Shown piece after piece: positions 1 to 64,000 of a stretch of DNA of 64,000 nucleotides. Both the position numbers and the translations under genes were made by a program. The first letter of the stretch is position 1, and each line of letters begins with the position of its first letter. Source of the stretch: Macrostomum lignano (Eukaryota). Location of the stretch: contig NIVC01002741.1 of the NCBI GenBank assembly GCA_002269645.1, forward strand, positions 62,001 through 126,000, written 5' to 3'. Under the pieces are notes generated by a model. The model saw only the letters and a program-made list of their open reading frames with translations. It had not been told where the DNA came from and ran no database searches.

Positions 1-28
1 AGCTGAAATGGCTTTGATAAGTTTAGAA

Positions 29-137
29 GCCCAAGTTTGCAGGCGTAAACAGCTTGCTAATTGGTTTCAGCAATAATATCCATTATCCGCCCAAGTTTGC
101 AGGCGTAAACAGCTTGCTAATTGGTTTCAGCAATAAT
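29..137. repeat. Direct duplication of about 49 bp at 60-bp spacing
   Basis: gcccaagtttgcaggcgtaaacagcttgctaattggtttcagcaataat occurs at ~29-77 and ~89-137. Confidence 0.85.
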
Positions 138-1086
138 GTACATTAGCCAGTCCACTGAAATGTACATGGCAGCTTTTGGCTGGAATTCCGAGAAAGGCAA
201 TAAAAAATTGGGGCGGGGGCGGGTGGAGTGAAAAGGCGCGATTGGAGCTTATGCTGTGAGGTAAGACCAATGAGCCTTGGCTTTAAAAATATATACATTA
301 AAATGCTTGAGTTTAACTTACTACTGAACTGAAAGTAGTTTACACGCAAATGTGCTGAGTGGCCCATCTAGTTATTCCAGTGTCTGTGCCTGGCCCAACC
401 AGGGCGTGGTGAGGGAGGGAGCACAACAGCACGCTATTTTGCTCTCAGCCATTTTCCCAGCACCAGCCGGTCTGAGCAAGGTGCCAGTGGCACCTGAGGT
501 GGCGAAAGCCAAACTGCTTGATGCTGGACCACTTAGGGAAGGCATGGGAGAGGGGAGGCAGAAAAGATAGGGAAGGCAGAAGACAGAAGAGAGGAGAATC
601 GAAAATCGCCCGAAATCCGTCAATATGCGTTTAAGCAGGTTCTTTACGGCGGCTACCAACAAAGACTGAAAGCTGCAGGCGTCTTCGGCTGATTTGCAAT
701 CCGAGAAGAGTAAATAAGGCGCCATCTATCATGCCAAGATTAGCAGAAAGAAATGTTTGCCATGGCACCCCATCCCGCGAGACGATTTGTCACGTCGGAG
801 GTGCTAATATCGTCGTATTTTAATTGCAACTGCGTCAGCAGAGCGAGTCAGATCTGCAGTTGCTAGGAGAGCTGAGCAGGAAAATAGGCAGAAGCGATTG
901 GATTTGAGGGCAGAACAAAGGAAGAGAAAGCAGGATAAATGATAAAATTCCGACAGAAGCTGCAGATCACCTCACGCTTACCTGGCCTCCCAATCGCCCC
1001 AACCTCTCAGTCGGAGGAACACTGAGTTGAGACATCTGCAGACCGAAGGGACTCAATAAGTCAAATACAAAAGTCAAGTGGTCACG

Positions 1087-2120
1087 ATGTGCTCCACAGG
1101 TGTGCTCAAAGCGGCGATGGTGCTGATCGTAGCCCTCCATCCTCTCGCCGGAAACGTGCTAGCTGAGAGAACGTGGCGGCTGAGCCGAGACGGCCTGGCC
1201 GACTATGAGGCTGCTTCTTCGTTTCCGGCACTGAGCGACATCGACTGCATGGCAACTGCAGGCTCGAACCCCGCTGTGCAGCTGGTGACGTTCAGCGCCA
1301 GCTCCGGCCTGTGCGCTCACTTCAGGTGTCGCCTGGGCCTGAGCCACTGCAGGAAGTGCCGCAATGCGAACAAGGGAGCTCAGAAAGTGTGGGTGAGTCA
1401 CTCAGTTCGATATTTCAAGCGTTACGGTGGCTTTAACACAGAAAATAATAGCTGAAACACCTGCGTCCCCTTGCAGACATCCGGCAGTGACTGCTGGACC
1501 ACCGTGCAGCACAGGGTGTCCGGCTCAGTGGACTTTTACCGCAACTGGACTCAGTACCAGAGCGAGTTCGGCGAGGGACCCGACGGAAACTACTGGATCG
1601 GTGAGTGCATCCCAGATCTGCTCCATTCGCTTCCTTTTCCAACTCGGACTTCAATGACAAACACCGCCATGACGTCCGCATCTTCCCAGGCCTGAACTCT
1701 CTCCACGCTCTCACTGCTTCTGGTCCTCGGAAGCTGAGAATCCTGATGAAGGCGTGGAACGACTCTGAGCACTGGGCTGAGTACTCCAGCTTCTCCGTGG
1801 GTGCCGAGTCAGACAACTACCGGCTGAGCGTGTCCGGCTTCTCCGGCAGCGCCGGCATCGGCGACGCGATGTCTCCCCAGAGCGGCATGCAGTTCAGCAC
1901 CAAGGACGCCGATCACGATACGCATTTCGACGGGAGCGGAAGCTGCGCGACCACCTTCATTGGCGCCTGGTGGTTCTCCAGCTGCTTCGCCACCCACCCC
2001 AACGGACGGTACAGAGACTTATCTTCAGCCATTGGCGGCCCGTACGCTCAGGGTGTTATTTGGAAACATCCGTTCGGCCATTACTACTCACTGAAGGAGT
2101 TTGAAATGCTCGTTTTCTAA
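1087..2120 (+). CDS. Secreted fibrinogen-related protein (FReP; ficolin/angiopoietin-like FReD) with a Cys-containing PAN/apple-like N-terminal module, ~286 aa
   Basis: Exons 1087-1392, 1477-1600, 1690-2120; GT-AG introns, phases consistent, 861 nt. Hydrophobic N-terminus. FReD hallmarks [72 protein letters not shown]...NG.Y, GVIW. Confidence 0.9.
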
Positions 2121-3178
2121 TGGAGCAAAAGAATCGATGATGCAATACTAGAGAGTTCTTCAAGTGTTTTATTTGAATTGTTGCGGAACTATGCAATTGT
2201 TTAAACAAACGCCGTGTTTTGTTTGCTGGATGCCGAAGGTCAAAATTTGTTGTTTGAATTTTCCCATAGCGAGTTTATCGACCAGCAGCGGTTTTATTTG
2301 AGATCTCTTGAAAAAGTTGACAAATACAGAGTCGTTAACCCAGAACCACCTTTGAATCACGTGTTGCAGCAATCATTCCTGACAGCATGACAACATAAGT
2401 GACCGCGTACGAAGCAGTCGGCACTGAGCTGTCCTGCAGCCCACCAACTGCGTGAACGAGCCATCCTGCTTTAGTTAACAGCTGGGAGTTAAGTAGTTGA
2501 GCATAAGCAATGGAGCAGAAACAAAGTGAGAGGGTTACAGGAGTTATGATAAAGACTGTTCATTTTTCAAACATGCGCGCACTTTGTGTTGTGAAATGTT
2601 GGCAAATTCAAGGACCACTGTCAAGGACGTGAAACTCAAAGATCGGGTAATTTTTTAGAGGCCGATTTTCTGCATGAATTGCATGAATCTAAGCTAGTGA
2701 AGATTACCTATCTTTTAATATTGTTCGTTTTATGTTATGAGCCCGACTTTTTGTTTTATTTTCCATCTTGAAGTTAATGCCACTTGTGAGTATTTACAAC
2801 TGAAAATGAAAGAAAAGGTAATCTTCTCTATCCCAGATCAAATGCAATCATGGTCTATATGTGATGAAAAATACGATTTCTCCTATCACCACAGTGTATT
2901 TTTCCGGAAAATTGGCCTCCAAAAACTATCCAATCTTTGACACTTACATCCTGCTATACATGTACTACAGTAGTCATTGGGTGCGTGGTGCGCGCACAGC
3001 CTACTGATAAGTGAGTAGCAAAGCTTGCTTGCAGACTTGTCAGTAGTAAAATTCGCTTGACAAGTAAACACGCGATACAACACTGGCAAACAGAATGAAC
3101 TGATAGATTTATGCATATTCATTAAAAGTGCAAAAGGAACACAGAGTGGAGTACAGCCCAGAGGTGCGCTGTCAGAGG

Positions 3179-3409
3179 CTACCAGCGGTAAACTCGATAA
3201 CTTGCCGGACCCGGCTTCCCAGGTGCCTTGGCCTCGGGCCCGAGGTCCATGTCCTCCTCGGCCATGGCCTCCTCCGGCTGCTGCTGGCCGGCCTCGGGCA
3301 GCGGCGCCGCGTCCTCCAGCTGGTCGGGCGCCCAGACGTCGGCCAGCGACAGGTCCGCCAGCAGAAACGCGGCGACGGCGGCGGTGCACAGGTACCAAGC
3401 GAGCTTCAT
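3179..3409 (-). CDS. Intronless secreted prepropeptide A, 76 aa (signal + acidic pro-region + cationic Pro-rich tail)
   Basis: ATG-initiated ORF with a signal-peptide-like N-terminus. Clear paralog at 4821-5054 (shared VWAPDQ, AAPLP, EED.D.GPEAK.PG.P.P). TATAAAG ~50 nt upstream. Confidence 0.8.
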   Translation of the reverse strand: MKLAWYLCTAAVAAFLLADLSLADVWAPDQLEDAAPLPEAGQQQPEEAMAEEDMDLGPEAKAPGKPGPASYRVYRW

Positions 3410-3457
3410 GCTGAGATCTGAGCTGGGAGCTGCGAGCTGCAGCCTCGCGCACCTGAA

Positions 3458-3464
3458 CTTTATA
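3458..3464 (-). promoter_or_regulatory. Candidate TATA box of peptide gene A
   Basis: TATAAAG on the minus strand, ~50 nt upstream of the ATG at 3409. Confidence 0.5.
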
Positions 3465-4029
3465 GAAGCGCAAATTTTTTTTCATTCACCTCACGTGGCT
3501 GAAAACGAGCGCGAAGCCGGGGACTGCTGGTTGTAAACACTTGGACGGGCAATTCATGTGGCTGAGACGAAGCATTGGCGGTCTCCAGTCCAGGTCAGCT
3601 GACTAGACGTCTTTGCTTATCGCACAATGACTTCTTAAGCCTCGAGGCAAGAATTGCTGCATTGTGCCTGGCTTTGGTGGGCGCGTCTTTTGAGCGGCAC
3701 GATGGGACTCGCTTCAATTGAAGATGGAGGCTTTGGAGGCTGTAAACAGCGACCCCAGGCACCTGGCGGCAGCGGGGCAAAACACGTGAGTTCAGGCACA
3801 GTAGTGCGCTCGCATTGCTGCGGTCTTAAAGTATTTGCAAAATGCAACTGAGTTTTCTCGGTTCGAAAAAAAATTTCAGCAGTAAACACAACAGCTGCGA
3901 CACAGAGAATAATGAGGGTCAGCACAAGCGGAGAGAGGAGGGAGGTAGATAGCGAGAGATGGAAGTGGGGAGGTTGAGATGGAAAGGTAACAGGAGAGTT
4001 AAGAGGGGAGAGGCAGAGCGGAGGCACAG

Positions 4030-4690
4030 GGAGGCATAAGGGGGGCAGAGGGAGGCAAGGGAGGCAGTGGGAGGCAGATGGAAACATAAAGGAGGCAGAA
4101 GGATGGCAGTGGGAGGCAGATGGAGGTAGAGGGGGGGCAGCAGAGGGAAAGAGAAGGAGGTAGAGGGGGGGGGCAGCAGAGGGAAACAGGAGGTAGAGGG
4201 GCAGCAGAGGGAAACAGAAGGAGGTAGGGGGGGGGGGTAAAGGGAAACAGGAGGTATAGGGGGGTAGAGGGAAACAGAAGGAGATAGAGGGGGGCAGCAG
4301 AGGGAAACAGAAGGAGGTAGAGGGGGGCAGCAGAGGGAAACAGAAGGAGGTAGAGGGGGGTAGAGGGAAACAGGAGATAGAGGGGGCAGCAGAGGGAAAC
4401 AGGAAGTAGAGGGGGCAGCAGAGGGAAACAGAAGGAGGTAGAGGGGGTAGAGGGAAACAGGAGATAGAGGGGGGCAGCAGAGGGAAACAGGAAGTAGAGG
4501 GGGGCAGCAGAGGGAAACAGAAGGAGGTAGAGGGGGGTAGAGGGAAACAGGAGGTAGAGGGGGGTAGAGGGAAACAGGAGGTAGAGGGGGGTAGAGGGAA
4601 ACAGGAGGTAGAGGGGGGTAGAGGGAAACAGGAGGTAGAGGGGGGGGGGCAGCAGAGGGAAACAAGAGGCAGAGTGGGAGGGGCAGCGGG
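4030..4690. repeat. Purine-rich minisatellite between the two peptide genes
   Basis: Variable ~20-33 bp units built from GGAGGTAGAGGGGG, CAGCAG and AGGGAAACA. Confidence 0.9.
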
Positions 4691-4770
4691 AGGTAGAAGA
4701 AACAAAGACCTGGTGGAAAAAGCTTTAATCAACTGTTTGGCTAGTCAGCAACAGTATATATATTTATGTA

Positions 4771-4776
4771 TTTATT
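4771..4776 (-). promoter_or_regulatory. Candidate polyadenylation signal of peptide gene B
   Basis: AATAAA on the minus strand, ~45 nt downstream of the TGA at 4821-4823. Confidence 0.5.
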
Positions 4777-4820
4777 AGTCAAAGCTTAAGCGGCAGTTCA
4801 CCGTTGCAAAAGAAAGTCGA

Positions 4821-5054
4821 TCAGTTAATATAACGGTTTCGATACACTGGAGGAGGCCGCCCGGGAAACTTGGCCTCAGGTCCAGCATCTTCGAGGTCTT
4901 CCTCATCTGGAGTCCAGTCTCCTGCCACCGGCTGGTCATCAGGCAGTGGCGCAGCGCCGTCTGCGAGCTCCTGGTCGGGCGCCCAGACCTCGGCCAGAGC
5001 CGGACTTGACAGAAGCTGCAGCAGCAGCAGGGCGGCAGCGAGTCGCCAGTTCAT
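4821..5054 (-). CDS. Intronless secreted prepropeptide B, 77 aa (paralog of A)
   Basis: The likely start is the internal ATG at 5054 (MNWRLAAALLLLQLLSSPALA), not 5453. Acidic pro-region, then KFPGRPPPVYRNRYIN. Aligns with gene A. Confidence 0.8.
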   Translation of the reverse strand: MNWRLAAALLLLQLLSSPALAEVWAPDQELADGAAPLPDDQPVAGDWTPDEEDLEDAGPEAKFPGRPPPVYRNRYIN

Positions 5055-6144
5055 CTGTCTCAGAGTTTCTCCGCAGACAGTTTTATTCCCAGCTGTACTT
5101 GCCACAGACTGACTCAGTGCTTGAGTGAGTTGAGTGAGCAGAGGGTCGCCATAGGCATATTTGAAAGCGTGAGCTTTTAAATGAGCTTTGATACTCGTAT
5201 TCTCGTAATTGGCTCGGAGCGAAGATACACAACTGGCTTGAGTACAATAGCAGAATGAGGTCCAGCAGAGCAGAGCTAAACTAGCCGTTAATGACAGAAC
5301 GACTTTCGATTGACTCGTGTGATCAAGCTCAACAAATTGTCTAGGAGTCCGGAACTTGGCCTTTTGGCTCGTAACTTGTAAAGTTGTAGGGCTTGCGTGC
5401 TTTATAGACGATTGCAACTTGTAGTGACTACTATAGTGATAAGAGACAGCCATTAACTAGATTTTGCATCAACAGGAGAGTTGATCAGTAACACTAGAAA
5501 GTTGTTATCGATACATATCGGAGACTACCTGAACCAGCTCAGCCGTCAGAGGTCTCCAATTATTGGGAAAGTTAAGAGAGCTCAGAGATAAGCTGTATAA
5601 AGGAAGCAGCCAGGATATTTTCTATTGCACAGCTAACCAGAATCAAATTAGCACAGCTGGTACACAATTAAATTTCACTAATAATTATATTAGTCAAATT
5701 TTTGCAATTAACAAAGACTAGAATTGAAACAGGATAAGCACGAATAACAGGCTGTGTATTATTCAAGGTCAAGGCGGGCATGTAAATAAATTGCAAATTG
5801 ATCTCAATAAATTACAAAATTCTACCAGTCAGTAATCATACTACTGAATAGGGGAAATGAGTAGTCAAACGAATTCGCAACCGAAATTTATAAATTTTGA
5901 ACATTTTTTGTACAAATTTGCAATGCCAGTCAAGCAGTTGTGACCAGATCTGACAGTAATAAGGGCAATAAATCACTGAGATTCAATCCCGTTTATCATG
6001 CACTCTCTACGAAGTTTAATTTGCTACATATCGGCAAAATAGATTAATATTATTTTTAGAGAATCTAGGGAATGATAAGGTTTGGAATCTAGCTGAAGAC
6101 TGAGTGAAGAGTAATAATGTTATGGGACGGGGAAGCTTAGATTG

Positions 6145-6450
6145 AAGCTGGGTGATGATGATTGGGGATGATGATGCTTGTGATGCTTCATCATCTCCCA
6201 GTGATGAAACTGGGAGATGATGAAGCTGGGAGATGATTAAGCTTGGGGACGATGAAGCTGGGTGATGATGCTCGGGGATGAAGCTGGGTGATGATGCTTG
6301 GGGACGATGAAGCTGTGTGATGATGCTTGGGGATGATGAAGCTGGGTGATGATGCTCGGGGACGATGAAGCTGTGTGATGATGAAGCTGGGTGATGAAGC
6401 TTGGGGATAATGAAGCTTGGGGGTGATGAAACTGGGAGATGGTGAAGCTG
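6145..6450. repeat. GATGATGAAGCTGGGT-type degenerate tandem array
   Basis: Repeated gatgatgaagctgggt/gatgatgcttgggg units downstream of VPS37. Confidence 0.85.
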
Positions 6451-6569
6451 GAACGCGAAATAAAGATAATGTGAGTCACAATTAAACGAAGAACGCCAGC
6501 CAGCAACGGACAGGCTGCAACAAAGCAGTTTAGGGGCAAATGTCTACCAAAATCGCAACCCCCAAGTTC

Positions 6570-8297
6570 TCAGTGAGTCTCCTTGGCCAGCCAGTCCACC
6601 TTGGCCCGGCGCAGGTGATACAGCTGCCTGGCCTCTGAGTACTGCCGGACAAAGCCGGCCATGTCCAGGCCGCCAGTGGCCAGAGCCTCGGCCAACGACT
6701 CTGCCTGCTCGTCCGCCTCCATGCAGGCGGCCTCCAGCAGGGTGAGCAGTGTGTCCGGGCTGGCCGCCGAGTTCAGAGACTCCAGCCGGCTGCGCGTTTC
6801 TAAGAAAACGGCGCGCTGAGCGTCGGCCTCGTCCGACAGCGCGGCCAGGCGGCGCCGGCTCTCCTCGATGCGCGGCCCCAGGGCGAAATTCAGCTCGGCC
6901 ATCTGCCGGTTGGCCGCCATGGCTGCCTGCTTGGCCTGGCCGAGTTGCTGCAACTGCGGGGGCGGCCGGGGTCTCAGTGAGATCTCTGGCTGAGACTCGC
7001 TAGGTGAGAGTCTAGGGAGTCTGGGCGAGAGTCTGGGTGAGTCTGCGTGAGTCTGGGTGAGTTTGCGTGAGAGTCTGGGCGAGAGTCAAGGTTAGTCTGG
7101 GTGAGAGTCAAGGTGTCTGAATGAGAGTTTAGGTGAGAGTCTGGGTGAGTCTAGGTGAGTCTGGGTGAGTCTAGGTGAGAGTCTGGGTGAGTCTAGGTGA
7201 GAGTCTAGGTGAGTCTAGGTGAGTCTAGGTGAGAGTCTAATTAAGTATAGGTGAGAGGCTAGGTGAGAGTCTATGTAAGTATAGGTGAGAGGCTAGGTGA
7301 GAGTCTAGGTGAGTCTGGGTGAGTCAAGGTGAGAGTCTAGGTGAGAGTCTAGGTGAGTCTAGGTGAGTCTAGGTGAGAGTCTATGTAAGTATAGGTGAGA
7401 GGCTAGGTGAGAGTCTAGGTGAGAGTCTAGGTGAGTCTAGGTGAGAGTCTATGTAAGTATAGGTGAAAGTCTAGGTGAGAGTCTAGGTGAGTCTGGGTGA
7501 GTCAAGGTGAGAGTCTAGGTGAGTCTAGGTGAGTCTAGGTGAGAGTCTAGGTAAGTATAGGTGAGAGTCTAGGTGAGAGTCTAGGTGAGTCTGGGTGAGT
7601 CTAGGTGAGAGTCTGGGTGAGTCTAGGTGAGAGTCTGGGTGAGTCTAGGTGAGTCTGGTACTCTGGGTGAGAGTCTGGGTGAGTCTGGGTGAGAGTCTGG
7701 GTAAGTCTAGGTGAGAGTCTGGGTGAGTCTAGGTGAGAGTCTGGGTGAGTCTGGGTGAGTCTGGGTGAGAGTCTGGGTGAGTCTAGGTGAGAGTCTGGGT
7801 GAGTCTGGGTGAGAGTCTGGGTAAGTCTAGGTGAGAGTCTGGGTGAGTCTAGGTGAGAGTCTGGGTGAGTCTGGGTGAGTCTGGGTGAGTCTAGGTGAGA
7901 GTCTGGGTGAGTCTAGGTGAGAGTCTGGGTGAGTCTGGGTGAGTCTGGGTGAGAGTCTGGGTGAGTCTAGGTGAGAGTCTGGGTGAGAGTCTGGGTACAT
8001 GTAAGTCTAGGTGAGTCTGGGTGAGTCTAGGTGAATCTATGTGAGTCTGTGAGTCTATGTGAGTCTGGGCGGAGAATTCGGGGCTCTCACCTCGCCGCTA
8101 CCGGAGGTCATCTCGGCCACCTTGTCATCCGAGTCCAGCAGCTTCTGCAGCTCCTCCTTGTCCATGCGCTTCAGCTGAGCCAGGAGGCTGTCGAGGCCGC
8201 TGCCACCGCCGCAAGCAACGGCGCCAACTTCGTAGGCAGGCGGCGGCTGCTGCTGGGACTGGGGCTGACCACCGTACAGACTGTAGTTCGGGTACAT
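6570..8297 (-). CDS. VPS37: ESCRT-I subunit VPS37-like (Mod(r) domain), ~196 aa
   Basis: Exons 8297-8091 and 6953-6570 (phase 0, GTGAG/ccgcAG). C-terminal LLTLLEAACMEADEQAESLAE..FVRQYSEARQLYHLRRAK matches the Mod(r) pattern; LDSDDKV..LQQL..AANRQMAELN matches the VPS37 N-terminal helices. Confidence 0.85.
6990..8070. repeat. 10/12-bp minisatellite filling the VPS37 intron
   Basis: GAGTCT(A/G)GGT(GA) units. Confidence 0.95.
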
Positions 8298-8354
8298 GGC
8301 TGCGGGCTGGGTGCCGGAGTGGCTGCTGGTGCTGACAGATGTGTCTCTCCAAGG

Positions 8355-9232
8355 ACTGCATCTCCAGGGTGCTGACCCACTGAATCTCCGGAGTGCTGAC
8401 CCACTGCATCTCCAGGGTGCTGACCCACTGCATCTCCAGGGTGCTGACCTACTGCATATCCAGGGTGCTGACCCACTGCATCTCCAGGGTGCTGACCCAC
8501 TGAATCTCCGGAGTGCTGACCCACTGCATCTCCAGGGTGCTGACCCACTGCATCTCCAGGGTGCTGACCCACTGCATCTCCAGGGTGCTGACCTACTGCA
8601 TATCCAGGGTGCTGACCCACTGCATCTCCAGGGTGCTGACCCACTGCATCTCCAGGGTGCTGACCTACTGCATATCCAGGGTGCTGACCCACTGAATCTC
8701 CAGGGTGCTGACCCACTGCATATCCAGGGTGCTGACCCACTGCATCTCCAGGGTGCTGGCCCACCAAATCTCTAGGGTGCTGACCCACTGCATATCCAGG
8801 GTGCTGACCTACTGCATCTCCAGGGTGCTGACCTACTGCATCTCCAGGGTGCTGGCCCACCAAATCTCCAGGGTGCTGACCCACTGCATAGTCAGGGTGC
8901 TGACCTACTGAATCTCCAGGGTGCTGACCTACTGCATATCCAGGGTGCTGACCCACTGCATATCCAGGGTGCTGACCTACTGCATCTCCAGGGTGCTGGC
9001 CCACCAAATCTCTAGGGTGCTGACCCACTGCATATCCAGGGTGCTGACCTACTGCATATCCAGGGTGCTGACCTACTGAATCTCCAGGGTGCTGACCCAC
9101 TGCATCTCGAGGGTGCTGGCCCACCAAATCTCTAGGGTGCTGACCTACTGCATATCCAGGGTGCTGACCCACTGCATCTCCAGGGTGCTGGCCCACCAAA
9201 TCTCTAGGGTGCTGACCTACTGCATCTCTAAG
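8355..9232. repeat. 24-bp minisatellite upstream of VPS37
   Basis: ctccagggtgctgacccactgcat, ~36 copies. Confidence 0.95.
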
Positions 9233-9644
9233 GGAGTCAATTAGTAAAATAGCCGAACGAAAATGGGAGTGAAAATTGAATCAAAAGCGGTAATTATCGA
9301 TGAAGATTGACAAATACGAAAAAAATTGCATGGCAGCTACGAGAGTCCCGCGGCTGAGTGGAATGGGCAGAACGGTGAAATTCCAAAAACTTTATTAATT
9401 TATAATACGAGAGCGTCAAAAATTTGAATTGCCACACTACTAATAAGTAGTATTTTAATTACAGAAAAGAAAGCATGATTTTTTGATGACAAAAACTGGG
9501 CACCTGAATTTTCTACGACATGATTTCAAGCAATTATTAATATTTTTAGCATATAGATTTATTGATTAAATCTCGGGTCCGTCAGCGCTCGAACCCATAG
9601 GACGACCTACACTCAGTTTGGCACAAACGGACCCAAATAATATT

Positions 9645-10650
9645 GGGGATGATTTGGGAGGTTGCGACGATTCGAAAAGTTTCGCGGATTTAAGGAGTTT
9701 TTGGGATTTGGGAAGTTTTGTGGATTTGGGAGGTTTTTGGGATTTGGGAAGTTTTGGGGATTGGGGAGTTTTGGGGGATTGGGGAGTTTTGGGGGATTGG
9801 GGAGTTTTAGGGGATTGGGGAGTTTTGGGGGATTGGGGAGTTTTAGGGGATTGGGGAGTTTTAGGGGATTTGGAAGTTTTGGGGGATTGGGGAGTTTTAG
9901 GGGATTTGGAAGTTTTGGGGGATTGGGGAGTTTTAGGGGATTTGGAAGTTTTGGGGGATTGGGGAGTTTTGGGGGATTTTAAGAAGTTTTGTGGATTTGG
10001 GAAGTTTTGGGGGATCGGGGAGTTTTGGGGGATTTTAAGAAGTTTTGTGGATTTGGGAAGTTTTGGGGGATTGGGGAGTTTTGGGGGATTGGGGAGTTTT
10101 AGGGGATTTGGAAGTTTTGGGGGATTGGGGAGTTTTAGGGGATTTGGAAGTTTTAGGGGATTGGGGAGTTTTAGGGGATTTGGAAGTTTTAGGGGATTGG
10201 GGAGTTTTAGGGGATTGGGGAGTTTTAGGGGATTTGGAAGTTTTGGGGGATTGGGGAGTTTTAGGGGATTTGGAAGTTTTGGGGGATTGGGGAGTTTTGG
10301 GGGATTTTAAGAAGTTTTGTGGATTTGGGAAGTTTTGGGGATTGGGGAGTTTTGGGGGATCGGGGAGTTTTGGGGGATTTTAAGAAGTTTTGTGGATTTG
10401 GGGAGTTTTGGGGGATTGGGGAGTTTTGGGGGATTGGGGAGTTTTAGGGGATTTGGAAGTTTTGGGGGATTGGGGAGTTTTAGGGGATTTGGAAGTTTTA
10501 GGGGATTGGGGAGTTTTAGGGGATTTGGAAGTTTTAGGGGATTGGGGAGTTTTAGGGGATTTGGAAGTTTTAGGGGATTGGGGAGTTTTAGGGGATTTGG
10601 AAGTTTTAGGGGATTGGGGAGTTTTAGGGGATTTGGAAGTTTAGGGGCAT
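9645..10650. repeat. 18-bp G-rich minisatellite (G-quadruplex-prone)
   Basis: Alternating ggggattggggagtttt(a/g) and ggggatttggaagtttt(a/g) units. Confidence 0.95.
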
Positions 10651-10771
10651 TTTGGAAATCATAGGATTATGAAAGCAACCTTTAATAACAAAGAAAATAG
10701 GCAAACGGCGAGAGCAACTATTTCCGCACTTTGTACACAAAGTGCCTCGTCATCTGAACAGTGCTGCCAGA

Positions 10772-12079
10772 TCATTTATTTTTGTCAGCAGCCGATGCGG
10801 CGGCAGGGGAGGGCAGGACGAAGACGCACTGCTCGGAGCCAAATGGCGAGTTGGCCTTGCCAGCGTGAATGATGGAGGGCAGCTGGAAGCCGGGCTCGTG
10901 CAGGAAAGACCGCTTCACAGCAATGGGGAGGCCGGCTTTGGCCGCCGCCTCCAGGGACTTGCCGCCGAACAGGTTGCGAAAGCTGGCGTCGAGGATCCTG
11001 GGATTGGATTCAACAGAACGCAGGTCCTCGCTCATGATGAACATGGGGATGGTGCCCGGCCGCTCGTGACTGAAGCGACACGTGTTCAGGTAAGCCTGGG
11101 ATCGAATCGGACGCGAGTGGGCGAGTTAATTTACATATGATTCACGAGCATTCACACAGGATTCACGCGCATTCACACAGGAGTCACACAAAATTCACAA
11201 GATTCACGCGCATTCACACAGGATTCACGCGCATTCACACAGGAGTCACACAAAATTCACAAGATTCACGCGCATTCACACAAGATTCACGCGCATTCAC
11301 ACAGGATTCACACAAGATTCACACATGATTCACGCGCATTCACACAGGAGTCACACAAGATTCACACATGATTCACACGAATTCACACATGATTCACGCG
11401 CATTCACACAGGATTCACACAAGATTCACAAGATTCAAACGCAATCACACAGGAGTCACACAAGATTCACACATGATTCACGCGCATTCACACAGGAGTC
11501 ACACAAGATTCACACATGATTCACACGCATTCACACATGATTCACGCGCACTTAAACAGGATTCATGCGCATTCACACATGATTCACGCGCATTCACACG
11601 AATATTCACTAATCCAATTGACATGCGCAGCGAGTTCACACAGAGTCAGGTGAATTTAAACATATAATTATTTTTATCTTCACGCATTCACACGAGTTCA
11701 CAAATTTTGCACTCGCCTGTCCACTTGTCGAGCTGCCCACAGTTCCCAGCACCAGATGAGGCAGAGTTGGCAAGCTGCTGAGATCCCTAGGCGCCTTGGC
11801 ATAGGCCATGTCATCGGCCTTGCTAAACTGAGTGCCCAGATGCTCGGCGAACGCGGCCCAACGCCGGATGTCCTGCAGCCGGTGGCACTGCGGCCGGTGC
11901 CGCTGCCAGTCGCTCCGCTGGCAGTCGCGGCCGCAGTACCAGACGCCGCTGCAGCCGCCGCAGCGCTTGCACTCGGCTGGCCGGCGGCACAGGTTGCAGG
12001 GCAGCTCGGAGGGCAGCCGCAGCGCCGCCGCAATGGACGAGCCGTCCCGACTGGCCGCTGCCGAACTCTCGGAGGCCAT
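10772..12079 (-). CDS. MYND zinc-finger protein with an unassigned C-terminal domain, ~228 aa
   Basis: Exon 12079-11717 encodes CNLC..CKRCGGCSGVWYCGRDCQRSDWQRHRPQC (zf-MYND). Exon 11095-10772 joins in phase 0 through a predicted GC-AG intron (CAG|GCGAGT ... tcccAG). Confidence 0.75.
11135..11620. repeat. ATTCAC(A/G)C-based degenerate array in the MYND gene intron
   Basis: attcacacagg/attcacgcgc/attcacacaag/attcacacatg units. Confidence 0.9.
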
Positions 12080-12249
12080 GCGACCTGCGGCACAAGTTCT
12101 CAAGCCCGAATCTGCTCTAAGTGCGCGGCTGAGATGTGTCTATTTTACACTCTTTCTCACCTGGAATTACAGATCCATTTGGAGCTACTCAATGGGCTGC
12201 TGATTTTTTTCAAATGGCGGTCAATGGGGATCAATAGATTATTCTATGA

Positions 12250-12900
12250 CTGTCTGTGACCAGCCTCATGTGACTGTCAGTGACCCACCTCATCATGCGA
12301 CTGTCAGTGACCAACCTCATGTGACTGTCAGTGGCAAGCCCCATGTGACTGTCAGTGACCCACCTCATCATGACTGTCAGTGACCCACCTCATGTGACTG
12401 TCAGTGACCCACCTAATGTGACTGTCAGTGACCAACCTCATCATGTGACTGTCTGTAACAAGACCCATGTGACTGTCAGTGACCCAGCTCATCATGTGAC
12501 TGTCTGTAACAAGACCCATGTGACTGTCAGTGACCCAGCTCATCATGTGACTGTCTGTAACAAGCCTCATGTGACTGTCTGTAACAAGCCTCATGTGACT
12601 GTCTGTAACAAGCCCCATGTGACTTTCAGTGACCAACCTCATCATGTGACTGTCTGTAACAAGACCCATGTGACTGTCTGTAACAAGACCCATGTGACTG
12701 TCTGTAACAAGACCCATGTGACTGTCAGTGACCAACCTCATCATGTGACTGTCTGTAACAAGACCCATGTGACTTTCAGTGACCAACCTCATGTGACTGT
12801 CTGTAACAAGCCCCATTTGACTGTCATGACCAACCTCATGTGACTGTCAGTGACAAACCCTATGTGACTGTCAGTGACCCACCTCATGTGACTGTCACCT
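12250..12900. repeat. ~21-24 bp minisatellite upstream of the MYND gene
   Basis: catgtgactgtcagtgacccacct and catgtgactgtctgtaacaagacc units. Confidence 0.95.
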
Positions 12901-13175
12901 GTTGCCTGCAATGATCTGTCTATTTTCATGTTTTCATCTATGGCTGCTCTCACGAGATTGAAAATTAACTAACCCACAAGGCACGAAGGCTATCAAGTGT
13001 GCAAAAAGTGACAGTGCTAGAAGCGGTGTTTATTAAAGCTGGTGGCGTTTTGAGAGCTGCAAATTGGAATTATTATTTAAGCTGGAACGAAAGCCGTTAA
13101 CTTTTGCGGGAAGAAGTATACTCGTAGTAGGGGGTGGAATCATGACTGACCAAAATTGAAGTGTCACACGGACAA

Positions 13176-13460
13176 CACAGCTGACACAGCTTACAGCTGA
13201 CACAGCTTACAGCTGACACAGCTTACAGCTGACACAGCTTACAGCTGACACAGCTTACAGCTGACACAGCTTACAGCTGACACAGCTTACAGCTGACACA
13301 GCTTACAGCTGACACAGCTTACAGCTGACACAGCTTACAGCTGACACAGCTTACAGCTGACACAGCTTACAGCTGACACAGCTTACAGCTGACACAGCTT
13401 ACAGCTGACACAGCTTACAGCTGACACAGCTTACAGCTGACACAGCTTACAGCTGACACG
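13176..13460. repeat. Near-perfect 16-bp tandem repeat
   Basis: acagctgacacagctt, ~17 copies. Confidence 0.97.
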
Positions 13461-14079
13461 GACAAAAATCTGTGTCCTATCAAAATTTTAAAGCTAATAA
13501 CAAATGTGACAATCTTACAATTCTTAAAAAAGTACAAAATAAGATAGAAAGGATATAAACGTTTATAAATATATACATAATGTGACGCACGGGGTAAGAA
13601 CAAGGGCAGTGAGCAGCGCATCACAAAGCCTGGCAAGCAGGAGCACAGTCCAAGCAAAGCTGGTGTGAACTTGGTTTGAAACTGAGCGGCCCTGCGCGAA
13701 CATAATGACAATAAATTAGACCGAGAAAGACACACAAAAAGTACGCAAGCACCCGAGGCACAAGTTCGGTCAAGTTCAGACAAGGTCAACTCAGTTTAAT
13801 GTCTGTATACAAATATGGAATGCTTACTAATGAATAGTGCTGCTGACACCATAAAACTATATAACGAGTGCTGTGTTTAAAGCAAAATTTGTTAAGAGAT
13901 ATTAATGCGTTTAAGAGCATAAAAAACTGTGAAAACACACACCGTAAAAAACAAATTCGCGGGAATCTCCAAAACGGGATAAACTGGAAGCCACAACAGT
14001 CAAAGTTAAGATAGATTCTACACACAGGGTAAAAATAAACCGCTAATGATCACGACAACATTACTTATTACGGAAAGTT

Positions 14080-14550
14080 GAGCATGGAAATTCCCGACGT
14101 ACATATGAGAATGGGAATTCCCTACGTACATCTTAGCATGGAAAATCCCTACGTACATCTCAGCATTGGAAAATCCCTACGTACATCTGAGCATGGGAAA
14201 ATCCCTACGTACATCTGAGCATGGAAAATCCCTACGTACATATGAGAATGGGAATTCCCTACGTACATCTGAGCATGGAAAATCCCTACGTACATCTGAG
14301 CATGGGAAATCCCTACGTACATCTCAGCATTGGAAAATCCCTACGTACATCTGAGCATGGGAATTCCCTACGTAAATTTGAGCATAGTAAATCCCTGCGT
14401 ACACAAGCATGGGGATTCCCTATGTACATCTGAGCATGGGAATTCCCTACGTACATCTGAGCATGGGAATTCCCTAGGAACATCTGAGCATGGGAAATCC
14501 CTAGGAACACATGAGCCTGGGAATTCCCTACGAACATCTCAGTATGGGAA
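14080..14550. repeat. 27-bp minisatellite 3' of CerS copy A
   Basis: gagcatgggaaatccctacgtacatct, ~17 copies. Confidence 0.95.
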
Positions 14551-14623
14551 TTCCAACTTTTAAAAATCCGCATCAAAACGATGCTCTCCCATGTTACTAA
14601 CCGTAGACACCATTGAAGTAATT

Positions 14624-15883
14624 TCACAGCCTCTTCTTAAGCTGGGAGTCGCCTTTATCGTCTTGACCGTCCTCAGCGGCGGACATCTCTGAATCGCTGC
14701 GACTGTCCTTTGTATTGGGGTCCTGAGTGACCACGGATAGGGCGATGCGAAGGATAAAGTAGAACCAGATCACGTGCAGCACCTGTAGAACAAGCAGACA
14801 ACCATTAAACATGTACCACGATCTGAAGGGTCCAATAATGGCCCAGCTGTGGAACATGGCACTGTAGACAACCCAGAACGGGTAGATGGTGAGCCTGGTG
14901 ACGATCCAGCAGACCATGAACACCACAAACATCATGTCTCGAAGACGGGTGTTGCTGCTAGCATAGGTCAAGCACTTGGTCAGGTGCATAAACGGATCAA
15001 CCACGTCGTGAATTAGCACGACCAGAGCTCCAATGCGGACATAGTTCAAGCACCAGCTGAAGGACATCAGGCACACAGTGACCACGTGATGGATCAGCAT
15101 CTCCGCAAAATCCTTGTGCTTGACGTCGGTGAAAATGTAGTACATGGCGGACCAGTAGTAGCCCAGGGAGATCATGTAATACCAGTAGATGTCTGCGTCC
15201 ATTGCTTGGTCCGGCCAGCCAATCCAGCAGTACCGGGCATCCCAGAAGTAGTCCTTGCCTGCGTAGAGAGGGTTTCATGTAATAAGTGGTAGAGATTAAA
15301 GCGTTCTAGCAAGAGAGGGAGTCAGGATACAGTCTGGAGGTTTGGGAGGGAAGCTACAAGGATACGGCAAGCAAATGCAGCAGTAGGCGGATTCGAACTC
15401 AAGCACGGCCCCAAACGCACCAACGAGAACGGCGAAGCCATACACCAGAATGCAGCTGTAGTGCAGGAAGAACCACGCGCTCTCCACAAACTTCCTCAGC
15501 GTGGAAGACTTCAGCTGATTTCGCTTCCTGCGAAACCAGTTAGCGACCGATTTGTCCGACCAGCCCAGCTCGCCGGCCAGAGCCGACATCTGATCGACTG
15601 TCGGTCGCCGGTTCAGTCTAAAAATGGCGTCAAGTCGCTTGTTTGGCGTCACTGGCCTGACGGCATCCTTCGGTGCATCGGCGAGGCCCCAGCGCCTGCC
15701 CAGGGGGAACAGCAGGAAGGTCTCAACCAGGTAGCGCAGTAGGCAGAACGCCAGGCCGCACGCCAGCGACATTGTCAGGTGAACTGGCTGCGGCGTCAGC
15801 CGGCCGTCAGGTCTGGAGGCGTATAGGCGAGCCCAGCTGATGTTGGCTGGCAGCCACATCTCCTCGCTCAGCAGGGCGTCCAT
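14624..15883 (-). CDS. CERS: Ceramide synthase (LASS/Lag1, Hox-like + TLC domain), copy A, 365 aa
   Basis: Exons 15883-15421 and 15258-14624 (phase 1). N-terminal WLPANISW, Hox-like region (LAGELGWSDKSVANWFRRKRN), KFVESAWFF, WYYMISLGYYWS, Lag1 motif KHKDFAEMLIHHVVT..GALVVLIHDVVDPF, acidic KDSRSDSE tail. Confidence 0.95.
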
Positions 15884-15964
15884 GCTATCGGGTTTGGGGC
15901 GGCGGCAAGTCTGGCGCAGTCTGTTCACCGATTCTTTGCGGGGCTCCGGGGCGCTGAAACAGGG

Positions 15965-16495
15965 AGTGTTGGCTGGATTGTGCTGACTGTACATCGGGCT
16001 GGCTTGTGCTGAGTGTACATTAGCTGGATTGCACTGAGTGTACATTGGGCTGGCTTGTGCTGAGTGTACGTTGGGCTGGCTTGTGCTGAGTGTACGTTGG
16101 ACAGGGGGTTGGCTGCACTGAGTGTACATTGGGTTGGCTAGCAGTGAGTGTACATTGGGCAGGGGGTTGGCTGGCAGTGAGTGTACATTGGGCAGGGGGT
16201 TGGCTAGCAGTGAGTGTACATTGGACAGGAGTTGGCTAGCAGTGAGTGTACATTCGGCAGGGGTTGGCTAGCAGTGAGTGTACATTGGGCAGGGGTTGGC
16301 TAGCAGTGAGTGTACATTGGGCAGGGGTTGGCTAGCAGTGAGTGTACATTGGGCAGGGGTTGGCTAGCAGTGAGTGTACATTGGGCAGGGGTTGGCTAGC
16401 AGTGAGTGTACATTGGGCAGGGGTTGGCTAGCAGTGACTGTACATTCGGAAGGGGGTTGGCTAGCAGTGAGTGTACATTGGTCAGGGGGTTGGCT
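15965..16495. repeat. TGTACATTGG-family minisatellite upstream of CerS A
   Basis: gcagtgagtgtacattgggcaggggttggcta units (~31 bp) and related units. Confidence 0.95.
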
Positions 16496-17954
16496 GTTAA
16501 GAAATCTCTACATATCAAATTACGTAAAATATTTTGAAGCAACCACTGCGACTTTTCATAGTCCGTGTGAAAACTTTTAAAAAGAAAATGTTTCAGTGTT
16601 GTATTGGGAGCCGGTAATACCTTACAGCGTGCAGTTGATACAGCTTACAGCTGACACGGACAGCCTGCAGCTGACAGACAGCCTGCAGCTGGCAGTCTCA
16701 CTGACACATTTTGAGTAAGTGAAGAGGTAAAAACAGTAAAAAAACGCCACAAATTCAGTTGAAAGAGTAAAAAGCCAAGACATACAAACAGCTGCCAAAT
16801 GACTGACACAGGCACTACGCAGACTAGATAAGGGAGTGCAGTCCGAGTGCACACATTTATGCAAAAAATCTATTAAAAAATCGGATAAAAAAGTTTTAAG
16901 GATTGCAGGTTGCGAACACCAGAGACAGAAGTTGTGTTTTGGTTAGGCAAATTTCATGTACTAATTGAGCAAAATATAATTTTTTATTCGGAATGTTTTA
17001 TCATAATAAGGAAATCTAAATTGTCGAATAATCGACGACAAATTTATTATAAGAGGGAGTAATAAATAGCGTGTTAAACAGTAGAACTACCAAGGGGGAT
17101 TCCCGAGAATTTTTCTTTGCTGCGCTGGAACGGAGCAACGCAGGCACACGGAATGTGAGAACACGGCCCAACTTTTCGTTGCGCACCATCTAAACCAAGA
17201 ACCAAGTCGCCAGCCCTCCAGACCGTCAAGATATATTTCATCAGCACGCACTGCTCTTCACTCAGAGCTTCTGGACCTTCAACAGGTGGCACCAGGTGAC
17301 TGTGGATACCCTGTTGCGATTTTATCTATTTTCGCTGATCAAGCCTCGACAGTGGGCAAACCTTAACTCCTGTACATCCTCAGCGAATCTCTTAAGCATT
17401 CCGTCATCACCCTGATGCCATCAGCACCTTCAACGGGTGGCACAATGCGACTATGGACGCCCTGTTGCAACTATGTCGAATTTCAGACTGTCAAAGGAAC
17501 GCAGTGCTGATTGACGCACAGGGGTGTACTGAATACACCAGTGCTTATAGAAAAAATCAGAGCTTTTGACAGAATCATTGAACATCTCGACGTCCGGAAG
17601 ACAGACGACTTGCTTTTTGTTTTAGAAGGTACGCAACAGAGTTATCTTGAATTTCGTGCGTCTGCGTTGCTCCGTTCCAACTCAGCAAAAAATCGTCAGG
17701 GAAAATCCCCACCCCCCGGTAGTTCGACGAGCGGAAATGTTTTGGTATTACCATTGTTAATCAATTTTTGTACACCCCATACAGACCGACTTTCTATGCA
17801 GCATCAACTAACAGTCTTCACAATGCTAAACACTCCACACCCCAAATCTATCCCTATTTCACAAAAATGAAATTACTAAACAATTCTTTCAAATGTTAGG
17901 ATTGGCTTAGTGAGTTTCACAAGTGACCCAAGAGAGCAGCGGAATTCTATCGCG

Positions 17955-18055
17955 GACCTGAGCATGGGAATCTACTCACAGAATCGAGCATAGGAATCCC
18001 CTTGCAGATCTGAGCATGGGAATCTACTCACAGAATCGAGCATGGGAATCCCCTG
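17955..18055. repeat. Short array related to the 14080-14550 minisatellite, 3' of CerS B
   Basis: About 4 units beginning gagcatgggaat(c). Confidence 0.7.
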
Positions 18056-18116
18056 ATAGACAGCGTTACTATTCACCATAATGAGCTGACAGTTAGAAGG
18101 TGGAATTTCAAAACCC

Positions 18117-20527
18117 TTATTTATGCTTGAAGTCGACTCTATCGTCTAGAACGTCTTCAGTGGCGGACATCTCTGAATCGCTGCGACTATCCTTAGCGTC
18201 GGGGTCCTGAGTGACCACGGATAGGGCGATGCGAAGGATAAAGTAGAACCAGATCACGTGCAGCACCTGTAGAACAAGCAGGCAACCATTAAACATGTAC
18301 CACGATCTGTAGGGTCCAACAATGGCCCAGCTGTGGAACATGGCACTGTTGACAACCCAGAACGGGTAGATGGTGAGCCTGGTGACGATCCAGCAGACCA
18401 TGAACACCACAAACATCATGTCTCGAAGACAGGTGTTGCTGCTAGCATAGGACAAACACTTGGTCAGGTGCATGAACGGATCAACCACGTCGTGTACAAG
18501 AAGAACGAGAGCTCCGATGCGGACATAGTTTAAGCACCAGCTGAAGGACATCAGGCACACAGTGACCACGTGATGGATCAGCATCTCCGCAAAATCCTTG
18601 TGCTTGACGTCGGTGAAAATGTAGTACATGGCGGACCAGTAGTAGCCCAGGGAGATCATGTAATACCAGTAGATGTCCGCGTCCACTGCTTGGTTCGGCC
18701 AGCCAATCCAGCAGTACCGGGCATCCCAGAAGTAGTCCTTGCCTGCGTAGTGAGGGAGATATCAAGGTCAGGGGGAGATTTCAGCGTCCCAAGGAAATAG
18801 ATGTGCCGGGTGGTGGCGTTTCTTGATTCTCACAGCAAAGTGGAATTCAATCGATTTCACTGTTGCACTTATGGCCGAGCCTGCTTCTCGTGTGCCAGAC
18901 GGAGTAACGGTGAGCGCAAAAAACTCCTTGAGAGTCTATACTTCAATCAAGGGCATAACAATGGCATTGCGAATTCGCGGTCAACAGTGTACTGGGGGAC
19001 GCAAAGCAGCTTCAGTGCAAATGCGTTGCGTGCAAAGAACGTTCAGAATCAGATTTTCACACTGAGCTAGCAAAGGTTGCCGACAAAGTGCATTGTGAAA
19101 CCTGCTTGAAGTACCGGACATACGCTCGTAGAACGCTTGGATGTCAGAGGTAGCAATGAACGATGGATTGATCGGTAGGACGTTGTTTATCTTTGATGTA
19201 CGGGTCTATTTGGCTCGATGGATACGGTTTATTGCGATTTCTGAGATTACTCAATGCCCAGAAAGATGAGATTACAGCCCGAATGCATTAGGAATCGTAG
19301 TTCAAAGCCAAGATAAACGTTTGCTGTTTGAACAAGAGACAAATATATTATTTTCTTACCAAAGCTTATACAAAATGGAAGACCCATCTCATGATTTTGA
19401 ACTCTTTCTACACACCAACTATAGGTGAAATGAAAACGGAGGAGTGTCTTAGTTCTGACTGAATCGACGCCAATAAATATTTTATGTTAATAAACGTCAG
19501 CTGCAAGTTCATAAAAAAGCTATCGGCGGATACAAGCGCTTTACTGAGACTGCTACCGACGCGTCAAGTAAAAAATTATACCCAGCTCGGAAAGTACATG
19601 CACAATGGGCTTTTGCAACCTTGACCCCCGGACTCAAGGCTGTCGCAGCACCTGGACTCTGTACAGCATGAAATCGAGAACATCACGATCGGCCTTAATC
19701 AAGTTTACAGACGAAGTGAGGCAACGAAAACATGTTCCTTGCTTACAATCAAGTCATGCCTCCAGCACCAACTACTTCATGACCAAGACTGATGCCATGT
19801 AAGCATTCGATTCAGTAGATGCTTCCCTATGATTGACAAGGAGGTGCCTTTAGCTGGTGCATTGCAATGAAGCGCCTCAGTTGGCGGCATCGACTCGCCA
19901 AGCAGCTTATTCCGAACTACACACCAATATTTCTTTATTAATGAACAATTGTTGGCAGAAAAATTCAGCCGCATCCAGTTTTGACCAATGAAAAATTGCA
20001 TTTCCTTCTCTTGTAAATAGTGCAACAGTACATAAATCGGGGGCAGATCAGGCCCCAAACGCACCAACGAGGACGGCGAAGCCATACACCAGAATGCAGC
20101 TGTAGTGCAGGAAGAACCACGCGCTCTCCACAAACTTCCTCAGCGTGGAAGACTTCAGCTGATTTCGCTTCCTGCGAAACCAGTTAGCGACCGATTTGTC
20201 CGACCAGCCCAGCTCGCCGGCCAGAGCCGACATCTGATCGACTGTCGGTCGCCGGTTCAGTCTAAAAACGGCGTCAAGTCGCTTGTTTGGCGTCACCGGC
20301 CTGACGGCATCCTTCGGTGCATCGGCGAGGCCCCAGCGCCTGCCCAGGGGGAACAGCAGGAAGGTCTCAACCAGGTAGCGCAGTAGGCAGAACGCCAGGC
20401 CGCACGCCAGCGACATTGTCAGGTGAACTGGCTGCGGCGTCAGCCGGCCGTCAGGTCTGGAGGCGTATAGGCGAGCCCAGCTGATGTTGGCTGGCAGCCA
20501 CATCTCCTCGCTCAGCAGGGCGTCCAT
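18117..20527 (-). CDS. CERS: Ceramide synthase, copy B, 362 aa
   Basis: Exons 20527-20065 and 18742-18117 (phase 1, 1322-nt intron). Same motifs as copy A, intact frame. Confidence 0.93.
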
Positions 20528-20609
20528 GCTATCGGGTTTGGGGGCGGCGGCAAGTCTGGCGAAGTCTGTTCACCGATTCTTTGCGGGGCTCCGGGGCGCT
20601 GCAACTGGG

Positions 20610-21670
20610 AGTGTTGGCTGGATTGTGCTGACTGTACATCGGGCTGGCTTGTGCTGAGTGCACATTAGCTGGATTGTGCCAACTGTACATTGGGCTGGCT
20701 TGTGCTGAGTGTACATTGGGCTGGCTTGTGCTGACTGTACATTGGGCTGGCTTGTGCTGAGTGCACATTAGCTGGATTGCACTGAGTGTACATTGGGTTG
20801 GCTAGCAGTGAGTGTACATTGGCTGGATTGTGCTGAATGTAAATTTTGCTGGCTTGTGCTGAGTGTACATTGGTTGGGGTTGGGTCGCAGTGGGTGTACA
20901 TAGGGCTGGATCTCACTGAGTGTACATTGGCTGGCTTGCACTGAGTGTACATTGGACAGGGGTTGGCTAGCAGTAAGTCTACATTGGACAGGGGTTGGCT
21001 AGCAGTGAGTGTACATTGGACAGGGGGTTGGCTAGCAGTGAGTGTACATTGAACAGGGGGTTGGCTAGCAGTGAGTGTAAATTGGACAGGGGTTGGCTAG
21101 CAGTGAGTGTACATTGGACAGGGGTTGGCTAGCAGTGAGTGTACATTGGACAGGGGTTGGCTAGCAGTGAGTGTACATTGGCTGGATTGTGCTGACTGTA
21201 AATTGTGCTGGCTTGTGCTGAGTGTACATTAGCTGGATTGCACTGAGTGTACATTAGGCTGGCTTGTGCTAACTGTACATTTGTTGGGGTTGGGTCGCAG
21301 TGGATGTACATAGGGCTGGATCTCACTGAGTGTACATTGGCTGGCTTGCACTGAGTGTACATTGGACAGGGGTTGGCTAGCAGTGAGTGTACATTGGACA
21401 GGGGTTGGCTAGCAGTGAGTGTACATTGGACAGGGGTTGGCTAGCAGTGAGTGTACATTGGACAGGGTTTGGCTAGCAGTGAGTGTACATTAGACAGGGG
21501 TTGGCTAGCAGTGAGTGTACATTGGACAGGGGTTGGCTAGCAGTGAGTGTACATTGGACAGGGTTTGGCTAGCAGTGAGTGTACATTAGACAGGGGTTGG
21601 CTAGCAGTGAGTGTACATTAGACAGGGGTTGGCTAGCAGTGAGTGTACATTAGACAGGGTTTGGCTAGCA
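20610..21670. repeat. TGTACATTGG-family minisatellite upstream of CerS B
   Basis: Same family as 15965-16495, about twice as long. Confidence 0.95.
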
Positions 21671-22549
21671 AAAGAGTGAGTTTAGAAAACACGGAAGTCA
21701 AAGGCAGATGAGGCGCAGTCGTATTACAATGATCGTTTATTACAGACTATAAGCGCAGTGTGACCCAACAGGACCAATACTCGAGGCGATTAAATAGCGA
21801 AGCTAATAAACAAAAAATCGATAAGAATAACAATAAAACATCGGACAGATTCGATAAGATATAATTAACAAAATTTCAGGGAACAAGTATGTATATATTA
21901 TGCATAGCTTGACAGACTGAGACGCCAGGTGCGCTAAATGAACTAGGAATTGTAATTAAAAGGTCCGAAATGTAAAGCAGCTCATACTTTTACATAAAAA
22001 TGGTGCAGCGATAATGAAAAACGCGAATTACCAACATCTGCGATAAAACTGCTAAGTGGAGCAGCGAGAGTAGCAATGCAAGTAAAAAATTCTCCTTCCA
22101 GCGAATAATCAATAAATCATAAACAATAAGCCGCTAAACTACTTTTAACCTAACACAGGCTTTGCAAAGCGAGAATTGCTCTACTGGCAGTAGTAAGAAG
22201 AGAATTTCATCTCTGTTTGGGATATATATAGAGCTAAAACTTGCAGAGCATGGCAAGTTAGGTAGATATTTCCAATTGAAAAGAAACTTCTGATGACTAG
22301 GCATTATGCACAGTGCGTACGCCTGCAAAGCATTGGTTACGACGGGAAATAAACAAAGCAATGAAAATAATTTCTACTTATGGTTAAAAGTTGCTAGTAG
22401 TATATATTGCGCATGTGAACTGCGAGAGCGAGTGGGCGGCTCTGGCGAAGAATTGCTGCAAAAGTCTTCGGAGCGACCTTGCCGCCTCATTGGTTCCAGG
22501 TTTTGGCTTCTGCAAGTGAAATTTCAGTATGGGATGACTTATTTGCTAT

Positions 22550-23452
22550 TGGAAATGACAGGCCTGAAGGAACAGGAAATGACAGGCCTGAAGGAACAGG
22601 AAATGACAGGCCTGAAGGAACAGGAAATGACAGGCCTGAAGGAACAGGAAATGACAGATCTGAACAGGAAATGGCAGGCAGCAACAGGAAATGACAGGCC
22701 TGAAGGAACAGGAAATGACAGGCCTGAAGGAACAGGAAATGACAGGCCTGAAGGAACAGGAAATGACAGGCTTGAAGAAAAAGGAAATGAAGGCCTGAAG
22801 GAACAGGAAATGACAAACCTGAAGGAACAGGAAATGACAGGCCTGAAGGAACAGGAAATGACAAACCTGAAGGAACAGGAAATGACAGGCTTGAAGGAAC
22901 AGGAAATGACAGGCCTGAAGGAACAGGAAATGACAGGCTTGAAGGAACAGGAAATAACAGGCCTGAAGGAACAGGAAATGACAGGCCTGAAGGAACAGGA
23001 AATGACAGATCTGAACAGGAAATGGCAGGCAGCAACAGGAAATGACAGGCCTGAAGGAACAGGAAATGACAGGCCTGAAGGAACAGGAAATGACAGGCCT
23101 GAAGGAACAGGAAATAACAGGCCTGAAGGAACAGGAAATGACAGGCCTGAAGGAACAGGAAATGACAGATCTGAACAGGAAATGGCAGGCAGCAACAGGA
23201 AATGACAGGCCTGAAGGAACAGGAAATGACAGGCCTGAAGGAACAGGAAATGACAGGCCTGAAGGAACAGGAAATGACAGGCCTGAAGGAACAGGAAATG
23301 ACAGGTCTGAAGGAACAGGAAATAACAGGCCTGAAGGAACAGGAAATGACAGGCCTGAAGGAACAGGAAATGACAGGCCTGAAGGAACAGGAAATGACAG
23401 GCCTGAAGGAACAGGAAATGACAGGTCTGAAGGAACAGGAAATGACAGACCT
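22550..23452. repeat. 24-bp minisatellite immediately 3' of the TBC1D24-like stop
   Basis: gaaatgacaggcctgaaggaacag, ~36 copies with 3 recurring interrupt blocks. Confidence 0.97.
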
Positions 23453-23471
23453 ACCAGTTACAGCCAGCAGT

Positions 23472-25562
23472 TCAGTCGCCTCGCTCATCAAAGCCCAGCA
23501 GCTCCACAGCCTGCACAGCGAATCGACACTCAGCTCCCGGCAGCAGCGGCTGAGAGTCGAACGTGGCGCAGCGCTGGCTGAAGCCTTCGCTCAGTTCGCG
23601 GTTGAGGCTGAGACCGAAGCCGCCGCCGCCACCGCCAATCACCAGGGAGTTCGGCTCCGCCATGATGAACAAGGCCTCCGTATGCTGCTGCTGTTGCTGC
23701 TGTTGCTGCTGGCAGGATGAATTCTGAGTTTGTTAGATGAATGCGATTCCCGGTCTCCACTGAGCCCCTGAAAAGGTACTCAGTCCTACAGACAGGTCCT
23801 CAGTCCTACAGACAGGTCCTCAGTCCTACAGACAGGTCCTCAGTCCTACAGACACGTCATTAGACAGGTCCTCAGTCCTACAGACACGTCATCAGACAGG
23901 TCCTCAGTCCTACAGACGCGTCATCAGACAGGTCCTCAGTCCTACAGACACGTCAGGACCTTAGTCCTACATCGCTACCCAATGCAGGCAGGTGCTACAG
24001 CAACCCTAGCAGATTAAAGGCCGGTCGTAATGACCAGAAGCATCACCTGTTGCCGATGCCCCACCCAGGTGTAAACTCGGACATCTCCGTCTCGCTCTCC
24101 CACTGTGGTGAACAAGAAAGTCTCGCCGGTGCCGAAGAAGGCGGCCGGGTGCTGCTCCCTATCGCTCAGGGCGGTGCACAGGTAGGCGCCGAAAGTGCCG
24201 CTAACGGAGCCGCTTCTCACAAGCAGGAGCAGCGGAGAGTTCTTGCCGGCGGCTGAGTACAGCGTCTGCAGGTTGAAGCCGGCCGAGGCTGTGGAGAACA
24301 GCGAGGCCAGCGGCTTGATGGCGTGACGGGCCGGCACGTGGCGCAGCAACTGGCGCAGCTGCTTCTCAGTTAGCAGGGCGCTGGGGCTGCTCAGGGGAAG
24401 GCAGAGAAGCCAGTCGTCTGTGGCGCTCCTGCGGATGGGCGATTAAATAATCTCAATAACCTTTGCCTCTGTGTAGGTCTGTACGAGCTAGTTATAGGGT
24501 CCTAAAGATTCGTGTCAGGTCCTAGGAATTCGTGTCAGATCCTTTAGATTTGTCAGGCCCTAAGAATTTTTGTCAGGTCCTATGAATTCGTGTCAGATTC
24601 TAGAGATTTTTCAGGTTCTAGGACTTCGTGTCAGATCCTATGGATTTGTGTCAGGCCCTAGGAATTTTTGTCAGGTCCTATGAATTCGTGTCAGATCCTA
24701 TAGATTTGTGTCAGGCCCTATGAATTCGTGTCAGATTCTATAGATTTCTGTCAGGTCCTAGGAATTCGTGTCAGATTCTATAGATTTCTGTCAGGTCCTA
24801 GGACTTCGTGTCAGATTCTATAGATTTCTGTCAGGTCCTAGGAATTCGTGTCAGATTCTATAGATTTCTGTCAGGTCCTAGGACTTCGTGTCAGATTCTA
24901 TAGATTTCTGTCAGGTCCTAGGAATTCGTGTCAGATTCTATAGATTTCTGTCAGGTCCTAGGACTTCGTGTCAGATTCTATAGATTTCTGTCAGGTCCTA
25001 GGACTTCGTGTCAGATCCTATAGATTTCTGTCAGGTTCTAGGACTTCGTGTCAGATCCTATAGATTTGTCAGGTCCTAGGAATTTGTGTCAGAAACTAGG
25101 AATTTGTTACGTACAAAAACAGCAATCAGCCGAAAACCCGAAAATCAATTATTGCATTGAACACCAGAGCATCGCGCCACAAGCCTTCCTCACCTGGCCG
25201 CGCGAAGTCCAGTCGGCAGCTCGGCCAGCAGTGTCTGGTTGGGCACGGCGTTGGCGGCGGTCACCACGTCGGCGGACTGCAGGTTGCGGATCTGGAACAT
25301 GGCCCTCGTGAACTGCTCCACCGACACGTACACGCCCAGGCCCTGCGCTGTTTCACTAAGCGTCGCCCCCAGGCTGTCGTCCAGGCCGGCCAGGGCGGCA
25401 GAGCCGGACGAGGAGCGCTGGCGGATTCGCTTCTTGAAGGACAGGCGGCACAGCGCCAGGCCGGCGCGGACCAGCACCTGAAAAGGGAGCGTTTGGAATG
25501 TCCAACCTGTCTGTCTGCCTGTCCATCTATCTATTTATCTATGTATTTGTGTATCTATCTAC

Positions 25563-25659
<97 letters not shown>

Positions 25660-27956
25660 GATCTATTCATCCATCCGTGTGTCCCAGAACATAAATCAGC
25701 AATCTGGCACCTTAAATCCCTCAACCAGGAAGCTGTCAATCAGAGGCAGCAGGAAGTCGATGGGCATTCGCCACAGGTACTGAAACCAGCGGCGCAGGTG
25801 ATCGGTATAGTTGGGAAAGGTGGGCAAAGAGCGGCTGAACTTGATGGCGAACCGGCCGACCAGGTGCTCGAGAAGGCGCTCGCACTTGGCGTAGCGAAGC
25901 AGGCTGTCTGGCAGTCGCCACAGACCGCGGTCCTCCCTGCGGGCCAGCGGACAGGACAGGGGCTGCTGAGCGTTGCAGCACACATGCTGAAATACTACTG
26001 CTAGCTACTAGCTTGCGGTCATGCGAGCTTGATCTAGGGGATCACAGATCTGCATTGGGGATCACAGATCTGCATTGGGGATCACAGATCTGCATTGGGG
26101 ATCACAGATCTGCATTGGGGATCATAGATCCGCATTGGGGATCATAGATCTGCATTGGGGATCATAGATCTGCATTGGGGATCACAGAACTGCATTGGGG
26201 ATCACAGAACTGCACTGGGGATCACAGATCTGCATTGGGGATCACAGATCTGCATTGGGGATCACAGAACTGCATTGGGGATCACAGAACTGCATTGGGG
26301 ATCACAGATCTGCATTGGGGATCACATTGGGGATCATCTGAGACTCACTTTCCCAGCAGGGAATGAAGGCAGGCGAGGGTCTCCGCCTCAGTCAGGCAGT
26401 GCAGCAGCAGGGCTCCGATGGGCAGCAGGCAGGGGGCGAACAGGTCGTGCCGGCAGAGGGTCAGGCGGCGGCAGATGCGGTTGAGGGCGGCCTGGCCGGC
26501 CGGGTTCAGGCAGTAGAAGTGGCGATAGTCGGCCAGGCACCAGGAGGGCCACTCGACGCCTTCGGCCACTGCGCACTGGGGCGCGGGTTCGGAGCCTGCA
26601 GGTGGGGGTGCCACTGTTTGAGATCCTTTCCATTGAGTAGAAACTGTTCACTACTTTATAGTAACCATGACATGCAATTCGTATCGGTTTCCCCTAGCAC
26701 CATGGCATCGATATCGATGCTACATAGCAACTATAACTATGACCTTCTCTGTTCTATAGCAACCATTGAAACCGAAACTTCCCTTTGACAACTATAAAAA
26801 TTGATACCCGCTCTCTATAGCAACCATGTGATCGATACCGGTTCCACTTAGCAACCATGTGATCGATACCGGTTCCACTTAGCAACCATGTGATCGATAC
26901 CGGTTCCACTTAGCAACCATGTGATCGATACCGGTTTCAATTAGCGACCATGGGATCGATACCGGTCCTCGTTAGCAACAGTGGGATCGATACCGCTCCC
27001 CCTTAGCAACTATGGGATCGATTACAGTTCCCCTTAGCATCCATGGGATCGATACTGGTCCCTCTTAGCAACCATGTGATCGATACCGGCTCACTTAGAA
27101 ACCGTTGAATCGATACCGGTTCCACTTAGCAACCATGAGATCGATACCGGTCTGTTTTAGCAACCATGGGATTGATACTGGTTCGCCTTAGCAACCATGG
27201 GATCGATACTGGTTCCACTTAGCAACAATAGGACCGATATCAGTCCTCATTAGCAACCATGGGATCGATACCGGTTCTCATTAGCAACCATGTGGTCGAT
27301 ACCGGTCCGCCTTAGCAACCATGGGATCAATACCGGTTCCCCTTAGCAACCATGGGATCGATACTGGTTCGCCTTAGCAACCATGGGATCGATACTGGTT
27401 CCACTTAGCAACCATAGGACCGATATCAGTCCTCATTAGCAACCATGGGATCGATACCGGTTCCACTTAGCAATCATGGAATCAATACCGGTTCCCCTTA
27501 GCAACCATGGGATCGATACTGGTTCCACTTAGCAACCATGGGATCGATAATGGTTCGCCTTAGCAACCATGGGATCGATAATGGTTCGCCTTAGCAACCA
27601 TGGGATCAATACCGGTTCCCCTTAGCAACAATGGGATCGACACCAGTTCGCCTTAGCAACCATGGGATCATGTGCCTCTCACCAGACGCAGCGATCAGCT
27701 TTCGCCAGAGAGCTCGCCTGGCGGCCAAGTTGGCCAGTGCCGGCCGCTGCTGCGACCTGGCCAGCCGCTTTAAAGCCGCCGCCGATTCCGCCGCAGCTGC
27801 CGACTGCTGCTGCTCGGAGTCCGAAGCGTCAGCGAGAAGTGGAGCGGCTGCCGCGCCGCCGCCAGCGTTGGCTGCCACTGCGGCTCGTTGACAGGCAGCT
27901 CGGAGCGCTGATTGGTCCACGAACTCGCCTGTGCCGCCGCCTTGCGTGCTGGACAT
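23472..27956 (-). CDS. TBC1D24: TBC1D24/skywalker-like protein (TBC + TLDc), ~549 aa
   Basis: Exons 27956-27683, 26595-26349, 25936-25711, 25477-25194, 24428-24047, 23708-23472 (1650 nt, phases 1,2,0,2,0). TBC motifs LLPIGALLLHCL and IDSFLVEGFKVLVRAGLAL. TLDc motifs FGAYL, FFGTGETFLF, LVIGGGGG.FGLSLNREL..GFSQRCATFDSQPL. Confidence 0.92.
23778..23970. repeat. 20/32-bp array in TBC1D24 intron 5
   Basis: acagacaggtcctcagtcct units. Confidence 0.9.
24495..25095. repeat. 40-bp dimeric array in TBC1D24 intron 4
   Basis: Alternating tgtcaggtcctaggaattcg and tgtcagattctatagatttc. Confidence 0.92.
25520..25665. repeat. (TATC)n microsatellite in TBC1D24 intron 3
   Basis: Long atct/tatc run. Confidence 0.97.
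26035..26335. repeat. 20-bp array in TBC1D24 intron 2
   Basis: ttggggatcacagatctgca, ~15 copies. Confidence 0.95.
26800..27668. repeat. ~30-bp array in TBC1D24 intron 1
   Basis: ttagcaaccatgggatcgataccggttcc(ac/cc/gcc) units. Confidence 0.95.
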
Positions 27957-27984
27957 GTGGCTGCGGTGCGGAGGTGGCGGCTGT

Positions 27985-29085
27985 CCATAATCACTGGCTG
28001 TGGGGATAATCTCTGGCTGTTGGGATAATCACTGGCTGTGGGGATAATCACTGGCTGTGGGGATAATCTCTGGCTGTGGGGATAATCTCTGGCTGTTGGG
28101 ATAATCACTGGCTGTGGGGATAATCTCTGGCTGTTGGGATAATCACTGGCTGTGGGGATAATCTCTGGCTGTTGGGATAATCTCTAGCTGTGGGGATAAT
28201 ACCTGGCTGTTGGGATAATCTCTGGCTGTGGGGATAATCTCTAGCTGTGGGGATAATCTTTGGCTGTGGGGAAAATCTCTAGCTGTGGGGATAATCTCTA
28301 GCTGTGGGGATAATCTTTGGCTGTGGGGAAAATCCTTAGCTGTGGGGATAATCTATAGCTGTGGGGATAATCTCTGGCTGTGCGGATAATCACTGGCTGT
28401 GGGGATAATCTCTGGCTGTGAGGATAATCTTTTGACCTTGGGGATAATCTCTGGCTGTGGGGATAATCTCTTGACCGTGGGGATAATCACTGGCTGTGGG
28501 GATAATCTCTGGCTGTGAGGATAATCTCTTGACCTTGGGGATAATCTCTGGCTGTGGGGATAATATCTGGCTGTAGGGGTTAATCTATGGTTGTGGGGAT
28601 AATCTCTTGACCGTGGGGATAATCACTGGCTGTGGGGATAATCTCTGGCTGTAAGGATAATCTCTTGACCTTGGGGATAATCTCTGGCTGTAGGGGTTAA
28701 TCTATGGCTGTGGGGATAATCTCTGGCTGTGGGGATAATCTCTGGCTGTGGGGATAATCACTGGCTGTGGGAATAATCTCTAGCTGTGGGGATAATCTCT
28801 AGCTGTGGGGATAATCTTTGGCTGTGGGGAAAATCCTTAGCTGTGGGGATAATCTATAGCTGTGGGGATAATCTCTGGCTGTGCGGATAATCACTGGCTG
28901 TGGGGATAATCTCTGGCTGTGAGGATAATCTCTTGACCGTGGGGATAATCACTGGCTGTGGGGATAATCTCTGGCTGTGGGGATAATCTCTGGCTGTGGG
29001 GATAATCACTGGCTGTGGGGATAATCTTTGGCTGTGGGGAAAATCTCTGGCTGTGGGGAAAATCTCTGGCTGTGGGAATAATATC
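27985..29085. repeat. 19-bp minisatellite immediately upstream of TBC1D24
   Basis: ataatctctggctgtgggg, >50 copies. Confidence 0.97.
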
Positions 29086-30378
29086 CGATAACAAGCATAA
29101 ATCAATAACGAAGCCAAATTCACAGATTTGTCACAAAAAAGAGGTGACAGGCAGAATGCAGTGCTGCCGGCAGTTTATGTGTATTCGCTAATTAAGTAAT
29201 TAATTGATAGTTTTGTTTTATTCACTGTTAATTAATTTTCAGTGCTATTTTTGCCTGGGCCCTTGCCATAGTTTAGTGCAGAGCAACACTGGGAGGGGCC
29301 AAAAAATCATACCGAGCATCTGCTTACTATATTATAGCAATACAAAAGTGCACTAAATAGGGTTAATTACTGTATAAAAAGGGCCCAGACAAACAAAGGC
29401 GGGCAGCATTGGGCTTATCAACCGGATACAATAATGCAGAAGCTTTCTAGCAGAGCGTCGCGGCTGAATAAATATCCCATACAGACTACTGCCGCACGCA
29501 TACATATTAACAAAATGAAAATAAGAGAAACACACGGGAATCCCAAGCTAGTAAACTTACTAACAGTAGTATATATAGAGTTAGTATTAAATTCGCTTTA
29601 ATGAACAGGAAATAGCAAGGAGAAAAAAATTATTGACAAAGCAAATTCGCTAATCCAGACGGGGCGTACAGATCCGGGCGGTCGGGGCCTGGCCTGAGCA
29701 GTGAGGAATGGGGCCGCATTCAGACACAGTGGTGCCGTAAGAAAAAGTTAATGAATGAACACGGCAGCACATTTGCTCAGATATTTTATTATGATACAGA
29801 ATTTTCAACGCAAGCATTTGCAGGTACATGTTGCACTTCAGACAAATTCATAATTAGACAGCTGATGATTAGTACACAGCTTTTTTACCCTATTAATTTT
29901 AAACATACGCGTCAATTATAACAAAATGATGCCGGTGTTATTAGTCTGCAAATGAAAACCAATCAATTAACCAGCAGTTGATGAAACAAACAGCTTTGTT
30001 GGAGGCGGCAATGGAGTGACTGGGAAATGCAGCGCATCAAGTTCGGTTAGCAACAGTGGCAGGTAGAAATATACAGATAGAACGGCAGCTCTGGGCTTCA
30101 GCGAGCACAGGTTTTACGCATTCAACTATTTATTGGGGCCCGAGCGGTCATCATTTATAAACAAACTGGGAAATTGAAACCGCAATAATGAAATTAGTAA
30201 TTTGATTACGGTTCCTACTAACGAGAATAGTGTTATAAATATACACATATAAATAATCTTGCCTGAAAAGAAATGTGATGAAGAGAGCCGGGGCGGAGGC
30301 AGAGAGAAGGGGCGTCTGCGCTAAATCTTGTACAAAAACTAAACGGGGAAATGAGCACGCACTGAGCTGGCTGGCAGC

Positions 30379-33300
30379 TCACCGCAGGAAGACATTGATG
30401 CAGCGCTCGCCTGGAATTGCGGTGGGGCGGCGGCTGCAGCTGTGAGTCTCCCCAATTATCCTTCGCTCAGTCTTCCCAATTATCCCCATCTCCCACCCAG
30501 TCTCCGCAATTATCCCCATCTCCCACCCAGTCTCCCCAATTATCCCCATCTCCCACCCAGTCTCCCCAATTATCCCCATCTCCTACCTAGTCTCCCCAAT
30601 TATCCTCATCTCCCCAATTATCCTCATCTTCTACCCAGTCTCCACAATTATCCTCATCTTCTACCCAGTCTCCACAATTATCCTTATCTCCCACCCAGTC
30701 TCCCCAATTATCCTTATCTCCTACCCAGTCTCCCCAATTATCCTCATCTCCCACCCAGTTTCCCCAATTATCCTCATCTCCCACCCAGTCTCCCCAATTA
30801 TCCTCATCTCCCACCTAGTCTCCCCAATTATCCTTATCTCCTACCCAGTCTCCCCAATTATCCCCATCTCCTACCCAGTCTCCGCAATTATCCTTATCTC
30901 CTACCCAGTCTCCCCAATTATCCTCATCTCCCACCCAGTCTACCCAATTATCCTCATCTCCCACCTAGTCTCCCCAATTATCCTCATCTTCTACCCAGTC
31001 TCCCCAATTATCCTCATCTTCTACCCAGTCTCCACAATTATCCTTATCTCCCACCCAGTCTCCCCAATTATCCTCATCTCCCACCCAGTCTCCCCAATTA
31101 TCCTCATCTCCCACCCAGTCTCCCCAATTATCCTTCTCTCCCACCCAGTCTCCCCAATTATCCCCATCTCCTACTCAGTCTCCCCAATTATCCTTATCTC
31201 CTACCCAGTCTCCCCAATTATCCTTATCTCCTACCCAGTCTCCCCAATTATCCTTATCTCCTACCCAGTCTCCCCAATTATCCTCATCTTCTACCCAGTC
31301 TCCCCAATTATCCTTATCTCCTACCCAGTCTCCCCAATTATCCCCATCTCCTACCCAGTCTCCGCAATTATCCTTATCTCCTCCCAGTCTCCCCAATTAT
31401 CCTCATCTCCTACCCAGTCTCCCCAATTATCCTCATCTCCCACCCAGTCTCCCCATCTCCCCACAGTTTTTCATTTATCCTCATCTCCCCTTTAGTCTCA
31501 TCAATTACCCCCATCTTTTCCAGTCCCCAATCATCCCATTTCCCATCCAGTCTCCCCAATTATCCTTATCTCCCATCCAGTCTCCCCAAACCGGTATCTT
31601 CATCAATCTCACCGATTTTCTCGCCACTGAGAGTGATCGCCCGCTGCTGGTCCTCGGCGCTGTCAAAGAAGGCCTCGGCCTCGCCGCCGGCCTGCAGGCA
31701 GATCCTGGCCGGCACGCTGGGCTGGAAGAATTGCTCAATGTCGGCCTCAGTGACGCCGTCGGGAAGGCCGCGCAGCCGCACGCCGTTCTGCCGTTTAGCC
31801 GCATCAGCCTTGTCGGGGTGCAGGAACAGGTCGATGTAGCGCGACCCGATATGGGCTTTGTCCCGCTTCATCGCCTCCTCAGCTTCCTGAGCGCTGCCAA
31901 AGTCCACGTCGGCCTCGCCGTTAGGCCGGCCGGCCCGGTTAAAGTGCAGCTGCACCCGGCTGGGCTTCAGCGGGGCGAAGAAGTCGGTGACCTCGGCTAC
32001 CGTGACGGAGAATGGCAGGCCGCGCAGGTGCACCCAGTGACCCGTGCTAGACTGCCAGTTCGAGCCTGAGAGTGGTAAGTAGTTAACAAGTAGTAAGAAA
32101 GAGGTTGACATGTAAAATGCTTTAGCGAGATAGGAATTTCTATCAGTTCAGCACTTAATAGACAAAACTTTTATTAAACTAACGGTGTGATTTCTAAATC
32201 AGTGAATTTTAAATGGTTTCTGTTTTGAACAGAATCAATCGCATCGATAGGTCTCAGCTCTGTACAAGCTGTACTCAGCCATACTCAGCTCTGTACAAGC
32301 TGTACTCAGCCATACTCAGCTCTGTACAAGCTGTACTCAGCCATACTCAGCTCTGTACAAGCTGTACTCAGCTGTACGCAGCTCTGTACAAGCTGTACTC
32401 AGCTGTACGCAGCTCTGTACAAGCTGTACTCAGCCATACTCAGGTCTCAGCTCTGTAAAAGCTGTACTCAGCCATACTCAGGTCTCAGCTCTGTACAAGC
32501 TGTACTCAGCCATACTCAGGTCTCAGCTCTGTAAAAGCTGTACTCAGCCATACTCAGGTCTCAGCTCTGTACAAGCTGTACTCAGCCATACTCAGCTCTG
32601 TACAAGCTGTACTCAGCCATACTCAGCTCTGTACAAGCTGTACTCAGCCATACTCAGGTCTCAGCTCTGTAAAAGCTGTACTCAGCCATACTCAGGTCTC
32701 AGCTCTGTACAAGCTGTACTCAGTCTAACTCAGGTCTCAGCTCTGTACAAGCTGTACTCAGCCATACTCAGCTCTGTACAGGCTGTACTCAGCCATACTC
32801 AGCTCTGTACAAGCTGTACTCAGCCATACTCAGCTCTGTACAAGCTGTACACAAATCCCTCCTACACAGCAAGCAGCCTGGCAACCCTAAACAGTCCAGA
32901 GCATCAGAGCTCACCTGGGCGGTAGTTCTTCTGCTGATGCTGCTGATGCGGCAGCCTGTGAAACTGGCGGGGGTATCCGTGCGGCTGCTGATAGAACTGA
33001 CCGTGGAAGCCGCCACCTGGCACGCCTCCGTGAGGATGATAGTTGAAGTTGCGCTGCTGCGGATGCTGCGGGAACGGCGGCGGCGGGTAGCTGTAGCCAC
33101 CGCCAGGGGGATGGTGCTGAGGCTGCCAGCGGCCTCCGGGGTGGCCGCCGCGACCGGCGCCGTAGCCAAAGCCAGGGCCGGCGCCGCGGCCGCCGCGTGC
33201 TCCGAGACCGCCGACGCCGCGTGCGCCGCCGCGGCCGGGGTGAAAGCCGGGATGCTGGCCCGGACCACCCGGCTGATGAGGCGGATAAAAGTCTCCGTAG

Positions 33301-36300
33301 CCACCGTAGCCTGCGGGTCAGAGTGAAATGGGGTGAGCAGGATGGGGTGAGTGGGTTGGGGTGACAGTGGCATTGGGTGACAGTGGGATTGGGTGACAGT
33401 GGCATTGGGTGACAGTGGCATTGGATGACAGTGGGATAGGGTGACAGTGGCATTGGGTGACAGTGGGATTGGGTGACAGTGGCATTGGGTGACAGTGGCA
33501 TTGGATGACAGTGGGATAGGGTGACAGTGGCATTGGGTGACAGTGGGATGGGGTGACTGGCATTGTGTGACGGTGGCATTGTGTGACAGTGGCATTGGGT
33601 GACAGTGGGATTGGGTGACAGTGGCATTGGGTGACAGTGGCATTGGATGACAGTGGGATGGGGTGACAGTGGCATTGGGTGACAGTGGCATTGGGTGACA
33701 GTGGCATTGGGTGACAGTGGCATTGGGTGACAGTGGCATTGGGTGACAGTGGGATGGGGTGACAGTGGCATTGGGTGACAGTGGCATTGGATGACAGTGG
33801 GATGGGGTGACAGTGGCATTGGGTGACAGTGGGATGGGGTGACAGTGGCATTGGGTGACAGTGGCATTGGATGACAGTGGGATGGGGTGACAGTGGCATT
33901 GGGTGACAGTGGGATGGGGTGACAGTGGCATTGGGTGAAAGTGGCATTGGATGACAGTGGGATGGGGTGACAGTGGCATTGGGTGACAGTGGCATTGGGT
34001 GAAAGTGGCATTGGGTGAAAGTGGCATTGGGTGACAGCTGGGATTGGGTGACAGTGGGATGGGGTGACAGTGGCATTGGGTGACAGTGGAATGGGATAAC
34101 AGTGGCATGGGGTGACAGTGGCATTGGGTGACAGTGGCATTGGGTGACAGTGGGATGGGGTGACAGTGGCATTGGGTGACAGTGGCATTGGGTGACAGTG
34201 GCATTGGGTGACAGTGGCATTGGGTGACAGTGGGATGGGGTGACAGTGGCATTGGGTGACAGTGGGATGGGTGACAGTGGGATGGGGTGACAGTGGGATG
34301 GGGTGACAGTGGGATGGGGTGACAGTGGGATTGGGTGACAGTGGGATGGGGTGACAGTGGCATTGGGTGAAAGTGGCATTGGGTGAAAGTGGCATTGGGT
34401 GACAGTGGGATGGGGTGACAGTGGCATTGGGTGACAGTGGAATGGGATGACAGTGGCATGGGGTGACAGTGGCATTGGGTGACAGTGGCATTGGGTGAAA
34501 GTGGCATTGGGTGACAGCTGGGATTGGGTGACAGTGGGATGGGGTGACAGTGGCATTGGGTGACAGTGGCATTGGGTGACAGTGGCATTGGGTGACAGTG
34601 GCATTGGGTGACAGTGGCATGGGGTGACAGTGGCATTGGGTGAAAGTGGCATTGGGTGACAGTGGCATGGGGTGACAGTGGCATTGGGTGACAGTGGCAT
34701 TGGGTGACAGTGGCATTGGGTGACAGTGGCATTGGATGACAGTGGCATTGGGTGAAAGTGGCATTGGGTGAAAGTGGCATTGGGTGAAAGTGGCATTGGG
34801 TGAAAGTGGCATTGGGTGACAGCTGGGATTGGGTGACAGTGGGATGGGGTGACAGTGGCATTGGGTGACAGTGGAATGGGATGACAGTGGCATGGGGTGA
34901 CAGTGGCATTGGGTGAAAGTGGCATTGGGTGACAGCTGGGATTGGGTGACAGTGGGATGGGGTGACAGTGGCATTGGGTGACAGTGGCATGGGGTGACAG
35001 TGGCATTGGGTGACAGTGGCATTGGGTGACAGTGGGATGGGGTGACAGTGGCATTGGGTGACAGTGGCATTGGGTGAAAGTGGCATTGGGTGAAAGTGGC
35101 ATTGGGTGACAGCTGGGATTGGGTGACAGTGGGATGGGGTGACAGTGGCATTGGATGACAGTGGCATTGGGTGAAAGTGGCATTGGGTGAAAGTGGCATT
35201 GGGTGAAAGTGGCATTGGGTGACAGTGGCATTGGATGACAGTGGCATTGGGTGAAAGTGGCATTGGGTGAAAGTGGCATTGGGTGAAAGTGGCATTGGGT
35301 GAAAGTGGCATTGGATGACAGTGGCATTGGGTGAAAGTGGCATTGGGTGAAAGTGGCATTGGGTGAAAGTGGCATTGGGTGAAAGTGGCATTGGGTGAAA
35401 GTGGCATTGGGTGACAGCTGGGATTGGGTGACAGTGGGATGGGGTGACAGTGGCATTGGGTGACAGTGGAATGGGATGACAGTGGCATGGGGTGACAGTG
35501 GCATTGGGTGAAAGCGAGATGGCGTGAGTTGTATTGGATGGGATGAAAAAGGACTGTATTATAGAGATTGAGTATGAGGGAGTGAGATCGGTGGAATGCA
35601 AGAGTGCGAGAGAGTGTAGGATTCAGACGGCAGCTTGGACTGTTGCGCTCACCGCCATGCTGGTAGGCCTGCCGCATGCATCTCTGTCTGTTGCCCTCGG
35701 CATAGGCCTCAGCCATGGAGCTGGGGAACAGCTCGATGTAGCGGTGGCCCATGTTCTGCCTGTTGTGCTTCGCCATGGCGCGGGCCGCCGCTTCAGGACT
35801 GCCGAATTGGACATAGGCCTCGCCTGAGGGCTTGCCGGACTCGTTGTACACCATCAGGATGCCCTCCTTCACGATGCGATCGTCCTGCGATGATGGGCAA
35901 TGCGAAGGAATTGGAGGCGATTTCATGGCGTATTTAGCGCGATTTCGTGCTGGATTCAGGGGGCGATTTCGTAGTGGATTTTAAGGCGATTTTGTGCTGG
36001 TTTTGTGGCGATTTTGTGATTGATTTAGGGGCGATTTCGTGGTGGATTTTAGGGCGATTTTGTGGTAGATTCAAGGGCGATTTGCCGTGTTCTATAAACA
36101 ATAGTTGCAAATTATCAGAAACAGATATTAATAAGGCCGGGATTTCAAACGATAATACAACTGATTGCTGTGTGCGAGTCCGCAACCAACCTCAAAGAAG
36201 TCTCTAATGGCTCCGAAGTCGGCGGTGAACGGCAGGCCGCGCATTCTGAGCACCGGCTCCCGCAGCGGCGTCACCCGCATCTCCGACTCGCTAGATGGGA

Positions 36301-36652
36301 ACAGCTCGATGTAGCGCCGGCCCATGTTCTGCCTGTGCAGCCGCAGGCCCGAGTTGGCCGCCTCAACCGACTCGAATTCGGCGTAGCCCTCGCCGGAGGG
36401 GCGGCCGGCCTTGTCCCGCGACAGGTGGACGCCGGACTCGCCGCCGCGCAGCGGGCAGTCGGCAAAGAAGGCCACGACGTCGGCCGGTGTGGCGTCATAG
36501 GGCAGGCCGCGCATCCGCAGCACGCAGGTGGTGGCGGTCCGGCCACTGCCAGGCTGCTGCACAGCTGAATTGTTCTGCTCGGAGGAAGTCTTGGAGGATT
36601 TTGAGTTGGAAGAGGCGGAGCCTTCGCCAACAGCCACGTTGCCGCTGGACAT
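30379..36652 (-). CDS. HNRNPF: hnRNP F/H (glorund-like) protein with four quasi-RRMs and a Gly/Tyr/Arg-rich linker, ~524 aa
   Basis: Exons 36652-36191, 35884-35653, 33310-32915, 32065-31613, 30410-30379 (1575 nt, phases 0,1,1,1). qRRM motifs LRMRGLP...GRPSGEGYAEF...NMGRRYIELF; WQSSTGHWVHLRGLPF is typical of hnRNP F/H qRRM3. Exon 3 is an RGG/GY low-complexity region. F versus H assignment is not resolvable. Confidence 0.9.
30440..31590. repeat. 30-bp minisatellite in the last hnRNP F/H intron (G-tracts on the sense strand)
   Basis: Plus strand ccacccagtctccccaattatcctcatctc, ~37 copies. Confidence 0.97.
32250..32850. repeat. ~31/38-bp array in hnRNP F/H intron 3
   Basis: ctcagctctgtacaagctgtactcagccata units. 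Confidence 0.95.
33345..35515. repeat. 16-bp minisatellite (~2.2 kb) in hnRNP F/H intron 2
   Basis: gggtgacagtggcatt and variants, >130 copies. Confidence 0.97.
35915..36085. repeat. Degenerate ~22-bp array in hnRNP F/H intron 1
   Basis: ggcgatttcgtggtggattttag-like units. Confidence 0.75.
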
Positions 36653-36819
36653 GGCTGGTGAGTGTTTGGCTGCGGGCAGTGGGGACCGATATATTACTGC
36701 TGGGAATTATAGCTGCCCATTATACTACTTACAGACATAACACACAGGAGCAGTAGTCTAACGTAAACATTAATTAGTAATAACAAACCATACACATGGT
36801 TAACCCAGCCCAGCCAAGG

Positions 36820-37470
36820 TTAAGTTGCAAAAATGCCCACCCAAAATAGATTGATTACTAATTAGATGTCGAGGCATTTAGCCCTAATAATAGAGTCATA
36901 GTTACTTCTACTGTTTACACAAAATTAAATTATTGCCTGCTTATGTTTTTTATAGGCAAGTCAAATTTTTGGTAAAAAAGTAAGTAGCACTGCCTGTGTA
37001 AATCAGTGGGTTGCACATGTATGCAACAAATAGAATTGAAAAATATGATATTTATATTAAAATGGCCACAGAGCTCACACAAATAATCATAAGGGTTAAT
37101 CCATAGGTCTGTTCTGAAATTTCTTTTTTATCTGAGATTTCTAACTTGTAAAGCACTAAGCAGTTAGAAACAACTCATACATGCGCAACAGTCGGCCGAG
37201 TCGGCCAATCTGGCCAACCGATTTGGCGGCCAACCAAGGAAGTTGCAAAAATGCCCACCCAAAAAACACCCAAGTAGTAGTACTAAGTAGCTGATGAGGC
37301 ATTTTGGCTTAATAAGACAGTCATAGTTACTCCTGCTGTTTACTCAAAGTTGCGTTAATTTTGCTTTAGGGTTTTTTTACATGTAAGTTGCATTTTTGGC
37401 CAAAAACTATGCCGCATTTTTGTTAAAACTCAGTCGCACGGCCGACTGAATTTTAGAGGTTGAGCATGTA
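36820..37470. repeat. Diverged direct duplication (~200 bp, ~415 bp apart)
   Basis: aagttgcaaaaatgcccacccaaaa ... gaggcattt ... agtcatagttact.ct.ctgtttac.caaa at ~36820-37030 and ~37235-37470. Confidence 0.75.
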
Positions 37471-38859
37471 TGAAAATACTGAAGAGTGCATTTAGCATTA
37501 TAGAAATTTATCATTTTAATTGGCTTCAATTAGAAAATCAATTTATTTTCTTTCTTATCTCAAAGAAAAGTATCACTAAAATCAGTGAAATATAAAGTTT
37601 CGCAATAAAGTTAATTTGGCCACCAAAAATCTCCCAACAAATATTATACTTGGGAGAACAAGCAAAGGGATAATTAGGTACTATTATGTTAACTTGAGCT
37701 CATAAAATAGAATCTGTATAACTATCACCTTGCTTTTTCTTGTCTATCCAAAGTCCAATTTTTGTCACTTGCCAAACCCAGCTTCTTAGTGTTATTGTGA
37801 ATAGAGTGACATCATTTATATATATAGGTTATTTGGGCTTCATGAGCTTAAGTTGACAGGCCTTTTCCTATTGCTTAAATGTTATTATAAAGTCTAAAAC
37901 CAAAAATGTAGCTTCTTTCATAGGTGATAAACCAAGGTTGCCATTGCCACAAGGCAAATCCATTTTTTATTGCTTTGAAGGGAAAAAGGTAGGGTGGGCT
38001 ATAGGAATAGAAATTCTCTTTATTTTTCTTATCAATTCTTTTTATCTTAATCTTTATATCTTATTTGCTAAATTATCCAGTTTAGCTTTCTAGGATAGCT
38101 TTTGAATAGTAGCCAAAATATAACATTGGGCCTATTATTAGTGATTATAGTTAATTATAGGGGGCCTAGTCAAAGTAATCATTTAAAAATTGAAAAACAT
38201 CAAGATAGTCCTCTGACTCTTCTCTATACCCTAAAAATAGAATAAATAATAATAATTTAAAGAAGTTAAAAGTTACCTCTTTTGCATAAGCAAATTTAGA
38301 GCTATATATACCTATAGGCTATGGCCACTTTAGTATATGGCTTTTTATATTGCCAAAATTTTATAACATCTAAATTCTATAACTCCTAAAATCTCTACAC
38401 TTCTTTATATTTACTTTTAGGTAGGTGGTAGGCCTAGGGCCTAATAATTAGAATAACAAAATCTAAATATAGAACTACTAAATATAAATTGAATATAAGT
38501 AAAATTTAGCTATTGCCTATTATGAAATTTTGGTGATATGAGAAAAGGATAGATTTTTAAGCCTTATGAAATTTAGGCCTTAAAGAGGCTATATTTTCCA
38601 GTTATGAAATTTAGGAGAAGCATGCAGCAAAATGTAGATATTTTAGGCATTAAAAGTTTTTTATCAAATTTTTAGCAAAAGTTGTCAAATAATATAATAA
38701 AATAAAAAATATATGAATAAGTTTACACTTAGACTTAGAGATATAAAACCATAAATAGATAAAGGATGGTCATACCAATATCTCTAATATAGAATCTAGC
38801 CTTTTTAGTCCTAGGCCTATTTTTAACACTAGAAATATAACAACTAACTCTTTTTTATG

Positions 38860-39176
38860 ACAACAGACAACAACAACAGAGTACGCTGCCAGTTCACAAA
38901 AGCAACGTCAGATGGCGTGCTTCAAAGCTTGGGCGCGAACAAAGGCCGCATCGCCGGCAGAGTCCGGGGCGCCGGCGTCAGCCAGCAGACAGTTGACGTA
39001 GCGCCGAGTCCTCGCCTGTCCCCGCCGGTAGGGTGCCTGCAACGTAAGTAGCAGCACCTCCTACATCGGCTCCGGACAGTAGGCCTCGGCGCGGATGATG
39101 TGGCCTGCCAGCTGGAGTCGCCGATGGCGCAGCAGATTGCTAGGACGGGCCAGGCCGGCGCGATGATAGAGCGCCG
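38860..39176 (-). mobile_element. 5'-truncated RTE-like non-LTR retrotransposon (ORF2 C-terminus + short 3' tail)
   Basis: GC-rich island in AT-rich DNA. Minus frame reads LYHRAGLARPSNLLRHRRLQLAGHIIRAEAYCPEPM*EVLLLTLQAPYRRGQARTRRYVNCLLADAG, the RRL.AGH..R...RRG pattern of post-RT LINE C-termini. One in-frame stop; terminal TGA at 38909-38911; (TTG)n-like tail. Confidence 0.75.
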
Positions 39177-41176
39177 TTTTTTATGAACACATGCCTAGCA
39201 TTTTTTAACATTATAGACACAGCACAGAAGCCATGCCCATAACTTATATAGGCCTTAATACTCAATACTCTATTAAAAGTAGGCTAGGGCTAGGCCTATC
39301 CTGATTATATTTAAAAAGGAAAGCCAAAAGCCAACATGGTATTTTACTTTTTAATTCAAGATGGCTATAGCCTACAATTTTATTTTACATTTAATTTTTA
39401 TATTTACTATAATTAATAATAATTTCAGCTACCCACAATGGCAAGGCCTATCTTAACTTTTGTCTTTTATCATTGATAGGCCCTACTGATAGGCCTAGGC
39501 TAAAGCTAGGCCTAGCCTAAGGAAGGATTATTGAAGCTTCAAGCTGTCTATCAAATTGCTAAATTCCAGTTAACTAGGGCCTATAAGTAATCTGCAAATT
39601 TTTGCAACATCTATGCATACGAGAGGGAAAGTCTCTGAACTTTGTTTAGAGGGTAGATAGTGAGTCAGTGACATTACATTGTGTTTTTTTATTTAGATTT
39701 TTTGACTGATACTATTCCCCTATTCAAATTCAATTGATGGCATTGTGATTTTCAACTCGGCATCCTAAATTTAGACCCAAAATGCAAAATAGCAGTGTGA
39801 TTCTGACGCTTAGAAACTATTTTCCACTGTAGAGTGTAGAGCTTAGAAATTTCTTTTGATTTCCAGCTTCAGGAAAAGCTAAAATGATTGAGTTTCATGC
39901 AGATCTCGAGAAGCGCGCGCGCGCGCGCGGTTTTTGTGAATTTTTTTACATTAAAAAAAAATACATAGTTAAACACAGTCTCCCATGTAACTTGCTTTTA
40001 AAAAAAATATAAAATTAACATGCGTTTTGAAATTTTTTTAATAAGAAATAATCTAGCCTGGATGGTGCACTTTTATGAAAATAAATAAATACTTTGTTTC
40101 TAAGAAAAGTAATCATCGTTTTTACAACATTGAATTGAATTGTCATTTCCTATTAGATCTCATCGCCTGCGGCCTGCCCCGATCCTTAAATTAAAAAATC
40201 GGCATTCTTTCGACCCGCGATGTGATTTTATTCTGTTTTGTTTTATGAACCTCAATAAAAATGAGTGAAAATGTATTTTTAAGTAAATAAGTATTGCAAA
40301 GTCAAAGCACTTACTTAAGTTTTGAGTTGGCCCTAGGCCTATTAACTCTTGTCTCTTGTTCATGAGTAGGGCCCTATATATTATCTTACAGACAAAATTA
40401 ACTTTCATTTTTTAAAATGTGTCACCGAATAGTCTAAACTTGTCACCGAAACCTCCAAAATTAAATTGTCACCAAAAAGGCTCTCACCGAAATGTCTTGT
40501 CATTGAAATGCCCAGGGACCCTTAAATATTATTTGGGCTCACTTTCGACTTTCTATATTTTTGTGTCCAATTCAAAATTATAATTAAAAACACTGAAAAG
40601 CAAGCTGGTGCACCAAAATGCTGGGCAACAAAAAGCACAGGCACCAAAAATCGTGAATATATTCCCCATGAGCAATGAGCAGGCACATTGCTACTAGGGA
40701 AAGAGGAAGAGGGGACATTGGATGGACATGCCAATTCAATGCTTTGTCTCCCCCACCCAGTAAAAGCTATGGGGGGACATGCCAATGTTTTGTCCTCCCC
40801 CCCACCTCACCTTGTGACTCATTGTATTAAACAAGAATTTTTCCTTAGGGTACCAAAATATAGTGCCTCCTAAATGACTCATGAGTGCCTGTGATGCTAA
40901 ATTGAGAATATAATATTGAAGTGTAAAATTGTTTAATTAAAAATTTATTATATTCAAATTGGATTAAAGCCTAGAATCTATATTACTAGACTTTACTAAA
41001 TAAAATTCAGAGAAATGAACAAAAAAGTATTAATGATATATCAACTATATAAATATATTTTATAAACTTATATAGCTATCAAGCTATGTACTAATGGTAG
41101 ATTTAAGGAGGCATATAGAGTGTGCACCCCCTGTTAAATTATAAGTTTTTTTTATAAGGAAAATACATGTTGTTAT

Positions 41177-41575
41177 TAGAGGTCGGACGGAATTGAAATC
41201 TCTAGGCGGGATCGGGATCAGGAATAATTTTTTTCTCAAGATCGGGATTAGGATTGGGATTTGAGAATCAGGATCAGGTCTTTTAGTGTATTGTCCATGT
41301 AAAGTTAAACAAAATTGAGAAAAGATTGTCAAGATCAAGAAGTAAAACACAACAAAATTGATATGAAGTTTTGTAACTAATAAAGTAAATAATGTAACGA
41401 GTACAAGTTAAAGCAAAATACTTTCAAGTAATCACAAATTCTATAAATGTTTAATAAAAAGACCTGTTCTTAAATCTCGAGTTTTTTAGGGTTGGGATTC
41501 TAGTCCCGCGGGAATTCAATTTTCTTCGGGATCCCGAGATTTCAGGATCGGGATCGGGATCCCGTCCAACCTCTA
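41177..41575. mobile_element. hAT-type MITE, 399 bp
   Basis: TIRs TAGAGGTCGGACGG / CCGTCCAACCTCTA (13/14 match). Flanks GTTGTTAT / GTTATTAT form an 8-bp TSD with 1 mismatch. Subterminal GGGATC repeats. Confidence 0.8.
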
Positions 41576-41667
41576 GTTATTATATACAAAGTGCACTAAG
41601 AACATTAATATATATATATATATTAGGCCTACCAATTTTGCATAAATATATATAACTTTAGTATTGC

Positions 41668-44008
41668 ACTAGTAGGTTGACCCACTTTGTGGGTCCCAAA
41701 CATTTTTTCAAGCAAGCACTTTTCTTGATCTTTGACAACCTGCGAGAAGACAAAAAGATCAGCCAGAGACAGCCCTCTAGAAAACAGACACCTGAAGCAG
41801 AGAAACCCAGTAGAAAGCAGGTAGCAATTTTACCCGCTCTATAGTTCTAAACAAAAGCACCATTGGTTGATTGTAACTCTTGCCATTAGACAGTTTACAA
41901 TAACACCCATTAGACAGTTACAACAGCACCCATTAGACAGTTTACAATAGCACCTGTTAGACAGTTTACAATAGCACCCGTTAGATAGTTCACAACAGCA
42001 CCCCTTAGACAGTTTACAACAGCACCCATTAGACAGTTACAACAGCACCCGTTAGACAGTTTACAATAGCACCCATTAGATAGTTACAACAGTACCCATT
42101 AGACAGTTTATAACAGCACCCATTAGACAGTTACAACAGCACCCGTTAGACAGTTACAACAGCACCCGTTAGACAGTTTACAATAGCACCTGTTAGACAG
42201 TTACAATAGTACCCGTTAGACAGTTTACAACAGCACCCGTTAGACAGTTTACAACAGCACCCGTTAGACAGTTTACAACAGCACCCGTTAGACAGTTTAT
42301 AACAGCACCCATTAGACAGTTACAACAGCACCCGTTAGACAGTTACAACAGCACCCGTTAGACAGTTTACAATAGCATCCGTTAGAAAGTTACAATAGCA
42401 CCTATTAGACAGTTTACAACAGCACCCGTTAGACAGTTTACAACAGCACCCGTTAGACAGTTTATAACAGCACCAATTAGACAGTTACAACAGCACCCAT
42501 TAGACAGTTACAACAGCACCCGTTAGACAGTTACAACAGCACCTGTTAGACAGTTATAACAGCACCCATTAGACAGTTACAACAGCACCCGTTAGACAGT
42601 TACAACAGCACCCATTAGACAGTTACAACAGCACCTGTTAGACAGTTTACAATAGCACCCATTAGACAGTTTACAACAGTACCCGTTAGACAGTTTACAA
42701 CAGCACCCATTAGACAGTTTACAACAGCACCTGTTAGACAGTTACAACAGCACCCGTTAGACAGTTACAACAGCACCCATTAGACAGTTACAACAGCACC
42801 CATAAGACAGTTACAACAGCACCCATAAGACAGTTACAACAGCACCTGTTAGACAGTTTACAATAGCACCTGTTAGACAGTTACAACAGCACCTGTTAGA
42901 CAATTACAACAGCACCTGTTAGACAGTTACAACAGCACCCGTTAGACAGTTACAACAGCACCCATTAGACAGTTACAACAACACCTGTTAGACAGTTACA
43001 ACAGCACCTGTTAGATAGTTTACAACAGCACCCGTTAGATAGTTTACAATAGCACCCATATATTGTATAAATATACGATATATTTTGCGTGTACAAATTT
43101 GAGCCCCCAAACCCAGAGGCCTCGCAATTGATAATTGCATTTGAGCGCAACTCTCTCCCTGCCCCAGCAGTGTACATAGCTGTCCATTTTCAATTGGCCC
43201 CCGGCCTACAATGTTCATATGACATACTATGATACTAACTGAATGCTGTGCTTTTCATTTTTACAATTAAAGCAAACAACTTATATCCCTGAACTCAGCG
43301 TTGCAAGATCTTTCTAGCAATATAAGTCTCTCCTCTCAAAGTTCAAAAATTGAGCAACAGTTAGCATTTGAAACTTTCTGATTTAAAGCATTGAACTATT
43401 GAGTGTACGTTCACTGCCTGCTAAAAAGGCTCGCAAGTTAATGCATTGAATTTCACTATCTGCCAGTTAGCTAGGGTCCAAGTGTACCCACGCCGCCACT
43501 GAGAATGCAACCATCCCCCCACTGGAGGGAAAATACACTGCCAAGATAGCAAAATTTTATGGTGCAATCACTAAAATTCTCTCCCCGACCATTGCCAAAG
43601 CTAAATTTTGATACCGCCTTGCAGCCAGGGGTATACACACCATTGCACATTGCCAAGTGAGCCAACAAACCCCCATTCCTTTCTGCACACAAATCAGCCT
43701 AGTTAAATGAAATACACTAGAGAGATAGGCTAGATTGCTAATGCAACCTCAATCAAGTCAGCCAAATTGGCAGTCAGGAAGCCTTTTTTTCCAACTGAGC
43801 ACGGAAATTCCGTGAACAAAAAGCAGTTTTTTGCAAATTAAACATCCTTTGCATTATCAGAAATTTTAGCAAAATCTGCCACATCACCGCCGGAAAATTT
43901 GCAAGCTAACAGTGCAAGTCCTGTGAAGATTGGTCTTGTGGTTCATTCTAAAACGTGAACTTTACAAACAGACAGACAGACAGACATAGTCAACTTTAGT
44001 TATATAGA
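41668..44008 (+). mobile_element. Probable non-autonomous Helitron/Helentron-like element carrying an internal minisatellite
   Basis: 5' ACTAG followed by a perfect hairpin GACCCAC-TTT-GTGGGTC (41679-41695). 3' end gtgcaagtcctgtgaagattggtc...(ACAG)n...ttatatag resembles DINE-1/Lep1-type ends. No coding capacity seen. Confidence 0.5.
41890..43060. repeat. 22/23-bp minisatellite
   Basis: ttagacagtt(t)acaacagcacc(c/t)g, ~50 copies. Confidence 0.97.
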
Positions 44009-46885
44009 CTTCCCAATTTAAAATTGTCTAGATTTGTATTTGCTTTACACCTAGTATTAGTATTAAAGTTAGCTTATATATTTACATACTTAGCATAGTA
44101 TCCCACTTAGTTTTCTAGATTTGCTCCCATTCTATACCCCAGATCATATAGTAGACCCTTTTATGCCCAAAAATTTAGGTGTGCATAGGTCTTGTATAGT
44201 TCCAATTGGCATGCATCATTTTTAAGAAAATAGTATCTGTGCACACTTGGTATGCACTTAAGAGAATCAAAGGGAAGAGTTATTGTAAATCTTTAGATGG
44301 ATGATTTTTTGCTATAAATAGTATTAGGCCCTACCAAAAAAGCATTAAAATCAACTACATTATTTACCAAAAAGGTTCCATTATGCAATAAAAAGGTCAT
44401 TTATTGTTATAGCATAAAAAAGGTCAATTATTGTTGCAACACTAGTATAGTTTTTAGAATAGGCGTGCACTTAATTTTTATGGCATGTGTTTTAAATTAT
44501 TCAGTTTTGTTTGGGTATACACCCAGCATGATCTGGACTATGGCTCCCATTAAGAGTGTTAATTAAATGTTGTTATAAGGGTGATTCCATATAAGCGTGG
44601 TTGGAACAATTCTAGAAGAAATGAAATAGAACTCAAAGTCATACCATTATAGAAAGTCAAGTTTGACTTTAAAAGAACAATCAACATATAATACTTTATT
44701 ATTTTGCAAATTATAGGTGCAAATACATTTTTAATGCATTTAACAACATGATAAAAAAAGTGCTGTGGTCGTAACAATAGAAAAATAGAAAAACAGGTTT
44801 TTAAAGTTTAACTAAAAATTTCTATGCACATAGTATATGCCAAACAATGAAACTTCTACAAAAAGATGTTAACATCTGTGGAACCTTTTTGAGTGCAATA
44901 TTTTAATGATTTGAGAAATTGTCTAATGGAGAAGTTGCTTATCTAACTTTGCTTGTGTGCTAGTTGTAACTGTTGTGGTCGTAACATATTTTTTTCTGTC
45001 AATTCGTTAACTTTGAAGTACCAATATTATAAAAATATAATAGATTATATGGTGGCTAATGTTTTTATCTGATTATGCAAGTATTATAATTTTATCTATA
45101 GTTTGTTTCAACCTTCCAAAGCTTTCCTTTTGTTTTTAAAAGGTACACAAAATTAATGATGTTTTCTGCTTAGAAAAATGTCCAAATTTTTACAAAAATG
45201 ACTTTTTGCAAATTGATAACATACTAATCTAACATTTTACCATTCAATTATTCTTAGATTGTATATATTGCATATTTAAAACATTTCGCAAAAAAATTGG
45301 CTGATAAGGCAATGGCAAGCAAAAATATGAGCCATAATGTTTTTTAAGAATTTAATATATATATTTTATCTTTGCTTTGGTATATATATTATATAGATTA
45401 TGTAGATAGAAAGAATATCTTTAAAAAAATAGTAAAAATATCATAGAGAAACATAGGTCATATAAAGTTTAAATAGGCATAAGCAGTTTATCTCTTAGTT
45501 CTAATAATGAATAGTTTTTTACACATGATACATCATCTTAACTATATGATACTTGATTGGTCATTTCAAGATGTTTTATTTATTACAAATGTTATATTGA
45601 TTGTTTTTAGTTCCATTTACTTAAGTTTTTAATGTTTATCATTTCAATTCAAGTTTTTAGATGCAAATTAGATATTTCTATAAAGTTATAAGATCATATA
45701 AAAAATTAAGATATTTAGGATGCAAATAGATATCAATTGTTTAGAACTATAAGTGTAATAATACATTGTTTATATGCTAGAAGAATTTATAATATTTTAA
45801 TTGAAATAGTTTTCTATAATTCTAAACAATTTGTATATTCATATCATATATATAATATATTTCCTGTTGCAAAAAAAACTAGACATGTTGTTCTTTTACC
45901 ATGAAAATAAAAATTGCAATAATTTTGTACTGAAACAAATAAAAGCAAAAATATTAAGCAAGCCTAGTTAGTATGCTAACTATTGCAAGTGAGAACATTA
46001 ATTTCAATTTAGAGTATTTTTAGTTTCCAATTTGGTGGCTGAAATAAAAATAGATTGATCATTTATAACTAAATGAAAAATTGTAGTTTAAGTAGTGATA
46101 CTGACCTTTTTGGAACAATAATGTATGTCAAGTTTTTGGAACACCCAGTATATAATACTTAACTGACCTACCAAACCTATCTAGGTGACAAGGTAGCCAA
46201 GGTAGGTATATTGTTAAACAAATCAACATGGTATCAATGATTAATAAGGTAAATAGAAAAAGTATAAAGTAAGTTCAAATAAAAAAGAAAAATATAAAAA
46301 TGCTTTAAAGAAACACTAACACAAGTGATTAAAACCAAACAAATAAAAAGAAAACATTTAACTTGTATACAAGGCAAAGCAATGTTAGAAAAGGCTCTTT
46401 AGATATAAATACAAGTACAAACATTCATATGTTCATTTTCTTGAAAACTACCATATTGTATTGGCCATGTAAAATTCAGGTTGTAAGTGTATAGATAAGT
46501 TTAAAAAACAACTTAGTTATAGAATTGACTCAGCTTAGCATTGTTTTCACCTTGGCTATTGTCCCTGATAAGTAAAAATCCCTTATCACTTTTGAGCATT
46601 GTTGAACAGCCTATATGCTTGTAGATAATGCTGTATCAGTTTGGTTTAGTTGACATCCTTTATTGCCCCTTATTATATCAATCTGTTTACTGTTGCAAAC
46701 ATGGCAGTTCACTAACCCTACATTGCTACAGTTTCTGCACACTTTTTTAATTTGCATGTCCACGCATCAAAGTGCCGACCGCCGCCCTTAGCTGCGCGCG
46801 AAGACTTCGGCCAACCGCATTGATTTATTGAGGGCACTGAGTGCACAGATCAGACCCGAGCGGCGGCCATAGCCGAGTGCCAGCA

Positions 46886-49800
46886 ATGAAACCAAATGGC
46901 GGGCCTGGTGGGCCAGCAGACTGGAGCAGCCAGATCCGGGAGGTCACGGTGTCTGCCCAGATCACCGACAGCCACCTGGTGCTGGACCTGGCCGGCGGGG
47001 CGGACAGCGGCCGGTTCTGCCTGCTGAACAGCGTGGACGAGAAGCGGTGCGTGCTGTGGCTCGGCAGCCTGCAGCCCAACAGCGTGGTGCTGGAGATCCA
47101 TGGCCACAAAGTCAGCGGTTTCACCCTGCGCGATGTCCGCGAGCTGGTGGAGAAGCTCAGCAGGAACGGGTCGCCAATCATGGTGAAGACTGTGCCAGCC
47201 GCCTGTCTGCCAACTGAGCTGCGCGATTTTCTTGGCGCCAAATTCCGGGTCGACAGCGCGGACTACGCCTTGCAGAACACTATTAGAGAGAATCTCTACC
47301 TGCGCACTGTGCCCGTGACCACCAGGAAGAAGAGGGAGCACGAGATTGATGGCGTGGACTATCAGTTCCTCACTGTTGAGCAGTTCCTGGAGATGGAGCG
47401 GTCCGGGCAGCTGCTGGAGAGCGGGCTGTACGAGGGGAACAGGTGGGTACCGTGCGGTGGGGATCAGTCATCGAGGATTAATAGACAGGGTAATGTTCAC
47501 CCATCTATCCATGCTCCGGGGGTAATGTTTACCCATCTATCCATGCTCCGGGGGTAATGTTTACCCATCTATCCATGCTCCGGGGGTAATGTTCACCCAT
47601 CAATTCATGCTCCGGGGGTAATGTTCACCCATCAATCCATGCTCCGGGGGTAATGTTCATCCATCAATCCATGCTCCGGGGGTAATGTTCACCATCTATT
47701 CATGCTCCGGGGGTAATTTTCACTTATCAATTCATGCTCCGGGGGTAATGTTCACCCATTCGCAGGTACGGCACGCCCAAGCCGTCCGCGGATGCCACCG
47801 GGCTGTTCCGCGGAGGCGATCTGGACGGAGACGTAGATGGCAGCGGCGGAGGCGGGCGGGGCATCGCGCCAGACGGTTCTATCCGCAGGCTGAGGTCGCA
47901 GTCCAGCAGCGAGGCTGTTGAAGCGGCCTCGGTGCCAGGAGGAGCCGCAGGCGGTGGTGGAGACAGCGCGGAGGACGAGGTGCTGCCAGACGGGTGGGAG
48001 AAAGTTGTGGACCCAAAGTACGGAGTGTTCTATATCGAGTGAGTCATCCTTCCGTTACTATTTGTGTTGTTTTCGCTGTTGCTGTGTGTGTTGTTATTGT
48101 TGTTGATTTTACTGTTATTGCTGTTGATTCCCAGGGCCCCAGGCTGAGGCCAGTGTTCAGAATAAGATCTGTTTGGCTTATGCAAAGTGTCGCAGTATTT
48201 GAACTTGATAAGATAAGTCAGAGTTTGGAGCTCTGGTCACGTGTGTGGCATGCTCGTCTAGATAAAATAAATATTCACGCGTTTGCATTTTATCTCACTA
48301 AACCTGAGGATGCGTATTAATATTTGTTATCAGTGCATTTTATGCTTATGCAATTATGCCTACATGGCTGAATCGGCTATGTGGTATGCGTATTTTAGTA
48401 TATCGGACTGGCATCTCAGCAACCCCTCCCGTGAGCCTTGGCATCTCAGCAACCCCTCCCGTGGGCATTGGCATCTCAGCAATTCCTCCCATGAGCCTTG
48501 GCATCTCAGCAACCCCTCCCGTGGGCCTTGGCATCTCAGCAACCCCTCCCATGAGCCTTGGCATCTCAGCAACCCCTCCCGTGAGCCTTGGCATCTCAGC
48601 AATTCCTCCCATGAGCCTTGGCATCTCAGCAACCCCTCCCGTGGGCCTTGGCATCTCAGCAACCCCTCCCATGAGCCTTGGCATCTCAGCAACCCCTCCC
48701 GTGGGCATTGGCATCTCAGCAATTCCTCCCATGAGCCTTGGCATCTCAGCAACCCCTCCTGTGGGCCTTGGCATCTCAGCAACCCCTCCCGTGGGCCTTG
48801 GCATCTCAGCAATTCCTCCTGTGGGCATTGGTATCTCAGCAACCCCTCCTGTGGGCATTGGCATCTCAGCAACCCCTCCTGTGGGCATTGGCATCTCAGC
48901 AACCCCTCCTGTGGGCATTGGCATCTCAGCAACCCCTCCTGTGGGCATTGGCATCTCAGCAACCCCTCCTGTGGGCATTGGCATCTCAGCAACCCCTCCT
49001 GTGGGCATTGGCATCTCAGCAACCCCTCCTGTGGGCATTGGCATCTCAGCAACCCCTCCTGTGGGCATTGGCATCTCAGCAACCCCTCCTGTGGGCATTG
49101 GCATCTCAGCAACCCCTCCTGTGGGCATTGGCATCTCAGCAACCCCTCCTGTGGGCATTGGCATCTCAGCAACCCCTCCTGTGGGCATTGGCATCTCAGC
49201 AACCCCTCCTGTGGGCATTGGCATCTCAGCAATTCCTCCTGTGGGCATTGGCATCTCAGCAATTCTGTGCCAGGGGCAGCAAGATGAGCAGCTGAGCTGC
49301 TGGATTTCGACTGAATAAGAGAACACGAGTCCTAGGTTCGAGTCCCGGACATTGTGCACGCTTTTTTATTGAAAGCTTCTAGTAATTGTTGATTGTTGCC
49401 AGTAGCAACACGCTGTCATGAACTGCCTGACCTCCGCAGTGCCTCGCCAGACCAGTCAAATTATTCGCTAAGAAATTCTTGGTAAGCTGGGCTGGCTATT
49501 CAGAGGCCACAGGAGGAGAAATTATTTGTATTATTGCAGCTGCAATTGAGTAGGTTTTAAACTAACCATATTATTACTGTTTTTATTGAAAACTATTTTG
49601 TTGAAATATTAATTTTAGTTGCAGCATATCTGCCACTCGCTTTGGGAAAAAATAGAGTACAAAAATCTTAAGCGCTTCGGTTTTTATGTACTTTTAATTT
49701 TGCTGATATGTTGAGAAAATACGCTTTTTAAAGCTAGGTTTTAAATGTCCGTCTCGCAGTGACTCAATAAACATGAATTCAAGAATGACAAGAACGACTT

Positions 49801-52800
49801 AAGCAGATGGTTGGGAAACGTCGTTTCTTAGAAAGCATTTTAAAGGCTGGCATGCACTGTTTACATAGAAATGATATTTAAATTTGATAGCCCCAAAAAG
49901 AATTTTATATTTGCATGCAAAGCCGGCCGTCCAGAATGTTTTATAGGAAACGAAATCGCCCGTCCCTCTGCTTAAATCGGCCTTGCGTGCATTTGCTACA
50001 AGGCGGTTCAGTATACAAATGCTTTCTTACCGATGTACCACTGCGCACACACTGGGTCGGATTCGCACCTGTATTTATAGGCCTGTGCGCTCCGCCCGGG
50101 GCCACCGACTGTCTGCGTGAACAAGTCAGCTTGCTAATACATATTCATTGAGTTTTTATGCCAACTTAGGCGACTCTGGGGCCATCGGTTTGGAATTGAT
50201 TACGCACTGCTATTTTACACACTGTTTTTTAGCGTCTAGTTTGTACTTTATTGCCTAACTTCGGCTTTCACTTCCTGACTGCAGCCACATCAACAAGAAG
50301 ACTCAGTACGAGAGGCCCAGCGTGGCAACTCCTGCTGCTCAGGGCCTGCCGCAGTCCCGGTCTTTCACTAACGGCCTGGCGCAGCACGCTGTGGCCGCCA
50401 GTCAGAGACCGGCTGGGACCGCCTCTGCCACTGGTGAGGGCCATTTTGGGGTGTACCAGTGCCATGATTGGGTGTACCAGTGCCATGATTGGGTGTACCA
50501 GTGCCATGATTGAGTGTACTAGTGCCATGATTGAGTGTACTAGTGCCATGATTGAGTGTACTAGTGCCATGATTGGGTGTACTAGTGCCATGATTGGGTG
50601 TACTAGTGCCATGATTGGGTGTACCAGTGCCATGATTGGGTGTACCAGTGCCATGATTGGGTGTACCAGTGCCATGATTGAGTGTACTAGTGCCATGATT
50701 GAGTGTACTAGTGCCATGATTGAGTGTACTAGTGCCATGATTGGGTGTACTAGTGCCATGATTGGGTGTACTAGTGCCATGATTGAGTGTACTAGTGCCA
50801 TGACTGAGTGTACTAGTGCCATGATTGGGTGTACTAGTGCCATGATTGAGTGTACTAGTGCCATGATTGAGTGTACTAGTGCCATGATTGAGTGTACTAG
50901 TGCCATGATTGAGTGTACTAGTGCCATGATTGAGTGTACTAGTGCCATGATTGAGTGTACTAGTGCCATGATTGGGTGTACTAGTGCCATGATTGGGTGT
51001 ACTAGTGCCATGATTGAGTGTACTAGTGCCATGATTGGGTGTACCAGTGCCATGATTGGGTGTACTAGTGCCATGATTGGGTGTACTAGTGCCATGATTG
51101 GGTGTACTAGTGCCATGATTGAGTGTACTAGTGCCATGACTGAGTGTACTAGTGCCATGATTGGGTGTACTAGTGCCATGATTGAGTGTACTAGTGCCAT
51201 GATTGAGTGTACTAGTGCCATGATTGAGTGTACTAGTGCCATGATTGGGTGTACTAGTGCCATGACTGGGTGTACTAGTGCTATGATTGAGTGTACTAGT
51301 GCCATGATTGAGTGTACTAGTGCCATGACTGGGTGTACTAGTGCCATGATTGAGTGTACTAGTGCCATGATTGAGTGTACTAGTGCCATGATTGGGTGTA
51401 CTAGTGCCATGATTGGGTGTACTAGTGCCATGATTGGGTGAACTAGTGCCATGATTGAGTGTACTAGTGCCATGATTGAGTGTACTAGTGCTATGATTGA
51501 GTGTACTAGTGCCATGATTGAGTGTACTAGTGCCATGACTGGGTGTACTAGTGCTATGATTGAGTGTACTAGTGCCATGATTGAGTGTACTAGTGCCATG
51601 ACTGGGTGTACTAGTGCCATGATTGAGTGTACTAGTGCCATGATTGGGTGTACTAGTGCTATGATTGGGTGTACTAGTGCCATGATTGAGTGTACTAGTG
51701 CCATGATTGGGTGTACTAGTGCCATGATTGAGTGTACTAGTGCCATGATTGGGTGTACTAGTGCTATGATTGGGTGTACTAGTGCCATGATTGAGTGTAC
51801 TAGTGCCATGATTGGGTGTACTAGTGCTATGATTGGGTGTACTAGTGCCATGATTGAGTGTACTAGTGCCATGATTGGGTGTACTAGTGCTATGATTGGG
51901 TGTACTAGTGCCATGATTGGGTGTACTAGTGCCATGATTGGGTGTACTAGTGCCATGATTGGCCATTATTGGGCTGAGACAAAGCCCATTCCTAATTAAG
52001 CGGCATTACTCAACAATGATTGCGTTAAACAAAGTATAAGACACTCAATCGTTCAGTCATCTCCATAAGATGAAGCCTTACTGAGAGGCAGACTAAGCCG
52101 AATATTACACAGCTTCATCTGCTCTGCTTGTTGGCCGCCCTTTGCGATGCCCAATTTCAGTTTTATTGCCAACTGTCTCTCCCCCAGGGGTTCGGGTTGT
52201 AAATTCTTCTTAACTGCACAGCCTCCGGCTTCGATTTATTATTATAGAGATGAAGCTGGTCTCTGGGTGGTTTTTAGTGTGTGGGTTATTATGGTTGTAG
52301 TTATGGTCGAACCAGGTTGGTCTTGTCGTTATTTACAATCAAAGCGACCTAGAGTGTAAAAGATACCAACTGAAACCAGATGAAGACCATTCGATCCGCG
52401 AAAAAAATCCATTAATAAGTTACGCAGGTACACGAAATTCAATAACACTGATCAGCGCTTTTTACGCACCTTCTCAAACAAGAATCATCAAGTGGCCAGC
52501 CCTTCGGACCGTCGGGATATTCAACGATGTGTTCAAAGCCAACGATGCATCATCTGCAGGATATCCTCTATTAGCCTCTCAACCTCTCAGTCAACATGCT
52601 TTCTGGCTTTGAAAAAGCTTCATTATTCGGAAACAGAGCTCCAAAGTCGATTGGTGCCACTTTTTGAAGGTACCGACGGTGTCGGGGAGATACCTGATTA
52701 CTTGTCGAGGATTTCGAGTAGTTGAGCTTTTCCTACTGCGAAGGCTTGCTCTGCAAAACTCTCGACAGAGTTATGGTTAGTCACTGGGTGCTAACTGTTG

Positions 52801-55800
52801 AAGTTCCAGAAGCTACTCCTAGGTAAAGACCAGTGGCTGCCGAAGTCAGCTGATGCAGACATGCGATTGATGAGCTGATGAATTTTGAAGGCTTGCTCGG
52901 TGCCATTCGCGACAGGGTGTCCATAGTCACTGGGTGCTTTGTCCACAATAAGCTGGACTGAAATCTGGGTAGGGCGAAAATATGTGGCAAATTTAGATTG
53001 ATGCTGACCTTTTTGTTCTCTCTCTCTGGGTTATGGGAATTCGCGCACCAAGTTTGCCCCTGTCTGGTTTGTTTGTTTGCCCGTTACCTTCGTCTGTGGG
53101 CCAGGAATGCGGTAGGAAGACGGGCTGCCGGCCTTGGCAGCCTCTAATCTCTCTAATCGGATTGTCAAACTGGCGTTTCCTGGGCCAACAAGCCGGCAAC
53201 TCTGTGTACATTAGGCTTTTAAAAGTACATTAGGAAAGTTTTTATTGTCGGTTGGATTAGAGATCTAAACAATTACGAGGTCATTTGACCCCTCCTCAGG
53301 GTTCCGAGGTCATCTGACACCCCATCCAGGGTTCTGAGGTCATCTGAAACCCTATCCAAGGTTTTGGAGGTCATCTGACACCCTATCCAAGGTTTTGAAG
53401 TCATCTGACACCCTATCCAAGGTTTTGAGGTCATCTGACACCCTATCCAAGGTTTTGAGGTCATCTGACACCTTATCCAAGGTTCCGAGGTCATCTGACA
53501 CCCCATCCAGGGTTCTGAGGTCATCTGAAACCCTATTCAGGTTTCTGAGGTCGTCTGACACCCTATCCAAGGTTTTGAGGTCATCTGACACCCTATCCAA
53601 GGTTCTGAGGTCATCTGACACCCTATCCAAGCTTTTGAGGTCATCTGACACCCTATCCAAGGTTTTGAGGTCATCTGACACCCTATCCAAGGTTTTGAGG
53701 TCATCTGACACCCTATCCAAGGTTTTGAGGTCATCTGACACCCTATCAAAGGTTTTGAGGTCATCTGACACCCTATCCAAGGTTCTGAGGTCATCTGACA
53801 CCCTATCCAAGGTTTTGAGGTCATCTGACACCCTATCCAAGGTTCTGAGGTCATCTGACACCCTATCCAAGGTTCTGAGGTCATCTGACACCCTATCAAA
53901 GGTTTTGAGGTCATCTGACACCCTATCAAAGGCTCTGAGGTCATCTGACACTTCATCCAGGGTTCTTAGTCATTTGACACCCCATCCGGGATTCTGTGGT
54001 CATCTGACACCCCATCCAGGATTCTGTGGTCTGGTGGTCATCTGACACCCCATCCAGGATTCTGTGGTCATCTGATACCTCAGAGCTCCAAGGGCACCTG
54101 AACCCCCGGAGTTCTAAGGTTATATGACCATCCATATATCTGAGGTCATTCGTCCCCATAACTCAGAGCGCCAAGTTCATCTGAGGTCACCTAACTTAGC
54201 GAGTATGGGCAGTCAACTGATTAGTTATTTTTTTAACAGAAAACAACTATATCAGGATTAGCTATATTGTTCTCCGCTGTTAAAACCATTAGTTGGCTAC
54301 TGACAGTAGTCAAATCATGCCATGCAAATATGTCTTCAATGCTTGCAGCCTCGTCTAACCCGGCAGCATCGGGCAGGTCGATCCAGTTCCGCGGCATCCG
54401 CCAGGACCCGGGCATGTTCACCGCCAACCCCAGCCGCCTGGCCGGGGAGCTGCTGACGGTCCGGCTGGTTAAGTCGCCCGGCGGCCTCGGCATCACCATC
54501 GTGGGCGGCGGCGACCGCGCCAAGCCCGAGTTCCTGCAGGTCGCTTGGGCTGCCTGTTGCTGGGGGATGTTGCAGTCGCTTTTATCCCTTACTGTATTTT
54601 CATCGCATGGCTTGGTCACCCTTCGTCTGCATTTCATCCCATATCCCTATCATTTGTATTGATCCCAATTATCCCAATTATCCCAATCATCATTGATCCC
54701 GTATTATCCCAGTCATTAATAATCCCAATTATCCCAATCATCAATAATCCCAATTATCCAAATCATCAATGATCTCAATCATCCCAATTATCCCAATCAC
54801 CATTGATCCCATTTTATCCCAATCATCATTGATCCCAATTATCCCAATAATAATTAATACCAATTATCCCAATCATCATTGATCCCATTTTATCCCAGTC
54901 ATCATTGATCCCAATTATCCCAATAATAATTAATACCAATTATCCCAATCATCATTGATCCCATTTTATCCCAGTCATCATTGATCCCAATTTATCCTAA
55001 CTGTCATTGATCCTAATTATCCCAATTATCATTGACCCCAATTATCCCAATCATTCCTCGTATTTAATCCCAATTATCCCTTCTGTCATTGATTCGCATC
55101 ATCCCAACCGTCACTACTCCCCAACCTGCAGGTGAAGTCGCTAGTACCGGGCGGGCCAGCAGCCGAGGACGGGCGGCTGCAGAGCGGAGACGTGCTGGTG
55201 TACGTGAACGAGCAGCTGGTGCTGGGCGGCACTCACGAGGACTTGATCAGCCTGTTCCGGCAGATCGAGCCGGGCCAGCTGGTGACCCTGACGGTGAGCA
55301 CCGGCTACCGCCTGCCCGTGAGCGCCAGCGACCCCCGGGCCGAGGTCATCACGAAGGTGGCGGCGGCCCTGGACACCAACGGCGCCAGGTCGCAGCGCAG
55401 CTCGCACTCGGGCAGCTCCGGCCTCGGCAGTCCCGGACAGGCGGGTGCGGCTCTGGCCGGCATGTCCGGGATGTCCCTCGGCCGGGCAGAGCTGATCAAG
55501 GCGGTGATCAACCGCAGCGTGGCCGGGTTCGGCTTCACCATCGCCGACTCGCCTCAGGGCCAGCGGGTCCGACAGATTGTTGATGAGAGCCGCTGCCGCG
55601 GTCTACAGGTGAGGGCTGGACTGGCAACAGGCCCTGAAAAATCCCACGATATCCCCTAGGCCCTGCAAAATCCCACGATATCCCCTAGGCCCTGCAAAAT
55701 CCCATGATATCCCCTAGGCCCTGCAAAATCCCACGATATCCCCTAGGCCCTGCAAAATCCCACGATATCCCCTAGGCCCTGCAAAATCCCACGATATCCC

Positions 55801-58800
55801 CTAGGCCCTGCAAAATCCCATGATATCCCCTAGGCCCTGCAAAATCCCACGATATCCCCTAGGCCCTGCAAAATCCCACGATATCCCCTAGGCCCTGCAA
55901 AATCCTACGATATCCCCTAGGCCCTGCAAAATCCCATGATATCCCCTAGGCCCTGCAAAAATCCCACGATATCCCCTAGGCCCTGCAAAATCCAACGATA
56001 TCCCCTAGGCCCTGCAAAATCCCACGATATCCCCTAGGCCCTGCAAAAATCCCATGATATCCCCTAGGCCCTGCAAAATCCCACGATATCCCCTAGGCCC
56101 TGCAAAATCCCATGATATCCCCTAGGCCCTGCAAAATCCCACGATATCCCCTAGGCCCTGCAAAATCCCACGATATCCCCTAGGCCCTGCAAAATCCCAT
56201 GATATCCCCTAGGCCCTGCAAAATCCCACGATATCCCCTAGGCCCTGCAAAATCCCACGATATCCCCTAGGCCCTGCAAAATCCCATGTTATCCCCTAGG
56301 CCCATCGGAATCCCATGATATCCCCTAGGCCCTGCAAAATCCCACGATATCCCCTAGGCCCTGCAAAATCCCATGATATCCCCTAGGCCCATCAGAATCC
56401 CATGATATTCCAAAAGTCCTGCAATATCTCATTATATCCTCTAGGTCCTGCAAAATTCCATTATATCCCTATAGGCCCTGCAAAATCCAATTTTATCCCC
56501 TAGGTCTTGCAAAATCCCATTATATCCCCTAGGCCCTGCAAAATCCCATTATTTCCCCTAGGCCCTGCAAAATCCCATTATATCCCCTAGGCCCTGTGAA
56601 ATCCCTTGATATCCCATTGGGTTGCAAAATCCATTTTGGGTTGACTGATCCCAAATTTATCCCCTTACATTCTGAATCCCAACGCAGCCCGGCGACCTGC
56701 TGATCGAGGTGAACTCCCGCCGGGTCAAGGAGCTGCCCCACACAGACGTGGTTCGAATTCTCGCCGAGTGCCCCATCGGGCAGGACTGCAGCTTCCTACT
56801 GCAGCGGGGCAGCCTGCCGCAGGCCTCCGCGGCGGGGCCGCCCACCTTCCGGACTTCAGCGTCGCACAGCGGCGGCTTGGCGTCCTTGGCGGACTCAGCG
56901 ACTGCCGCTGTCGGCTTCGGGCACTCCAGCTTCCTGCCACGTGAGATCCCTTTGTTTGTGCCTTAGCAACAGCCCCATCGTGCCTGTTCTCCCCTAGGCA
57001 GTTCTCCTCCTAGCAACGCCCATTTCCCCTCAGCAACAACCGTTCTTCCCCTTAGCAACGCCCATTGTGCCTTAGCAACAACCGTTTTTCCCCTTAGCAA
57101 CGCCCATTGTCCCTTAGCAACAACCGTTTTTCCCCTTAGCAACGGCAGCCCCCGTCTGCCCTCAGCAGCGTCAGCGGGCAGCGGCCCGAGCAGCTCATCT
57201 GGTGGCGCAGCAATCTCGAATTTCTCTCGGCACGCGCCGCTCCGCTCGTCCCGGCCGGACACGGGCAGCTCCAGCGTGACGGTGACGGCCTACCCGCCGC
57301 CAGCCTACCCGCCGCCAGCCTCCTCCGCTGCATCGTCGGGCTCAACGGCTGGCACCGTCCCGCGCTTCCGCAGCCGGACGCCCGGCCCTGAGACCAGCCT
57401 CAGCGGTTCGGCCTTCGATGACCAGCAGCAGCAGCAGCAGCAGCCGGCGCGGCCCAGAACTCCTACCGGTCTGGTGGAGGGTCGCGGCTACCATCAGCAG
57501 CAGCAGGTGCAGCAGCTTCATCCGCAGCCTCCGTCAGCCTCAGCGGCCACGGCCGGCTACGGTTCGCTGGGCCGGCGGCCCCGGGCTGCAGCGGCTGCCG
57601 CGGCTCCGCAGTTCACCGTCACGCTGTTGCGCAATCAGCTGGGGCTGGGCATTCGGATACTGGGCGGCGCCGAGGAGGGGTCGCAGGTGAGACTCGGTAG
57701 TGAGATTCACTAAAAGCCACATGAGCGCCACACCAAGAGCCACATGAGCGCCACACCAAAAGCCACATGAGCGCCACACCAAGAGCCACATGAGCGCCAC
57801 ACCAAAAGCCACATGAGCGCCACACCAAGAGCCACATGAGCGCCACACCAAGAGCCACATGAGCGCCACACCAAAAGCCACATGAGCGCCACACCAAGAG
57901 CCACATGAGCGCCACACCAAGAGCCACATGAGCGCCACACCAAGAGCCACATGAGCGCCACACCAAGAGCCACACGAGCGCCACACCAGGAGCCACACGA
58001 GCGCCAACCCCCTCTCCCCTGCAGGTCACCATCGGCCAGCTGGTCCCGGGCTCAGCTGCCCACGCTGACGGCCGAATCCGTCCGGGCGACGAGATCGTCA
58101 GCGTCAACGGGACCCCCTGCGTGGCGGCCTCGCACCATCGGGTTGTGCAGCTGCTCGAGTCCGCCGGGCCCCGCGTAAGCCTCGGCCTTCGCCGCAACCC
58201 TGTCTTAATCGGAGACGCCGCCGCCCCCGTCTACCCGTACGACGTAACGCTGACGCGCCGGCAAGACGAAGGTTTCGGCATCGTGATCGTCAGCTCGGTG
58301 ACGCGGCCACCAGCTGGCAGCGGCGGCGGCGTGGTGCTGGGCGAATTCATCGGCCACATTATCGACGGGTCGCCGGCGTCCCGCTGCGACAAGCTGCGCC
58401 GCGGCGACCGCATCCTGGCCGTCAATGGCGTTGGAGCGGCCGGCGTCCATCATGAAGACATTGTCCGGATGGTGCGGGACAGCGGCCTGCAGGTGCGCCT
58501 CACCGTGGGGCCGCCTCTGCCCGGCCAGGCCGGCGCACCGCCTCCGGGCTTGATTGGCAGGTGAGCCGGGTGCACATTTGTTTTACCTCTATTCTATTCT
58601 CGGTTATTCCATCTCAGCATCCCTTTTGGATTCTCGCACTTAATTCTCCCAGCATCGTGCACTATTTTTCATCCCTATTTTTCCATCCCCATTCTCCTAA
58701 CCCCATTCATCCAACCCCATTCTCTCATACCCATTTTCCCAACCCCATTCTCCCATCCCCATTCTCCCATACCCATTCTTTCATCCCCATTCCCCCAACC

Positions 58801-59865
58801 CCATTCCCCCATACCCATTCTCTCATCCCCATTCTCCCATCACCATTCTCCCATCCCATTCTCTCATCCCTATTCTCCCAACCCCATTCATCCAACCCCA
58901 TTCTCTCATCCCCATTCCCCCAACCCCATTCTCCCATACCCATTCTCTCATCCCCATTCTCTCATCCCCATTCTCCCATCCCATTCTCTCATCCCTATTC
59001 TCCCAACCCCATTCATCCAACCCCATTCTCTCATCCCCATTCCCCCAACCCCATTCTCCCATACCCATTCTCTCATCCCCATTATCCCATCACCATTCTC
59101 CCATCCCATTCTCTCATCCCTATTCTCCCAACCCCATTCATCCAACCCCATTCTCTCATCTCCATTCCCCCAACCCCATTCTCCCATACCCATTCTCTCA
59201 TCCCCATTCTCCCATCACCATTCTCCCATCCCATTCTCTCATCCCTATTCTCCCAACCCCATTCATCCAACCCCATTCTCTCATCCCCATTCCCCCAACC
59301 CCATTCTCCCATACCCATTCTCTCATCCCCATTATCCCATCACCATTCTCCCATCCCATTCTCTCATCCCTATTCTCCCAACCCCATTCATCCAACCCCA
59401 TTCTCTCATCCCCATTCTCCCAACCCCATTCTCCCATTCCCATTCTCTCATCCCCATTCTCTAATCATTTCCCATCCCCATTCTTCCACTCTTTCCTTCC
59501 CCAATCGCAGGGCAGTGGCCGGGCCGGCCTCCCAGTCCAGCGGCTCCCCGGAGCCGGCCAGCGTCCCGGCGGTGCCCCCCGGCGGGCTGTTCACCGCGGT
59601 GCTGCACAAGACGGACAAAGGCTTCGGCTTCTCCATCCGCGGCGGCGCCGAGTTCAACCAGATGCCGTTCTACGTGTTGCGGATCGCCGAGGGCGGCGGC
59701 GCCCACCAGTCCGGCCGCCTGCGGGTCGGCGACGAGATCGTGTCCATCAACGACCGGCCGCTGGCGGGGATCACGCACACCGAGGCCATCCAGGTGATTC
59801 GGTCGGCCGGATCCACGCTGAAGCTGGTGTGCCGGAGACCCGTCTCTGCGGGGCCTGCGGACTAA
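46886..59865 (+). CDS. MAGI: MAGI-family inverted MAGUK (PDZ0-GuK-WW-PDZ1..5), ~1103 aa
   Basis: Exons 46886-47442, 47766-48038, 50285-50433, 54349-54539, 55132-55608, 56688-56940, 57166-57686, 58025-58560, 59511-59865 (3312 nt, phases consistent). LQNTIRENLYLRTVPVTTR...YGTPKP (GuK), [30 protein letters not shown] (WW), five downstream PDZs with GLGI/GFGF/GFGI loops. Confidence 0.95.
47488..47760. repeat. ~32-bp array in MAGI intron 1
   Basis: ggggtaatgttcacccatc(t/a)atccatgctccg units running into the acceptor. Confidence 0.92.
48405..49265. repeat. 30-bp minisatellite in MAGI intron 2
   Basis: tggcatctcagcaacccctcctgtgggcat, ~28 copies. Confidence 0.97.
49265..49360 (+). mobile_element. 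Possible tRNA-derived SINE head fragment
   Basis: Pol III B-box GGTTCGAGTCC at 49335-49345; no convincing tRNA cloverleaf. Confidence 0.3.
50448..51962. repeat. 21-bp minisatellite in MAGI intron 3
   Basis: tgtactagtgccatgattg(a/g)g, ~72 copies. Confidence 0.98.
53270..54085. repeat. 30-bp minisatellite in MAGI intron 3
   Basis: gaggtcatctgacaccctatccaaggtttt units. Confidence 0.95.
54655..55085. repeat. Degenerate ATCCCAATT-based array in MAGI intron 4
   Basis: atcccaattatcccaatcatcattg units. Confidence 0.9.
55628..56615. repeat. 29-bp minisatellite in MAGI intron 5
   Basis: cccctaggccctgcaaaatcccacgatat units. Confidence 0.97.
56960..57142. repeat. CTTAGCAAC-based array in MAGI intron 6
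   Basis: About 8 units containing c(c/t)tagcaac. Confidence 0.8.
57712..58005. repeat. 23-bp array in MAGI intron 7
   Basis: gagccacatgagcgccacaccaa units. Confidence 0.95.
58670..59480. repeat. CCCCATTCTC-based array with a 125-bp higher-order period in MAGI intron 8
   Basis: Antisense ORF stops fall at exact 125-nt intervals (58943 end, 59068, 59193, 59318, 59443), showing a 125-bp superunit. Confidence 0.92.
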
Positions 59866-59877
59866 TGGGGATTGCGG

Positions 59878-60750
59878 TTCACTGTGACTGTTCACCATTC
59901 ACTGTGACTGTTCACGGTTCACTGTGACTGTTCACGGTTCACTGTGACTGTTCACGGTTCACTGTAACTGTTCACTATTCATTGTGACTGTTCATGGTTC
60001 ACTGTGACTGTTCACTCACTGTGACTGTTCACGGTTCACTGTAACTGTTCACTATTCATTGTGACTGTTCATGGTTCACTGTGACTGTTCACGGTTCACT
60101 GTGACTGTTCACCGTTCACTGTGACTGTTCACTCACTGTGACTGTTCACCGTTCACTGTGACTGTTCATGGTTCACTGTGACTGTTCACTATTCACTGTG
60201 ACTGTTCACTATTCACTGTGACTGTTCATGGTTCACTGTGACTGTTCACGGTTCACTGTGACTGTTCACTATTCACTGTGACTGTTCACTATTCACTGTG
60301 ACTGTTCACGGTTCACTGTGACTGTTCACGGTTCACTGTGACTGTTCACGGTTCGCTGGGACTGTTCACGGTTCATTGTGACTGTTCACTGTTCACTGTG
60401 ACTATTCACTATTCACTGTGACTGTTCACTATTCACTGTGGCTGTTCACTATTCACTGTGACTGTTCACGGTTCACTGTGACAATTCACTGTGACTGTTC
60501 ACTATTCACTGTGACTGTTCACTATTCACTGTGACTGTTCACTGTTCACTCACTGTGACTGTTCACGGTTCACTGTGACTGTTCACTGTTCACTGTGACT
60601 GTTCACTATTCACTGTGACTGTTCACTGTGACTGTTCACGGTTCACTGTGACTGTTCACTGTTCACTGTGACTGTTCACTATTCACTGTGACTGTTCACT
60701 GTTCACTGTGACTGTTCACGGTTCACTGTGACTATTCACTGTTCACTGGG
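59878..60750. repeat. ~20-bp array immediately 3' of the MAGI stop
   Basis: ttcactgtgactgttcac(gg/ta/tg) units. Confidence 0.95.
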
Positions 60751-61709
60751 ACCAATCAAGTTTATTTGGGATAGTTTACGGTTCACAGGGATGATTCAAA
60801 GTTCACAGGGATGATTCAAAGTTCACTGAGATGGTTCAGTTTTATTAGCATTATTTACAGTTAGCTGGGATCATTCCAAGTTCACTGGGAACATTCACAC
60901 CGATTTCTGTCCCCAGAATCGCCCGACGCACCCAGTAAAGCCAGCTCTGTGGCGCCAGCGATCAGCTGACTGTATAAGTCCTGAGTTCGCGCTCACCGCT
61001 GTATTTTCGCACTTTGCTATTTTTTCCTTCGCTTTCAAAATCGGCCGCACTCGAATCGAGTTCTGCGCGCTTCTGGTTCGGGACCACGGAGTCAGCGGGC
61101 CCGCTTTTTGCCTTCGAATTTCTGTAGTTCCGCGTCTTCTTTTTTGCTGATGCCCAAGTTTCTCACTGAACATAGCCGATGTTGATGATGAATTATGAAA
61201 TGCTGAGTTATTATTATTTATTGGACCATCAGTTTTCTCATTGGTGCAATTTTTGTTACTGGCTGTCAATTGAGTTTGCGCTGAGCGCTTCGGGCGCTGC
61301 TGATGGGGCAGCCCTACCTGTGTAAAATAGTTTTTGTACCTGTCAGTTGCGCATATCAGTAAGTTTCAAATGTACTTTATTGATTGCGCTCTGGATTAAT
61401 TTAATCACACATATTACTTCTCCTACTCTGTACTCAAATATCTCAGTTAATCTCGCTGATGTATCGCCTGTATTAAACTTTTTGATTTCACGGGGCGGCT
61501 ACGAGCGTATGTAAACTCATAAATAAATCCCTTTTATAAGCTTTAATCGTTGCTGATTGTTCATGTTAATATCGTATTTCAAATTTGATTAAATCATGTG
61601 TCAGCTTGGCTCATACTGTGCTGGATTGTTTTTTATGCTTTTTAACACTTTATTTAGGCTAATGGAGTTTGCAGTTTTAGACTTCAGCGAAAAAGAGAAG
61701 CTGAGTGAG

Positions 61710-61965
61710 CGTTGATGAGGCGCCAGTTTGGCATTGATGAGGCGCCAGTTTGGCATTGATGAGGCGCCAGTTTGGGCATTGATGAGGCGCCAGTTTCGGC
61801 ATTGATGAGGCGTCAGTTTGGGCATTGATGAGGCGCCAGTTTGGTATTGATGAGGCGCCAGTTTGGGCATTGATGAGGCGCCAGTTTGAGGATTGATGAG
61901 GCGCCAGTTTAAGCATTGATGAGGCGCCAGTTTAAGAATTGATGAGGCGCCAGTTTGAGCATTGA
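61710..61965. repeat. 21/22-bp array
   Basis: cattgatgaggcgccagtttgg(g) units. Confidence 0.92.
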
Positions 61966-61989
61966 TGATATACACTGCCAAACCATAAG

Positions 61990-62230
61990 GGTTGTAGCCT
62001 TGTTTAGAGCATCGGACTCACAACCTACTCGGAACCATTTGTGTCCTGAGCAAGACACCTAACTCTGCATTGCAATTCAGTTCACGCAGCTGTAAAATGT
62101 GTACCAGCATTAGCTGGGGTAATTGAGGGTTGTGGCGCCCCCCCCCCTACCCCCAAGTCCTTGCACTGAACAGCCGTACGCAGCCTTCAGATAGCTACGA
62201 CCGAGCGGTGGGATGCACATCTGACCATTA
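61990..62230 (+). mobile_element. Probable SINE remnant
   Basis: gtgtcctgagcaagacacctaac ... cagctgtaaaatgtgtacc resembles the conserved central domain of widespread invertebrate tRNA-derived SINEs; head degenerate. Confidence 0.4.
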
Positions 62231-62755
62231 GTAATTAGTCATATTAATCTTATTTACTCCGCCACCGAAGATGTCGACACCAGGAGCGACTCTGCCGCTG
62301 TACAACTATAAATAACGCAGATGTGGATAATATGTATAAATACTGTATAAAAAACTATAAATATGAGCAATCACTGCCTTTACGCCTTATACCTACTTAA
62401 ATTCACCCAGTTTTCCCACCCTAGTTCACCCACCCAGCATGATCACCCCAGTTCTACCCCGCAGCTCACGGACGCAGTGCTTTCCATTTAAATTTGAGCA
62501 CTAAGCTGCTGTCAGTACTTTGTTGGTATTTGGGCGCGACTGGATCAGCTTAATGCAACTTGGATGTCGGCCACAGACAACAACTTTTAACACCAAGATG
62601 GCTTCTTTTCTCTGCATATGTGTAGCATTGAGTAAAAACCCTCCATGATGTGTAGCGTTTAGCTGACGACAGACTTAGCAGACGACAGAAGCCAGTGATT
62701 TTCCCAACAACTTTCACAACTGCAGAGACTTTACCAGCCGTCAAATCTGCAGAAA

Positions 62756-63848
62756 ATGCTGGCGCAGCACCTTTGGCCGATGGCTGCTCTCTTTTTGACT
62801 GGCGCACTGCTCGGTGAGTTCGAGTTCGCTGTTGAGCATGGCTCTTATCTCTCTTTTGAAAAGTACCGTCAGACACTGTCGTGCGTTACTCGTTAGCTTT
62901 GGAGCCGCTCATTCGCACATTTCTCTTTTAGGCCGAGCTCAGGTCAATGCGAAGTCAAACGACACAATTAACTGCTACAGAGGCTGGGATGTTGATGTGA
63001 CTCCCGAATTTCCCAAGGGCATTGAGATCTGTCCCAGCTCGACCGTCTGCTCCGAGTTTCAAACGTGGAAGAACTTGAGAGAGTCCGGCCTTTATGTGAG
63101 CAGCTCATCATCTGATTTGCGCGATTTTACAGGCCTGGGTAACTCTGTTCTGAGCAGTGAATATTTGTTGGCTGCAAACAGTAACAATATACTATAATTT
63201 ACGCTTCAGGATCTCAATATGCACTGCGGACCCTGCTCTGTTCACCAAATCCAAGAAGGGAACTTGACGCAATGCCGCGAGTGCACCACGGATTTGTGCA
63301 ACGACAAATTCGCCAAGGAGCTGGTGCCGGAACTTCCTAATTTAATCATGTGCTACAATTCACGAGACTTTGAAGAGGAAAAGATTATTCATCCGACTGG
63401 GAGGCTGTGTCCCAGAAAACAGGGCTGCGGCACAGGTTTTTCTTCAAACGGTGTAAGTTGTCCAGTTTACTCAACCTTTTGTGTCTGCTCTAAACTAAGC
63501 TATCAGATTCCCAGCTGTCTTATTGATCCCAGCAAAGCGACTTGATCGCCCACTCTGCTCAAATTCCAGTTAACATTGGTCGACTGCGGGGACGACTGCG
63601 AGAAGTTAGGCTGGAAAATGTGCCGCCGCTGCTACAGCCACATGTGCAACGACAGGGGCGACTATTGGAATTACGGAGATCCAGATGCCAAACCGAGGCC
63701 TTTTATACAAGACAGGAAGCTTCTCAGCGATGAGGCAGTTTCTGTGAGCAGCCCGGTGACCCGACCGACCGGCCTGGTGTCCGTTCTCTCACTGGTGACA
63801 GCGCCGGCTCTGAGGCTGGTCTGGCATCAACAACTGCTCATGCCTTAG
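62756..63848 (+). CDS. Secreted/possibly GPI-anchored protein with two Ly6/uPAR-like (three-finger) 8-Cys domains, ~247 aa
   Basis: Exons 62756-62813, 62932-63095, 63210-63452, 63570-63848 (744 nt; phases 1,0,0). Signal-peptide exon; two domains each starting CY and ending C..C...CN; Ser/Pro spacer and hydrophobic C-terminus. Confidence 0.75.
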
Positions 63849-64000
63849 CTTGAATAGCTGCACTGTGTGCTCAGGACCCAAGTACTCAGTGAATTCAGTA
63901 GATGGACAGTAGATGGACTGGAATATTACATGCGCAATTAGAGTTGCTGCAGACTTACTCGTATTTAGTTTTAGCCAGCTCGACAAACGTAAAATGATGA

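Follow-up and report, generated by a model that had tools for sequence, protein, structure and literature searches.

A tandem pair of orphan genes in the flatworm Macrostomum lignano predicted to encode secreted peptides of charge-bipolar design

Two short open reading frames, here called ORF1 and ORF2, lie on the minus strand of a 64-kb window (the whole stretch of DNA that was analyzed) from the flatworm Macrostomum lignano, Mlig_3_7 contig NIVC01002741.1. Each predicted protein starts with a putative signal peptide, continues with an acidic region, and ends in a short basic tail. This arrangement raises the question of whether the pair encodes precursors from which a cationic peptide is freed, as proposed by a first-pass annotation, or whether the largely intact polypeptide is itself the secreted product.

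The positions given in that annotation, 3179-3409 and 4821-5054, are exact. The genes had been described as intronless, and indeed each coding sequence is contiguous, with gene-model coordinates on three contigs that match the ORF in length. Transcript-derived gene models exist for both ORFs on three contigs that are homeologous or allelic, which indicates that both genes are transcribed. Models in Mlig_3_7 were built from RNA-seq data and transcriptome assemblies, with coding sequences called by TransDecoder (PMC5730564). The length of ORF2 (77 amino acids) is counted from the first ATG within its transcript model. The recorded models for ORF1 are extended at the 5′ end relative to the ORF and were matched to it via the cluster listing. 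The parts of the two genes are as follows.

3179 to 3409, minus strand: ORF1 coding sequence, 76 amino acids plus TAG (MKLAWYLCTAAVAAFLLADLSLADVWAPDQLEDAAPLPEAGQQQPEEAMAEEDMDLGPEAKAPGKPGPASYRVYRW); NCBI homeolog model Mlig020697.g1 (PAA66256.1)
3341 to 3409, minus strand: predicted ORF1 signal peptide, residues 1-23, called by inspection and the (-3,-1) rule
3230 to 3340, minus strand: ORF1 acidic region, residues 24-60 (37 residues), 12 Asp/Glu, no Lys/Arg/His, net charge -12
3182 to 3229, minus strand: ORF1 cationic tail, residues 61-76, KAPGKPGPASYRVYRW, charge +4, four Lys/Arg, 19% Pro
3459 to 3464, minus strand: TATAAA box of ORF1, 50-55 nt upstream of the ATG
3118 to 3123 and 3108 to 3113, minus strand: AATGAA and CATAAA, respectively, the poly(A) hexamers of ORF1, which are of variant type only
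4821 to 5054, minus strand: ORF2 coding sequence, 77 amino acids plus TGA (MNWRLAAALLLLQLLSSPALAEVWAPDQELADGAAPLPDDQPVAGDWTPDEEDLEDAGPEAKFPGRPPPVYRNRYIN); NCBI homeolog models Mlig025628.g1 and Mlig023285.g1 (PAA85456.1 and PAA66257.1)
4992 to 5054, minus strand: predicted ORF2 signal peptide, residues 1-21, a rule-based call
4872 to 4991, minus strand: ORF2 acidic region, residues 22-61 (40 residues), 14 Asp/Glu, no Lys/Arg/His, net charge -14
4824 to 4871, minus strand: ORF2 cationic tail, residues 62-77, KFPGRPPPVYRNRYIN, charge +4, four Lys/Arg, 25% Pro
5174 to 5181, minus strand: TATA-like sequence of ORF2, TTTAAAAG, located 25 nt before the point where the longest transcript-derived model starts (position 5156)
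5208 to 5212: CCAAT box of ORF2
4771 to 4776, minus strand: canonical AATAAA poly(A) signal of ORF2, 45 nt downstream of the stop codon

The core promoter and poly(A) elements occupy the correct positions relative to the 5′ ends of the models. For ORF1, transcript-derived models begin 18-33 nt upstream of the ATG, and a comparison of three contigs reveals no substitutions in the 120 nt upstream of this codon. None of the three genomic copies disrupts either ORF, and start context, stop codon, and signal peptide are preserved. Among the contig copies of ORF1, L001 and L003 are identical in sequence and L002 carries 8 nt differences. Relative to this diverged copy, the coding sequences of the two genes differ by 2.6-3.5% and the flanks by 5-11%. 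The GC3 values of ORF1 and ORF2 (0.60-0.87) are coding-like, falling inside the range of neighboring bona fide exons (0.57-0.93). A tblastn search within the 64 kb located no third copy, and Rfam yielded no RNA families over the whole window.

Reciprocal tblastn searches within the window match ORF1 to ORF2 with an E value of 3.5e-10 and 44-51% identity, and only this frame among all frames is conserved between the two. The pairing is not due to chance, and by this alignment evidence the genes are true paralogues. Over the secreted part, dN is 0.43 and dS is 1.29 (near saturation), which gives a dN/dS of 0.33. These values, as estimated from the paralogue comparison, show purifying selection on ORF1 and ORF2 across the whole secreted length.

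It had been proposed that the tail diversifies against a conserved acidic pro-region, with region-wise dN/dS as a check. We find no support for a faster-evolving tail. Identity is 21 of 34 aligned positions in the pro-region and 7 of 15 in the tail, a difference that is not significant (Fisher p=0.36). The dN/dS is 0.40 for the tail versus 0.30 for the pro-region, and reaches 0.72 for the signal peptide, which is the most divergent region (8 of 21 residues identical), although these region-wise estimates are imprecise because they derive from only two paralogues with a near-saturated dS. Two motifs had been listed as shared by both proteins. As written, EED[ML].D.GPEA matches ORF2 and not ORF1, and K.PG[KR]P.P..YR matches ORF1 and not ORF2; a one-residue indel is needed for each motif to cover both. 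The most similar segments of the two genes form a block of 27 nt.

3320 to 3346, minus strand: conserved block in ORF1, 26 of 27 nt identical to the ORF2 block
4971 to 4997, minus strand: counterpart of this block in ORF2

The block encodes L-A followed by [D/E]-V-W-A-P-D-Q, which covers the predicted cleavage site of signal peptidase together with the first residues of the secreted product. Codon identity here is 7 of 7, compared with 11 of 26 elsewhere (Fisher p=0.007, in a post hoc test). By these comparisons, the secreted N-terminus is the best-conserved part of the pair at both the amino acid and the nucleotide level.

The annotated signal peptides are borne out by a rule-based assessment that asks for a basic n-region, a hydrophobic core of 10-15 residues, and small uncharged residues at -3 and -1, features that each ORF carries. 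ORF1 begins with MK, where Lys2 forms the n-region, and continues with the core LAWYLCTAAVAAFLLADL and then SLA before Asp, which places S-L-A at -3 to -1. ORF2 begins with MNWR, where Arg4 forms the n-region, and continues with the Leu-rich stretch LAAALLLLQLL and then SSPALA before Glu, with A-L-A at -3 to -1. The Kyte-Doolittle maxima (2.62 for ORF1 and 2.5 for ORF2) lie in the signal peptides, and the remainder of each protein is hydrophilic with no downstream transmembrane segment on this scale. These hallmarks of a cleavable signal peptide support the assignment of ORF1 and ORF2 as genes for secreted prepro-type peptides.

The charge distribution also agrees with the earlier description. 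The pro-regions of 37 and 40 residues hold 12 and 14 Asp/Glu residues and no Lys, Arg, or His, and the 16-residue tails hold four Lys/Arg residues each. All four basic residues of each secreted part are therefore confined to its last 16 positions, a basic Pro/Tyr/Arg tail. The secreted products are 53 and 56 amino acids long and Cys-free, with net charges of -8 and -10, masses of 5.8 and 6.2 kDa, and a pI of about 4. Calculated monoisotopic masses are 5805.70 and 6184.90 Da for the intact products, 1831.99 and 1973.08 Da for hypothetical tails beginning at Lys61 or Lys62, and 3991.73 and 4229.84 Da for the corresponding acidic pieces. AlphaFold2 places a helix only at the signal peptide (residues 3-15 in ORF2) and leaves the rest essentially without secondary structure (pLDDT 54-60), and thus the secreted products are predicted to be disordered.

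The first-pass annotation recognized no family and called for a homology search, and nothing outside M. lignano emerged from protein sets, Pfam, or PDB. Single-sequence and profile searches covering 5.8 billion proteins gave no homologues outside the species, nor did HMMER when a profile was run exhaustively against 1.84 billion representatives. Only two M. lignano clusters were recovered. Three further profile matches were rejected as repeat or low-complexity segments (e.g. DRPVAGDW) in long unrelated proteins. For the ORF products, Pfam-A returned no families at E≤10, and the best matches in a PDB sequence search (E of about 0.7-0.8) are at chance level. The term orphan is used here to mean without a relative outside the genus, and not necessarily outside the species, because the databases searched probably lack other Macrostomum species. 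The gene IDs Mlig025628, Mlig023285, and Mlig020697 and the peptide strings were not found in searchable full text or in the supplements of PMC5816591, PMC12896417, PMC5730564, PMC7336406, PMC12732829, PMC6410801, and PMC5977470; these negatives are weak because the IDs belong to homeolog models rather than to the window's own copy.

Removal of the acidic region had been suggested to proceed by trimming in the manner of promelittin and apidaecin. The responsible dipeptidyl aminopeptidase (DPAP) needs an uninterrupted ladder of X-Pro or X-Ala dipeptides that starts at the cut by signal peptidase (or at a dibasic cut) and extends up to the mature N-terminus. Such dipeptides account for only 3 of 18 in ORF1 and 7 of 20 in ORF2, whereas the same count in the promelittin control is 11 of 11. 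The ladder is missing across 80-90% of the pro-region, and the only DPAP-type dipeptides that adjoin the Lys residue of the tail are GP-EA in ORF1 and DA-GP-EA in ORF2. Neither sequence was found to carry an endoprotease site upstream that could expose these dipeptides. In addition, the ORF1 pro-region is odd in length (37 residues). The acidic propiece had been viewed as neutralizing the tail, but the charges are unmatched (-12 and -14 versus +4). The stated absence of dibasic sites and of a C-terminal Gly is correct for both ORFs, which contain no [KR][KR] and no G[KR][KR], and we found no rule-conforming monobasic convertase sites in either.

The best explanation for these features, which we consider probable as a whole, is that ORF1 and ORF2 are an orphan paralogue pair that is transcribed and secreted with the polypeptide largely intact. 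On this reading the locus holds a tandem pair of taxonomically restricted M. lignano genes, each a compact TATA-driven unit with an unspliced coding sequence for a preproprotein of about 76 amino acids. This preproprotein would enter the secretory pathway, have its signal peptide cut after SLA (ORF1) or ALA (ORF2), and reach the extracellular space as a peptide released from secretory or gland cells. The acidic body would be part of the functional molecule, not a throwaway spacer. Secretion of the polypeptide whole or only lightly trimmed is most likely because there is no convertase site and no DPAP ladder, and because constraint on the acidic part, above all on its new N-terminus [D/E]VWAPDQ and on the junction GPEAK-x-PG-[KR]-P-x-P, is no weaker than that on the tail. 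We may nevertheless be wrong about intact secretion, because the sharp, conserved confinement of basic residues to the last 16 positions and the conserved junction resemble a design of pro-piece and mature peptide. Liberation of the basic 16-mer by some protease is a less likely alternative.

In the interpretation of the first-pass annotation, which we judge unlikely, the pair represents a new host-defense (antimicrobial or toxin) family. The acidic propiece would mask a cationic, Pro-rich 16-mer that is freed after GPEA with help from DPAP and acts on microbes, possibly intracellularly as do apidaecin-class PrAMPs. The layout of acidic body and basic tail, with Lys and Arg of the secreted part kept to the last 16 residues in both paralogues, favors this proposal, as do the DPAP-type dipeptides directly before Lys. 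Moreover, the ORF2 tail (FPGRPPPVYRNRYIN) is identical at 9 of 15 positions to residues 12-26 of arasin 1 (FPGRPKPIFRPRPCN), with FPGRP-P---R-R--N in common. The hypothetical ORF2 tail is a short linear peptide of positive charge with 25% proline. None of 3000 composition-preserving shuffles attained the alignment score of 53, a statistic that is optimistic because arasin joined the panel after the resemblance had been noticed. The arasin 1 sequence was confirmed in PMC7736402, and PMC3543460 states that arasin 1(1-23) keeps nearly full activity. The ORF2-like stretch of arasin 1 falls mostly inside this fragment.

Published criteria for PrAMPs comprise a Pro content of at least 25% and a net charge of at least +1, with a PRP motif being indicative and not essential (Welch et al. 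2020, Box 1, PMC7736402). The essentials are antimicrobial activity and an intracellular target, either DnaK and/or the 70S ribosome (Welch et al. 2020, PMC7736402). The hypothetical ORF2 tail, with 4 Pro in 16 residues, sits exactly at the 25% threshold and would have sufficient charge once cleaved free, so the label Pro-rich fits this tail only just and does not fit that of ORF1 (3 of 16, or 19%). The ORF1 tail also has no PrAMP similarity, as its score is attained by 1154 of 3000 shuffles, and the PRP motif is absent from both tails. The charge outcome hinges on the candidate cleavage, as the hypothetical 16-mers are +4 whereas the encoded secreted polypeptides are -8 and -10. The broken ladder, the odd length of the ORF1 pro-region, the lack of a site able to expose GP-EA, and propiece and tail charges that are far out of balance all weigh against a defense role. 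So do a tail that evolves no faster than the propiece and a signal peptide that is unconserved, unlike those of amphibian-type AMP precursors.

Comparison with known defense precursors reveals partial likeness. Promelittin and apidaecin precursors also pass from a signal peptide to an anionic Pro/Ala/Glu/Asp-rich stretch and then to a cationic linear peptide, with ...PEA just before the basic peptide. However, the promelittin pro-region is an unbroken ladder, and apidaecin precursors are multi-copy with RR before each EAEPEAEP spacer, whereas ORF1 and ORF2 each hold a single copy of the candidate peptide and no dibasic site. Arasin has a Cys-rich C-terminal domain, in contrast to the Cys-free ORF products, and its precursor lacks an acidic propiece, the mature peptide coming straight after the signal peptide. 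Amphibian preprodermaseptin-type and Hydra arminin-type AMP precursors are taxonomically restricted and combine a conserved anionic pre-pro region with a variable cationic C-terminal peptide. ORF1 and ORF2 share this order and restriction, but they lack a Lys-Arg site, their signal peptide is the least rather than the most conserved part, and variability in their tail does not significantly exceed that in the propiece. Furthermore, the candidate mature peptide is just 16 amino acids, Pro-rich, and not amphipathic-helical.

It also seems improbable that the pair encodes lineage-specific precursors of non-amidated neuropeptides or peptide hormones, which neurons or neurosecretory cells would process at non-canonical sites. 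Small size, a signal peptide, the lack of Cys, disorder, and an acidic spacer would suit such a role, and the short motifs conserved at the junction and at the N-terminus could serve as bioactive peptides or as signals for processing and sorting. Flatworm neuropeptide prohormones (npp/spp, NPF), many of them phylum-restricted, are likewise small and secreted and contain acidic spacers. However, neither ORF1 nor ORF2 has a Gly for amidation or a convertase site, be it dibasic or rule-conforming monobasic, and the annotation was right that features of classical amidated neuropeptides are absent. Their tails do not resemble the tested sequences of NPY/NPF, luqin, neurotensin, bradykinin, and tachykinin. 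Members of the NPY/NPF family are PP-fold peptides ending in RxR[FY]-amide. When compared with NPY, PYY, and three flatworm NPFs, the tails score no better than shuffles (706 of 3000 and 2486 of 3000 reach the score). In addition, the searches turned up no relatives or orthologues in the proteomes of other flatworms, whereas neuropeptide families in these animals are usually phylum-wide. We considered a hidden downstream exon that would extend ...RYIN to an NPY-like ...RHYINLITRQRY and rejected it, given that the coding sequence models share the same stop on three contigs and NPY/NPF similarity is at chance.

Alternatively, the genes might encode fast-evolving exocrine gland products (seminal-fluid or prostate, pharyngeal, cement, or epidermal) that are secreted whole and act on a partner or substrate, although we do not think this likely. 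Such a role would be consistent with small, secreted, taxonomically restricted products that have no homologues, and in our view compact TATA-driven genes typically make secretory products that are strongly expressed and tissue-specific. Two papers report that reproduction-related genes of Macrostomum are rapidly evolving (PMC7336406, PMC8662610). In contrast, the paralogue dN/dS of 0.33 reflects constraint rather than rapid adaptation. Nor do the peptide and DNA strings occur in the supplements of a prostate in situ screen, which is a weak negative because the supplement files are small.

We consider it very improbable that the ORFs are not protein-coding, as either decaying pseudogenes or frames that arose by chance in GC-rich transcribed DNA. 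Other frames and the opposite strand of the GC-rich segments do hold long ORFs that overlap them, and spurious repeat-generated ORFs are abundant in the window. However, a single frame is conserved between the paralogues at a low dN/dS with dS near saturation, and the ORFs remain intact in three genomic copies, with coding sequences that have diverged less than their flanks and with signal peptide, start context, and stop kept.

Wudarski et al. (PNAS 2019, PMC6410801) predicted that the releasing glands of M. lignano supply a small negatively charged molecule, which in their model neutralizes the Lys/Arg-rich cohesive protein Mlig-ap1 so that the animal detaches. That the intact anionic peptides of 5.8 and 6.2 kDa would be this molecule is extremely unlikely, since the resemblance is solely physicochemical (small, secreted, disordered, net charge -8 to -10) and the releasing vesicles have PAS-positive polysaccharide and low protein density (PMC6410801).

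Overall, the orphan gene pair is real but not in itself surprising, being one among many uncharacterized orphan secreted-peptide genes in the M. lignano genome. It does offer a clean, compact case of a lineage-restricted secreted peptide family with an unusual charge-bipolar design. To our knowledge, almost no secreted effector peptides have been characterized in free-living flatworms. M. lignano is a tractable model that permits RNAi, transgenesis, and in situ hybridization, and reporter constructs should be easy to make because the promoters are defined within about 200 bp. If the basic tail is a released antimicrobial peptide, Pro-rich defense peptides would be extended to Platyhelminthes, and a processing route that uses no dibasic site would come to light. 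An acidic body that is the active part could instead help to explain what detaches flatworms.

The tandem prepropeptide ORFs reported in the first-pass annotation are essentially as described there, and they represent real genes that are uncharacterised and have no recognisable relatives. Reading positions 2900-5400 on the minus strand bears out both members of the pair, in a eukaryotic window with many minisatellites:

3179-3409, minus strand: ORF1, 76 aa; signal peptide MKLAWYLCTAAVAAFLLADLSLA, acidic pro-region DVWAPDQLEDAAPLPEAGQQQPEEAMAEEDMDLGPEA, C-terminal tail KAPGKPGPASYRVYRW
4821-5054, minus strand: ORF2, 77 aa; signal peptide MNWRLAAALLLLQLLSSPALA, acidic pro-region EVWAPDQELADGAAPLPDDQPVAGDWTPDEEDLEDAGPEA, C-terminal tail KFPGRPPPVYRNRYIN

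The pro-regions lack K, R and H and contain 12 (ORF1) and 14 (ORF2) D/E residues, each 16-aa tail carries four K/R, and neither ORF has a dibasic site or a terminal Gly, all as originally counted. No Cys occurs past the signal peptide of either ORF. Two of the quoted shared motifs match one paralogue each and extend to the other only if a one-residue indel is permitted. In tblastn searches the ORFs match each other reciprocally (E 3.5e-10, 44-51% identity), and no further relatives are found in the 64-kb window.

ORF2 is 100% identical to PAA85456.1 (NCBI, "hypothetical protein BOX15_Mlig025628g1", Macrostomum lignano). The pair is present, with unchanged order and orientation, on three contigs of GCA_002269645.1 that are homeologous or allelic copies: NIVC01000326 (L001), NIVC01001574 (L002) and NIVC01002741 (L003), the last showing no difference from the window across both genes. 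Mod_r, zf-MYND and ceramide-synthase genes are located upstream of the pair. Gene models on all three contigs correspond to ORF2 (Mlig025628.g1, Mlig023285.g1) and ORF1 (Mlig020697.g1), and the CDSs are unspliced, since model coordinates and ORF lengths coincide. RNA-seq and transcriptome assemblies (StringTie/TACO/TBONE) underlie the models for this assembly, and TransDecoder called the CDSs (PMC5730564); the models thus support transcription indirectly. By their "partial" 5' extensions, transcript 5' ends lie about 18-33 nt upstream of the ORF1 ATG and 93-102 nt upstream of the ORF2 ATG. The accompanying elements are as follows:

3459-3464: TATAAA box of ORF1, ~22-46 nt upstream of the model 5' ends
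5174-5181: TTTAAAAG box of ORF2, ~25-34 nt upstream of the model 5' ends
5208-5212: CCAAT box of ORF2
4771-4776: canonical AATAAA, 45 nt past the ORF2 stop

A 1-nt indel, the T at window position 3474, is present in the window and L003 and missing from L001 and L002, where an upstream ATG (window 3485) is consequently in frame with ORF1; the extended version in L001 (12010-12315) is a 101-aa ORF. Because of its position upstream of the TATA box, this ATG is probably not transcribed.

The density of minisatellite arrays in the window is exceptional, and most of them lie within introns or between exons of neighbouring genes. One array, C/T-rich on the gene strand, occupies half of the 1.4-kb spacer that separates the two ORFs; it has about 18.5 copies of a ~27-30-nt unit, varies in length among the three genomic copies, and yields spurious Pro/Ser/Leu-rich ORFs of 248-365 aa. 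Repeat-derived ORFs from the arrays appear in several frames on both strands and reach 1045 aa, and every ORF longer than 300 aa in the window is of this origin. The region 38000-46000 is markedly AT-rich (GC 0.26-0.42, with the minimum of 0.26 at 44-46 kb), while the rest of the window averages ~0.5.

1605-2120, plus strand: 171-aa ORF with a strong Fibrinogen_C match (E 3.9e-32, covering profile positions 76-217 of 221)
4010-4687: spacer minisatellite
7008-8069, 8355-9228, 9678-10652, 11128-11599, 12352-12843, 22300-23700, 30440-31500, 32900-35600, 48280-49360, 50250-52000, 53350-54050, 57540-58200, 58600-59500: further minisatellite arrays
11636-12103, minus strand: zf-MYND
14624-16129 and 18117-20527, minus strand: ceramide-synthase-like tandem duplicates (TLC domain plus homeodomain), exons nearly identical
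31566-32111 and 36128-36652, minus strand: RRM-protein exons
46841-59865, plus strand: MAGUK/PDZ-type exons (guanylate kinase, PDZ)

About 1.1 kb separates the Fibrinogen_C ORF, on the opposite strand, from the downstream end of ORF1. The three contigs list no gene model at the matching position, and the ORF could represent an exon, a gene or a pseudogene that the annotation lacks.

The annotation had further proposed that dipeptidyl aminopeptidase (DPAP) releases a diversifying, Pro-rich antimicrobial tail from a neutralising propiece, a scheme that is mostly unsupported and partly contradicted. Stepwise removal of a propiece by DPAP needs Ala or Pro at each second position. The promelittin pro-region, used as a control, has a full ladder of such dipeptides (11/11), whereas ORF1 has 3/18 and ORF2 7/20, and the 37-aa pro-region of ORF1 is of odd length. 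Only GP-EA (ORF1) and DA-GP-EA (ORF2), beside the tail Lys, would serve as substrates, and no endoprotease site, basic or otherwise recognisable, was found upstream that could expose them. Nor are the charges balanced, at -12/-14 against +4. Because ladder, exposing protease site and charge balance are all missing, cleavage after GPEA is conjectural and somewhat doubtful. It stays plausible because the junction GPEAK-x-PG-(K/R)-P-x-P is conserved and basic residues are strictly confined to the tail.

Proline-rich antimicrobial peptides (PrAMPs) are defined by at least 25% Pro and a net charge of at least +1, and both antimicrobial activity and an intracellular target are essential, while a PRP motif is indicative (PMC7736402). 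The description of the tails as Pro-rich is borderline for ORF2, whose 25% Pro lies exactly at the threshold, and fails for ORF1 (19%); neither tail contains a PRP motif. The ORF2 tail aligns with residues 12-26 of arasin 1 (FPGRPPPVYRNRYIN against FPGRPKPIFRPRPCN, 9/15 identical; arasin 1 sequence checked against PMC7736402). Its score of 53 was reached by none of 3000 composition-preserving shuffles, a statistic that is inflated because arasin joined the panel after the resemblance was spotted. For ORF1 the supposed apidaecin-class likeness dissolves, since 1154 of 3000 shuffles reached its score against the PrAMP panel. The likeness to PrAMPs is a lead for ORF2 and does not characterise the family. 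We consider it unlikely that the pair encodes defence-peptide precursors. Precursors of non-amidated neuropeptides are similarly improbable; the tails show no resemblance to NPY/PYY, flatworm NPFs, luqin, neurotensin or bradykinin, nor to any other neuropeptide in the comparison. An origin as exocrine or reproductive gland products is given the same low probability.

The contention that the tail diversifies while the pro-region is conserved is not borne out: 21/34 aligned pro-region positions are identical, as against 7/15 tail positions (Fisher p=0.36). Between ORF1 and ORF2, dS is ~1.2-1.3, near saturation, and dN/dS is 0.30 for the acidic region, 0.40 for the tail and 0.72 for the signal peptide; the secreted part as a whole has dN = 0.43 and dN/dS = 0.33. 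Only six amino-acid replacements separate the three genomic copies (signal peptides three, pro-region one, tails two), too few for a test. In L002, the most diverged copy, CDS divergence is 2.6-3.5% versus 5-11% in the flanks, and the 120-nt segment preceding the ORF1 ATG is free of substitutions among the copies. GC3 is 0.87 (ORF1) and 0.60 (ORF2), compared with 0.57-0.93 in neighbouring real exons. The low dN/dS, the lower divergence of the CDSs than of their flanks and the exon-like GC3 indicate that both are genuine protein-coding genes, and a non-coding artefact is very improbable. Arg/Gly/Ala-rich ORFs that overlap them in other frames are GC-rich shadows.

Conservation is highest at the signal-peptidase site and the secreted N-terminus, L-A followed by (D/E)-V-W-A-P-D-Q. 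A 27-nt block (3320-3346 in ORF1, 4971-4997 in ORF2) is identical at 26 of 27 nt and stands out because the paralogues are elsewhere saturated at synonymous sites; codons are identical at 7/7 positions in the block versus 11/26 at conserved residues outside it (p=0.007 in a post hoc test). The block points to a functional N-terminus of the acidic part or a small gene-conversion tract, and such a micro-conversion or constraint at the nucleotide level could account for it.

Without their signal peptides, the predicted products have 53 aa (5.8 kDa) and 56 aa (6.2 kDa), a pI of ~4, net charges of -8 (ORF1) and -10 (ORF2) and 73-79% disorder-promoting residues. AlphaFold2 predicts the signal-peptide helix alone, the remainder being essentially without secondary structure (pLDDT 54-60). 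The statement that no family is recognisable stands, as searches of Pfam, PDB and two very large protein collections yielded no relatives beyond M. lignano. Three additional HMMER matches were rejected as repeat artefacts, and the family consists of two paralogues with three homeologous or allelic copies each. Neither the gene IDs nor the peptide strings were found in the searchable literature or in the supplements of several M. lignano papers.

The KR-rich adhesive protein Mlig-ap1 would, according to a prediction by Wudarski et al. (PMC6410801), be neutralised by a small releasing factor of negative charge. Identifying our peptides with this factor is speculative and a very long shot, based on physicochemical fit; the paper also describes polysaccharide in the releasing vesicles, together with a low protein density (PMC6410801). 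We consider it reasonably probable, as the best-supported reading, that the genes encode a lineage-restricted pair of secreted, disordered acidic peptides, which would be exported whole or lightly trimmed and whose acidic body would be under functional constraint. The known class to which the pair belongs is that of orphan small secreted prepropeptides.
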